Below are positions 1-33,496 of a DNA stretch of 33,496 bases, one piece after another. Position numbers and translations under genes: made by a program. A model generated the notes under the pieces. The model was not told the origin of the DNA. It was given only the letters and a program-made list of their open reading frames with translations, and searched no databases. How positions within the stretch are numbered: position 1 is the first letter of the stretch; each line of letters begins with the position of its first letter. The DNA comes from Candidatus Aenigmatarchaeota archaeon (GTDB lineage: Archaea > Aenigmatarchaeota > Aenigmatarchaeia > CG10238-14 > WAMV01): contig WAMV01000012.1 of assembly GCA_015522145.1 (NCBI GenBank), positions 1-33,496 of the forward strand, written 5' to 3'.

Positions 1-52
1 ATTACAGAAGAGGAAATAAAAACCTTGTTAAAAACTCTATCAGGTGTTTGAA

Positions 53-268
53 ATGGCAAAAAAGGTAGGTCCTGCAGGAAGGTATGGAAGTAGATATGGA
101 AAGAGAATTAGAGAAATGGTTCTTAAAATTGAAAAAAAACAAAGGCAAAGGCATGTCTGTCCAAAATGCAAAATGAAAAAAGTTAAAAGAGTATCTACAG
201 GTATATATTTATGTAAAAAATGCGGCACCAAGTTTGCTTCTGGTGCCTATTATCCTGAAGGTGCTTAA
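53..268 (+). CDS. rpl37ae: ribosomal protein L37Ae (eL43)
   Basis: MAKKVGPAGRYGSRYGKRIRE... with a C4 zinc ribbon CPKC-x14-CKKC. The track ORF starts at GTG 44, but ATG 53 is preferred because a frame-1 ORF entering from the left stops at 49-51. Confidence 0.9.
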   Translation: MAKKVGPAGRYGSRYGKRIREMVLKIEKKQRQRHVCPKCKMKKVKRVSTGIYLCKKCGTKFASGAYYPEGA

Positions 269-269
269 A

Positions 270-398
270 ATGGTCTATATTTGTACAAACTGTAAAAAAG
301 AAGTAGAAGGGTTTGATGAAAGAGTTAGGTGCCCTTATTGCGGCAACAGAATTTTCAAAAAACCAAGACCTAAAATAGTAACGAAAGTAAAAATATAA
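270..398 (+). CDS. rpoP: DNA-directed RNA polymerase subunit P (Rpo12/RpoP)
   Basis: A 42-codon ORF absent from the track because it is under 60 aa: MVYICTNCKKEVEGFDERVRCPYCGNRIFKKPRPKIVTKVKI. It has a CxxC-x13-CxxC zinc ribbon and sits immediately after L37Ae, the conserved archaeal position. Confidence 0.8.
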   Translation: MVYICTNCKKEVEGFDERVRCPYCGNRIFKKPRPKIVTKVKI

Positions 399-399
399 T

Positions 400-600
400 A
401 TGCATAAAGCAAAGCTCGTACTAACTTTGGATGAAGCTGAAAAAATAGCTAGAAGCCTAGCTGTGGAAAAGGATGTTGGCGTTAAAGTAAAACACAAAAA
501 CAATAAGATTGTTATAGAAATTGAGCAAGAAAAATTAAGTCATCTAAAAGCAATAATAAATTCTTATTTGACCTTAGTAAATATGTTAAAGGAGGTATAG
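400..600 (+). CDS. pcc1: KEOPS subunit Pcc1-like protein
   Basis: 66 aa. The C-terminal LKAIINSYLTLVNMLKEV resembles the Pcc1/CTAG signature (LRA-x-LNS-x-LR). It lies between rpoP and prefoldin beta, as in other archaea. Confidence 0.55.
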   Translation: MHKAKLVLTLDEAEKIARSLAVEKDVGVKVKHKNNKIVIEIEQEKLSHLKAIINSYLTLVNMLKEV

Positions 601-603
601 ACC

Positions 604-903
604 ATGGAAGACGCAAAAAAATTGCAAGAACTTCAACAATATCAGATGCAGCTACAAAACGTTATGATACAGAAACAAGAACTTATGATACAAAAAGCTG
701 AGATTGAAGAAGTTATGAGACAATTGGAAAAATCAAATAAAAATGAAGCCATGAAAATAGTAGGTAATATTATAGTCACAAAAAATATAGAAGATATTAA
801 AAAAGAATTGCAAGATAAATATGAATTTGTTAAATTAAAATTAGAAAATCTTGAAAAATTAGAAAAAAAGTTAATTAAAAACATATCAGAACTTCAGGGT
901 TGA
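604..903 (+). CDS. pfdB: prefoldin beta subunit
   Basis: 99 aa coiled coil - beta hairpin - coiled coil (QELQQYQMQLQ...GNIIVTK...LEKLEKKL). GGAGGT Shine-Dalgarno site at 593-598. Confidence 0.8.
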   Translation: MEDAKKLQELQQYQMQLQNVMIQKQELMIQKAEIEEVMRQLEKSNKNEAMKIVGNIIVTKNIEDIKKELQDKYEFVKLKLENLEKLEKKLIKNISELQG

Positions 904-907
904 TACT

Positions 908-1159
908 ATGGATGTTGCAATAAAACTATTAGATGAGATAATCAATGATAGAACAATACCCAGGAATATAAGAAGGGTAGCTGAGCAAGCTAAGCAAGAG
1001 TTGCTTAATGAGAACAAACCAACAGAGCTAAGAGTAAGCGCAGCTATCCACTTGCTTGATGAAGTTGTTAATGATCCGAACATGCCCCTATACGGCAGAA
1101 CTAGAATCTGGAACATAGTTTCTATCTTGGAGAAAATAAGGGCTCAAGTGGAGAAATGA
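908..1159 (+). CDS. UPF0147 family protein
   Basis: LLDEIINDRTIPRNIRRVAEQA ... LLDEVVNDPNMPLYGRTRIWNIVSILE. This duplicated helical motif is typical of the archaeal UPF0147 family, which usually sits next to pfdB. Confidence 0.7.
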   Translation: MDVAIKLLDEIINDRTIPRNIRRVAEQAKQELLNENKPTELRVSAAIHLLDEVVNDPNMPLYGRTRIWNIVSILEKIRAQVEK

Positions 1160-1190
1160 TATTTATTTTTAAACAACAATAATTGTTAAT

Positions 1191-1484
1191 ATGGAGGATG
1201 AATATTTAGTTCTTGACCCTAGATTAGCAAAAAAGGAAAGTGTGGTTAATTTAAAAGTAGAGAAACTGGAAAGTGTTAAGGATGTCGACAGAGTACTTAA
1301 TCTGCTCAGACAAGGATTTGTTGTTTTCTTAAGAATAAAAGAGTTGAGAGAAAGGAGCTTGAGTGATTTGAAAAGAGCTGTGGAAAAGATTAAGAGAACT
1401 TGCGAAGCAATAGAAGGAGATATAATAGGTGTAGATGAAGACTTTATAATCATCACACCAAAAAATGTTAGAATTTTTAGATAG
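1191..1484 (+). CDS. sepF: SepF-like (DUF552) cell-division protein
   Basis: 97 aa. The pattern VKDVDRVLNLLRQGFVVFLRIKEL...LKRAVEKIK...IEGDIIGVDEDFIIITPKNVRI matches the SepF C-terminal domain layout. Confidence 0.55.
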   Translation: MEDEYLVLDPRLAKKESVVNLKVEKLESVKDVDRVLNLLRQGFVVFLRIKELRERSLSDLKRAVEKIKRTCEAIEGDIIGVDEDFIIITPKNVRIFR

Positions 1485-2943
1485 TTTCTAATTTTTTAGA
1501 CAAGTAAGATTTTAACTTACTAATTTCAATTCTTTCTTGCTCTTTAGTGTCTCTATCTCTAACAGTTATTGTTTTGTCTTTTAGGGTCTGTTCATCAACA
1601 GTTATACAGTATCTGACACCAATTTCATCGGCCTTAGCATATCTTTTACCTATACTTTGCCTATCTTCATAATAACATGAAATGTTAAATTTCTTTAGTT
1701 TCTTTTCTATTTTTTTTGCTGTTTGAATTTGCTTTCTATCTTTTACTAAGGGAAATATTGCAACTTGGTAAGGAGCTAAGAAACCTGGAAGCTTAAGCCA
1801 TTTCCAACCCCGTCCATCATCCTGTAAAGCGTATAACAATACTGCGTATAAGCTTCTCTCAACTCCAAAAGAAGGTTCTATAACATGGGGTATTATTTTT
1901 TTACCATTTTCTTCCACAAAAAGTTCCACACCTGAATGTTTGGTATGTTTCTCCAAATCATAACTTGCTCTATAAGCGTTCCCAACAACTTCCTTCCAAC
2001 CAAAATCAAATTTAATTTCCAAATCAAAATTTCCTTTAGAATAGTGAGGAGTTTCTTCTGGAAGCATGTGCCTAAATCTTAAAGCTTCTTCAGGTATACC
2101 CAATTTTTTGTAGAACCACATTTCTTTAGCCATAAAGTAAGCCAATGCCTGATGAGGTATTAAACCTTCTTTTACAGCATCTTTGGCCTTAATAACTATC
2201 ACATCTTCATTTTTCAGCTGGGCTTCCCTGGTTAGTATCCTTAACTCTTGATTTTTCCATTTGTTAAAATTGGGTATCTTTTTTCTTTTGGGATGAACAA
2301 AATACTCTATTTCTAGTTGAGTAAATTGTCTGAGCCTTACCAAAAAATGCCTGGGAGAAATTTCATTTCTGAAAGATCTTCCTATCTGGGCTATACCAAA
2401 AGGTAGTTTGGGGTTTAGGGAAGATACCAACCTTCTAAAAGCCACAAATATGCCTTGAGCTGTTTCAGGTCTGAGATAAGCCTCTTCCTTGCCTTCAGGC
2501 CCCACATATGTTTGGAACATTAGGTTAAAATGTCTTACTTGCCCAAGCTCTCCTCTACACTTTGGGCACTTTATATTGTTGTTGTATATGATATCTTGCA
2601 ATTCATCCAAACTCTTCCCTTCAACATGTATGTGTAAAGTCTCTTCTATTAAATGGTCTGCTCTGTGGATGGAATGACATTTTTTACATTGAACTATAGG
2701 GTCTGAGAAACTTTCTAAATGACCTGAAGCTTCGAAGACTTTTTTTGGTTGTATTAAAGAAGTCTCAACCTCATAAATATTGTCAGGCTCTACAAACACT
2801 TTTCGCCAAGCCCGTATAAAATTTTCCTTGATTTTTAGGCCTATTGGCCCATAGTTGTAAAAGCCAGCAAATCCACCATAAATTTCGCTTTCTGGAAAAA
2901 ATATGGCTCTTCTCAAACACAGCTGTCTAAGCTCTTCTATCAT
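1477..2943 (-). CDS. glyS: glycyl-tRNA synthetase (archaeal/eukaryotic class II type)
   Basis: N-terminus LCLRRAIFFPESEIYGGFAGFYNYGPIGLKIKENFIRAWR, class II motifs (FRNEISPR) and a C-terminal anticodon-binding domain. Confidence 0.92.
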   Translation of the reverse strand: MIEELRQLCLRRAIFFPESEIYGGFAGFYNYGPIGLKIKENFIRAWRKVFVEPDNIYEVETSLIQPKKVFEASGHLESFSDPIVQCKKCHSIHRADHLIEETLHIHVEGKSLDELQDIIYNNNIKCPKCRGELGQVRHFNLMFQTYVGPEGKEEAYLRPETAQGIFVAFRRLVSSLNPKLPFGIAQIGRSFRNEISPRHFLVRLRQFTQLEIEYFVHPKRKKIPNFNKWKNQELRILTREAQLKNEDVIVIKAKDAVKEGLIPHQALAYFMAKEMWFYKKLGIPEEALRFRHMLPEETPHYSKGNFDLEIKFDFGWKEVVGNAYRASYDLEKHTKHSGVELFVEENGKKIIPHVIEPSFGVERSLYAVLLYALQDDGRGWKWLKLPGFLAPYQVAIFPLVKDRKQIQTAKKIEKKLKKFNISCYYEDRQSIGKRYAKADEIGVRYCITVDEQTLKDKTITVRDRDTKEQERIEISKLKSYLSKKLETI

Positions 2944-2975
2944 AAAAATTAATTCACAGCATAAGCTAAATATCT

Positions 2976-4001
2976 TTATTGAAACCAGCTTTGCAAGCTT
3001 TTCTGAGTGCCTTTTTTCTGAGCTTCTTTCACTTTTTCTAAAGCCTTTCTTATTCTTTCTTCTGAAAAATCTCTTTCTTCGACTAAAAACTTTATTATTT
3101 TGTCCTCATTGATTTCTCCCCACTCTATTTTTACGTTAGTTTCGATGGGTGGGTTTAAGAAGAAATCATATATCTGATGGGCATCAACATCAAAATCCCA
3201 AGACACAAATTTTAAAACTCTGTCTAGCGTCTTATGTTTTTTAACAAGCTCTAAAGCTTTTTTCACACCAATTCCTTTAACCCCATTAGGATTGTAATCT
3301 GTCCCAACTAAAATTCCTATAATTATTAACTGTTCCCTGTTTATACCCAGTCTGGACAAATTTTCGTTCAGGTCTATGATTTCTGGTTTTATTTCTACAT
3401 AAATTTCTTTTCTGGGTAGTTTCCTCTTACCTGTTATAGACAAATTCCTGACAAGTTTTGGCGAACCAAAAAGTAAGGAATCGTAGTCTTGGCTTGCACT
3501 ATAGTCAACATAACCTTCTTTAGCTAACCAAGCACACTGTGCCTCTCCTTCGCTTTTAGCCTGTACCCAAGGTATGCCCATATACTCCAATAATTTTTTT
3601 GATTCTTCAACCATTTCCTCACTAAGCCTTGCTGTGGCTTGAGCATATGTTATGGCTTCCTCACCTCTTTCCAAGGCTTCTCTTAATTTTTCTTCAGCTT
3701 TTCTCTTAGCTTCTTCTCTTCTCTCTATTTCTTCTTTCTTAAACTCTGGTGGTTCGCCATCAAAGCAATAGACCGGTTTGATTCCGTGTTCTAGCAAGTT
3801 TATTGTTCTGTAGAACAAACCAGAGAGATGAGAAGTTACTCTTCCTTTAGAATCTTTTAGCGGCTCCCCAGTAAACCTGTCTCTGATAATTGCAAGAAAC
3901 TGATAAAGAGTGTTAAAAGCGTCTATAGCAACTTTTTTTCCAGAAAGTTGGGTTAACTCAATCTCTTTTTTCTCAAAAAGACCTGATAAATTTACTCCCA
4001 T
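2976..4001 (-). CDS. fen: flap endonuclease FEN-1
   Basis: MGVNLSGLF...[13 protein letters not shown]...; XPG-N/XPG-I motifs ([33 protein letters not shown]); C-terminal [11 protein letters not shown]-like box. Confidence 0.92.
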
Positions 4002-4011
4002 GATTTAGTTT

Positions 4012-4251
4012 TTATTTTTTGCGTTTTTTTGATTTTCTTTTTAGCTCTCTTTCTATTTTATAGTCTTCCAACTCAATCCAAAGAATTAGCAATCCAAACA
4101 AGACTAACAATACAGGAAGTCCGCCGTTTATAACAATTAGAAGATCTTCTAATCCAGATCTGCCCAAATATTGAAATGAGCCTTTTAAGATCCACCAGAT
4201 TGGAGCAAAAACTAGTACTAAACCAATAATGGCATTCTTTATGCTTGCCAT
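4012..4251 (-). CDS. small membrane protein, unknown function
   Basis: 79 aa with two hydrophobic segments and a KRKSKKRKK tail. It sits 10 nt downstream of fen. No recognisable family. Confidence 0.4.
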   Translation of the reverse strand: MASIKNAIIGLVLVFAPIWWILKGSFQYLGRSGLEDLLIVINGGLPVLLVLFGLLILWIELEDYKIERELKRKSKKRKK

Positions 4252-4291
4252 GTTTATATTTATAAGTTAGAAAGTATTTAAATGTGATATT

Positions 4292-4810
4292 ATGGTTTCA
4301 CTTTATTCCATGCTAAAAAAGCTCTGGAAAGGTGGGGAGCTAAGAGAATTGTATAGAGAAAGGCTTATCAAATGGAGAAAGGAGCCTGCGGTAGTAAGAG
4401 TAGAAAGACCGACTAGGTTAGATAGGGCAAGAGCTTTGGGTTACAAAGCAAAAAAAGGCTTTATAATAGTAAGAGTAAGAGTTAGAAAGGGGGGAAGAAG
4501 CAGAAGATTGTATGGAAGGAGAGGAAGAAAACCTTCTAAAGCAGGAGTAAGAAAATTCACGCCTAGAAAATCTTTACAATGGATAGCTGAAGAAAAGGCT
4601 CAAAGAAAGTTTCCAAACTTAGAGGTGCTTAATTCTTATTATGTAGCTGAAGATGGTCAGTATAAGTGGTATGAGGTTATAATGGTCGATCCAAATCAAC
4701 CAACCATTAAAAGTGATAAAAACATTAAGTGGATTGCTGAAAAACAACACAGAAAAAGGGTGTTCAGGGGCTTGACCAGTGCAGGTAAAAAAGCTAGAGG
4801 TTTAAAATAA
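4292..4810 (+). CDS. rpl15e: ribosomal protein L15e
   Basis: [48 protein letters not shown] is the L15e signature. Confidence 0.92.
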
Positions 4811-4814
4811 TATT

Positions 4815-5540
4815 ATGAAGTATTATGATTTGCATGTAGAACCTAATTTCTCTCAAGGAGAAAATGTATTAGAAGAGTTTTTAGAAATAGCTCAAGAATT
4901 GGGATATGCAGGGATTGTGTTTATTTTTCCCTGGAAAAAGAACACTCTAGATTTTTTAACAGCGGAAATTGAAAGGCTTAGCTCTATGTTTAAGACCAAA
5001 CCCTTTTTGGGTTTTTACGTTAAAAGTGTCAGGGAATTTAAAGAAGCTGTGAAATATAGAAAGTTTATAGATGTCCTTGCTGTAAAAGGTGGTGATAGCC
5101 GGATGAACAGACTGGCTGTAGACAAAAAAGAAGTTGATTTGTTAATTCACCCAGAAAGGGGTAGAAAAGATTCTGGTCTAAACCATATATTTGCAAGATT
5201 AGCGGCAAAAAACAACACATTTATAGAATTAAATTTCCACGAGCTTGTAGCAAGTACAGAAAGGTTCAAAGTTTTGAAAAAATTTTTCGATAATGTTAAG
5301 CTGGCTATGAAGTATAAGTTTAATATAGTTGTAACTTCTGGGGCCTATTCAAAATGGGAACTTAGAGATCCCATCAGCTTTGTGGCTTTGCTACATGAAT
5401 TAGGTTTTGACTTAAAAACAAGTAAGCAAATGCTCTCAAAAAACATTGAAAAAATGTTAAAGGAGAATAGAAAAAGAAAGAAAAAAGAATGGATAGCTCC
5501 AGGTGTGGAGGTGGTCAAATGGCCTTCCAGAAAAGAATAA
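4815..5540 (+). CDS. rnp3: RNase P protein component 3 (Rpp30)
   Basis: MKYYDLHV... TIM/PHP-like Rpp30 layout, in the conserved position after rpl15e and before Pop5. Confidence 0.75.
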   Translation: MKYYDLHVEPNFSQGENVLEEFLEIAQELGYAGIVFIFPWKKNTLDFLTAEIERLSSMFKTKPFLGFYVKSVREFKEAVKYRKFIDVLAVKGGDSRMNRLAVDKKEVDLLIHPERGRKDSGLNHIFARLAAKNNTFIELNFHELVASTERFKVLKKFFDNVKLAMKYKFNIVVTSGAYSKWELRDPISFVALLHELGFDLKTSKQMLSKNIEKMLKENRKRKKKEWIAPGVEVVKWPSRKE

Positions 5541-5881
5541 AAGTTTTGATACCAACGCTGAGGGAAAGAAAGAGATACATAGCTGTTAAACTAATTTCTG
5601 AAGAAAAATTAATACCTAGTGATGTTGAAGATGCTATCAAAAAAACTTTGCAAAATTTTTATGGAGATTTTGTTTATTCAACTTTTTCTCTAAAAATAGC
5701 AAAAAATTTACTCTACCAAGGAAAAAACATAATAATTTTGAAATGCAACCATCTTTCTGTCAACAGAGTGGTTTTAGGTATTGCTATGCTTGACAGAATA
5801 GGAGATGTTAGGGTTATACCAAAAGTTATAAGTGTATCTGGCACTATTAAAAATTTAAGGAGGAAGATAAAAAATGCCTGA
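5519..5881 (+). CDS. rnp2: RNase P protein component 2 (Pop5)
   Basis: MAFQKRIKVLIPTLRERKRYIAVKL... is a typical Pop5 N-terminus. The track start at 5489 is probably over-extended, so ATG 5519 is chosen. Confidence 0.7.
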   Translation: MAFQKRIKVLIPTLRERKRYIAVKLISEEKLIPSDVEDAIKKTLQNFYGDFVYSTFSLKIAKNLLYQGKNIIILKCNHLSVNRVVLGIAMLDRIGDVRVIPKVISVSGTIKNLRRKIKNA

Positions 5882-6554
5882 ACTGTTGCCAGAATATATG
5901 GGTTATGACAGAACCATAGCTGTTTTTAGCCCAGATGGAAGGCTATTCCAAGTAGAGTATGCAAAAGAGGCTGTAAAAAGAGGGCTAACATCTTTAGGTA
6001 TAACGTATAAGGAAGGCGTTTTGCTAGCAACTGTTAAAATAATCAAACCTCTCCTCGTCACGGAGACTACAGAAAAAATATTCCAGATTGATGATCACTT
6101 GGGTGCAGTAGCAGCTGGTTTGTTAGCTGATGCTCGAGTTCTTATAGACCAAGCTAGAATAAAATCCCAGGTTCACAGAATAACTTATGAAGAACCCATA
6201 GATGTAGTAAGCCTAGCAAAATTTGTTGCTGATAAGATGCAGCTTTCAACGCTTTATGCTGGTTTAAGACCTTATGGAACCACTTTATTAATTGGTGGTA
6301 TGGACTCTAAGCCACATCTTATAGAAGTAGACCCATCTGGTATGATATATGAATGGCAGGCCTATGCTATAGGCAGGGGTGCCAGTGTAGCAAATAAAAT
6401 ACTTAAAGAAAAATGGAAGCCTGGAATGAGTTTTGAGCAAGCCAAAAAACTAGCTGAGGAAATTTTACAAAAAACAGAAAAAGAAAAAGGTAACAAGCTT
6501 AGCATGGCTGTTATAGACAAAAAAGGTTTTAGAATTCTAAACAATCAAAAGTGA
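5874..6554 (+). CDS. psmA: proteasome alpha subunit
   Basis: YDRTIAVFSPDGRLFQVEYAKEAVKRG is the alpha-subunit signature. AGGAGG Shine-Dalgarno site upstream. Confidence 0.93.
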   Translation: MPELLPEYMGYDRTIAVFSPDGRLFQVEYAKEAVKRGLTSLGITYKEGVLLATVKIIKPLLVTETTEKIFQIDDHLGAVAAGLLADARVLIDQARIKSQVHRITYEEPIDVVSLAKFVADKMQLSTLYAGLRPYGTTLLIGGMDSKPHLIEVDPSGMIYEWQAYAIGRGASVANKILKEKWKPGMSFEQAKKLAEEILQKTEKEKGNKLSMAVIDKKGFRILNNQK

Positions 6555-7273
6555 GAGCCTTGGCAATAAGTATTGAAAAAGCGGTCATAGCAAGATTACA
6601 CATTAAAGGAAATAAATTCGAAATTTTGGTAGACCCAAAACTAGCTTGGGAATTTAAGCAGGGAAAGGATATTGACATTGACGAAATTCTGGCTTATCCA
6701 GCAATTTACAGAGATGTTAGGGCTGCAGAGGTTGCTAGTGAAGAGGAATTACAGAGTAATTTTGGCACAACTGATTATAGGGAAGTAGCTAAAAAAATTA
6801 TTAAAGAAGGTGAACTACAGCTAACTGTAGAGCAAAGAAGGGAAATGATAGAACAGAAAAAAAATCAAATAGCTTCAATAATAGCTAAACAAGCTATAAA
6901 TCCCCAAACAAATACACCACATCCTCCCAGTAGGATTATTAACGCAATGGAACAGTTGGGTATTAACATAGATCCGTTCATAGAGGCTGAGTTGCAAGTG
7001 GAAAGGATTTTACCAGAGCTGAAAAAGTTGTTGCCTCTTAAATTCCAAAAAGTGGTTATGGAAGTAAAGATACCACCAGCTTACGTTGGTAAGATATTCG
7101 CCTCTCCCTTGAAAAAGTATGCTACCATTAAAGAAGAATCCTGGGAAAGTGATGGCAGTCTGAAACTAAAATTAGAATTTTTTGCTGGAAGCCAGCAAGA
7201 AATAGAAAAAGTTATAGCTAATGCTACTCACGGCAATTTTGAGTCCAAAATACTGGAGAGGATTGATGTATGA
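6551..7273 (+). CDS. sdo1: SBDS/Sdo1 ribosome maturation protein
   Basis: GTG start overlapping the psmA stop (GTGA). The sequence VIARLHIKGNKFEILVDPKLAWEFKQGK matches the SBDS N-terminal (FYSH) domain. Conserved superoperon position. Confidence 0.85.
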   Translation: MRALAISIEKAVIARLHIKGNKFEILVDPKLAWEFKQGKDIDIDEILAYPAIYRDVRAAEVASEEELQSNFGTTDYREVAKKIIKEGELQLTVEQRREMIEQKKNQIASIIAKQAINPQTNTPHPPSRIINAMEQLGINIDPFIEAELQVERILPELKKLLPLKFQKVVMEVKIPPAYVGKIFASPLKKYATIKEESWESDGSLKLKLEFFAGSQQEIEKVIANATHGNFESKILERIDV

Positions 7274-7926
7274 TAAGGAAAATTGTGTTGCCTGGAGAAT
7301 ACCTAGAAGAGCAGAGAGGAAGAAAATTAGGTACGGGTGTGTATAAAGAAGGAACTAAAGTATTCTCAGCTGTCCTAGGCACACCAAAAATTAGCGACAC
7401 AGAAATTTCTGTAATACCGCTAGCAGGAAAATATATACCGAAAGTTAACAACATGGTTATAGGTGTTATAAAGGATGTAGAAATAACAGGATGGGTTGTT
7501 GATATTAATGCGCCTTACATGGCATACTTACCTTTAAGCGAAGGTGTTAAGGAATTTGTTGACATCAAGAAAGTTGATCTAAGCCAATTTTATGATATTG
7601 GTGATTGGATTTATTGTCAGATTTTCAAAGTACCCAGAAATAAAATAGTCCAGCTGAGCATGAAAGCTGAAAACGCTAGAAAGTTGGAAGGTGGAGTAAT
7701 TGTTAAAATAACACCTTATAAAATACCGAGGTTAATAGGTAAAGGTGGTAGCATGATTAAGATTATTAGCGAGAAAACAAAAACAACAATAATACCTGGT
7801 CAAAATGGTTTGGTTTGGGTTAAAGGTAAAGATGTGGAAAAAGCTATAAAGGCTATAGAGCTTATAGAAAAGGAATCCTATATTTATGGGCTGACAGAAA
7901 AAGTTACGAGGTTGTTGGAAAAATGA
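7270..7926 (+). CDS. rrp4: exosome complex RNA-binding protein Rrp4 (S1 + KH)
   Basis: VLPGEYL N-terminal domain, S1 domain, and KH motif IGKGGSMIKII. Confidence 0.88.
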   Translation: MIRKIVLPGEYLEEQRGRKLGTGVYKEGTKVFSAVLGTPKISDTEISVIPLAGKYIPKVNNMVIGVIKDVEITGWVVDINAPYMAYLPLSEGVKEFVDIKKVDLSQFYDIGDWIYCQIFKVPRNKIVQLSMKAENARKLEGGVIVKITPYKIPRLIGKGGSMIKIISEKTKTTIIPGQNGLVWVKGKDVEKAIKAIELIEKESYIYGLTEKVTRLLEK

Positions 7927-8627
7927 AGGGTAATGTTGAGTTAATAATTGACGGAAAAAGATTGGATGGAAGAAAGCCTTTGGAAATGAGAGAAGTAGAG
8001 ATGAAAGTAAACGTAGTTAGGAATGCTGATGGTTCCGCTTACGTCAGATTTGGAAAAACTATAGCTATAGCTGCGGTTTATGGCCCAACGATTTTATTAC
8101 CTAAGCATTTACAAGAAGACAAGCTTTTGGTTAAAGTAAGGTATAGCATGCTACCCTTTTCTGTGGATGAAAGAAAGTCTCCAGGTCATGATAGGAGAAG
8201 TATTGAATTGAGTAAAGTTATTAAAAATGCTTTAGCTCCAGCAATTATGCTTGATGAGTACCCTAGGGCTGTGCTTAAAGTTTACGTTGAAATAATTCAA
8301 GCAGATGGCTCTACTAGAGTCACAGGTACCAATGCAGCAAGTTTAGCTTTAGCTATGGCTGGCGTGCCAATGAAAGATTTGGTTACAGCATGCTCTGTCG
8401 GTAAAATAAATGATACTATAGTTTTGGATTTGAACGGTATAGAGGATAATAATTCACAAGCAGACATGGCTTTTGCTATGATGCCTTCCAAGAATAGAGT
8501 AACTTTATGGCAAATGGATGGTCAGCTCACTAAGGAAGAAATTAAAAAAATGATCAAAATAGCAAGCGATGCATGCAAAAAGCTTTATGATATGCAGAAA
8601 AAAGCAATAAGAGGTGCTTTCAAATGA
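7923..8627 (+). CDS. rrp41: exosome complex exonuclease Rrp41 (RNase PH fold)
   Basis: GKRLDGRKPLEMREVEMKV...ADGSAYVRFGKT...DGSTRVTGTNAASLAL are RNase PH motifs. Confidence 0.9.
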   Translation: MKGNVELIIDGKRLDGRKPLEMREVEMKVNVVRNADGSAYVRFGKTIAIAAVYGPTILLPKHLQEDKLLVKVRYSMLPFSVDERKSPGHDRRSIELSKVIKNALAPAIMLDEYPRAVLKVYVEIIQADGSTRVTGTNAASLALAMAGVPMKDLVTACSVGKINDTIVLDLNGIEDNNSQADMAFAMMPSKNRVTLWQMDGQLTKEEIKKMIKIASDACKKLYDMQKKAIRGAFK

Positions 8628-9382
8628 TGATAGAAGAATATGTTAGGGAAGTATTGAATAAAGGAAGAAGAATAGACGGAAGAAGATTTGATGAATACAG
8701 AAAAATCATTGTGGAAAAGGATATCATTGAGAAAGCAGAAGGTTCCGCGAGAGTAAAGCTTGGTAATACAGAAGTTATAGCTGGTGTTAAGCTTAATGTT
8801 TTGAAACCATTTCCTGATACGCCAGAAGAAGGTGTGCTCATAGTAAATGCAGAATTTTTGCCAATAGCTCATGAAGAGTATGAGCCTGGACCCCCTGGAG
8901 AAGATGAAATAGAACTTGCTAGAGTTGTAGATAGAGCAATAAGAGAAAGCAAAGCTATAAAGCTAGAAGAGCTTTGTATTGAACCTAGCGAAAAAGTTTG
9001 GGGTGTGTTTATAGATATAACCGTTATTAACGATGATGGAAATTTGATGGATGCTGCATGCTTGGCTGCGACCGCAGCATTGGAAGTTACTAAAATACCA
9101 AAATATGAAGAAGACAAAATAATTAGAGGAGAGTATCAGGGTAAATTACCTTTAAGGGCTAAACCTGTTATAGTTACCGTAGCTAAGTACGGAAGAAGAT
9201 TCTTAGTTGATTTGAAAAAGGAAGAAGAGGAAATTATTGATACCAAAGTAAGCATAGGTGTTTTTGATGGTAAAGTTTGCGCTATACAAAAGCAGGGTCA
9301 AGGTTATATATCCTTACGTGATATAGAAACTATATTGGAATTGGCATTAAGAAAAAGTCAAGAGCTTAAGAAGGTGATATGA
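8624..9382 (+). CDS. rrp42: exosome complex component Rrp42
   Basis: GRRIDGRRFDEYRKI...AEGSARVKLGNTEVIAGVK; RNase PH-like inactive partner, placed after rrp41. Confidence 0.9.
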   Translation: MMIEEYVREVLNKGRRIDGRRFDEYRKIIVEKDIIEKAEGSARVKLGNTEVIAGVKLNVLKPFPDTPEEGVLIVNAEFLPIAHEEYEPGPPGEDEIELARVVDRAIRESKAIKLEELCIEPSEKVWGVFIDITVINDDGNLMDAACLAATAALEVTKIPKYEEDKIIRGEYQGKLPLRAKPVIVTVAKYGRRFLVDLKKEEEEIIDTKVSIGVFDGKVCAIQKQGQGYISLRDIETILELALRKSQELKKVI

Positions 9383-9550
9383 ATGCCAATAAAACACATA
9401 ACCAAAAAAATAAAGCTAGCAGCAGTTCATAAAGTAAAGGCTGCTCCCAGATGGGTTGATTTAAAGAAATTTGGAATAAAAAGATCTAGAACCAGAAGAT
9501 TTTTTGTCAAGGGAATAAAAAGATGGAGAAGACAAAGAGTTAGGGTGTGA
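9383..9550 (+). CDS. rpl39e: ribosomal protein L39e
   Basis: A 55-codon ORF not in the track: MPIKHITKKIKLAAVHKVKAAPRWVDLKKFGIKRSRTRRFFVKGIKRWRRQRVRV. It is basic, has the K-L-A...P-x-W pattern and a WRR tail like eL39, and starts directly after the rrp42 stop. Confidence 0.7.
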   Translation: MPIKHITKKIKLAAVHKVKAAPRWVDLKKFGIKRSRTRRFFVKGIKRWRRQRVRV

Positions 9551-9554
9551 AAAG

Positions 9555-9562
9555 AAAAAAAA
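9555..9562 (-). terminator. oligo-T tract downstream of pilin-like gene A
   Basis: A run of 8 A on the plus strand (T8 on the minus strand) lies 17 nt after the stop at 9579. Archaeal terminators are oligo-T runs. Confidence 0.35.
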
Positions 9563-9578
9563 CAAGTAAGTTTTGCTT

Positions 9579-9998
9579 CTATGCTTTCCAACAAGCATCT
9601 CCTTGGCTGCAACTACCTGTTACTGCTACCTCACCCTGACATAACCCGTTAGCTATAACTTCTGTTTTGCCTGCTGCGCTCCAGCCGCTTGTAACCCTAG
9701 CTATATCACCTGCGGTGAGAGTTGTTTTGTCTGGGGTGTAGCTGGTCCCAGTGTTATCTAAAATAACCAAATTTGTGATTTGTTTGCTCGATGGGTTTCT
9801 AACTAAGATGGTTGTGTCTGTTACTCTAAAAACATCTAAATATACACCAGCACACTCTGTTTGAGAGGTTGTTGTATTCTCAACATTACCTGTTACTCCA
9901 CCGAAGAAGCCTGGGAGCCATGTTGATACAATTCCTGCAACTGCTACTGTGAATGCTATTAACAATACGGCAGAAATCATGGGGCTTATACCTTTCAT
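9579..9998 (-). CDS. archaeal type IV pilin-like protein (class III signal peptide), paralogue A
   Basis: MKG|ISPMISAVLLIAFTVAVAGIV is a short basic leader, then G, then a hydrophobic helix, typical of the archaeal Pilin_N/DUF1628 class. The C-terminal domain has 4 Cys. Confidence 0.8.
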   Translation of the reverse strand: MKGISPMISAVLLIAFTVAVAGIVSTWLPGFFGGVTGNVENTTTSQTECAGVYLDVFRVTDTTILVRNPSSKQITNLVILDNTGTSYTPDKTTLTAGDIARVTSGWSAAGKTEVIANGLCQGEVAVTGSCSQGDACWKA

Positions 9999-10030
9999 AA
10001 AAGTTTTTAAGGTTTTTGGGTATAAAAATA
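9888..10030 (-). repeat. direct repeat copy 1 (promoter + 5' coding module of pilin A)
   Basis: I see no mismatch to 10974..11116 over 143 nt. The inner 95 nt (9888..9982) are also identical to 10443..10537. Confidence 0.9.
10021..10030 (-). promoter_or_regulatory. TATA-like box for pilin A (probably a leaderless mRNA)
   Basis: Minus-strand TATTTTTATA ends 22 nt upstream of the ATG at 9998. There is no Shine-Dalgarno site between them. Confidence 0.4.
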
Positions 10031-10040
10031 AATACTTTTC

Positions 10041-10553
10041 TTAACCAACGACTTTTATAGGCTGGGGCTCACCAAATGATGGACCGCTCGAGGAAAATAC
10101 TGGGATTCTCCAACATTCTTCACCCAGAGAACATTCATCCCAAACAGAAATTCCATCTGAACACAATCCATAAAGGATTATATTTTTTATCTTCCCGAAT
10201 AATATGTCTTGAATCGGAATTGGTGTCAATATAGCTTTCATTTCTCCCGGAAGCAATGTTTCATTAAGAAAATATTCTTCGCCATTATCAGTAAGCAAAT
10301 TAACATTCTTTATTTCGACTAGCGAGGGATTATAAACGATTAAAGTTGTATTGTAGGTGTTATTTGAAACGCTTATAGAAACTTTTAAGATTTCTATATA
10401 AGCAGATAAACATCTTACGTCTGTAGCTTTTGCTCCAACATTACCTGTTACTCCACCGAAGAAGCCTGGGAGCCATGTTGATACAATTCCTGCAACTGCT
10501 ACTGTGAATGCTATTAACAATACGGCAGAAATCATGGAAATAAGAGCTTTCAT
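10041..10553 (-). CDS. archaeal type IV pilin-like protein, paralogue B
   Basis: MKA|LISMISAVLLIAFTVAVAGIV. Residues 7-37 are identical to A and C. It keeps the 4-Cys pattern and has an extra C-terminal tail, IPVFSSSGPSFGEPQPIKVVG. Confidence 0.8.
   Translation of the reverse strand: MKALISMISAVLLIAFTVAVAGIVSTWLPGFFGGVTGNVGAKATDVRCLSAYIEILKVSISVSNNTYNTTLIVYNPSLVEIKNVNLLTDNGEEYFLNETLLPGEMKAILTPIPIQDILFGKIKNIILYGLCSDGISVWDECSLGEECWRIPVFSSSGPSFGEPQPIKVVG
10443..10537 (-). repeat. direct repeat copy 2 (5' coding module of pilin B)
   Basis: The 95 nt are identical to 9888..9982 and 10974..11068. They encode MISAVLLIAFTVAVAGIVSTWLPGFFGGVTG. Confidence 0.9.
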
Positions 10554-10643
10554 ATAATTAATAATTAATTGAACTCCTGATATGATTTATTTATCTTTTA
10601 AGAAAAGTGGTTAAAAAAGAAAGAAAAGGAGAAAGCTGAAATC

Positions 10644-11084
10644 TTACAACTGCCAGCAAGGATCGTCTTGGGCACAACTTCCTGTTACAGATACGCTGTT
10701 CAAACAAAGACCACTAGCTAGTATTTCTTGTGTTCCAGAAATTTGTGTTGTGTTTTTATCGCTTACTACACTTATTAATTGACCTTGAGCTAGCGTTCCT
10801 ACAGAAGCCAAGGATACGCCAGTATCAGTCAAAACGTTTATGGATGTAATATCTTGGCTGGATGGATTTCTTAGAAATAAAACAACGCTGCTGTTACTAA
10901 GACTTGTTACTCTGAATATATCAATGTAAACACCTGCACATTTTGTTTGATTTTCTGTTCCTGCCTCTACTGAACCTGTTACTCCACCGAAGAAGCCTGG
11001 GAGCCATGTTGATACAATTCCTGCAACTGCTACTGTGAATGCTATTAACAATACGGCAGAAATCATGGGGCTTATACCTTTCAT
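10644..11084 (-). CDS. archaeal type IV pilin-like protein, paralogue C
   Basis: The first 37 residues are identical to A (MKGISPMISAVLL...GGVTG). It has the 4-Cys pattern CAGVY...GLC...GSC...CW. Confidence 0.8.
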   Translation of the reverse strand: MKGISPMISAVLLIAFTVAVAGIVSTWLPGFFGGVTGSVEAGTENQTKCAGVYIDIFRVTSLSNSSVVLFLRNPSSQDITSINVLTDTGVSLASVGTLAQGQLISVVSDKNTTQISGTQEILASGLCLNSVSVTGSCAQDDPCWQL

Positions 11085-11116
11085 AAAAGTTTTTAAGGTT
11101 TTTGGGTATAAAAATA
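10974..11116 (-). repeat. direct repeat copy 3 (promoter + 5' coding module of pilin C)
   Basis: The 143 nt are identical to 9888..10030, including the start codon and the upstream TATTTTTATACCC element. Confidence 0.9.
11107..11116 (-). promoter_or_regulatory. TATA-like box for pilin C, possibly shared bidirectionally with rpl31e
   Basis: The same TATTTTTATA lies 22 nt upstream of ATG 11084. On the plus strand the AT-rich tataaaaatataaa lies about 25-35 nt upstream of the rpl31e ATG at 11143. Confidence 0.4.
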
Positions 11117-11142
11117 TAAACTTTTGGACATTTTCTTAATTT

Positions 11143-11376
11143 ATGGCAGAAGAAAAAATAGTAACATTCAACTTACGCAAAATTGTGGTTAAAAAATCAA
11201 GATTCAAGAGAGCCAACTATGCAATAAGATATTTGAAGAACTATTTAGCTAAGCATTTTGCTCCAAACGTTAAAATAAGCCAAAGATTGGCTAACCAGAT
11301 ATTCAAGAATCCAATGAAAAAAGTAAGAGTCAAAATTAAAAAAGAAGAGAATAGAGTGGAAGTGGATCTTCAATGA
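11143..11376 (+). CDS. rpl31e: ribosomal protein L31e
   Basis: 77 aa: IVTFNLRKIVVKKSRFKRANYAIRYLKNYLAKHF is L31e-like. It is followed by eif6, as in the conserved L39e-L31e-aIF6 cluster. Confidence 0.8.
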   Translation: MAEEKIVTFNLRKIVVKKSRFKRANYAIRYLKNYLAKHFAPNVKISQRLANQIFKNPMKKVRVKIKKEENRVEVDLQ

Positions 11377-12047
11377 TAGATTATGCTAGTTTTTTGGGTG
11401 ATGTTAACATAGGTTATTATAGTGTAGTTAATAATGAACTTGGAATAGTGGGAGAAGATTTAGAAGCCAAAAACATTAACAAAATAAAAAAAGTTTTGAA
11501 AATCGAAAAAATTTACAAGCTAACTATAGCTCAAACAAACTTAATAGGCTTATTTTGTGTTATAAATGCTAACGGTATTATAGTTCCTGAAATTGTTGAA
11601 GAAGAGGAGCTTAGCAAATTGGATAAAATAGCCAATAAACATGGTATGAATTTAGGGATAATTAAAACTAAACATACAGCCTTAGGAAATTTGATAGTTT
11701 GTAACGATAAAGGCGCTCTAGTTAGCAAATTACTAAAAAGAAGCCAAATAAACAAAATATCAAAAATTTTAGATGTCAAATCTTACACTTCTACTATAGC
11801 CTCCTTGCCTATAGTTGGTTCGTGTGCAGTAGCTAATAACAAAGGTGTTGTGTTGCACAGAGATGTTAAAGAAAAGGAAGCTAAAAAAGCAGAGAAGGTT
11901 TTGCAAGTAGAAGCAGACGTAGCAAGCGTTAATTTTGGTAGCCCTTATGTTAAATCCGGTATAATATGCAATGATTACGGTGCTTTAGTAGGAGAAAAAA
12001 CTACAGGGCCAGAATTAGCAAGAATCTCAGAAATTCTTCAGGTCTAA
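11373..12047 (+). CDS. eif6: translation initiation factor 6 (aIF6)
   Basis: 224 aa with pentein-like internal repeats (NLIGLFCVINANGIIVP, ALGNLIVCNDKGALVS, VGSCAVANNKGVVLH, VKSGIICNDYGALVG). Confidence 0.88.
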   Translation: MIDYASFLGDVNIGYYSVVNNELGIVGEDLEAKNINKIKKVLKIEKIYKLTIAQTNLIGLFCVINANGIIVPEIVEEEELSKLDKIANKHGMNLGIIKTKHTALGNLIVCNDKGALVSKLLKRSQINKISKILDVKSYTSTIASLPIVGSCAVANNKGVVLHRDVKEKEAKKAEKVLQVEADVASVNFGSPYVKSGIICNDYGALVGEKTTGPELARISEILQV

Positions 12048-12247
12048 AATATCTTCTTGGCTTTGTAAATTTCTGCTTTGCCATTATTCTGTCTTATTAG
12101 TAAAGCTACCTCACTTAAAACTTTTAGCTTATTGCTAGCCCAAACAGAATGTTGAATAAGCTTTGCTTTATTTTTCTTAAGTATTCTGTTTACCTTAACC
12201 CTTAGATATCTTTTTTCCCTAGGCAAATCAAAAACCAAAATGTACAT
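12044..12247 (-). CDS. Cas2-fold / PaaX-C-like small protein
   Basis: 67 aa: MYILVFDLPREKRYLRVKVNRILKKNKAKLIQHSVWAS...AEIYKAK. This matches the beta1(MYIxVxD)-alpha1-beta2(xQxSVW) pattern of Cas2 and the PaaX C-terminal domain. It starts 3 nt after the rps27ae stop. Confidence 0.5.
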   Translation of the reverse strand: MYILVFDLPREKRYLRVKVNRILKKNKAKLIQHSVWASNKLKVLSEVALLIRQNNGKAEIYKAKKIF

Positions 12248-12250
12248 TCT

Positions 12251-12496
12251 CTAGGCCTTCTCAACTATTATGAATTCTGTATATTTGCATTTTCCACAGT
12301 AATATCTGTCTTTGTGTTTAGCCATGAAGGTTGCGTTGCTACATCTGGGACATACTTTTGTCTTGTAAACCACTTTCCCTTCCTTAATTTCTATAATGCT
12401 ACTGATTCTGTTGGGTTTGTGCTTCACTTTCTTCACCTTTTGTTTCTTTTTCTTTAATTGGTTTTTCATATATGTAAGCTTTGATTTTTGATTCAT
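12251..12496 (-). CDS. rps27ae: ribosomal protein S27ae (eS31)
   Basis: [40 protein letters not shown] is the S27ae zinc ribbon. The start is uncertain: ATG 12496, ATG 12469, or GTG 12436/12427. All of these overlap the S24e tail. Confidence 0.85.
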
Positions 12497-12683
12497 TGCG
12501 CGCAGCTTTTGTTCTTATGTAATCAATGTCTATATGTGTTATATCAACGTTAAATTGTTGGGCTATTAACTCTTCCACTTGCTTTCTTGACGGAGTTGGT
12601 TGACCATCATGCTTTATTTCTAACAACAATATCTTACGATTGAAAAACACGTCGTTCTTCTCTTCTAACAATTTCATGTCCAT
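12399..12683 (-). CDS. rps24e: ribosomal protein S24e
   Basis: [44 protein letters not shown] is S24e. The start is trimmed to ATG 12683, just after the spt4 stop at 12688. Confidence 0.85.
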
Positions 12684-12687
12684 ATTT

Positions 12688-12876
12688 TCACCCCACATAT
12701 AATGCATATTTTCCTTTTTCTTCAATTTTTAAAGCTTTAGCTATCTCACTTTCGGGGTTTAATATAATAACTAAGCCCTTCCAGGTTGTTGATAAATCAC
12801 CCGAACCACAGTGTGGGCATTTCTTCTCATAAGTGAATCTCTTACAATTTCTACAAACCATTAGCCTCTTAGTCAT
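12688..12876 (-). CDS. spt4: transcription elongation factor Spt4 (RpoE'')
   Basis: 62 aa with a zinc ribbon CRNC-x11-CPHC, followed by WKGLVIILNPESEIAK. Confidence 0.85.
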   Translation of the reverse strand: MTKRLMVCRNCKRFTYEKKCPHCGSGDLSTTWKGLVIILNPESEIAKALKIEEKGKYALYVG

Positions 12877-13418
12877 GCTTTCTTCCTCTTTTTCTCTTCT
12901 TCTAACCAGCTTAAACTTCCTAAACCAGGTTGTCTCATTGTTAAGCCTATTTTATTTTGTTCTTTCCATGAAATTGAAATTACCCTGGCTCTAACTTTAT
13001 CACCAACCTTTAATATCTTCTTGCTTTGCTTTCCGGAAAAAACATTGTTTTTACTATCAAAACTAACAAAATCGTTCATCATTTGGGAAATGTGAACCAA
13101 ACCGTCCAAAGGCCCTATCCTTACAAAAGCTCCAAATTCCATAGCATCTACTACTTCACCTTCAATAACTTCATGCAACTCAGGCTTAAAAGTCAGAATC
13201 TTAAACCTCGCATTATAATAAATATTACCTTCACCCGGCATTATCTTTCCTTCTCCTATTTCCTCCACCTCAGTCACAGCAAGAATTACACCAAAGTTTG
13301 GATCTATCTTTCCTTCTAATTCATCAACTAAGCTAGCATAAACAGTTTTCTTTAAATCTTTAGTAAATTTGCTAGGTGGTACTTTAACAACGCCTTCTAC
13401 TGTCATTATATGGTACAT
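12873..13418 (-). CDS. rpoE: RNA polymerase subunit E' (Rpo7), S1 domain
   Basis: VKVPPSKF...FKPELHEVIEGEVVDAMEFGAFVRIGPLDGLVHISQ matches the Rpo7 N-terminal domain plus an S1 fold. Confidence 0.88.
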   Translation of the reverse strand: MYHIMTVEGVVKVPPSKFTKDLKKTVYASLVDELEGKIDPNFGVILAVTEVEEIGEGKIMPGEGNIYYNARFKILTFKPELHEVIEGEVVDAMEFGAFVRIGPLDGLVHISQMMNDFVSFDSKNNVFSGKQSKKILKVGDKVRARVISISWKEQNKIGLTMRQPGLGSLSWLEEEKKRKKA

Positions 13419-13793
13419 TCACTCCACCTCTATCTTCTTTTTGGCGCGAAGATAAATTGTTTTTATACCTTTTTCTTTTAATTTTTTTCTCAAAGCCAAA
13501 TCGTTAGTTGCCACATAATAATTGTTTTTAATTTTTAAAATAGCTTTATCAAAATCTTTTTCTCCAGTTTTAATTGTTCGAAAGTCCTCATTACGAATCA
13601 GCTGTAACGCTACTCTTGCCAACATACCTTTTTTAGAGGATTTTCTAGCAATTGTGTTCAATTCGTTTAAAGTACTATCCAAAACTAGCTTTTCAAACTT
13701 GCCCAAGCGCTCGTAAAGCAAAGATATATCTACTTTGTACCTAAGCATATCCAATAAAAAGCTTGTATCAAATATCACCCTAGCGTTCTTCAT
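13419..13793 (-). CDS. PIN-domain protein (Fcf1/Utp24-like, COG1412 class)
   Basis: MKNARVIFDTSFLLDM...VATNDLALRKKLKEKGIKTIYLR, in the conserved position between rpoE' and eif2g. The start is trimmed from 13850 to ATG 13793, because the track N-terminus overlaps the divergent pilin-like gene. Confidence 0.7.
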   Translation of the reverse strand: MKNARVIFDTSFLLDMLRYKVDISLLYERLGKFEKLVLDSTLNELNTIARKSSKKGMLARVALQLIRNEDFRTIKTGEKDFDKAILKIKNNYYVATNDLALRKKLKEKGIKTIYLRAKKKIEVE

Positions 13794-13827
13794 ATTTATT
13801 AATAAGGCAAAAACAAAAATTATATTC

Positions 13828-14193
13828 ATGAAAGCTGTTAGCACAGTCATAGCTACGCTTTTAATGTTAATAATAACAATTGCGCTTGCGGGTGTTGCTT
13901 ATACTTACATAAGCGGTGTTTTTACAGCAAGAACAGCAGTTGCTCTAAGCATAGAAGACGCTTTTTGCGATCCAAACTTAAATAAAATATACGTTGTTGT
14001 GAGAAACGATGGCACAACTGATGCTACAAACGTTAATGTGACTGTGGCTGGAGTGGGTAGCTTAACCAACTATATAACTGTTCCATCCGGACAGGTTGTA
14101 ACAGCAGAAATAAATGGTTACGCTTCTGGAGCCCATACTGTAATAGTAACATCACCAAACTCTGTTGCTAGAGGTACTGTAATTTGTCAATAA
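13828..14193 (+). CDS. archaeal type IV pilin-like protein, paralogue D (distant)
   Basis: MKA|VSTVIATLLMLIITIALAGVAYTYISGVF is a class III signal peptide followed by a beta-rich domain (IYVVVRNDGTTDATNVNVTV). ATG 13828 is chosen rather than the track start at 13735. Confidence 0.7.
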   Translation: MKAVSTVIATLLMLIITIALAGVAYTYISGVFTARTAVALSIEDAFCDPNLNKIYVVVRNDGTTDATNVNVTVAGVGSLTNYITVPSGQVVTAEINGYASGAHTVIVTSPNSVARGTVICQ

Positions 14194-15410
14194 ACTACCC
14201 CATAGCCTATTAAGCGCCACCTACCATTAATGTTACGGGAAATGGCTATTCTTTCTTTTTCTTTAATCGCTATAGGTAAGGCTAATTTAGCCTCTACAAT
14301 ATCACCAAGCTTGGTCACAATTGCAACTGTTCTTGCAGTACCGGCGTTTATCAAAAGTTTTTCTCCTTGTTTTATGGGTTCAACATTTCTGAAATCTTCC
14401 AACCCAACAACCCTTTCCAACAAATGAATTTCAAAACTAAGCTCATACCTTATTTCTGGAAGCTTGCCTGGTCTGCCTACAACATTACCAACAAGAGCAT
14501 CTGCTCTTGTCAGGCTTGGGTCCAGCTTTGTCATAACACCTAAAAGACCTCCCGGCCCAGCTTCTTCTAAGTCAATACCTTTCTTTTGTAAACCAACAAT
14601 TTCTGTTGTTAATGGTTTTGCTTTTCCATTTTCTATTATGCCAGGTCTTATCTCAATTTCATCTCCTATCTTAAATTTTCCCTGCAACAAAGAGCCACCT
14701 AGAACACCACCTTTAAGCTCTCCCGGCCTAGTTCCTGGTTTATTAACATCAAAACTTCTAGCAATCAACATCAGCGGATCCAAATTTGGATCTCTTTTAG
14801 GGGTAGGTATGTATTTTTCTATTGCTTCCAAAACATACTCTATGTTTACTCTATGGGCAGCAGAAATAGGTATTATTGGGGCATCAGCATAAGGTGTATT
14901 AGCTAAAAATTCTTTAATCTCCTCATAACTTTGCAATACTCTTTCTTTACTTACCTTATCTATTTTGTTTTGAACAACAACCAAATTTTTTATTCCTATT
15001 GTTTGTAAAGCTACAACATGTTCCCTTGCCTGAGGTTGAGGACATTTTTTATCAGCGGCTATAACAAGTATGGCTCCGTCCATAAGTCTTGCTCCTGTAA
15101 GCACGGTAGCCATTAAAGCTTCGTGGCCAGGCGCATCAACAAAGCTTATGGTTCTTTGAATTTCTGTATCGCTAAAACAGAATGGACATTTCTTGCTAGT
15201 GCTATACTTACCACACTTTGGGCATTTGTAAATGGTTGCATCAGCATAGCCCAGCCTTATTGTAATTCCTCTTTTTAGTTCTTCACTATGTTTAAGGGTT
15301 AGCTTGCCTGTTATAGCATGAACTAAAGTAGATTTGCCATGAGCTACATGACCAACAACACCTATGTTAACTTCTGGTAATTCTTTTGGATTAACGCTTG
15401 GCATAATCAT
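14187..15410 (-). CDS. eif2g: translation initiation factor 2 gamma subunit
   Basis: GVVGHVAHGKST G1 motif, zinc knuckle CPKCGKYSTSKKCPFC, DAPGHE, NKID. Confidence 0.93.
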   Translation of the reverse strand: MIMPSVNPKELPEVNIGVVGHVAHGKSTLVHAITGKLTLKHSEELKRGITIRLGYADATIYKCPKCGKYSTSKKCPFCFSDTEIQRTISFVDAPGHEALMATVLTGARLMDGAILVIAADKKCPQPQAREHVVALQTIGIKNLVVVQNKIDKVSKERVLQSYEEIKEFLANTPYADAPIIPISAAHRVNIEYVLEAIEKYIPTPKRDPNLDPLMLIARSFDVNKPGTRPGELKGGVLGGSLLQGKFKIGDEIEIRPGIIENGKAKPLTTEIVGLQKKGIDLEEAGPGGLLGVMTKLDPSLTRADALVGNVVGRPGKLPEIRYELSFEIHLLERVVGLEDFRNVEPIKQGEKLLINAGTARTVAIVTKLGDIVEAKLALPIAIKEKERIAISRNINGRWRLIGYGVVY

Positions 15411-15437
15411 GATTATGATTTAGCTAAACTTAAAAAC

Positions 15438-15848
15438 TTAGCCTTCTTGCTTTTCTTCTTTCTTACTCAAAATTTCTTCTATTGGTTTAGTACCTTTTTT
15501 AACAATTTTACAGTTTATTTGTCTTATATCTTCTGCTATTGTGTTGCCCCTCACTGTTTTTCTCCTTCTTTCACCTTTTTTTCTAGGATGAAAACCTGGT
15601 GGTTTCGAAAGCAACAGTTTTTTCCTTACTGTTCCTTCTAGCGAGGGGTGCATAGAGAAGCCATCTTGGTCTGTGCCGCCAGTTATTTTAAGAACATAAC
15701 CTTCCAAACCCAAAAAGCTTGCATCAAACTCATCTCCAATTTTTTTGCCTATAATACTAGCTGCCTTAGTTTTTTCTATTTCAACTTGATAGCTTTTTCT
15801 AGTCTCTGGATCGTTTATGACAAATATGAAGGTTGTTGGTGCTGCCAT
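15438..15848 (-). CDS. rps6e: ribosomal protein S6e
   Basis: FIFVINDPETRKSYQVE...LKITGGTDQDGFSMHPSL...RRRKTVRGN is S6e. Confidence 0.9.
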   Translation of the reverse strand: MAAPTTFIFVINDPETRKSYQVEIEKTKAASIIGKKIGDEFDASFLGLEGYVLKITGGTDQDGFSMHPSLEGTVRKKLLLSKPPGFHPRKKGERRRKTVRGNTIAEDIRQINCKIVKKGTKPIEEILSKKEEKQEG

Positions 15849-15897
15849 AAAGTTATTATTTCAACCTTAAATTATAAATCTTTACCAAACATTTTTT

Positions 15898-17037
15898 ATG
15901 GAAAAATTTGTTGTGACTCCTTGGGAAGTTAAAGGAAAAATAGATTATGACAAGCTTATTAAGAAATTCGGCACTCAAAAAATTGATAAGAAATTGAAAA
16001 ACAGGATTCAAAAACACACAAAAGAATTGCATGTAATGCTAAGGAGGGATGTTTATTATTCGCATAGAGATTTGGATAAAGTTTTAGATGATTATGAAAA
16101 GGGCAAAGGATTTTTCTTGTACACAGGGCGTGGCCCTTCAGGCAAAATGCATATTGGCCATCTTTTGCCTTTTGTTTTTACCAAATGGCTTCAGCAAAAA
16201 TTCAAAGTTAACGTTTACATAGAAATAACTGACGATGAAAAATTTTTGGTTAAGGAAAATGTTAAATGGGAAGAAATAAAGAAGTTTGCTGAAGAAAACA
16301 TATTGGATATAGCAGCTGTTGGTTTTGATAGAAAACGAACTTTTATTTTCAAAGATAGTGAGTACATCAAAAACATATACCCTTTGGTTGTTAAAATTGC
16401 AAAGAAAATAAATTTCTCAACAGTAAAAGCAGTGTTTGGTTTTAAGAATCAAACAAACATTGGCATGATTTTCTTTCCTGCTTTGCAAATAGTACCTACT
16501 ATGTTTGAAAAAAAGAGAGCCTTGATCCCTGCAGCCATAGACCAAGATCCTTATTGGCGTGTCCAAAGAGACATAGCTGAGAAATTTAGTTATGAGAAGG
16601 CTGCATGCATTCATAGCAAAATGCTTCCAGCGCTAACTGGTTTAGATGAAAAAATGAGTTCTAGCAAACCACATACAGCAATATTCCTGGATGAGGATGA
16701 GAAGAGCATAAGGAAGAAAATATACAAATATGCTTTTTCTGGTGGCCAAGCAACTGTTGAGCTGCATAGAAAGCTTGGGGGCAATCCTGAAATAGATGTC
16801 AGTTTTCAATGGCTAAAGTTTTTTTTTGAACCTGATGATAAAAAGCTAAAAAAGATTGAGGAAGATTACAAAACAGGTAAGCTACTAACAGGAGAGCTTA
16901 AAGAAATTTTGATAGAAAAAGTTAGCAAATTTTTGCAAAAGTTTCAGGAAAATAGGGAAAAAGCTAAGAATTATGTTGATGATTACCTTTACCATGGTAA
17001 GCTAGCTAGAAAAATGTGGAATACTGTTTACGAATAA
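15898..17037 (+). CDS. trpS: tryptophanyl-tRNA synthetase
   Basis: VTPWEVKGKIDYDKLIKKFG, HIGH motif (GKMHIGHLL), KMSKS variant (KMSSSKP). Confidence 0.9.
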   Translation: MEKFVVTPWEVKGKIDYDKLIKKFGTQKIDKKLKNRIQKHTKELHVMLRRDVYYSHRDLDKVLDDYEKGKGFFLYTGRGPSGKMHIGHLLPFVFTKWLQQKFKVNVYIEITDDEKFLVKENVKWEEIKKFAEENILDIAAVGFDRKRTFIFKDSEYIKNIYPLVVKIAKKINFSTVKAVFGFKNQTNIGMIFFPALQIVPTMFEKKRALIPAAIDQDPYWRVQRDIAEKFSYEKAACIHSKMLPALTGLDEKMSSSKPHTAIFLDEDEKSIRKKIYKYAFSGGQATVELHRKLGGNPEIDVSFQWLKFFFEPDDKKLKKIEEDYKTGKLLTGELKEILIEKVSKFLQKFQENREKAKNYVDDYLYHGKLARKMWNTVYE

Positions 17038-17070
17038 AATTTAAAGTTTGTAAAGAGAAATTTTAACTTA

Positions 17071-18312
17071 ATGACAATAAAATACGAGCTAACGGAAGAA
17101 GGCAAGAAATTTCTGAAGGAAGGATTTCCTGAAAACAAGCTTATAGAAATTGTTGAAAAAGAGCAAGAAGTGGAAATTTCTAAATTGAAAAAAGAAATAG
17201 ATGCTTTGAACATAGCGTTAAAATGGGCAAAGGACTTTGGTTGGATAAGAATTGAAAAAGGTAAAGTTTTCTTCTTAAAAAAAACAGATAATCCGTTCGA
17301 GAAATTGCTAAAAGATTTTAGCCAAAATAAACCGTTAAGCGATAAAGAGCTAACCATGTTAGAAAAAAGGGGTTTGATAAAAAAAGTTGTAAAAGGTATA
17401 GCTGATGAATTAGTTGGCAAAGAAGTAGCTGTGCTTCATCCAGATTTAATAAAAACTGGGTTATGGAGAAAAGTTAAGCTAATAGAGTATGATGTTAAGG
17501 AAAAAGTAGAGGCAAAAGTGCCTGGCAAGGAACATCCATACAGGCAGGTAATAAATTACTTAAGACAAAAACTAATAGAACTTGGTTTCGTTGAGCATTT
17601 TGGACCTTATGTTGAATTGAATTTCTGGAATTGTGATGCTTTGTTCATGCCTAGCGATCATCCAGCAAGAGGTATACATGACATATTCTACGTCAAAAAA
17701 CCAAAATATGGTAAAATTATAGACAAAGAGTTGTGGAGAAGAGTAGGTCAAACTCATAAAAATGGGTGGAAAACTGGGAGTAAAGGTTGGGGTGCCTGGG
17801 ATGCAAGATTGGCTAAAAGATTAATACTAAGAAGCCAAACAACAGCTTTGTCTGCAAGAACTCTTTACAACCTTCCCAAAACACCTTACAAAATGTTCAC
17901 AATAGATAAAGTTTTTAGGCCTGATGTTATAGACGCTAAACATTTTATAGAGTTTGAACAATGTGAAGGTATTGTAGTCGATGAAGATTTAAATTTCAGA
18001 AATTTGTTAGCATACCTAAAAGAAATAACAAGAAGTTTGGATATAGAAAAAGTCAGATTCAAACCATCTTATTTCCCATTCACTGAGCCAAGTGTAGAGG
18101 GTATGGTATGGCATGAAGAGCTAGGCTGGATTGAAGTGTTGCCTGGTGGTATATTTAGGCCTGAGGTAACTTTGCCTTTAGGTATAGATAAGCCCGTATT
18201 AGCATGGGGTATAGGAATAGGAAGACTTGCAATGATTAAGCTTGGTATAGATGATATAAGAATGCTCTACTCAGATGATTTAGGTTGGCTAAGGAATAAG
18301 GAGTTGATATAA
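17071..18312 (+). CDS. pheS: phenylalanyl-tRNA synthetase alpha subunit
   Basis: Class II motifs (MPSDHPARGIHDIFY, FRPD, FEQCEGIVVD, GIGIGRLAM). Confidence 0.92.
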   Translation: MTIKYELTEEGKKFLKEGFPENKLIEIVEKEQEVEISKLKKEIDALNIALKWAKDFGWIRIEKGKVFFLKKTDNPFEKLLKDFSQNKPLSDKELTMLEKRGLIKKVVKGIADELVGKEVAVLHPDLIKTGLWRKVKLIEYDVKEKVEAKVPGKEHPYRQVINYLRQKLIELGFVEHFGPYVELNFWNCDALFMPSDHPARGIHDIFYVKKPKYGKIIDKELWRRVGQTHKNGWKTGSKGWGAWDARLAKRLILRSQTTALSARTLYNLPKTPYKMFTIDKVFRPDVIDAKHFIEFEQCEGIVVDEDLNFRNLLAYLKEITRSLDIEKVRFKPSYFPFTEPSVEGMVWHEELGWIEVLPGGIFRPEVTLPLGIDKPVLAWGIGIGRLAMIKLGIDDIRMLYSDDLGWLRNKELI

Positions 18313-19949
18313 TGCCAGTAATAGCTTACAACAAAAAAGATTTGCTAAAGCTTGTAGGACAAGAATTTAGTGATGAGACTCTCGCAAAAATAATAGAAAA
18401 GCTTAAGCCAGAAGTAGAGGAAATAAGCGAAGAAGAAATTATTGTAGAAGTTACTCCTGATAGGCCAGATTTTTATGGTGTGGAAGGGCTTGCTAAAGCT
18501 ATTAGAGATTTTGCTGGATTGAAAAGCAAAGAAAATAAATTAATAAAGCCAAGCACAGAGGTTAAAGTAGAAAAAGTTAAAGCTAGGCCATATGTTGCAT
18601 GTGCAATAGTAAAAAATGTAAAGCTTGATGATTATCTTGTTAAGTATTTGATGAATTTGCAGGAAATTCTTACAAACACTATTGGTAGGAAAAGAAAAAA
18701 AGTTGCTATAGGATTGCATGATTTGGATAAAATAAAAGGTAAAATAGTTTACAGGGCAGCAAATCCCGATGAAAAAATGATTCCACTTGGACACATTCAA
18801 GAAATGACGCTAAAAAAAGTTCTAGAAAAAACTGAAAAAGGAAAAGAGTTTGCCCATATTTTGAAAAATACAAAACAATATCCTGTTTTTGTAGATGAAG
18901 AAGGCATCTTTAGCTTTCCACCCATATTAAATAGTGATAGAACAAAAGTAACTGAAAACACAAAAAACATCTTTGTAGACGTGACAGGAATTGACAGAAA
19001 AGCTGTTATGGAAGCCATTAATTTGCTTGCATTTTTCTTCTTGCAAAGAGGGTGGAAAGTAGAGCAAGTAAAAATGAAATTCGAAAAAAAATCTTACGCA
19101 ACTCCTGAAGCAAAAGATCAGGTAATAGAAGTAAGCGTAGATTACATAAACAAAATGTTGGGCACAAAATTATCTAGGGATGAAATAATATCTTTGTTGA
19201 GGAAAGTTGGGTTAAAGGCTTTTAGTGATGATGATAAACTCGTAGTAGTTGTGCCTTATTATAGAATTGATGTGTTGCATCCTGTAGATATAGTTGAAGA
19301 TGTGGCCATAGCTTATGACTATGATAATTTCGAGCTTGAGTTACCAAAAACCATAACTTTAGGCAAAGCCCACGAGCTAGAGATATTTAGCGAAAAAGTA
19401 AGAAAGTTGATGATTGGTATGGGTTTCCAAGAAATTATGACACCTGTTTTGACAAATAAAGAAAAACAATACAAAATGATGTTAGCTAAAGAAGAAGAAT
19501 GTGTGGAAATAGCAAATCCTGTAAGCCAAGAATATACATGCATGCGAACTTGGCTCTTACCAAATCTACTTAGCTTTTTAGCTAAGAACAAAAGACATGC
19601 TTACCCACAAAAAATATTTGAGATTGGCAATGTTGTGGTAAGAGATGATAAAGAAGAAGTTCTTGCAAAAAATGTTAGAAAGCTCTGTTTTGTTATTTCT
19701 GGTAAAAAAGGCACTTTTCATGAAGCTAAAGCATGCTTATTAGGTTTACTTAAGAATTTAGGCAAGCAAGCTGTATTTGACAAATCTTACGCTAGGACTT
19801 TTATTAAAGGAAGGTTAGCAAGTATTTTTGTTTCTGGCAAAGAAATTGGTTTTATTGGCGAGATAAATCCAGAAGTTTTGGAAAACTTTGGCTTGGAGAT
19901 GCCTGTTGTTGCCTGTGAGCTAAACATTGAGAAGTTAAAAGAGCTTTGA
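18312..19949 (+). CDS. pheT: phenylalanyl-tRNA synthetase beta subunit
   Basis: TAATG overlap with pheS. B3_4/B5 domain layout typical of the archaeal beta subunit (EVTPDRPDFYGVEGLAKAI). Confidence 0.9.
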   Translation: MPVIAYNKKDLLKLVGQEFSDETLAKIIEKLKPEVEEISEEEIIVEVTPDRPDFYGVEGLAKAIRDFAGLKSKENKLIKPSTEVKVEKVKARPYVACAIVKNVKLDDYLVKYLMNLQEILTNTIGRKRKKVAIGLHDLDKIKGKIVYRAANPDEKMIPLGHIQEMTLKKVLEKTEKGKEFAHILKNTKQYPVFVDEEGIFSFPPILNSDRTKVTENTKNIFVDVTGIDRKAVMEAINLLAFFFLQRGWKVEQVKMKFEKKSYATPEAKDQVIEVSVDYINKMLGTKLSRDEIISLLRKVGLKAFSDDDKLVVVVPYYRIDVLHPVDIVEDVAIAYDYDNFELELPKTITLGKAHELEIFSEKVRKLMIGMGFQEIMTPVLTNKEKQYKMMLAKEEECVEIANPVSQEYTCMRTWLLPNLLSFLAKNKRHAYPQKIFEIGNVVVRDDKEEVLAKNVRKLCFVISGKKGTFHEAKACLLGLLKNLGKQAVFDKSYARTFIKGRLASIFVSGKEIGFIGEINPEVLENFGLEMPVVACELNIEKLKEL

Positions 19950-20687
19950 AATTATCTTTTCAAGGAAAGCTGGCTTTTCGTCAAATTGCTTGCCAACAAG
20001 CAAATGTGCTAGCTTTTTCACTTCTAAAGCAGGTAAAGAATTTGGATAAAGATAAACAAATGGTTGTCTTGTTTGAACGCTTTTGTAAACTCTTCTATCT
20101 TCAGGTATTACAGCTAGTATGGGCTTTTCCATTATTTTCTTTATTTCATCCAGCCTCATTCCATGTTTGGTATAGCGATTAACAACCACACCTATTACCT
20201 TTTTGCCTAAACTCTCAGCAAGCTTAGAGGTTTTTAAAGCATCAACAACACTGCTTAGCTCTGGATTAACAACTAGAATGACTTCATCGCTTGCCTCCAG
20301 AGCTGTCAATGCTTCTCTCCCCAAACCCGCTGAACTATCCATTATTAGGAAGTCTGCTTTGCCTATTAAGCTAAGTTTTAAATCAAATAGCTTTGTTGGA
20401 GCAACTCCTTGCAGATCTTCAGTAGCTATGCTTGCAGGAACTATTTTAAAGCCTAGGGGATGGGAATAAATTACTTCACTGGCATCAACTCTTCCCTTTG
20501 CAAAATCATGAAAGTTATATCTTGCTAAAGGAACTCCTAAGTGCAAACCCAAGTTAGGAGTTGTCAAGTTAGCATCTAAAGCAATAACATCATAACCAAG
20601 CTCTGCTAGAGAATAACTTAAATTAGCAGTTAAGGTTGTCTTTCCTATTCCTCCCTTTCCACCAGTTATCAAAATTGCTCTTGTCAC
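19935..20687 (-). CDS. minD: MinD/ParA-family P-loop ATPase
   Basis: GTG start. Deviant Walker A GGKGGIGKTT and the MinD-like DANLTTPNLGLHLG. Confidence 0.85.
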   Translation of the reverse strand: MTRAILITGGKGGIGKTTLTANLSYSLAELGYDVIALDANLTTPNLGLHLGVPLARYNFHDFAKGRVDASEVIYSHPLGFKIVPASIATEDLQGVAPTKLFDLKLSLIGKADFLIMDSSAGLGREALTALEASDEVILVVNPELSSVVDALKTSKLAESLGKKVIGVVVNRYTKHGMRLDEIKKIMEKPILAVIPEDRRVYKSVQTRQPFVYLYPNSLPALEVKKLAHLLVGKQFDEKPAFLEKIISKLF

Positions 20688-20720
20688 AATAAAAAATTGG
20701 TTTTAGCATTAAAATATTAT

Positions 20721-20779
20721 TGCTGTGGCCCCACTTGGGCTTCTGCCTCATTACTTCAGCAGAAGTGGCCTGTGGGGCC
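20721..20779 (-). ncRNA. candidate H/ACA-like guide sRNA (GC-rich hairpin + ACA)
   Basis: The minus strand reads GGCCCCAC-AGGCCA-CUUCUGC-UGAAGUAAUGAG-GCAGAAG-CCCAA-GUGGGGCC-ACA. That is an 8-bp lower stem, a 6+5 nt internal loop, a 7-bp upper stem, a GA-containing apical loop, and ACA flush with the stem. UUUU follows, and TTTTATTTATAA sits about -31..-20 upstream. The K-turn fit is imperfect. Confidence 0.3.
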
Positions 20780-20829
20780 GATATAAAAATAGCCAAAATT
20801 ATAAATAAAAGTTCCGTCAACTTATTCAC

Positions 20830-21204
20830 ATGACAGTAGTAGATGTTGATGCAAGCAATTGGGATAAAGAAGTTCTTAATGAAAAAGGCTTAGTTATAGT
20901 AGAATTTTGGCACGAACAATGTCATTGGTGTAAAGTTCTAGAGCCTGTGTATTTTGAGTTGGCAGAAGAAATGAAAGACAAAGCAAAATTTGCCAGACTT
21001 AACGTGTTGGCTAGTGAAGAGAATTTCCACCTGTCTCATAAGTATGGTATAATGGGTACGCCAACAATAATATTCTTTTGCGAAGGCAGACCTATAGCAA
21101 GCATTGTTGGCTATCAGCCAAAAGAACATTTAAAGCATGTTATAGAAGATGTGTTAGCTAAGCATAAAGAATGTATTATGAAAAGCACAGAACTAGAAAA
21201 GTAA
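20830..21204 (+). CDS. thioredoxin-fold protein with a CHWC active site
   Basis: VIVEFWHEQCHWCKVLEP...MGTPTIIFF is a thioredoxin fold with the cis-Pro region. The CxxC dipeptide is H-W rather than G-P. Confidence 0.8.
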   Translation: MTVVDVDASNWDKEVLNEKGLVIVEFWHEQCHWCKVLEPVYFELAEEMKDKAKFARLNVLASEENFHLSHKYGIMGTPTIIFFCEGRPIASIVGYQPKEHLKHVIEDVLAKHKECIMKSTELEK

Positions 21205-21239
21205 AAACTTAAAATATTTGGTTTTTTCAAATTTTTGCT

Positions 21240-21455
21240 ATGGAGTGTAATGTTGGCAAGACTGACAGAATTGTAAGAGCAGCAATAGGACTTATGCTTC
21301 TGGGCTTAGCAGTGTATTCTTACGCTATGCAGCCAATTCTAACTGGAGTACTGCTTTACGTAGATGCAATAATAGGCTTAATACTATTAGTGACAGCAGC
21401 TATATCATTTTGCCCGCTTTATAAAGCCCTAGGCATGAGTACTTGCAAAAAATAG
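21240..21455 (+). CDS. DUF2892 (YgaP C-terminal-like) small membrane protein
   Basis: NVGKTDRIVRAAIGLMLLGLA ... SFCPLYKALGMSTC is the DUF2892 pattern, with two TM helices. Confidence 0.7.
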   Translation: MECNVGKTDRIVRAAIGLMLLGLAVYSYAMQPILTGVLLYVDAIIGLILLVTAAISFCPLYKALGMSTCKK

Positions 21456-21479
21456 CTTTTTCTTTCTTTTTTTAATTTT

Positions 21480-22418
21480 TCAGCAGAAATTTTGCGTTAC
21501 ATATACTGTACCATTATTGGTTATGTAAACACCAATACCTTCCTTTCTATAATATTCTGCCAACAAATTTTTTCTATGCCCTTCACTTCCCAACCAGCCT
21601 TGAACTGTAGCATTAGCAACATCACCTACGGTTTGAAATACGTAAGAGGTTATCTCGCCTGTTTTAGGATTGTAATAATAAGAAGTATAAATATAAGTCT
21701 GTAGGAGATTCTCACCTCCTGTATAAATCAAATTCCCAACAACAATCCTACAAGAATAGTTAAACTTCTTATACCTGTCTTGCAAAGTTTCACCTTCTGG
21801 GCTTTCATGGGCAAAGTAGTTTTTTAAAGCCATATCTTTACTATGATATCTTGCTATTTCAGCAAGCTTTTCGTCCCATTCTAATGTTTGCAATCCGTAT
21901 TCTTTTCTAACTTTGTTAACAAGTTCGTGTATTTTTAATTCTAGAACATATTGTTGATTCCTGAATTCTAGAACTTTTTCTTGTAAAATTTCGTTAGTTG
22001 TTTTATATCTAGCCAAAATTTCTGGTGGATAAAGTCTTGGTTTCAATTCTTTGAAAGAAATAAAACCAAGTTGAGATTCTAGCAAATATCTAGCTTTTAC
22101 ATCTAAGTTTTCTATTCCTAAAATTGTGCCAGCGTAGCTAAGAAAGTTTTGGGAATAGTCTGAAAAAGTAAGAATTGCTAAAGAAAATAGAAAAGCTACA
22201 ATAAGATGTTTGTAAGGAAGTATGTCTTTTGTCTTCCAGTAAATTTCCTCTATAATCAGTAAAATAATCGTTAATATTAGAGTTCTAGAAATTATGGTTG
22301 CTAATTTTAATGTTTCTTCAAAAATAAAATGAATTGTAAGAACTATTATAAGAAGGTAGCTAAACAACTTTACAAAATTCTGAATCAAAAAAAGCTCTCT
22401 CTTCTTCTTTTTCAGCAT
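21480..22418 (-). CDS. membrane-anchored CAP/SCP (PR-1, YkwD-like) domain protein
   Basis: Several TM segments at the N-terminus. The C-terminal IARYHSKDMALKNYFAHESPEG...GENLL...VQGWLGSEGHRKNLL...GIGV...VTQNF is the CAP-domain signature. The start is trimmed to ATG 22418, because the track start at 22478 runs into the tRNA 3' exon. Confidence 0.8.
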   Translation of the reverse strand: MLKKKKRELFLIQNFVKLFSYLLIIVLTIHFIFEETLKLATIISRTLILTIILLIIEEIYWKTKDILPYKHLIVAFLFSLAILTFSDYSQNFLSYAGTILGIENLDVKARYLLESQLGFISFKELKPRLYPPEILARYKTTNEILQEKVLEFRNQQYVLELKIHELVNKVRKEYGLQTLEWDEKLAEIARYHSKDMALKNYFAHESPEGETLQDRYKKFNYSCRIVVGNLIYTGGENLLQTYIYTSYYYNPKTGEITSYVFQTVGDVANATVQGWLGSEGHRKNLLAEYYRKEGIGVYITNNGTVYVTQNFC

Positions 22419-22481
22419 AAAATAATCTGTGTTTTTATCTAAATTTGAAATAATGCCCCCGGTGGGATTCGAACCCACGAC

Positions 22482-23108
22482 CTACGGCTTAGGTTCGACA
22501 GAGAGGAGGGCTCTAATTAAAGGTCTATATTTAGTGTTTACTGATTTATTAAAATAATTTTTATCCAAAAGCTTAAACGGTTTAATTTTATATATGAATT
22601 TTAATGATTCTTGACCATACACTATGACTTCATAGTAATCCCTTCTATTTTTTCTTTTTTCGTTTACGCAAACTAGTTTATGATGAATATTCATTGTCTT
22701 CATGGCTTGTGAGACTAAATCTATTATGGATTTAGATGAGTTAGTAATCTTTATTCTTCTACCTCTTCTAGTACTTCTAAAATCTATAGAACCTTCTGCA
22801 TCAAAGATGCCTCGTAAAAACACACGTGCATATTTTTCCTCTCTTATTAACCTAGCTAGTTCTTTTCTTATTTTTTTGATTTTTTTTACTAATTTCTCGT
22901 CCCTTATACATATGATAATTTCTGGTTTCCAGTTATGCTTTCTCTTTTTTCTTTTATAAATTCGGGTTTTAGATGTGAGTGTGTTTATTAATTTTTTGTA
23001 TTTTGTAGCCAGTGTTCTGTTGGTTGTTGAAATAGCTATAGATTTGCCTAACTCATACCCATCTCCTATGTAATAGCCAGTTATGTTTATTAACAGTTCT
23101 TTTTTCAT
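22482..23108 (-). CDS. LAGLIDADG homing endonuclease (two-motif, I-DmoI-like size)
   Basis: 208 aa. Motif 1 is ITGYYIGDGY and motif 2 is FLRGIFDAEGSI, about 95 residues apart. A GGAGGG Shine-Dalgarno site lies 2 nt before the AUG. The last 3 sense codons and the UAG stop lie in tRNA exon 2. Confidence 0.85.
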   Translation of the reverse strand: MKKELLINITGYYIGDGYELGKSIAISTTNRTLATKYKKLINTLTSKTRIYKRKKRKHNWKPEIIICIRDEKLVKKIKKIRKELARLIREEKYARVFLRGIFDAEGSIDFRSTRRGRRIKITNSSKSIIDLVSQAMKTMNIHHKLVCVNEKRKNRRDYYEVIVYGQESLKFIYKIKPFKLLDKNYFNKSVNTKYRPLIRALLSVEPKP

Positions 23109-23122
23109 AGCCCTCCTCTCTT
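22494..23122 (-). mobile_element. BHB-type archaeal intron carrying a homing-endonuclease ORF
   Basis: The precursor can fold as: 3-nt bulge C32-U33-A; a 4-bp helix (C28-C31 CGGC with intron GUCG at 22496..22499); 3-nt bulge A-A-C34; then a perfect 13-bp helix joining the intron termini (23109..23121 with 22500..22512). Confidence 0.75.
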
Positions 23123-23184
23123 AGGCCGCCGCTCTATCCAGGCTGAGCTACGGGGGCCTAATCAAAAATTAAAAACGTTAGCAT

Positions 23185-24759
23185 TTATTTAAATTTCCTG
23201 TCCATAACAAACCAGAATAAGTAAAGTGGTAAATTTCCTTCATACATAAGCAAATCATTAAACTTTCTTTCATTAAAATTATTTACTGTTTCAAATTCCC
23301 TCCTTAGTTCTTTTATCATATGCTTGCCAATTAAATAGCAAAGCTGATATCCCGGGCTTTTAGTGTATCTTTTTACCTCCGCTAAAGCACCTTCCCTATC
23401 TAGGTAAGCATTCCTAATTAAAAAGTTAACTGCTTGCTTAAAACTCATCCTACCTGTACTTAGTTTTATATCAACAATTACCCTGCAGGCACGCCATATA
23501 GCATCTTTTAGAAAAACAAATTTCTCCTCTGGCTTATTCAAAAATCCTTTTTCGAGCATGTATTCTTCGCAATAATGAGCCCAACCCTCTACAAACTCTG
23601 GTGGACTTAGCAAATGTCTTACATAACTTTTTTGCAATGAAGCACATGCATGCTGCAAATGATGGCCTGGATATGCTTCATGTACCACAGTGTTTTTTAT
23701 GGAAGCGTATGTTAAATGTTTGCCAAGCTTTTGTCTAGGCGTTACAATATATATACCAACTTTGTTTTTTTCAAAAGGTGCAGGTGGAAAATAAGCTGCA
23801 TAAGGAATTAACTTTGTTAAATATGAAGGTGTTTCCATTATAACAAGCTTTTCTCCTTTTGGTAAGGTAAAAAGTTTGTTTCTTCTCAAAAATTCTTTTA
23901 ACTCTTTTACAACTTGTTTATGATATTTCAAAGCTTCTCTGAAAGTTTTTGGTTTGTTATTTTCTAAAATTTTTTCAGCTTCCTTAACAGTCTTGACATT
24001 CATTTCCTTTAGAACCTTTTTCATTTCTTTTTGATATCGCCTAAGATAGTAATTTGCTAAGCTTAACATTTCATCCTTGCTTAAATTTATCAACATTAAC
24101 TGAATTAGTTCATCAAACTCTTCATCACTTAGCCAATATTTCTCGCTCGCTTTTGTTTTTATTTTCTTCAAATGTTCTTTATAGCTTGCTAAACTTTTTT
24201 TAGCTTTGCTAACAATTTCTTCAGCCTTTCTCAAATTTCTAAACTTATTCGCTTTACAAATTTCCAAAATCGTATCTAAAAAGTTCTCTAGCATAGGGAT
24301 GTTTTCCAAAGCTATATCAACCCAGATCTTAACTGGTTTATCAACAGTTTTTTTCATTTGTTCCAAAACTTTGGAAAATTTTTCTATTCTTTTCAAAGCG
24401 CTTCGCATGCGCTTATTGAATGGGGCAAAATCTCTAAAAATAAGTGGAAATAAGGCATCACCTAAAAAGCTCACATCTGGGTCTCTTTCCCACATTCTTA
24501 TTTTCTCTAACCAAAAAAGCTCAAGCCTTAACTCATAAACAGCTGCTAACCTGCTAATTTCTTCATCAAAATTCTTTGTTTCAACACTTTCGAATTTTCT
24601 CAAAAATTCTTTCAGCTTCTTGATTTCTTTCTCTATCGTTTTCTTACTCAAATCAGGCAGCTCAGAATCGTACTTATGAACTCCTAAAAAAGTTGCTAGT
24701 ATTGGATTTTGTTTAACTACATAATCAAAAAATTCTTTTTCCAATTTTCTGAAGCTCAT
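23185..24759 (-). CDS. DUF885 family protein (putative metallopeptidase-like)
   Basis: 524 aa. The HEAYPGHHLQ motif and overall length are typical of DUF885. Confidence 0.7.
   Translation of the reverse strand: MSFRKLEKEFFDYVVKQNPILATFLGVHKYDSELPDLSKKTIEKEIKKLKEFLRKFESVETKNFDEEISRLAAVYELRLELFWLEKIRMWERDPDVSFLGDALFPLIFRDFAPFNKRMRSALKRIEKFSKVLEQMKKTVDKPVKIWVDIALENIPMLENFLDTILEICKANKFRNLRKAEEIVSKAKKSLASYKEHLKKIKTKASEKYWLSDEEFDELIQLMLINLSKDEMLSLANYYLRRYQKEMKKVLKEMNVKTVKEAEKILENNKPKTFREALKYHKQVVKELKEFLRRNKLFTLPKGEKLVIMETPSYLTKLIPYAAYFPPAPFEKNKVGIYIVTPRQKLGKHLTYASIKNTVVHEAYPGHHLQHACASLQKSYVRHLLSPPEFVEGWAHYCEEYMLEKGFLNKPEEKFVFLKDAIWRACRVIVDIKLSTGRMSFKQAVNFLIRNAYLDREGALAEVKRYTKSPGYQLCYLIGKHMIKELRREFETVNNFNERKFNDLLMYEGNLPLYLFWFVMDRKFK
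23186..23193 (-). promoter_or_regulatory. TATA-like box upstream of tRNA-Arg
   Basis: Minus-strand TTTAAATA lies at -36..-29 relative to tRNA position 1 and overlaps the last codons and stop of the upstream DUF885 gene. Confidence 0.3.
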
Positions 24760-24772
24760 AAAAATATTATTC

Positions 24773-26560
24773 TTACATTATAACTTTAATTTCCTTACCC
24801 GTCATCAAAGCCTTGACTAATGTTTTACCTATTTCACTAGCCTTACTAATTCTAACAACACCTTTCCTGCTTACAGTACCACTAAACACAAACTTTCCTT
24901 CAACATAAAAATTAACTGTTTTATTAGCAAGTTTTGGATCAAAAGAAAACTCTAAGCTATTTCCTACTTCCCTTACCTCATACTTAACTTCCTTGCCTAA
25001 AGTAGCATATTTTGGCTCTACATCAATACCGATACCCAGCTTTTTCTCTATGTTGCTTATGGTTTTACCACCCCTCCCTATTAATTTAGGTATTGCCTTC
25101 TCACTTACCCTAACTATTGCTCTATTACCTTTAAACTCTATCTCAGCTTTTTTGTCGAACTTAGAAATTACTTCATATATCTTTTGTTTAGCTAACTCAA
25201 TAATAGCATTGGTCTCTTCTTTAGCCACAGGAACAACAATATTCTCTTCACCATAAGAATAAATTTCATACTCTAGCTTTCCGGTTTCAAAATCCCTTAT
25301 TTCTACAACAGGTCTTGCTAAATCTTCAGACTTCATGCCAGTAGGTATTTTAACAACAAGTTGTAAAGTGTATATTTTCTTGATCTCACCGTTCTTAACA
25401 AAAATTACTGTGTCAACAATATGAGGTATCATTCCAAGCTCAATCCTGCCTATAAATCTTTGTATTGCGCTTATAGCATCACTTGAATGCACAACTCCTA
25501 TCATGCCTACACCAGCAAGCCTTAGGTCAGCAAATATTTGAAATTCTCTAGTCTTCCTAACTTCGTCAAAAATTGTGTAATCTGGTCTTACCAAAAGTAA
25601 AATATCAGCTGTTTTCTCAAAATCTCCCTCTAATGGAGCATATTGTGTTATTTCTTCGCTAACCTGCAAATCTCTAGGACTTTCCATAGTTTTAACAATC
25701 TTTCCCATTTTAAGATAGAATTCTGCTATGCTTGCTGCTAGCGTACTTTTTCCAGAGCCTGGCGGTCCAGCTATAATTATGCCTTCTGCCCTTTCCTTAA
25801 GCCTTTCTATTAATTTTTTAGAAGGTTTATAATCCTCTAAACTAAGCTTGACTAATGGCCTAACTATAGTTACTTCCAATCCATCGCTAAAAGGTGGTCT
25901 AGCTATCGATATCCTGTAATTTTTGAACTGTATAACAGTGGCTCCCCTTCTCTCTATTTCTATGCTTGCTTCTTCACTAACCCTAGAAGCTTCTATAATT
26001 TCCATTATGATTTTCTCTATATCTTCTTTAGTCAGTTTTTCATCACTAAGCTTAACAAGCTTAAATTCTCCAGGCTTGCCTTTTTTAGCTATTGGCTCAA
26101 CTCCTTCTTTCAAATGCACAGATAAAGTGCTTTCATCAAAAAACCTTTCAAATTCAAGACCTTCTGTCTTTATCTCTGGCTCTAAATAAATGCTTTTAAC
26201 TCCTTCTGCTTCAGCAACTAAATGCTGAACATAATCAGCAGTAATCAAATAAGCATCTTCATTTTTAGCAACATCCCTAATTATGGCATCTATCCTTCCT
26301 GCTTTAGCTAGTTTTATTTCTTCTAGTGTAGGCCTTTGACCTGTGAATCTGAATTTAATTCCTTTTTCCTCGCAGTATACTCTAAGCCTTTTTAACTGCT
26401 CTAACCCTACAAATCCAGGCTCTCTGCCTTTGCTAGCCTGAGCCTGCAACTCATCTAGCACAGCTATAGGTATGATTATCTCTTTCACATTTCCTTGCTC
26501 TTCTATCCACTCTGGGAGCTTGCCATCTATTATTACGCTCGTGTCAGGTACTAGCTTCAT
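24773..26560 (-). CDS. PIN domain - PilT-like ATPase - KH domain protein (COG1855 class)
   Basis: N-terminal PIN (LVPDTSVIIDG...VLDELQ), Walker A GPPGSGKST, C-terminal KH (LIGRGGKTISNIEKKLG). Confidence 0.8.
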   Translation of the reverse strand: MKLVPDTSVIIDGKLPEWIEEQGNVKEIIIPIAVLDELQAQASKGREPGFVGLEQLKRLRVYCEEKGIKFRFTGQRPTLEEIKLAKAGRIDAIIRDVAKNEDAYLITADYVQHLVAEAEGVKSIYLEPEIKTEGLEFERFFDESTLSVHLKEGVEPIAKKGKPGEFKLVKLSDEKLTKEDIEKIIMEIIEASRVSEEASIEIERRGATVIQFKNYRISIARPPFSDGLEVTIVRPLVKLSLEDYKPSKKLIERLKERAEGIIIAGPPGSGKSTLAASIAEFYLKMGKIVKTMESPRDLQVSEEITQYAPLEGDFEKTADILLLVRPDYTIFDEVRKTREFQIFADLRLAGVGMIGVVHSSDAISAIQRFIGRIELGMIPHIVDTVIFVKNGEIKKIYTLQLVVKIPTGMKSEDLARPVVEIRDFETGKLEYEIYSYGEENIVVPVAKEETNAIIELAKQKIYEVISKFDKKAEIEFKGNRAIVRVSEKAIPKLIGRGGKTISNIEKKLGIGIDVEPKYATLGKEVKYEVREVGNSLEFSFDPKLANKTVNFYVEGKFVFSGTVSRKGVVRISKASEIGKTLVKALMTGKEIKVIM

Positions 26561-26669
26561 GGATATAAAATAAGCAAGCCAAAATAAAAACTTAGCTTTT
26601 TATTGTTTGCAACTAATTATTAATAGATGTCTGCGATCCACAAATAAAATAAAGAAAACAAATAATTTT

Positions 26670-29450
26670 ATGGAAAATTACGAAGAAAAGATTCTGGAAT
26701 ATTGGGACAAAAACCAAATTTACAAAAAAGTAAAAGAGAAGCTTAAAGATAAGCCAAAATACTATTTCTTAGATGGTCCTCCTTACCCTACAGGCAAAAT
26801 ACACATAGGAACAGCTTTAAACAAAATACTAAAAGACTTTTGGCTTAGAGTTTTAAGATTTAAAGGCTATAACGTATGGGATCAGCCCGGTTATGATATG
26901 CATGGCTTGCCAACAGAAATTAAAGTTGAGCAAAAATTGGGCATAAAGAATAAACAAGAAATAGAAACTAAGGTTGGCGTGGCAAAGTTTGTGGAAGAAT
27001 GTAAAAAACACGCTACTCAATTTTTACAGGCTATGAGCGAGCAATTCAAAAACCTTGGTGTTTGGATGGAGTGGGAAAGGCCCTACATGACAATAACAAA
27101 CGAATACATAGAATCTGCATGGTACACTTTCAAAAAAGGTTACGAAAAAGGATTGTTATTTAGAGGGACTTACCCAGTACATGTGTGCCCGCATTGCCAA
27201 ACTGTAGTAGCTTATAATGAAATTGAGCATGAAAAGCTAAAGGACCCAAGCATTTATGTGAAGTTTAAGATTAAAGGAAAAGATGAATATTTGGTAATAT
27301 GGACAACCACGCCTTGGACTTTGCCAGATAACGTTGCTATAATGGCAAAGCCTTCAGCAACTTATGTTAAGGTTAAGATGAATAATGAAGTTCTTATATT
27401 GGCAGAAGAGTTAGTTGAAAGTTTAGCTAAAAAGCTAAAAACAAATTATGAAGTTCTAGAAAAGTTTAGTGGCAAAGAGCTTGAGGGTTTAGAATATGAG
27501 CATCCTTTAGCTGATAAGCTAGAACACAAAGTAAATTACAAAGTTGTTTTGAGCGAACGTTACGTTACGCTAGAAGAAGGAACGGGTTTAGTACATTCAG
27601 CTCCAGCTCATGGTAAGGAAGATTATTCTGTTGGTCTAGAGTATAATTTGCCTGTAATAAACAGCTTAAACTTCGATGGCACTTTCAAAATAAACTGGCT
27701 AAAAGGTTTGTTTGCAAAAGATGCTGATAAGAAAATTATAGAAGAATTGAAAAACAAGAATGCTTTGCTATACTACGAAACTATCGTACATGACTATCCT
27801 GTGTGTTGGCGTTGCAAAAGCCCATTGTTAATTCAAGCAATAGAACAGTGGTTCTTCAACATTGAAAAAATAAAAGATAAGTTGTTTGAAGAAAATGAAA
27901 AGATAAATTGGGTTCCAAGCTGGGTTAAAGCTAGATTTAGAAATTGGTTAGAAAGTTTAGGCAATTGGCCAATTTCAAGGCAGAGATATTGGGGTATACC
28001 TTTACCTATTTGGGTATGCGAAAATTGTGGCCATGTCAAAGTTATAGGAAGTGTTGAAGAACTGCCAGAAGTACCAGAAGATTTGCACAAACCACATATT
28101 GATAAAGTTCTACTAGACTGTGAAAAATGTAATGGTAAAATGAAAAGAATACCTGATGTGCTAGATGTTTGGTTTGATTCTGGCGTAGCTCCTTGGGCAA
28201 GCCTAGGCTATCCTAAAAAAGAAAAACCTTTCAAAGATCTTTGGCCCGTAAAGCTTGTTATAGAAGGCGTCGACCAAATAAGAGGTTGGTGGAACTCCTT
28301 GCTAATAACTAGCGTAATAACTTTTGATAGAAGAAGTTTTGAAAATGTCATATTCCATGGGTTTGTTTTAGATGCTCATGGTAAAAAAATGAGCAAAAGC
28401 CTAGGCAATATAATAGCACCAGAAGACGTTATAGCTAAATACAGCAGGGATACATTAAGGCTTTACATGCTTTCCCAAGCTCCTTGGAAAGATTATTATG
28501 TAAGCTGGGAAGCAATTGGGCTAGTCCACAGAAAGCTGAATGTCGTAAAAAATGTTTTTGAGTTTGCCAAAATTTATGCAAATAAAAAAGTTGACAGCAA
28601 AAAATTGGAGAAAGAAGATTTGTGGATATTATCAAGATTAAACACAATTAAGAAAAAGTTGAATGCAAGCTTGGACAAATTTGATTCTGAAAGTTATGTC
28701 AGAACTTTAATTGATTTTATAATAGAGGAAATTTCCCATACCTACATAAAGCTCATAAGACCAAGAATTTCTCAAGGCGATGAAGCTAGCATAGCAACAC
28801 TAAGAAAAGTTTTAAAGGAAATACTTATTTTATTAGCCCCAATAACTCCATTTGTTGCCGAAAAATATTATTTGGAGTTGTTTAAAGAAAAGGAAAGTGT
28901 ATTCCTAGAGGAATTTCCAAAAGTAGACGAAGATGTTATTGATAAGCAACTTGAGGAAAGGGTTGAAAACGCAATAAAAATAAGCAGTGTTTGCTTAAAC
29001 GCTCGACAAAAAGTTGGTATAAAGTTAAGGTGGCCGATTAAGCAAATTTACGTAAACTTTGGTGGAGATGTTGAATGGAGCATAGTAAAGAAATTGTGTA
29101 ACACAAAAGAAATAATAACTTCCTTACCAAAGAATTATGAAGTATTTAAAGAAGAGGGTATAGAGGTGGGTGTTCCTAAAGAATTAAGCAAAGAAGAATT
29201 AGAAGAAGCTTACATAAATGAGCTCATAAGAAAAATACAACAAACAAGAAAAGATCATGGCTTCGTAACTTCTGAAAAAATAAAACTGTGGATAGAGTCA
29301 AACAAGCCTGAAATAATAGAAAAATATAAAGAGGTTATAACTCAAAGGGTAGGAGCAAGTGAAATTGTTACAGGTCAAAATTTGGGTAAAATAAAAAACT
29401 TTGTAGAGGTTGATGAATTCAAAGCTGAATTTTCGTTTGAAAAAGTTTAA
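26670..29450 (+). CDS. ileS: isoleucyl-tRNA synthetase
   Basis: FLDGPPYPTGKIHIGTALNKILKD, editing-domain WTTTPWTLPDN, PISRQRYWGIPLPIW, KMSKS. The start is taken at MENYEE (26670), not the track start at 26607. Confidence 0.88.
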   Translation: MENYEEKILEYWDKNQIYKKVKEKLKDKPKYYFLDGPPYPTGKIHIGTALNKILKDFWLRVLRFKGYNVWDQPGYDMHGLPTEIKVEQKLGIKNKQEIETKVGVAKFVEECKKHATQFLQAMSEQFKNLGVWMEWERPYMTITNEYIESAWYTFKKGYEKGLLFRGTYPVHVCPHCQTVVAYNEIEHEKLKDPSIYVKFKIKGKDEYLVIWTTTPWTLPDNVAIMAKPSATYVKVKMNNEVLILAEELVESLAKKLKTNYEVLEKFSGKELEGLEYEHPLADKLEHKVNYKVVLSERYVTLEEGTGLVHSAPAHGKEDYSVGLEYNLPVINSLNFDGTFKINWLKGLFAKDADKKIIEELKNKNALLYYETIVHDYPVCWRCKSPLLIQAIEQWFFNIEKIKDKLFEENEKINWVPSWVKARFRNWLESLGNWPISRQRYWGIPLPIWVCENCGHVKVIGSVEELPEVPEDLHKPHIDKVLLDCEKCNGKMKRIPDVLDVWFDSGVAPWASLGYPKKEKPFKDLWPVKLVIEGVDQIRGWWNSLLITSVITFDRRSFENVIFHGFVLDAHGKKMSKSLGNIIAPEDVIAKYSRDTLRLYMLSQAPWKDYYVSWEAIGLVHRKLNVVKNVFEFAKIYANKKVDSKKLEKEDLWILSRLNTIKKKLNASLDKFDSESYVRTLIDFIIEEISHTYIKLIRPRISQGDEASIATLRKVLKEILILLAPITPFVAEKYYLELFKEKESVFLEEFPKVDEDVIDKQLEERVENAIKISSVCLNARQKVGIKLRWPIKQIYVNFGGDVEWSIVKKLCNTKEIITSLPKNYEVFKEEGIEVGVPKELSKEELEEAYINELIRKIQQTRKDHGFVTSEKIKLWIESNKPEIIEKYKEVITQRVGASEIVTGQNLGKIKNFVEVDEFKAEFSFEKV

Positions 29451-29487
29451 CCACAATAAGTAGTAAATCAACTTTTCTTGTCAAAAA

Positions 29488-29856
29488 TTGAATTCTCAAA
29501 ACATGAAAATAAAACTACTTTTTGTGGGTAGTGTTGCTTCATTAGCCATACTTTATATTTTATTTTTATTTTACAGACCTGTAGAAGCAGAAAGCAACTA
29601 TGGAAAAATAGTATATTTTCAAGGAGTTGTTGAAAGAATTTATTTTCATAAAAACGGTCATGTGTTCTTAACGCTAAGAAATGAAAGTAAAGAAATGAAA
29701 GTAGCAATTTTCTCAAGAGTTGCAACCAAAATAGCTAAAGAAATTTCCATGATAGAAGTTGGTGATATAATTTGGGTTAAAGGAAGATTATCTAGCTATA
29801 AAGGTAAACCTGAAATTATAGTAAGAAAGCCAGAGGATATAAGATGGTTGAGCTAG
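29488..29856 (+). CDS. signal-anchored OB-fold protein
   Basis: N-terminal hydrophobic anchor (LLFVGSVASLAILYILFLF), then FQGVVERIYFHKNGHVFLTLRNESKEMKVAIFS...GDIIWVKGRLSSYKGKPEIIV, which resembles a tRNA_anti/OB-fold barrel. The start could be ATG 29503. Confidence 0.5.
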   Translation: MNSQNMKIKLLFVGSVASLAILYILFLFYRPVEAESNYGKIVYFQGVVERIYFHKNGHVFLTLRNESKEMKVAIFSRVATKIAKEISMIEVGDIIWVKGRLSSYKGKPEIIVRKPEDIRWLS

Positions 29857-31064
29857 TTTTTTGGATTTTAGGTTTTTTATTTGGATTCTTGCTCGGCTTA
29901 ATTCCTAGCATGCACATAAACAATTTCTTACCTTTGCTCTTGTTATTAGCATATGAATTCAAAATGAGCGGCATAGACTTTGTAATATTCATCAGTTCTA
30001 TGAGCGCAAGCTTTCTGTTTTCCTCTTTCATAAATTCTTATTTTATAGGAGCTGTGAATGAAGAAAATTTCATAGGTGTTTTACCTTCTCACAAACTTTT
30101 AATGAAAGGAAAAGGAATGTTGGCATTAAGAATAACACTAACTTCTGCTTTAATCTCAGCTTTTTTCAGTTTTCTGCTTGTCTTTTTTACTATGAATTTT
30201 TACAGAGAACTGTATGAATACATAAGACCAAAAGTCTGGATTTTGTTACTCTATTTTTTAGTCTTCGAAATTTTTACACAAAAACATAAAATCAAAACGA
30301 TAATAGCAATTGTTTTAAGTTCTTTGCTTGGATTTGTTGTTGTTAATTTTCCCTGGCAAAATCCAGAAGGTTTGTTGTTTCCCATGCTTACCGGCTTGTT
30401 TGCTTTACCTAACCTAGCTATCAGCTATAAACAAAAAATAAAAATACCAAAACAGAACACAAAAATCCAACTTAAAATAAGCAAAGAGTTTATAGCTACA
30501 AATTTTATTGGCACGTTAGCTGGAATAGCTGCAGGCTTCTTGCCAGCAATAGGTACAGCTCAGTTGACCATTTTAACACAGAGCATCATAGGAAACAGTT
30601 TAGTAAATTTCCTAGCATTAACAGGAAGTATAATTATGGCTAACGAGTTCTTTTCTTTAGTTTCTGTTTATCTAGTAGGAAATCCTAGAAGTGGGGCTAG
30701 CGTAGCCATAGCGAAATATACAAAAATGAATCTAGCTATGGTATATTTTGCTATGATGTCTTTATTTTTAACTTCAGTAATTAGCTTTTTATTATCTCTA
30801 AAGCTTGCTAGCAAATACATAAGATTTGTCGAGAAGTTAAATTATGCTAAGTTATCTTTAACTGTTATTTGCTTCATAGTTTTAATGGTTTTTGTTTTTA
30901 GTGGCGCTTTCGGTATTTTAGTGTTAGTTAGTAGCTTTCTTATAGGCCTGCTAACATTAAAACTTGGAGTAAGAAGGTCTACCAATATGTTTTGCTTAAT
31001 ATTTCCCAGCATAACCTTCTTTACAGGCTTAGATCAAATTTTGCTTAAGGTGTTAGAGATTTAA
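29844..31064 (+). CDS. polytopic membrane protein, DUF112/TctA-like
   Basis: 406 aa with about 10 or more hydrophobic segments. The N-terminus GFLLGLIPSMHIN and the internal GFLPAIGTAQ resemble DUF112 repeats. It overlaps the previous ORF by 13 nt. Confidence 0.4.
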   Translation: MVELVFWILGFLFGFLLGLIPSMHINNFLPLLLLLAYEFKMSGIDFVIFISSMSASFLFSSFINSYFIGAVNEENFIGVLPSHKLLMKGKGMLALRITLTSALISAFFSFLLVFFTMNFYRELYEYIRPKVWILLLYFLVFEIFTQKHKIKTIIAIVLSSLLGFVVVNFPWQNPEGLLFPMLTGLFALPNLAISYKQKIKIPKQNTKIQLKISKEFIATNFIGTLAGIAAGFLPAIGTAQLTILTQSIIGNSLVNFLALTGSIIMANEFFSLVSVYLVGNPRSGASVAIAKYTKMNLAMVYFAMMSLFLTSVISFLLSLKLASKYIRFVEKLNYAKLSLTVICFIVLMVFVFSGAFGILVLVSSFLIGLLTLKLGVRRSTNMFCLIFPSITFFTGLDQILLKVLEI

Positions 31065-31086
31065 AACACTTTATTATTTTTTATTT

Positions 31087-33396
31087 ATGGGAGATGGCAA
31101 AGAGCTGGTGCTTAAAGAATTCCAGAAAAACCCTCAAAAATATTGGAAAGTGGATATTTTTGAACAAGAAGGTTATAAAAGATATATTTGCAAGATTTGT
31201 GGTAAAGGATTCTGGAGCATAAAAGAAAGGGAAACTTGTCCTGAACATGATATTTATCAGTTTATTAATAATACACCTGTAAAGAATAAATTGGATTATT
31301 TCCAAACTTGGGAGAAATTTGCTAAATTTTTTGAAAAGAACGGCCATGAAATAATAAACAGGTATCCTGTTGTTTCCACTTGGCGTCCAGACTTGTTTTT
31401 TGTTATAGCTAGTATTCAAGATTTTCAAAGACTAGAGGGTAAGGTTATAAGCTTTGAGTATCCTGCCAATCCTTTGGTTGTGCCACAAATATGTTTGAGG
31501 TTTAACGATATTGAGAATGTGGGCGTTACTGGCAAGCATTTAACCTGCTTTCAGATGAGTGGGCAACATGCTTTCAATGATGGAAAAGGAGGTTATTGGA
31601 AGGATGAATGCATGCAGTATAATTTTGAATTTTTAACCAAAGAATTGAGTATAAATAAAGAAGAAATTGTCTACTTAGAAGATGTATGGACAATGCCAGA
31701 TTTATCAGCTTTTGGACCTTGTATAGAAGCTCATGTGAGAGGTTTGGAAATAGTTAATAATGTTTTCATGGAATTTTATATGGATAATGGTCAGATAAAA
31801 CAATTACCAACTAGAGTTGTGGATGTTGGTTGGGGGCATGAAAGATTAGTGTGGTTTAGCCAAGGCACATATACGCTTTATGATGCTGTGTTTAAGCCGA
31901 TTATAGATAAGCTATTAAGACAAACTGGAATTAGTTACGATAAAGAAATTTTTGAGAAATATTCAAAGCTTGCAGCTACTTTAAATTTTGAGGATGTCGA
32001 TGATGTCGAAAAAGCAAAAGAAGAAGTGGCTAGAAAAATTGGAATAAGTAAAGAGGAATTAGAAAAAAACGTTGAGCCTATGCATGCTATTTATGCTATA
32101 GTCGACCACACAAGAAGCTTAACTTTTGGTATAAGTGATGGCGCCTTGCCTAGCAATGTTGGTGGTGGTTATAATTTAAGAGTGTTATTAAGAAGAGCTC
32201 TTAGTTTCGTAGAAAAGTTAAACCTCAACATTAATCCTATAGATGTTTGTTTTATGCATGTGGATTATTTCGGAAAAATGTTTCCAGAAATTAGGGAAAA
32301 TACTGACGCCATTCAAACAATCTTAGAACATGAAATCAAAAAATGGAAAGAAGGTAAAAAGCAAAAAGCAAAGATTATAGAAAAACTTAAAAATAAATCT
32401 TTAAGTTTGGAAGAGCTGCTTAAAGTTTATGAAAGTCAAGGCATAACACCAGAAGAGCTTGGAATAAAAGTTCCAAGAGAGTTCTACAAAAAACTAACAG
32501 AAAAAAGATCTGGTAGGAGAATACATGAAGAAAAAATAAATTTTGATGTAAGCCATTTGCCCGCAACACAAATACTATACTACAACGAGCCAGAAATTTT
32601 TGAGTTTGAAGCTGAAGTTATAGAAAGTTTTGACGATTGGGTTGTTTTAGATAAAACGGCTTTTTTCCCCACTTCCGGCGGGCAGATGCACGATACAGGC
32701 AAGCTAAACGAATCAAACGTTATAGAGGTTATTAAAGTTGGGAAGGTTATTCTACATAAGGTTGATAAACCTCTAAAAAAAGGAGAAAAAGTTATTGGAA
32801 GAGTGGATAGGGAAAGAAGGTATTTGACCATGCTACATCATGATGCAATTCACATAATTAATGGGGCTGTTAAAAAAGTAATTGGTAAGTGGTGCAATCA
32901 GTACGGTTCTCAAGTAGAGCATAACAAGGCTAGAATAGACATAACTCATTTCAAACGTTTAGAAAAAGAAGAAGTAGAAAAAATAGAAAAGCTAGCAAAC
33001 GAAGTAGTAAAAAATGCAATATCGATAGAAAAAGAAATATTACCAAGACAGGAGGCTGAAAGAAAGTATGGATTCTGGATTTATCAGGGTGGTTATGTTC
33101 CTGAAAAGAACATAAGAATAGTCAAAATTGGAAACTTTGATGTTGAAGCTTGTGGGGGCACCCATGGAAAAAATACTAAAGATGTTGGTTGCATACTAAT
33201 AACAAGAACAAAAAGAATAGCAGATGGTTTAGTAAGAATAGAAATAAAAGCTAATAAAGCGGCAATAGAGTTTCTAGAAGAGAAGAAAAGAATTTTGGAA
33301 AAAGTTGCAGAAACGCTAAACGTTAGGGAAGAGGAAGTTCCTGAAAAAGTTATGGAGGTGTTTAACGAATGGAAAAAATTGAAAAAGAAAAAATAA
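31087..33396 (+). CDS. alaS: alanyl-tRNA synthetase (archaeal type), ending before the C-terminal domain
   Basis: Archaeal N-terminal CKICGKGFWS...CPE element, class II core, and editing-domain motifs HHDAIH and CGGTH. It ends at 769 aa, just after the VREEEVPEKVMEVFNEWKKLKKKK helix. Confidence 0.88.
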   Translation: MGDGKELVLKEFQKNPQKYWKVDIFEQEGYKRYICKICGKGFWSIKERETCPEHDIYQFINNTPVKNKLDYFQTWEKFAKFFEKNGHEIINRYPVVSTWRPDLFFVIASIQDFQRLEGKVISFEYPANPLVVPQICLRFNDIENVGVTGKHLTCFQMSGQHAFNDGKGGYWKDECMQYNFEFLTKELSINKEEIVYLEDVWTMPDLSAFGPCIEAHVRGLEIVNNVFMEFYMDNGQIKQLPTRVVDVGWGHERLVWFSQGTYTLYDAVFKPIIDKLLRQTGISYDKEIFEKYSKLAATLNFEDVDDVEKAKEEVARKIGISKEELEKNVEPMHAIYAIVDHTRSLTFGISDGALPSNVGGGYNLRVLLRRALSFVEKLNLNINPIDVCFMHVDYFGKMFPEIRENTDAIQTILEHEIKKWKEGKKQKAKIIEKLKNKSLSLEELLKVYESQGITPEELGIKVPREFYKKLTEKRSGRRIHEEKINFDVSHLPATQILYYNEPEIFEFEAEVIESFDDWVVLDKTAFFPTSGGQMHDTGKLNESNVIEVIKVGKVILHKVDKPLKKGEKVIGRVDRERRYLTMLHHDAIHIINGAVKKVIGKWCNQYGSQVEHNKARIDITHFKRLEKEEVEKIEKLANEVVKNAISIEKEILPRQEAERKYGFWIYQGGYVPEKNIRIVKIGNFDVEACGGTHGKNTKDVGCILITRTKRIADGLVRIEIKANKAAIEFLEEKKRILEKVAETLNVREEEVPEKVMEVFNEWKKLKKKK

Positions 33397-33496
33397 TGGA
33401 GAGGTTTGAAGAATTGAAAAAGAAGTATATCATTGTTAAAAAAACTGCAGAAATATTGAGAGTTCAAGAAGAAGATTTACCTAGAGTGCTAGAGAG
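33396..33496 (+). CDS. partial ORF, possibly the detached C-terminal module of AlaRS
   Basis: ATG overlaps the alaS TAA (TAATG). MERFEELKKKYIIVKKTAEILRVQEEDLPRVLE... repeats the A-x-x-L-x-V-x-E-E-x-(L/V)-P motif seen at the end of alaS. The frame is open from 33366, with an alternative ATG at 33369. It runs off the window. Confidence 0.35.
   Translation, partial: MERFEELKKKYIIVKKTAEILRVQEEDLPRVLE

Follow-up and report, generated by a model that had tools for sequence, protein, structure and literature searches.

Three tandem pilin-like genes of an Aenigmatarchaeota archaeon share a 5' segment that has probably been kept identical by gene conversion

The window, i.e. the whole analysed stretch of 33,496 nt, contains three tandem pilin-like genes, designated A, B and C, between a ribosomal protein L31e gene and a small basic open reading frame (Table 1). 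Gene C adjoins the L31e gene in divergent orientation with a spacer of 58 nt between them, and L31e is followed by an eIF6 gene (eIF-6 match, 7e-59). At the opposite flank, a gene of 54–55 aa occupies the position of the 55-aa ORF in loci L004, L007, L008 and L009, while it was not called in L006. This ORF possibly encodes ribosomal protein L39e; comparison with Pfam and NCBIfam gave no match. Each of the three pilin-like genes is a complete ORF with its own ATG, and none of them is a silent cassette. T-rich stretches are located 3' of A and of C. Rfam and tRNA scans of the window were both empty. The head of the gene A product contains four conserved cysteines and one N-glycosylation sequon. 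Gene B exhibits an altered cleavage region (MKA/LISMIS, the slash denoting the cleavage position), a bigger head and, at the C-terminus, a coil tail of about 22 aa. By position, gene C is orthologous to the pilin genes in L092 and L094.

Table 1. Positions of genes and repeat copies at the array, numbered within the window.
Feature	Position	Strand	Description	Basis
55-aa basic ORF	9383–9550	plus	conserved; array flank on the Rrp42 side	
Gene A	9579–9998	minus	139 aa, type IV pilin-like, N-terminus MKG/ISPMISAVLL	ORF list
95-nt block, copy 1	9888–9982	minus	A codons 6–37, hydrophobic alpha1-N helix	exact string identity
A/C extension in A	9983–10030	minus	codons 1–5, start codon, 32 nt upstream	
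Gene B	10041–10553	minus	170 aa, divergent pilin-like paralogue	ORF list
95-nt block, copy 2	10443–10537	minus	in B	exact string identity
Gene C	10644–11084	minus	146 aa, type IV pilin-like	ORF list
95-nt block, copy 3	10974–11068	minus	in C	exact string identity
A/C extension in C	11069–11116	minus	counterpart of the A extension	
Ribosomal protein L31e gene	11143–11376	plus	opposite array flank	Pfam PF01198, 25.7 bits

The family assignment was examined with profiles as well as with structure predictions. The N-terminal profile TIGR02537 (arch_flag_Nterm, cutoff 20) is matched by A with 29.6 bits and by C with 29.9 bits, whereas B stays marginally below the cutoff with 19.3 bits. Scores for Pfam Pilin_N (PF07790) of 16–18 bits remain below the gathering threshold of 25.2. 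In an alignment of 77 homologues, which was also used to scan genome contigs, K2 and the four cysteines are invariant, and the motif K2-G3/I4-S5 is invariant or nearly so. AlphaFold2 predicts a helix of residues 6–48 and a beta head of six strands for A (pLDDT 90.4), and a helix of residues 3–50 with a beta head for B (pLDDT 86.6). The best Foldseek matches of A are 8fk7, 6w8x and 6nav, followed by archaellins. Archaeal type IV pili are matched with a probability of 1.00 and E values of 1e-4 to 5e-4; sequence identity to these pilus structures amounts to only 18–20 %, with TM-scores of 0.34–0.50. An hmmsearch profile match to 8fk7 was obtained with an E value of 1e-7. Structure and profile matches comprise pili of P. 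calidifontis, S. solfataricus and S. islandicus. The sequence-only reading had taken the genes as pilin-like, and this is borne out by TIGR02537 for A and C, the lollipop fold, and the Foldseek and PDB matches to archaeal type IV pili. By these profiles and models the three proteins resemble archaeal type IV pilins, with a predicted class III signal peptide (KG/ISP), a long helix at the N-terminus and a beta-sandwich head.

More specific assignments were also considered. For UpsA/UpsB pilins (NF046073) scores of 30.9–34.5 bits were obtained compared to an equivalog cutoff of 130, and A and C were matched over the N-terminal 47 residues only; the assignment was discarded. Archaellins were rejected as well, with no archaellin family match in Pfam or NCBIfam and structural neighbours more distant than pili. 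No arl/fla genes are found in the window or the related loci. The label 'flagellin-like' originates from JGI auto-annotation. Among the ORFs of the 33-kb window there is no prepilin peptidase (peptidase A24), PilB-type ATPase or PilC platform. A T2SSE-like P-loop protein (24773–26560) was dismissed as a pilus-assembly ATPase, as it is located between PIN and KH domains and has the wrong architecture. Since none of these three components is encoded in the window, we infer filament formation by A, B and C rather than observe it.

The ORF list and exact string comparison confirmed the same-strand arrangement of A, B and C and the mismatch-free 95-nt block that had been reported from sequence inspection, as well as the 143-nt identity of A and C that runs through the start codon into a TATA-like box. 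For B and C the maximal exact run is the 95 nt itself. Between A and B it amounts to 102 nt (9881–9982 = 10436–10537), reaching 7 nt further in the 3' direction of the gene, to 10436. The run of 143 nt between A and C (9888–10030 = 10974–11116) is composed of 111 coding nucleotides and 32 nt upstream of the ATG. It includes the TATA-like box TTTTTATA, found at 10021–10028 in A, with its centre about 26 nt before the ATG, and at 11107–11114 in C, within the spacer common to C and L31e. The box is a putative promoter element, and its distance from the ATG points to an mRNA of A with no leader or almost none. Codons 3–6 of B, which comprise the signal peptide cleavage region (KALIS, not KGISP), and the B promoter lie outside the identical tract. 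Within the window, three exact occurrences of a 63-nt part of the block were counted, compared to none expected from 100 dinucleotide shuffles. Residues 7–37 of the three proteins are identical, and the direct repeats of 95–143 nt are spaced 531–1086 nt apart.

Past codon 37 the picture changes, and the strong divergence claimed for this part holds at both levels, with 41–55 % nucleotide and 27–47 % amino acid identity. A and C share 55 % of nucleotides and 47 % of amino acids, with a dS of about 1.5 in the head compared to 0 in the N-module. For A/B and B/C the values are 41–45 % and 27–28 %, and synonymous sites are near or at saturation; the head dS is about 3.1 for B/C and not computable for A/B. 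Head dN is high with 0.5–0.76. The head of A resembles that of C less closely than it does those of P0004, P0007 and P0006, which belong to other species.

The origin of this pattern was examined by comparison with related genomes. Judged by its nearest relatives, the organism itself belongs to the Aenigmatarchaeota (DPANN). In Aenigmatarchaeota, between one and three such genes are present at one syntenic spot, beside L31e and the 55-aa ORF/Rrp42. L006 and L007 contain three-gene arrays with three positional orthologues each. Within each of these genomes the N-modules of genes 2 and 3 are identical in 111 of 111 nt; between the genomes the orthologues share 93 of 111 nt in the N-module, with a dS of about 1.0 and a dN of 0.013. 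The heads behave in the opposite manner: positional orthologues exhibit 68–69 % nucleotide identity versus 45–50 % for paralogues, so that heads pair by position and not by genome. A second replicate is provided by L064 and L065, where fixed differences at nt 33, 39 and 48 are common to both copies within each genome. In L006 and L007 the paralogues are thus more similar than the orthologues inside the segment, and the reverse applies outside; for the window, this comparison covers only copy C of the close relative. In total, exact 5' runs of 113–245 nt between adjacent pilin genes were found in ten genomes, the window included. These runs usually extend upstream of the ATG, and within the genes they terminate at different points between codons 38 and 57. 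The other nine genomes with such exact 5' blocks come from unrelated projects. The perfect 5' identity had been tentatively ascribed to gene conversion, and the orthologous arrays in these other genomes make this the best explanation.

We therefore consider it likely that A, B and C are old paralogues whose 5' segment has been kept identical by repeated gene conversion next to heads that diverged long ago. The heads would have been held distinct, while the segment encoding the cleavage site and the core helix, in A and C also the start codon and the TATA box, would have been overwritten repeatedly between the tandem copies by non-reciprocal homologous recombination. The tract would stop where similarity collapses, at about codon 37–40. 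Such a process would leave the 5' segment nucleotide-identical within a genome and drifting at synonymous sites between genomes. The proteins are presumed to begin with a class III signal peptide of very few residues, followed by a hydrophobic helix at the N-terminus as filament core and by a disulfide-containing beta-sandwich head. Functionally, one prepilin peptidase would have to process all three subunits, and the same helix would pack the subunits into one filament or serve one assembly machine. The different heads might confer different surface properties, as major and minor or as alternative major pilins.

An explanation that dispenses with conversion assumes a recent duplication with very fast, positively selected divergence of the heads and a 5' module too young to have changed. 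Surface proteins often evolve fast and the head dN is high; positive selection, however, cannot create synonymous divergence, and the saturated synonymous sites of the heads (dS of at least 1.5) next to a module dS of 0 hence count against a recent duplication. The nearer relationship of the A head to heads of other species and the orthology between L006 and L007, which places the duplications before speciation, also argue against it, and we regard this scenario as very improbable. A similarly small chance is given to selection on the nucleotide sequence itself, in which the block would act as an RNA or DNA element common to the three transcripts, such as a target for an sRNA or a regulatory structure in the 5' part of the mRNA. 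The identity does take in synonymous sites and, in A and C, the untranslated upstream region, but this upstream part is absent from the B copy, no Rfam family matches in the window, and no specific structure or motif with compensatory changes is seen across species, where the sequence drifts freely. L094, a relative with about 93 % identity, carries four substitutions within the block, at 10989, 11001, 11016 and 11052 of copy C, that leave the encoded protein block unchanged, and L092, the nearest other species, is 78 % identical in the block with conservation at the protein level. As these substitutions are silent and the protein is conserved in L092 at this identity, the block is not constrained at the nucleotide level, in accordance with the dS of about 1 between the L006 and L007 orthologues. 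Least probable of all is an artefact of assembly or consensus building, in which the repeat was collapsed or copied by the assembler. Short-read assemblies do break at this repeat: L096 stops at 9910, 23 nt into the block, and L092 stops 20 nt past its first pilin gene. However, L001, L002 and L003 give the same gene order with unique heads between the repeats, L096 agrees where it overlaps, a repeat of at most 143 nt can be spanned by read pairs, and the same pattern recurs in the nine other genomes.

The sequence-only reading had further proposed a locus for adhesin or pilus variation, at which different heads are actively recombined with an invariable stem. In a programmed version, the block would be the recombination substrate by which head cassettes are swapped, deleted or duplicated, and the population would change its pilus surface or adhesin type in the manner of phase or antigenic variation. 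Direct repeats of this length and spacing would allow deletions, duplications and chimeras, and the syntenic copy number does vary between one and three among species. In addition, both contigs of the MAG GCA_054030335.1, the relative of about 93 % identity, end at the edges of the A–B region (9350 and 10639 of the window), which could reflect population heterogeneity; an A- or B-like protein of this assembly was not found in the protein collection. To look for variable arrangements, four other near-identical assemblies (99.1–99.9 %) from several samples were compared. L001, L002 and L003 cover all three genes of the array without indel, and L096 extends only into gene A. All four are colinear with the window and contain neither SNP nor indel in 9281–11432 where they overlap. 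Instead of recombinant junctions, a fixed arrangement is therefore observed as far as these data go. A search of JGI metagenome contigs with an exact 35-nt piece of the block, seeking alternative 3' cassettes, gave no match. At a strain divergence of 0.1–0.9 %, zero differences in 95 nt are expected even without conversion since the strain split. Strain SNPs are strongly clustered (e.g. 61 in 3081–3921) and long SNP-free stretches occur elsewhere too, so that the SNP-free array was considered too weak as evidence for a sweep. Against shuffling stand the heads of L006 and L007, which are stably orthologous by position across species, and the nature of the copies, all full genes with start codons, with the TATA-like box shared by A and C and the T-rich stretches 3' of these two genes. 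Among the ORFs screened, the only recombinase- or nuclease-like candidates are a LAGLIDADG endonuclease-like ORF about 11 kb away, FEN1 and PIN-domain ORFs, none of which adjoins the array. Moreover, the homogenised part is the constant region and not the variable one. A variation locus finds no support in these observations and is considered unlikely. The same low expectation applies to a promoter-plus-helix block acting as a switch, in which recombination between the direct repeats deletes, duplicates or re-pairs heads and creates subpopulations with different pilus surfaces. If such a switch existed, these surfaces might, for example, recognise different hosts, and the unassembled A–B interval in the relative of about 93 % identity would be a footprint of the heterogeneity.

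Returning to gene conversion between old paralogues, the locus represents a clean natural example of a type IV filament system in which the assembly module is uniform and the exposed domains diversify. The converted stretch takes in the cleavage site as well as the core helix and reaches even into the promoter. Such conversion has occurred independently in many Aenigmatarchaeota lineages, at a pilin array with a conserved location next to genes for ribosomal proteins and the exosome. This lends support to a common peptidase and a common assembly machine for the paralogues, and possibly to a common filament. The four-cysteine pilins are likely the main surface filament of this poorly known DPANN group. 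On the practical side, identical blocks break short-read assemblies and would confound pilin trees built from whole genes. Gene callers are misled too; for A and C, two start codons were called. The process is fairly ordinary concerted evolution; neither a new mechanism nor any indication of switching is seen.

Segmental gene conversion and concerted evolution of tandem paralogues are a general phenomenon in prokaryotes. The array agrees with such cases in that paralogues are alike within a genome and divergent between genomes, the orthology of the flanks is retained and the tract ends vary. It differs in that the tract is limited to the membrane/assembly helix and the promoter of pilin genes, in at least ten Aenigmatarchaeota lineages. 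For archaeal pilins or archaellins, the Haloferax case included, a literature search on gene conversion or concerted evolution yielded nothing specific. The pilE/pilS system of Neisseria also combines type IV pilins, non-reciprocal recombination between copies, and a constant N-terminal stem with a variable head. There, however, conversion affects the variable head, which is copied into a single expression locus from silent cassettes that lack a promoter and are truncated at the 5' end, whereas A, B and C are all full genes with a homogenised constant 5' part and stable heads. Antigenic variation of this type was rejected for the array, with no 5'-truncated cassettes and zero SNPs or rearrangements across the four near-identical assemblies. 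The flagellar-like pilus of Pyrobaculum calidifontis (8fk7) and the Saccharolobus pili (6w8x, 6nav) have the same fold, in which a long helix at the N-terminus is joined to a beta-sandwich head; compared to these, the four-cysteine head motif (C...GxC...C-x5-CW) is specific to the present pilin family. The closest analogue is the set of adhesion pilins PilA1–PilA6 of Haloferax volcanii (Esquivel et al. 2013), in which the H-domain is almost completely conserved and the heads are divergent (PMC4371748). Each of these pilins is able to build pili, and replacement of the H-domain abolishes assembly (PMC4371748). As a difference from the Haloferax proteins, A, B and C score below the Pfam Pilin_N threshold and carry heads with four invariant cysteines. 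Both sets comprise paralogues of the archaeal type IV pilin kind whose hydrophobic N-terminal domain is identical or nearly so, preceded by a class III signal peptide with its cleavage site in front of the H-domain, and with divergent heads (here 27–47 % amino acid identity), and in both the pilin genes lie away from the pilB/pilC machinery. In the present array, in contrast to Haloferax, the identity extends to the nucleotide level, in A and C with start codon and promoter, and the genes are arranged in tandem, at a syntenic position next to genes for ribosomal proteins.

A, B and C, three pilin-like genes, are arranged head to tail on one strand. They are flanked by a conserved basic ORF of 55 aa (9383-9550), which itself follows Rrp42, and by the divergently oriented L31e-eIF6 genes, within a neighbourhood of exosome, proteasome and ribosomal-protein genes. 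By string comparison, a 95-nt block is identical in all three (9888-9982 = 10443-10537 = 10974-11068). The exact run extends to 102 nt between A and B (from 9881 and 10436) and to 143 nt between A and C (9888-10030 = 10974-11116), the latter made up of 111 coding nt and 32 nt upstream; the promoter of B and its codons 3-6 (KALIS, not KGISP) fall outside the identical tract. A 63-nt segment taken from the block is matched at exactly three places in the window and never in 100 dinucleotide-preserving shuffles. In successive 10-codon windows the identity of A and C is 100, 100, 100 and 86%, then 40-76%. Past codon 37, in the part termed the head, A/C identity is 55% (nt) and 47% (aa), and for A/B and B/C it is 41-45% (nt) and 27-28% (aa). 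Codons 1-37 of A and C show a dS of 0 (Nei-Gojobori), compared to head values of ~1.5 for A/C, ~3.1 for B/C and saturation for A/B. The nucleotide-identical 5' module with divergent 3' parts described in the sequence-only reading was thus confirmed by string comparison and identity windows.

Pilin genes, pilin sites in relatives (L-numbers) and other features of the window
Feature or locus	Coordinates	Strand	Pilin genes	Exact 5' run (nt)	Remark
Gene A	9579-9998	minus			ORF, 139 aa
Gene B	10041-10553	minus			ORF, 170 aa
Gene C	10644-11084	minus			ORF, 146 aa
Window, site	9383-11376		3	143	
L004, site	7687-9177		2	226	
L006, site	6664-8589		3	138	
L007, site	6575-8478		3	127	
L008, site	1377-2457		2	169	
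L009, site	7695-8671		1		
L036				180	
L062				113	
L064				127	
L065				245	
L066				192	
CAP-domain (cysteine-rich secretory) protein	21480-22478	minus			332 aa; adjoins LAGLIDADG ORF
LAGLIDADG endonuclease-like ORF	22482-23108	minus			208 aa, free-standing
PIN/ATPase/KH protein	24773-26560	minus			595 aa; N-terminal PIN, T2SSE-like P-loop ATPase core, KH; Pfam T2SSE match

The arrangement recurs. At least two pilin-like ORFs are present in 31 of the 79 loci from species-representative genomes, and exact 5' runs of 113-245 nt between neighbouring pilin genes were found in ten genomes, a count that includes the window as well as L004, L006 and L007 added from look-ups outside the 79 loci. The runs begin 5-57 nt upstream of the ATG and end between codons 38 and 57 in the five genomes examined in detail; the heads of most pairs are only 40-60% identical, with the exception of L064 and L065 (83-86%). 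At the equivalent site, other, divergent Aenigmatarchaeota carry one, two or three pilin genes. The L008 array lies between S27 and a 54-aa ORF, with L31e absent from the called genes there.

Tandem paralogues are well known to undergo segmental gene conversion, and its proposed role as the cause of the 5' identity is well supported and extended by comparison of further arrays. L006 (GCA_041643275.1) and L007 (GCA_053529915.1) contain three position-paired genes each, whose heads are 68-76% identical (nt) between positional orthologues and 39-50% between paralogues; the pilin duplications are therefore older than the species split. Inside each genome, genes 2 and 3 match at 111/111 nt in codons 1-37, whereas orthologues share only 93/111 nt there (dS ~1.0, dN 0.013). 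Judged from these rates, purifying selection acts strongly on the helix protein sequence, and synonymous sites are free to drift from one genome to the next; copies that stay identical within a genome despite this drift bear the signature of concerted evolution through gene conversion. Similarly, L064 and L065 differ by fixed changes at nt 33, 39 and 48, with both copies alike in each genome. The 152-aa paralogues there, two per genome (L064 12-1125, L065 1843-2959), have mosaic identity within their heads, YNTTGQNHSTGFAS, for instance, being common to the first copy in one genome and the second copy in the other, so that conversion in these genomes extends beyond the 5' module. Selection at the nucleotide level as the cause of block identity is excluded by two relatives that keep the encoded protein: in L092, the nearest other species, the block is only 78% identical (nt), and copy C in L094, a contig of the ~93% identical GCA_054030335.1, has four substitutions in the 95 nt. 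The head of A is closer to heads of other species (P0004, P0007, P0006) than to that of C.

The further suggestion of an adhesin or pilus variation locus is not supported by this evidence. Four near-identical assemblies from several samples and pipelines (L001, 99.89%; L002, 99.12%; L003, 99.59%; L096, 99.72%) are colinear with the window without indels, L001-L003 spanning the whole array and L096 extending into gene A only. As all of their 5-91 SNPs each lie outside 9281-11432, the whole array is invariant in these consensus sequences, in which minority variants would be hidden. Heads are stably orthologous between species, each of A, B and C is a complete gene, and no recombinase gene adjoins the array in the window. 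The range of one to three copies across species agrees with occasional unequal crossing-over in the course of evolution rather than with programmed switching. In GCA_054030335.1 the flanking contigs end at window-equivalent positions 9350 (L095, inside Rrp42) and 10639 (L094, 5 nt past the stop of gene C), leaving the 55-aa ORF, A and B unassembled (9351-10638); these breaks do not coincide with repeat edges.

Domain, relatives, predicted fold and structural and profile matches lead to the conclusion that A-C encode archaeal type IV pilin-like subunits whose leader, M-K-G, is unusually short. The archaellin/type IV pilin N-terminal domain TIGR02537 (NCBIfam, cutoff 20) scores 29.6 for A, 29.9 for C and 19.3 for B; Pfam Pilin_N matches below threshold only. 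For UpsA, the NCBIfam equivalog score is far under cutoff, and this identity was rejected. Searched with a profile, 5.8 billion proteins yielded 172 relatives, the named ones being 'flagellin-like' or 'type IV pilin N-terminal domain-containing protein' of Candidatus Aenigmatarchaeota. Across 77 aligned homologues there is no variation at K2, L12, L13 and four cysteines, and almost none at I4, S5 and W137. Using this alignment, AlphaFold2 models A (pLDDT 90.4) as a helix spanning residues 6-48 and a head of six strands; the B model (86.6) follows the same plan, but its head is larger and it has a coil tail. In the PDB, Foldseek matches best to 8fk7, a flagellar-like type IV pilus of Pyrobaculum calidifontis that the family profile also hits (E = 1e-7), and to the pili of S. 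solfataricus and S. islandicus (6w8x, 6nav), with archaellins next. The invariant cysteines (in A C49, C120, C130 and C136, directly followed by W137) suggest two disulfides in the head. The products may form filaments and could serve in cell-cell attachment. Among the genes of the window none codes for a prepilin peptidase, PilB or PilC; the single T2SSE-like P-loop was rejected as a pilus-assembly ATPase, being embedded between PIN and KH domains.

Common to A and C is TTTTTATA, centred ~26 nt upstream of the ATG, a position suggesting leaderless transcripts. The C promoter lies in a 58-nt spacer common to C and L31e, where a single quasi-symmetric TATA element may act in both directions. 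Downstream of their stop codons, A and C have T-rich stretches. Pipelines differ in the starts of both (9980-9998, 11066-11084): NCBI begins at Met1 (139 and 146 aa), ENA records at the internal Met7 (133 and 140 aa), dropping the KG|ISP cleavage motif. Met1 is favoured, since K2-G3-I4-S5 is conserved throughout the family.

Elsewhere, the SNPs that separate L002 (GCA_027051465.1) from the window are clustered: of 91, 61 fall within 840 nt (3081-3921) of a flap-endonuclease gene (FEN1/XPG, 2976-4001, minus), mostly spaced by multiples of three. With ~7% divergence versus ~0.3% elsewhere, the cluster resembles a tract acquired by homologous recombination with a more distant strain. The 33.5-kb window contains no tRNA genes and no Rfam families at gathering threshold.

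We found no paper on gene conversion acting on the 5' modules of archaeal pilin genes or on the Aenigmatarchaeota four-Cys pilin family. For specialists the array is a clear example, not a surprising one; it also draws attention to a family that probably comprises the major pilins of Aenigmatarchaeota. The four-Cys head is a hallmark of this family and not a feature of the matched solved archaeal pilins. Unlike this array, Neisseria pilE/pilS uses silent truncated cassettes and converts the variable part. The closest functional analogue is the PilA1-6 set of Haloferax volcanii, whose members have a hydrophobic N-terminal (H) domain in common; each can form pili, and replacement of the H-domain abolishes assembly (PMC4371748).

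Follow-up and report, generated by a model that had tools for sequence, protein, structure and literature searches.

A LAGLIDADG homing endonuclease gene within a probably mobile bulge–helix–bulge intron of an archaeal tRNA-Arg(CCU) gene

In a stretch of archaeal DNA of 33,496 nt (hereafter, the window), we describe a tRNA-Arg(CCU) gene that is likely to be functional and to carry, between positions 33 and 34, a mobile bulge–helix–bulge (BHB) intron. This intron consists mostly of a gene encoding a monomeric I-DmoI-type endonuclease with two LAGLIDADG motifs. Conserved anatomy, covariation across related loci and the family membership of the protein together indicate that this endonuclease-bearing intron is probably spliced and probably mobile. 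Within the literature searched (which leaves most subscription journals uncovered), we found no report of an archaeal tRNA BHB intron that harbours an endonuclease gene.

Both exons were found on the minus strand where the initial annotation had placed them, with a 35-nt 5′ exon (23123..23157) and a 40-nt 3′ exon (22454..22493) separated by 629 nt. Nucleotides 1–33 of the tRNA (the 5′ strand of the acceptor stem, the D arm, the 5′ strand of the anticodon stem, C32 and U33) come from the former, and the latter runs from C34 to the discriminator A73, with CCA not encoded. When the exons were joined (75 nt, 68% GC), ARAGORN called tRNA-Arg(CCT), in agreement with the identity first proposed, and the product folds as a cloverleaf with the conserved D- and T-loop elements; its 7-nt anticodon loop contains U33 and after splicing reads CU-CCU-AA. 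All stems pair, as had been claimed, although the word 'flawless' was slightly generous because one of the pairs is a wobble (G27–U43, the only one). The 5′ half is nearly identical to intron-less archaeal tRNA-Arg genes. Neither ARAGORN at default settings nor Rfam at its gathering threshold reported a tRNA anywhere in the window, which is a detection limit and not evidence of absence. With long introns allowed, as had been suggested, ARAGORN did recover the same 629-nt interruption, but it set the junction 1 nt off and called tRNA-Ser(ACT); we rejected that call on account of its A34 and because the BHB geometry favours a 33/34 junction. The source organism, an uncultivated archaeon, has 34% GC and archaeal housekeeping genes, and its affiliation may be DPANN-like.

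The intron occupies 22494..23122 (minus strand, as for all coordinates below), and the structure at its ends has the core of a BHB motif, with two 3-nt bulges on opposite strands and a 4-bp helix between them. In this central helix, H, the exon nucleotides C28 G29 G30 C31 (23125..23128) pair with GUCG of the intron (22496..22499); the 5′ bulge is C32-U33|A (23122..23124) and the 3′ bulge A-A|C34 (22493..22495), with predicted splice sites between 23123 and 23122 and between 22494 and 22493, respectively. Beyond the core, a closing helix, h′, of 13 contiguous base pairs joins AGAGAGGAGGGCU (23109..23121) to AGCCCUCCUCUCU (22500..22512). Helix h′, helix H and the 3-nt 5′ bulge were all present, as proposed, in the unconstrained minimum free energy (MFE) fold of the 704-nt precursor, from which the outer exon helix, h, was missing. 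This helix consists of just two pairs (G27–C35 and G26–U36), is broken in one related locus (L057) and shows no covariation; the motif, strong in H and h′ but weak in h, is accordingly relaxed, as had been recognized, fitting the HBh′ class as opposed to the strict hBHBh′ form, and would need a broad-specificity EndA. Neither an EndA nor an RtcB gene was found within the 33.5-kb window. Cutting after the second nucleotide of each bulge gives U33|C34 and restores tRNA-Arg(CCT) (ARAGORN on the joined exons), and the same rule restores tRNA-Trp(CCA) in a sister clade described below. We checked the rule against the canonical second intron of those tRNA-Trp loci and against the published description of canonical archaeal tRNA introns, in which anticodon nucleotides 34 and 35 lie inside the 4-bp helix (PMC4090602), and both support the junction originally derived from it. 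The 5′ strand of h′ also holds a Shine–Dalgarno-like GGAGG run directly upstream of an ATG, and its 3′ strand doubles as coding sequence for the C-terminal residues RALLS.

The 208-amino-acid open reading frame (ORF; 22482..23108) leaves just 14 nt of the intron non-coding. As a small correction to the initial annotation, its 3′ end extends beyond the intron: the last 12 nt (CCU AAG CCG UAG), comprising the three last sense codons and the stop, are inside the 3′ exon. The LAGLIDADG identity first suggested for this ORF was borne out by Pfam LAGLIDADG_3 (E = 2 × 10−20; 73.2 bits against a cut-off of 22.5). Searches of the Protein Data Bank (PDB) required a family profile, which matched I-DmoI over nearly its full length (E = 1.7 × 10−6); single-sequence phmmer gave no meaningful PDB match. 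The first of the two motifs in the ORF product, ITGYYIGDGY (I9–Y18; 23055..23084), holds the candidate catalytic residue D16, and the second, VFLRGIFDAEG (V96–G106; 22791..22823), the candidate E105. G15-D16-G17 is identical in the alignment of P0001 and P0002 and kept in the full-length members of alignment A2, and F102, D103, E105 and G106 are invariant in all ten family members; the GIFDAEG portion of the second motif aligns to GLYVAEG of I-DmoI, which we take to include the catalytic E117. An AF2 model (mean pLDDT 91.2, pTM 0.89) has the pseudo-symmetric double α-β-β-α-β-β-α fold and was matched by Foldseek to I-DmoI (probability 1.00, target-normalised TM 0.61–0.70) and also to PI-SceI and I-Tsp061I. 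The ORF product belongs to the two-motif LAGLIDADG enzymes typified by I-DmoI, its closest solved relative.

The same site of tRNA-Arg(CCU) is filled in five metagenome loci (L001, L055, L057, L061 and L062; L056 duplicates L055), which together with the window we call group A. Their introns are 607–629 nt long, and the group A endonucleases are about 40–49% identical to the window protein and 61–85% identical among the other four. A word-indexed protein search with the single ORF returned one relative, and the others were reached with an exhaustive profile and a ten-sequence profile; a scan of viral contigs yielded no relative. Nine further, distant LAGLIDADG_3 genes (24–30% identity), recovered from a metagenome scan with a two-protein alignment, had no flanking split tRNA and were set aside as free-standing and outside the clade. 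In all, the plan of exons, intron and BHB recurs in 8 distinct metagenome loci (five tRNA-Arg and three tRNA-Trp), which excludes chance as its origin. Among the group A loci, the 5′ bulge is always (C/G)U|A and the 3′ bulge AA|C (6 of 6); the intron begins with A in all 9 loci. Helix H was paired in 100% of cells in the six loci, with three pair types at one position, and its exon/intron tetrads (CGGC/GUCG, CGGC/GCCG, CAGC/GCUG and CUGC/GCAG) show the intron strand tracking the exon. The first 6 bp of h′ are likewise always paired in group A despite differing sequences, with compensatory changes. The covariation score was 0.33, compared with 0.167 for shuffles (reached by 0 of 500), and 90.5% of cells were paired, compared with 36–49% in slid-partner controls. 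Translation from a circular intron, by way of a TGA overlapping the ATG, was considered as a family feature and rejected because that stop is present just in the window and L001; in the other group A loci the ORF stops before or at the splice site.

A sister clade of the endonuclease sits at 30/31 of tRNA-Trp(CCA), in three distinct loci (L053, L058 and L060; L054 and L059 are duplicates) with introns of 742–760 nt. Here H is CGGC/GUCG, the bulges are GG|A and A(C/G)|G, and h′ extends over 16–19 bp with compensatory changes, such that an intron core of A...GUCGAN is common to the two clades. When the endonuclease intron is taken out at its predicted splice sites, what remains is a tRNA-Trp gene with an ordinary canonical intron of 60–65 nt, which is distinct from the endonuclease intron, coexists with it 7 nt downstream and has CUGA and GAUGA box-like motifs; this second intron corresponds to the box C/D-containing intron of archaeal tRNA-Trp(CCA), the median length of which is about 65 nt (PMC4090602). 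The sequence at the tRNA-Trp insertion site is GGGAGAGCGGCGGGCTCCAGACCCG, and GAGCGGCGG is common to the tRNA-Arg and tRNA-Trp genes. The element appears to have moved between these genes by a 3-nt slip on a CGG repeat, as H uses C28–C31 with the intron at 33/34 in tRNA-Arg and C25–C28 with the intron at 30/31 in tRNA-Trp. The intron may bring its own half of the splice signal (a 5′ A, a self-complementary closing helix and a 3′ GUCG-A-N) and may require of its host just the exon CGGC plus two further nucleotides.

From this anatomy we infer how the element would be expressed and would spread. A single 704-nt precursor would be transcribed, in which C28–C31 would pair with the intron GUCG in place of nucleotides 39–42 and the 13-bp helix would join the intron ends, leaving CU|A and AA|C exposed as 3-nt bulges 4 bp apart. 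Host EndA would cut each bulge after its second nucleotide and RtcB ligase would join U33 to C34, with the intron probably circularised; the predicted spliced junction is GGCGGCCU-CCUAAGCC and the predicted junction of the intron circle ...GUCGAA-AAGAGAGG. The ORF would be translated from the precursor or the excised intron, and its product would cut intron-less tRNA-Arg(CCU) genes around GAGCGGCGGCCU^CCUAAGCCGUAGG (candidate target DNA, GGATAGAGCGGCGGCCTCCTAAGCCGTAGGTCGTGGG), whereupon double-strand-break repair would copy the intron in, as in homing. In other archaeal phyla, four loci (L018, L034, L036 and L037) do have a tRNA-Arg(CCU) gene that lacks an intron and matches the anticodon arm exactly, and in two more (L003 and L010) the arm differs by one or two bases. 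A scan of 185,579 species genomes with the 5′ exon gave 41 matches, all of them ordinary tRNA-Arg genes (some bacterial), of which 0 had this intron and 0 the same acceptor stem. The search for intron-less alleles proposed in the initial annotation thus supplied identical-sequence targets in other phyla, but none of the same lineage among these genomes.

Might the intron be spliced but fixed, with an endonuclease that no longer drives mobility and is either inherited vertically in another role (RNA binding or maturase-like) or drifting to loss? We consider this improbable, although several observations are consistent with it. The genome scan revealed no intron-plus/intron-minus polymorphism; some vertical descent is suggested by a PIN/T2SSE ATPase gene, found upstream of the tRNA in the window and again in L057; decayed copies exist, with the endonuclease gene split into two ORFs in L060 and bearing an in-frame stop in L063; and LAGLIDADG maturases are structural neighbours of the window protein, bI3 being in its Foldseek list. 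Nonetheless, the gene family has a dN/dS of 0.13–0.23 and both catalytic acidic residues are kept across deep divergence, and BHB splicing is protein-catalysed and requires no maturase. Two further observations speak against it: a single protein clade occupies two different tRNA genes, and in L061 exon and intron similarities are discordant (the 5′ exon resembles that of L055, the intron that of L057).

A much less likely reading is that the tRNA is a pseudogene, broken by a free-standing endonuclease gene and never spliced, with tRNA-Arg(CCU) supplied by another gene. The failure of standard tRNA finders, the weak outer exon helix and the state of L061 (two acceptor-stem mismatches and a second, orphan tRNA 3′ half downstream) could be read that way, but a BHB would not persist in a dead gene. 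Instead, the intron strand of H follows each exon change, and the insertion point, bulges and closing helix are kept in the six group A loci and the tRNA-Trp clade. The exons are also intact and far more conserved than the intron; from locus to locus, their acceptor and T stems show compensatory changes, while synonymous sites of the intron are saturated (for example, L055 and L062 have identical exons and introns that are 81% identical, with dS about 1). We regard as very remote the further idea that the interruption is, in place of a BHB intron, either a group I or group II intron that splices itself or an integrated element with a duplicate tRNA 3′ half. That orphan 3′ half in L061 would suit an integrated element, and group I introns with LAGLIDADG genes do occur in archaeal rRNA genes (PMC6125680). 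Against these, no group I or II ribozyme core was found with Rfam at the gathering threshold or even at E ≤ 1, the 14 nt outside the ORF leave no room for a ribozyme, and the window contains neither an integrase nor a duplicated half. We favour a spliced BHB intron, probably mobile, that bears a homing endonuclease gene.

Endonuclease-bearing BHB introns are established in archaeal rRNA genes, including those of I-DmoI (Desulfurococcus mobilis 23S rRNA), I-PorI and I-Tsp061I. The window intron shares with them the BHB as a signal for the tRNA-splicing endonuclease (predicted here), a cargo of a roughly 200-amino-acid monomeric two-motif LAGLIDADG enzyme and a long helix closing the intron ends, and I-DmoI is both the best PDB sequence-profile match and, with PI-SceI, the best structural match. 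The 16S introns of Thermoproteales are likewise endonuclease-bearing BHB introns (PMC4496867). Unlike the rRNA introns, the window intron is hosted by a tRNA gene, lies inside the anticodon loop (33/34), therefore borrowing part of the anticodon stem for its BHB, and is far more compact (14 non-coding nucleotides, with the ORF reaching into the 3′ exon); its protein and I-DmoI share only about 18% identity. The ORF-less BHB introns of archaeal tRNA genes, reportedly described by Marck and Grosjean in 2003 and Sugahara in 2008, have tRNA hosts, BHB logic and the relaxed motif type in common with the window intron. Such introns, including non-canonically placed ones and ones with relaxed hBH/HBh′ motifs, were reviewed in 2014, with lengths of 11–129 nt, medians of 12–25 nt and homing endonucleases nowhere mentioned (PMC4090602), consistent with the initial view that an endonuclease in a tRNA BHB intron would be unusual. 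By comparison, the present introns are protein-coding and measure 629 nt in the window and 742–760 nt in the tRNA-Trp clade. Bacterial tRNA genes offer a parallel in mobile anticodon-loop introns that bear endonucleases and follow the same homing logic (for example, tRNA-fMet/I-Ssp6803I). Such group I introns, some with homing endonucleases, are found in the tRNA anticodon loops of bacteria, including cyanobacteria (PMC3984707), but they are self-splicing ribozymes, whereas the window intron has no ribozyme and its splicing must therefore fall to host proteins.

In rRNA genes, BHB introns owe their mobility to homing endonucleases. The tRNA introns of archaea are numerous, lie at a wide range of positions and have evidently passed from gene to gene, by a transposition mechanism stated to be unknown (PMC4090602). 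Endonucleases under purifying selection in the BHB introns of two tRNA genes offer a concrete, testable mechanism for such mobility, and we tentatively suggest that this clade could drive the gain and transposition of tRNA introns in archaea. If that were true, short ORF-less introns with the same bulges (for example, the 20-nt intron at 29/30 in L063, which adjoins a decayed endonuclease gene) would be what is left once the endonuclease gene has been lost, and homing elements would be the ancestors of at least some of the puzzling non-canonical tRNA introns. The introns also bear on the limits of the splicing machinery, with lengths of 629–760 nt, where the reported maximum is 129 nt, and a relaxed motif in the anticodon loop. 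Default ARAGORN and Rfam searches miss these genes, and genomes with them would be scored as having no tRNA-Arg(CCU) or tRNA-Trp. For enzyme engineering, the window provides a compact I-DmoI-like protein with a defined and highly conserved natural target predicted to span 20–30 bp.

On the minus strand of the window, the 5′ exon (23157..23123; GCCCCCGTAGCTCAGCCTGGATAGAGCGGCGGCCT) and 3′ exon (22493..22454; CCTAAGCCGTAGGTCGTGGGTTCGAATCCCACCGGGGGCA) of a tRNA-Arg(CCU) gene are separated at position 33/34 by a 629-nt intron. Once joined, the exons were recognized by ARAGORN as a 75-nt tRNA-Arg(CCT), with acceptor, D, anticodon and T stems of 7, 4, 5 and 5 bp and the anticodon loop CU-CCU-AA; the initial annotation had called this cloverleaf flawless, which holds but for one G-U pair in the anticodon stem. 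GC content is 68% in the exons and 30% in the intron (34% for the window). No tRNA was called across the whole window by default ARAGORN or by Rfam at the gathering threshold. With large introns allowed, ARAGORN recovered the identical 629-nt interruption but set the junction one base off, and the resulting tRNA-Ser(ACT), with A34, was rejected as implausible.

In canonical archaeal tRNA introns, the central helix (H) in a BHB (bulge-helix-bulge) motif is formed by positions 32-35 and the bulges by 36-37|i1 and i-i|38 (PMC4090602), so that cleavage falls after the second bulge nucleotide on either strand. The window motif follows this cutting rule, shifted four positions upstream: C28-C31 pair with GUCG (22496..22499, minus strand) to form H, flanked by the bulges C32-U33|A and A-A|C34, and a perfect 13-bp helix (23109..23121 with 22500..22512, minus strand) closes the intron. 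When the whole 704-nt precursor was folded without constraints, the minimum free energy structure included H, the 13-bp helix and the 3-nt 5′ bulge, together with the acceptor, D and T arms. It lacked the 2-bp exon helix (G27-C35, G26-U36), in place of which the freed 3′ exon folded locally into a small hairpin. This makes the motif relaxed, as initially proposed, and of the HBh′ type. No group I or II intron signal was detected at the locus with Rfam.

The open reading frame (ORF) within the intron (22482..23108, minus strand; 208 amino acids) matched Pfam LAGLIDADG_3 (E = 2e-20), bearing out its earlier designation as a LAGLIDADG homing endonuclease. It contains two LAGLIDADG motifs, GYYIGDGY (D16) and GIFDAEG (E105), and F102, D103, E105 and G106 are invariant in 10 of 10 family members. 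The top PDB match of the family profile was I-DmoI, from a Desulfurococcus mobilis 23S rRNA intron (E = 1.7e-6, nearly full length), whose YVAEG aligns with the second motif; identity to the window protein is ~18%. An AlphaFold2 model (pLDDT 91, pTM 0.89) matched I-DmoI (target-normalised TM about 0.7), PI-SceI and I-Tsp061I. From these profile and model matches, the protein is predicted to be a monomeric I-DmoI-type enzyme. The ORF runs over the predicted 3′ splice site, its last three sense codons and TAG stop lying in the tRNA 3′ exon (22482..22493, minus strand), and that of a related locus, L001 (1506..1583), continues across the entire exon, gaining ~25 codons. Were the intron of either locus (629 nt) to be circularised, the ORF would end at a TGA overlapping the ATG (…GAA|AAG AGA GGA GGG CTA TGA); no other tRNA-Arg-associated ORF extends past the splice site, and neither the crossing nor the TGA is therefore a family trait.

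A word-indexed search returned a sole relative of the window ORF, P0002 (48% identity), encoded on L001, where layout and exons are the same as in the window and the intron is exactly 629 nt; H is CGGC/GCCG, the bulges are CU|A and AA|C, and the closing helix (AGAGGGAUGUAG.../...CUACAUCCCUCU) is unlike the window's in sequence. When 1.84 billion representative proteins were searched exhaustively with a profile, no more than 13 matches fell below 1e-10; a ten-sequence profile then recovered proteins with readable contigs. Position 33/34 of tRNA-Arg(CCU) proved to be occupied in four further distinct loci (L055/L056, which are duplicates, L062, L057 and L061), by introns of 607-613 nt that carry the endonuclease gene. 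Across the six loci (group A), the exon/intron tetrads of H are CGGC/GUCG, CGGC/GCCG, CAGC/GCUG and CUGC/GCAG, the intron strand tracking the exon; the bulges read (C/G)U|A and AA|C, and in 6/6 the closing helix is paired over its first 6 bp. In a mini-precursor alignment, pairing within H was complete (100% of cells), one position showing three pair types; double-sided changes occurred at 12 pairs, the covariation score was 0.33 versus 0.167 in shuffles (0/500 reaching 0.33), and pairing dropped from 90.5% to 36-49% when partners were slid, figures that derive from six sequences, several of them related, and are supportive, short of formal proof.

More distant relatives (P0008, P0156 and P0010; 25-31% identity) lie in L053/L054, L058/L059 and L060, where the interrupted gene is tRNA-Trp(CCA). 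There, H pairs C25-C28 (CGGC) with GUCG between the bulges G29-G30|A and A(C/G)|G31; the closing helix spans 16-19 bp, with compensatory changes. Applying the group A cutting rule removed a 742-760-nt intron and left a tRNA-Trp(CCA) gene with an ordinary 60-65-nt canonical intron (ARAGORN), whose removal in turn yielded a 77-nt tRNA with a CCA end. In these two-intron genes (L053 1913..2796; L058 1905..2797; L060 1424..2320), the endonuclease intron occupies 30/31 and the canonical intron lies seven nucleotides further downstream. Box-like motifs in the latter, CUGA and GAUGA, agree with the known tRNA-Trp box C/D intron (PMC4090602), and nine of its nucleotides in a row, GGUCUGGAG, are the complement of part of the anticodon-loop sequence. 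Introns of the two clades are built alike, with A at the start followed by a self-complementary helix and GUCG-A-N. The sequence GAGCGGCGG is common to both tRNAs; its second CGGC serves the Arg intron and its first the Trp intron, so that the two are offset by 3 nt on the CGG repeat. The shared plan and offset suggest a past ectopic move between tRNA genes. Further tRNA genes with introns (Tyr, Arg-GCG, Asn and Cys; L053 215..325 and 1719..1823; L058 631..744 and 1466..1574) crowd the tRNA-Trp loci, and some of these introns include a duplicated T-arm-like sequence (GGTTCGAGTCC, twice in one gene).

Exons are far more conserved than introns: L055 and L062 do not differ in their exons, against an identity of 81% between their introns and a dS of ~1.0. 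In four comparisons, dN/dS of the endonuclease gene was 0.13-0.23. This combination is expected of a functional tRNA whose protein-coding intron also works, and is difficult to square with a dead gene. Intron-less tRNA-Arg(CCU) genes, which the initial annotation had proposed to look for in related genomes, are present in other archaeal phyla (for example, that of L036, Nitrososphaerota, equals the window's spliced tRNA except in the acceptor stem), but none came from the window's lineage in the genome collection scanned with the 5′ exon. The window intron was found behind this exon in no species-representative genome scanned, and no relative was found in viral contigs. In L061, the 5′ exon is nearest L055 (92%) but the intron is nearest L057 (89%). 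Some 50 nt downstream of the intron-bearing gene of L061, whose own acceptor stem has two mismatches, lies an orphan second 3′ half of tRNA-Arg(CCU) (1690..1738; CCTAAGCAGAGGGTCGCGGGTTCAAATCCCGTCGAGGGCA) that starts exactly at C34. Its variable loop and T stem are unlike those of the functional 3′ exon, and it may have been left by one-sided repair of an endonuclease cut. The endonuclease gene of L060 is broken by a frameshift, from decay or sequencing error, into a pair of overlapping ORFs (~1440..2252; P0157, N-terminal, and P0010, C-terminal). L063 (1501..2224) has an endonuclease gene of the group A type, interrupted at codon 151 by an in-frame TGA, that is external to the tRNA gene: 45 nt separate it from the tRNA-Arg(CCU) downstream, whose call rests on a guessed 3′ end, the contig stopping in the T loop. 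This tRNA has only two short, ORF-less introns, one of 20 nt at 29/30, where GCAG/CUGC and the bulges CU|A and AA|C make a good BHB, and one of 18 nt at 37/38. Together, the intron-less genes, the discordant exon and intron similarities and orphan half of L061, and the decayed copies fit, short of proof, the invasion-fixation-decay cycle of homing elements. Upstream of the intron-bearing tRNA-Arg, the window (24773..26560, minus strand) and L057 (1..1447) each have a PIN and T2SSE (+KH) ATPase gene. Such partial synteny suggests some vertical inheritance within the lineage for the tRNA locus, and perhaps for the intron too.

ORF-less BHB introns are established in tRNA genes. Endonuclease-bearing BHB introns are established in archaeal rRNA genes (PMC4496867; PMC6125680). 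A 2014 review of tRNA introns gives archaeal lengths of 11-129 nt and non-canonical positions including 29/30 and 30/31, describes the mechanism of tRNA-intron transposition as unknown, and contains neither 'homing' nor 'LAGLIDADG' (PMC4090602); one review groups 'ribosomal and transfer RNA genes', yet cites rRNA work. We found no description of an endonuclease gene in an archaeal tRNA BHB intron in the full-text literature, whose coverage leaves out most subscription journals; such an intron is apparently undescribed, although with this coverage an earlier description is possible.

The genes of the window, which include RNase P subunits, eIF6 and several aminoacyl-tRNA synthetases, comprise an archaeal exosome superoperon (4292..9382, plus strand; L15e, RNase P p30, Pop5, proteasome alpha, SBDS, Rrp4, Rrp41 and Rrp42) and a translation-gene cluster (14187..19949; eIF2-gamma, S6e, a Trp/Tyr-type synthetase, and PheRS alpha and beta), which places the window in the chromosomal core and not on a mobile island. 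No gene for the splicing endonuclease EndA or the ligase RtcB was found within the 33.5 kb. Located 27-36 nt upstream of the tRNA's first nucleotide, a TATA-box-like TTTAAATAAA (23184..23193, minus strand), which overlaps the stop codon of a DUF885 gene (23185..24759), is a plausible candidate archaeal promoter for the precursor. A mechanically listed 332-amino-acid ORF (21480..22478, minus strand), whose product is a membrane-anchored CAP/cysteine-rich secretory family protein, has its GTG start within the tRNA 3′ exon; the ATG at 22421 is more likely its real start.

Follow-up and report, generated by a model that had tools for sequence, protein, structure and literature searches.

The window analysed here comprises positions 1 to 33,496 of contig WAMV01000012.1 of a Candidatus Aenigmatarchaeota archaeon, and the feature of interest lies on its minus strand. 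When long introns were allowed, ARAGORN identified a tRNA-Arg(CCU) gene (23157..22454) whose two halves are 629 nt apart, and in silico joining of the exons at position 33/34 yields a canonical 75-nt tRNA-Arg(CCU) fold. The intervening intron contains an open reading frame (ORF) for a LAGLIDADG homing endonuclease (P0001), which runs on into the 3' exon (Table 1). A TATA-like box upstream of the tRNA may plausibly represent the sole promoter of the tRNA and the ORF alike. Neither ARAGORN under default settings nor Rfam at its gathering thresholds detected a tRNA in the window.

Table 1. Features of the intron-bearing tRNA-Arg(CCU) gene in the window, and the long introns found at the same site elsewhere.
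Feature	Position	Strand	Basis or remarks
TATA-like box TTTAAATA, GGAAA just before	23186..23193	-	candidate, read from the sequence; centre about 32 nt upstream of tRNA nt 1
tRNA-Arg(CCU) 5' exon, tRNA nt 1-33	23123..23157	-	ARAGORN with introns, in silico exon joining
BHB central helix, 5' strand, exon C28 G29 G30 C31	23125..23128	-	MFE pairing with intron nt 624-627
5' bulge C32 U33 / A, 5' splice site after U33	23122..23124	-	MFE fold, comparison of orthologues
BHB intron, 629 nt, between tRNA nt 33 and 34	22494..23122	-	BHB fold; identical junctions in short ORF-less orthologous introns
h' helix, 5' arm AGAGAGGAGGGCU, 13 nt	23109..23121	-	RNAfold and 13-mer count; holds the SD-like AGGAGG (23117-23112), ends one nt before the AUG
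LAGLIDADG homing endonuclease ORF (P0001), 208 aa	22482..23108	-	Pfam LAGLIDADG_3; AUG 23108-23106, UAG 22484-22482
h' helix, 3' arm AGCCCUCCUCUCU	22500..22512	-	most codons of R197-A-L-L-S201; first two Arg bases just upstream, 22514-22513
BHB central helix, 3' strand, intron GUCG	22496..22499	-	MFE fold, comparison of orthologues
3' bulge A A / C34, 3' splice site	22493..22495	-	BHB rule; GYCGAA/CC junction kept in orthologous introns
tRNA-Arg(CCU) 3' exon, nt 34-73, CCA not encoded	22454..22493	-	sequence reading, ARAGORN with introns, exon joining
Stop UAG = tRNA U43 A44 G45 (exon nt 43-45)	22482..22484	-	sequence reading
L001 long intron, 629 nt			stop 76 nt past the intron end, beyond the tRNA
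L003 long intron, 606 nt (3 x 202)	L003:1490-2095		stop at exon nt 36-38, in a different frame
L014 long intron, 607 nt			stop just before the 3' arm
L048 long intron, 612 nt			stop UGA made by central helix and bulge (BHB core)
L050 long intron, 613 nt			stop just before the 3' arm

In archaea, the BHB motif consists of a 4-bp helix between two 3-nt bulges, each of which is cut after its second nucleotide, and the splice sites in the window were placed by this rule. An unconstrained RNAfold prediction for the whole 704-nt precursor recovers the 4-bp CGGC:GUCG central helix, the unpaired 5' bulge (CU/A; here and below, a slash between sequences marks a splice or ligation junction) and a 13-bp helix. 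In the 3' bulge, the MFE fold leaves only the first A unpaired, while the second A and C34 are paired in a small exon-2 hairpin; the AA/C bulge is therefore a reading from the BHB rule and the orthologous introns. The intron-side helix h' is a perfect 13-bp helix, and on the exon side only about 2 bp of helix h can be drawn (G27-C and G26-U), which are absent from the MFE fold. The motif would thus be of the relaxed HBh' type, as expected at a non-canonical position. The central helix covaries among the orthologous introns: CGGC is paired with GCCG or GUCG in most of them, and an exon CAGC is combined with an intron GCUG in two (L048 and L050), a compensatory change that supports the predicted pairing. 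No Rfam family match was found in the window, and the structure is that of a BHB, with no self-splicing ribozyme core. The splicing endonuclease EndA (PF01974, 5e-28, contig C1) and the RtcB ligase (PF01139, 4e-174, contig C5) are both encoded in the host genome.

The sequence CCUAAG is present at both intron borders (window 22488-22493 and 23120-23125, minus strand), so that tRNA finders can build a false anticodon loop, as in the readings Ser(ACU) and Leu(AAG). The Ser(ACU) call, which ARAGORN returned with introns allowed, places the intron 1 nt off and was rejected in favour of Arg(CCU) on the basis of the BHB rule, the orthologous short introns and in silico splicing. A canonical intron at 37/38, which would give a tRNA-Leu(AAG), was likewise discarded, given the 5-nt variable loop of the tRNA and the lack of any possible BHB at 37/38. 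With the gene missed by default tRNA finders and by Rfam, tRNA-Arg(CCU) would be scored as absent in such genomes. In the host assembly, which comprises 323 kb and is estimated to be 81% complete, AGG accounts for 28% of the Arg codons. About half of the 30 tRNA genes detected across all contigs have introns, which are 28-58 nt long and in many cases located at non-canonical positions. Several intron-bearing tRNAs were given impossible anticodons by ARAGORN (Stop-UUA, SeC-UCA, Ile-AAU) and, consequently, the tRNA set of this genome needs BHB-aware re-annotation.

Across the two junctions, the minus strand reads ...GCGGC CU/A AGAGAGGAGGGCU AUG... and ...AGA GCC CUC CUC UCU GUC GAA/CCU AAG CCG UAG. 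An earlier sequence-only reading had placed the start of the ORF 15 nt into the intron, and indeed the AUG occupies intron nt 15, behind a 14-nt leader that consists almost entirely of the 5' arm of h'. An in-frame UAA spans the 5' splice junction five codons upstream of the AUG, so that there is no alternative start farther upstream. The same reading held that the 13-bp helix includes a Shine-Dalgarno (SD)-like tract and adjoins the start codon, and that its 3' arm encodes R-A-L-L-S; sequence and RNAfold bear out the former, and the latter is correct except that the first two bases of the Arg codon fall outside the arm. The 13-mer occurs exactly twice in the 33.5-kb window, once as the 5' arm and once, as its complement, in the 3' arm, with 0.04 occurrences expected after shuffling. 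In the folded 704-nt precursor, the probability that the helix is unpaired is about 0, and the arm duplex amounts to -28 kcal/mol.

At its other end, the ORF comprises 205 codons within the intron, followed by P-K-P (CCU AAG CCG) and the UAG from exon 2, which agrees with the proposal that the frame crosses the 3' splice site. The last seven intron codons span the 3' arm, the central helix and the bulge. The Leu-Leu pair in the arm is encoded by CUC-CUC although CUC represents just 3.6% of Leu codons genome-wide, which indicates that codon choice in the 3' arm is dictated by RNA pairing. If the intron were circularised, with a predicted junction of GUCGAA/AAGAGAGG, the frame would continue GAA/AAG AGA GGA GGG CUA UGA and encode 210 aa. 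The two C-termini foretold for the precursor and the circle (...SVEPKP and ...SVEKRGGL, respectively) are therefore both correct as predictions.

The encoded protein matches Pfam LAGLIDADG_3 (2e-20) in two stretches. Its two motifs, GYYIGDG (D16) and LRGIFDAEG (E105), each ending in a catalytic acidic residue, are intact, and G100, F102, D103, E105 and G106 are invariant in the alignment of homologues (A1). An AF2 model (pLDDT 90.6, pTM 0.88) shows the expected two-domain order of alpha-beta-beta-alpha-beta-beta-alpha elements. The closest solved structure, ranked first in a profile search of PDB sequences, is I-DmoI, the endonuclease of the D. mobilis 23S rRNA BHB intron. Values of dN/dS among the orthologues range from 0.17 to 0.43. 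By these sequence measures, the ORF is to be regarded as a bona fide endonuclease gene under purifying selection. The last helix of the AF2 model comprises residues 195-203, and R197-S201, which are encoded by the 3' arm, form part of the fold; this region aligns with a conserved KYRxxLxxLL motif of distant homologues, in which the Leu pair is kept. The exon-coded P-K-P, on the other hand, is modelled as a disordered coil beyond the last helix.

No close homologue of P0001 was found in the 117 other genomes of the order (118 searched in all). The matches obtained across the order are mostly LAGLIDADG domains in long open frames, many of them exceeding 750 aa, and are probably inteins. A second LAGLIDADG domain of the host genome (G000:C10:20310-20642), which lies within an 809-aa open frame, is probably an intein as well. 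A scan of viral contigs gave no match.

Related introns were collected by protein searches and by DNA-pattern searches; the GYCGAA junction pattern misses GCUGAA variants, which were recovered by the protein route. Introns of 16-25 nt that lack an ORF, at least five of them distinct (L010, L011, L012, L016, L018, L019), occupy the same site in the tRNA-Arg(CCU) genes of other archaea, some of which are labelled Aenigmatarchaeota. Their junctions (..GCGGC NN/A...GCCGAA/CCUAAGCCG) are identical to those in the window; this settles the positions of the splice sites and points to a small hairpin intron as the earlier occupant of the site. The short and the long introns have in common the insertion site, the GCCGAA/CC 3' junction, the 4-bp central helix and the 3-nt bulges, but the former fold into a hairpin of 3-6 bp whereas the latter exhibit arms of 10-15 bp and a loop of about 600 nt. 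Two tRNA-Arg(CCU) genes with a short 33/34 intron (L012:760-850 and L016:2930-3010) contain a second small intron after nt 8/9 (GCCCCCGUA-AAUUUUGGGGAA-AGCUCAG).

Five further distinct long introns at 33/34 carry orthologous endonuclease genes, which brings their number to six including the window. The endonucleases of the window and L001 are 49% identical, and both introns measure exactly 629 nt, an equality that may be coincidence. The AUG is located at intron nt 15 in these two and at nt 12 in the other four, and in all six introns it either abuts the 5' arm or pairs within the helix. This holds for three unrelated arm sequences, AGAGAGGAGGGCU, AGAGGGAUGUAG and AGGUA(A/G)(G/U)AAC, and purines predominate in the 5' arm of each lineage. 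In the nt-12 group, the partner of AUGGAA is UUCCAU or UUCCAG, the final sense codons of the frame. The overlap of helix and start codon suspected in the window is thus found again in each of the five further orthologous long introns, and throughout this family the two ends of the ORF constitute the two strands of the splice helix.

The stop codons behave differently. The six frames end at five places (Table 1), and in L003 and L048 this results from a 1-nt deletion relative to the nearest relative, located at an older stop following ...FQ. Position 43 of the tRNA, which supplies the U of the UAG in the window, varies between A, C and U among orthologous tRNAs, so that the exon stop is specific to its lineage. 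It would be an accident of an ORF that lost its own stop, with the exact C-terminus being incidental. Consequently, the claim that the ORF is locked into the splice structure stands for the interlock between ORF ends and helix and has to be given up for the exon stop, which is neither designed nor conserved.

Distant homologues of the endonuclease (28-33% identity) were found in tRNA-Trp(CCA) genes with two introns (L007:1415-2310, L025:1113-1996, L027:700-860). Intron 1 (742-749 nt, at 30/31) bears the endonuclease and has a GCCGAA 3' junction, and intron 2 (65-70 nt, at the canonical 37/38 position) contains GAUGA/CUGA-like boxes. In these endonuclease introns, about 45 nt separate the 5' arm from the start of the ORF. 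The tRNA-Arg(CCU) and tRNA-Trp(CCA) genes share GAGCGGCGG beside the insertion point, which suggests that the endonuclease family moved between tRNA genes. A further homologue is located upstream of another multi-intron tRNA (L005:1400-2224 and L006:1100-1960). The L005 sequence has an in-frame TGA and may be a decaying copy, and in L006 a duplicated tRNA 5' fragment (GCCUCGGUA...) flanks the ORF on both sides. The only indirect pointers to site-specific cleavage of an intron-less allele and to homing would be the sporadic spread of the element and the occurrence of this endonuclease family in another tRNA gene.

The sequence-only reading had further assigned a GGAGGG SD site to the helix. An AGGAGG tract is indeed present in the arm, but GGAGG at -8 to -4 lies about 4 nt nearer to the AUG than the preferred SD-like position of the genome, whose own signal is modest (a GGTGA peak at -9, and GAGG at -12). 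As the host assembly contains no 16S rRNA, the anti-SD had to be inferred, and the canonical CCUCCU tail was taken from a relative of the same order (L035). With this tail, the 22-mer upstream of the ORF in the window yields -10.6 kcal/mol, which puts it in the uppermost 4% when compared with the genes of this genome and in the uppermost 0.6% when compared with random 22-mers; the corresponding value for L001 is -8.4 kcal/mol. In the other four long introns (L003, L014, L048, L050), the anti-SD duplex energy is no better than random. Among the six introns, a strong SD is confined to that of the window and its closest relative and does not qualify as a general feature. Since only 14 nt of intron precede the AUG, any SD must sit in the arm; what is notable is the SD-like character of this arm in two lineages. 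The GGAGG may equally mirror the GC-rich Leu-Leu codons, and selection for an SD is plausible. In one relative of the same order (L031; G144:C15), the 16S 3' end reads ...GGAUCACUCAGC instead of ...GGAUCACCUCCU, and the canonical anti-SD appears to be missing.

In self-splicing group I introns, ORFs were described to overlap with structural elements ("core creep"), ribosome binding sites (RBS) to be sequestered in hairpins, and ribosomes to impair splicing, for example in the phage T4 td intron encoding I-TevI (Edgell, Chalamcharla and Belfort, 2011; PMC3073962). The intron in the window resembles this class in that the ends of its ORF feed the splice helices, and its residues beyond 203 are variable, in line with the prediction that overlapping C-terminal residues are variable and dispensable (PMC3073962). 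In contrast to group I introns, it is spliced by proteins via a BHB and not as a ribozyme, its sequestering helix is the splice-site helix itself and is made by ORF ends 600 nt apart, and the conflict between translation and splicing is here a predicted one. By analogy, the element may work like the class with "core creep" and a sequestered RBS without being a member of it.

In the model that we propose, an old short BHB intron at 33/34 of tRNA-Arg(CCU) would have gained an I-DmoI-like LAGLIDADG gene in its hairpin loop, and this gene would have been compacted until both of its ends ran into the splice structure. In the lineage of the window, no stop would have remained before the splice site, so that the frame runs to the first in-frame stop, at tRNA nt 43-45. 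The ORF would lack a promoter of its own and would be transcribed as part of the pre-tRNA. With the only plausible promoter located upstream of the tRNA, the ORF would first become available on the nascent pre-tRNA, some 600 nt before the 3' arm is made. Ribosomes might load only before the 3' arm, 600 nt downstream, has been synthesised, or during breathing of the helix. Formation of the 13-bp helix would then hide the SD and the AUG and build the BHB for cleavage by EndA, upon which RtcB would join the exons; initiation would thereby be self-limiting.

No single molecule can be translated and present a BHB at once, since a ribosome on the last 10 or so codons has to open the 13-bp arm together with the 4-bp central helix and the 3' bulge. 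Of the competition or ordering between translation and splicing that had been suggested for this locus, the mutual exclusion holds by geometry; the ordering is a deduction. Folding of the nascent RNA revealed no free SD in the window copy: before the 3' arm exists, the SD tract is predicted to be engaged by upstream sequence of the 5' exon, with the acceptor 5' strand as the probable partner. An open co-transcriptional phase is thus something that we infer for this copy and that the prediction does not support. Further points that count against the model are the SD position, 4 nt nearer to the AUG than the genome optimum, the weak SD-likeness in four of the six introns, and L001, whose precursor frame has no stop inside the tRNA and fits poorly with the precursor as the normal template there. 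Taken as a whole, this account of origin, compaction and self-limiting translation, which amounts to a BHB equivalent of "core creep" and RBS sequestration, is the one towards which we incline, if only by a modest degree.

The template for translation might instead be the excised intron after circularisation by RtcB, as has been suggested for the 23S rRNA intron of Desulfurococcus mobilis, whose circle is cited as coding for the 194-aa endonuclease (PMC11724312). The UGA would then overlap the AUG (AUGA), the product would be 210 aa long and the exon stop would be irrelevant. Archaeal tRNA introns are circular once excised, large ORF-bearing rRNA introns persist as circles (PMC3326292), and RtcB is encoded in the host genome. 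Moreover, the circular frames of the window and L001 would both run for 5 further codons to an identical AUGA overlap and encode 210 aa each, and L001, whose precursor frame overruns the tRNA, would favour the circle as template. However, the UGA in AUGA is an automatic consequence of a conserved Lys at codon 2, and both arms lie inside the intron, so that a circle keeps the 13-bp helix, with the SD and AUG still paired in the predicted circular fold. The L003 intron, with a length divisible by three, would form a circle without any stop and favours the precursor as template, while the three introns with an internal stop (L014, L050, L048) are uninformative in this respect. Overall, we regard translation from the circle at this locus as unlikely. 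The broader proposition that tRNA-intron endonucleases are translated from RtcB-ligated circles, as natural circular archaeal mRNAs whose C-terminus and stop are created by the ligation junction, seems more doubtful still; if it were true, L003 would represent an endless frame open to rolling-circle translation.

The overlap could also be devoid of regulatory meaning, with an endonuclease that is rarely or never made in the host and an SD-like tract that is just the complement of GC-rich codons needed by the long-range helix. Indeed, GGAGG mirrors CUC-CUC, whose Leu pair distant homologues retain; the SD match stays at the random level in four of six introns, and its spacing in the window is sub-optimal. 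The sporadic occurrence of the element, with no close homologue in 117 other genomes of the order, and the in-frame TGA of the distant homologue L005 point in the same direction. Against this reading stand dN/dS values of 0.17-0.43, intact D16 and E105, a confident fold prediction, 5' arms that are rich in purines in every lineage, and an SD:anti-SD energy that places the window within the strongest 4% for its genome and the strongest 0.6% for random 22-mers. This explanation is therefore considered quite improbable.

The closest known systems are the BHB introns of archaeal rRNA genes, such as the I-DmoI intron of Desulfurococcus mobilis 23S rRNA and those of Pyrobaculum. They have in common with the intron in the window the BHB, EndA, the ligase and a circular intron, the LAGLIDADG class, an ORF that fills nearly the whole intron and a circle discussed as a possible mRNA (PMC11724312, PMC3326292). 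Here, by contrast, the host is a tRNA gene with a non-canonical 33/34 insertion in the roughly 0.4-Mb genome of a DPANN-like archaeon, and the ORF extends past the 3' splice site into exon sequence. The tRNA-Trp intron with a box C/D RNA in Haloferax and Sulfolobus is likewise an archaeal tRNA intron that has a functional product and forms a stable circle (PMC3326292), but this product is a guide RNA and not a protein, so that no conflict with translation arises. A review of tRNA introns from 2014 contains neither "homing" nor "open reading frame" (PMC4090602), and an endonuclease gene in an archaeal tRNA intron appears to be an undescribed arrangement, subscription literature lying outside the search.

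Combining a single helix and a single ORF with one essential tRNA, the locus offers a compact natural test case for translation from the pre-tRNA as opposed to the circle in archaea. The self-limiting model would extend a principle of self-splicing introns, in which genes creep into RNA structure and a hidden RBS protects splicing, to the protein-spliced introns of archaea.
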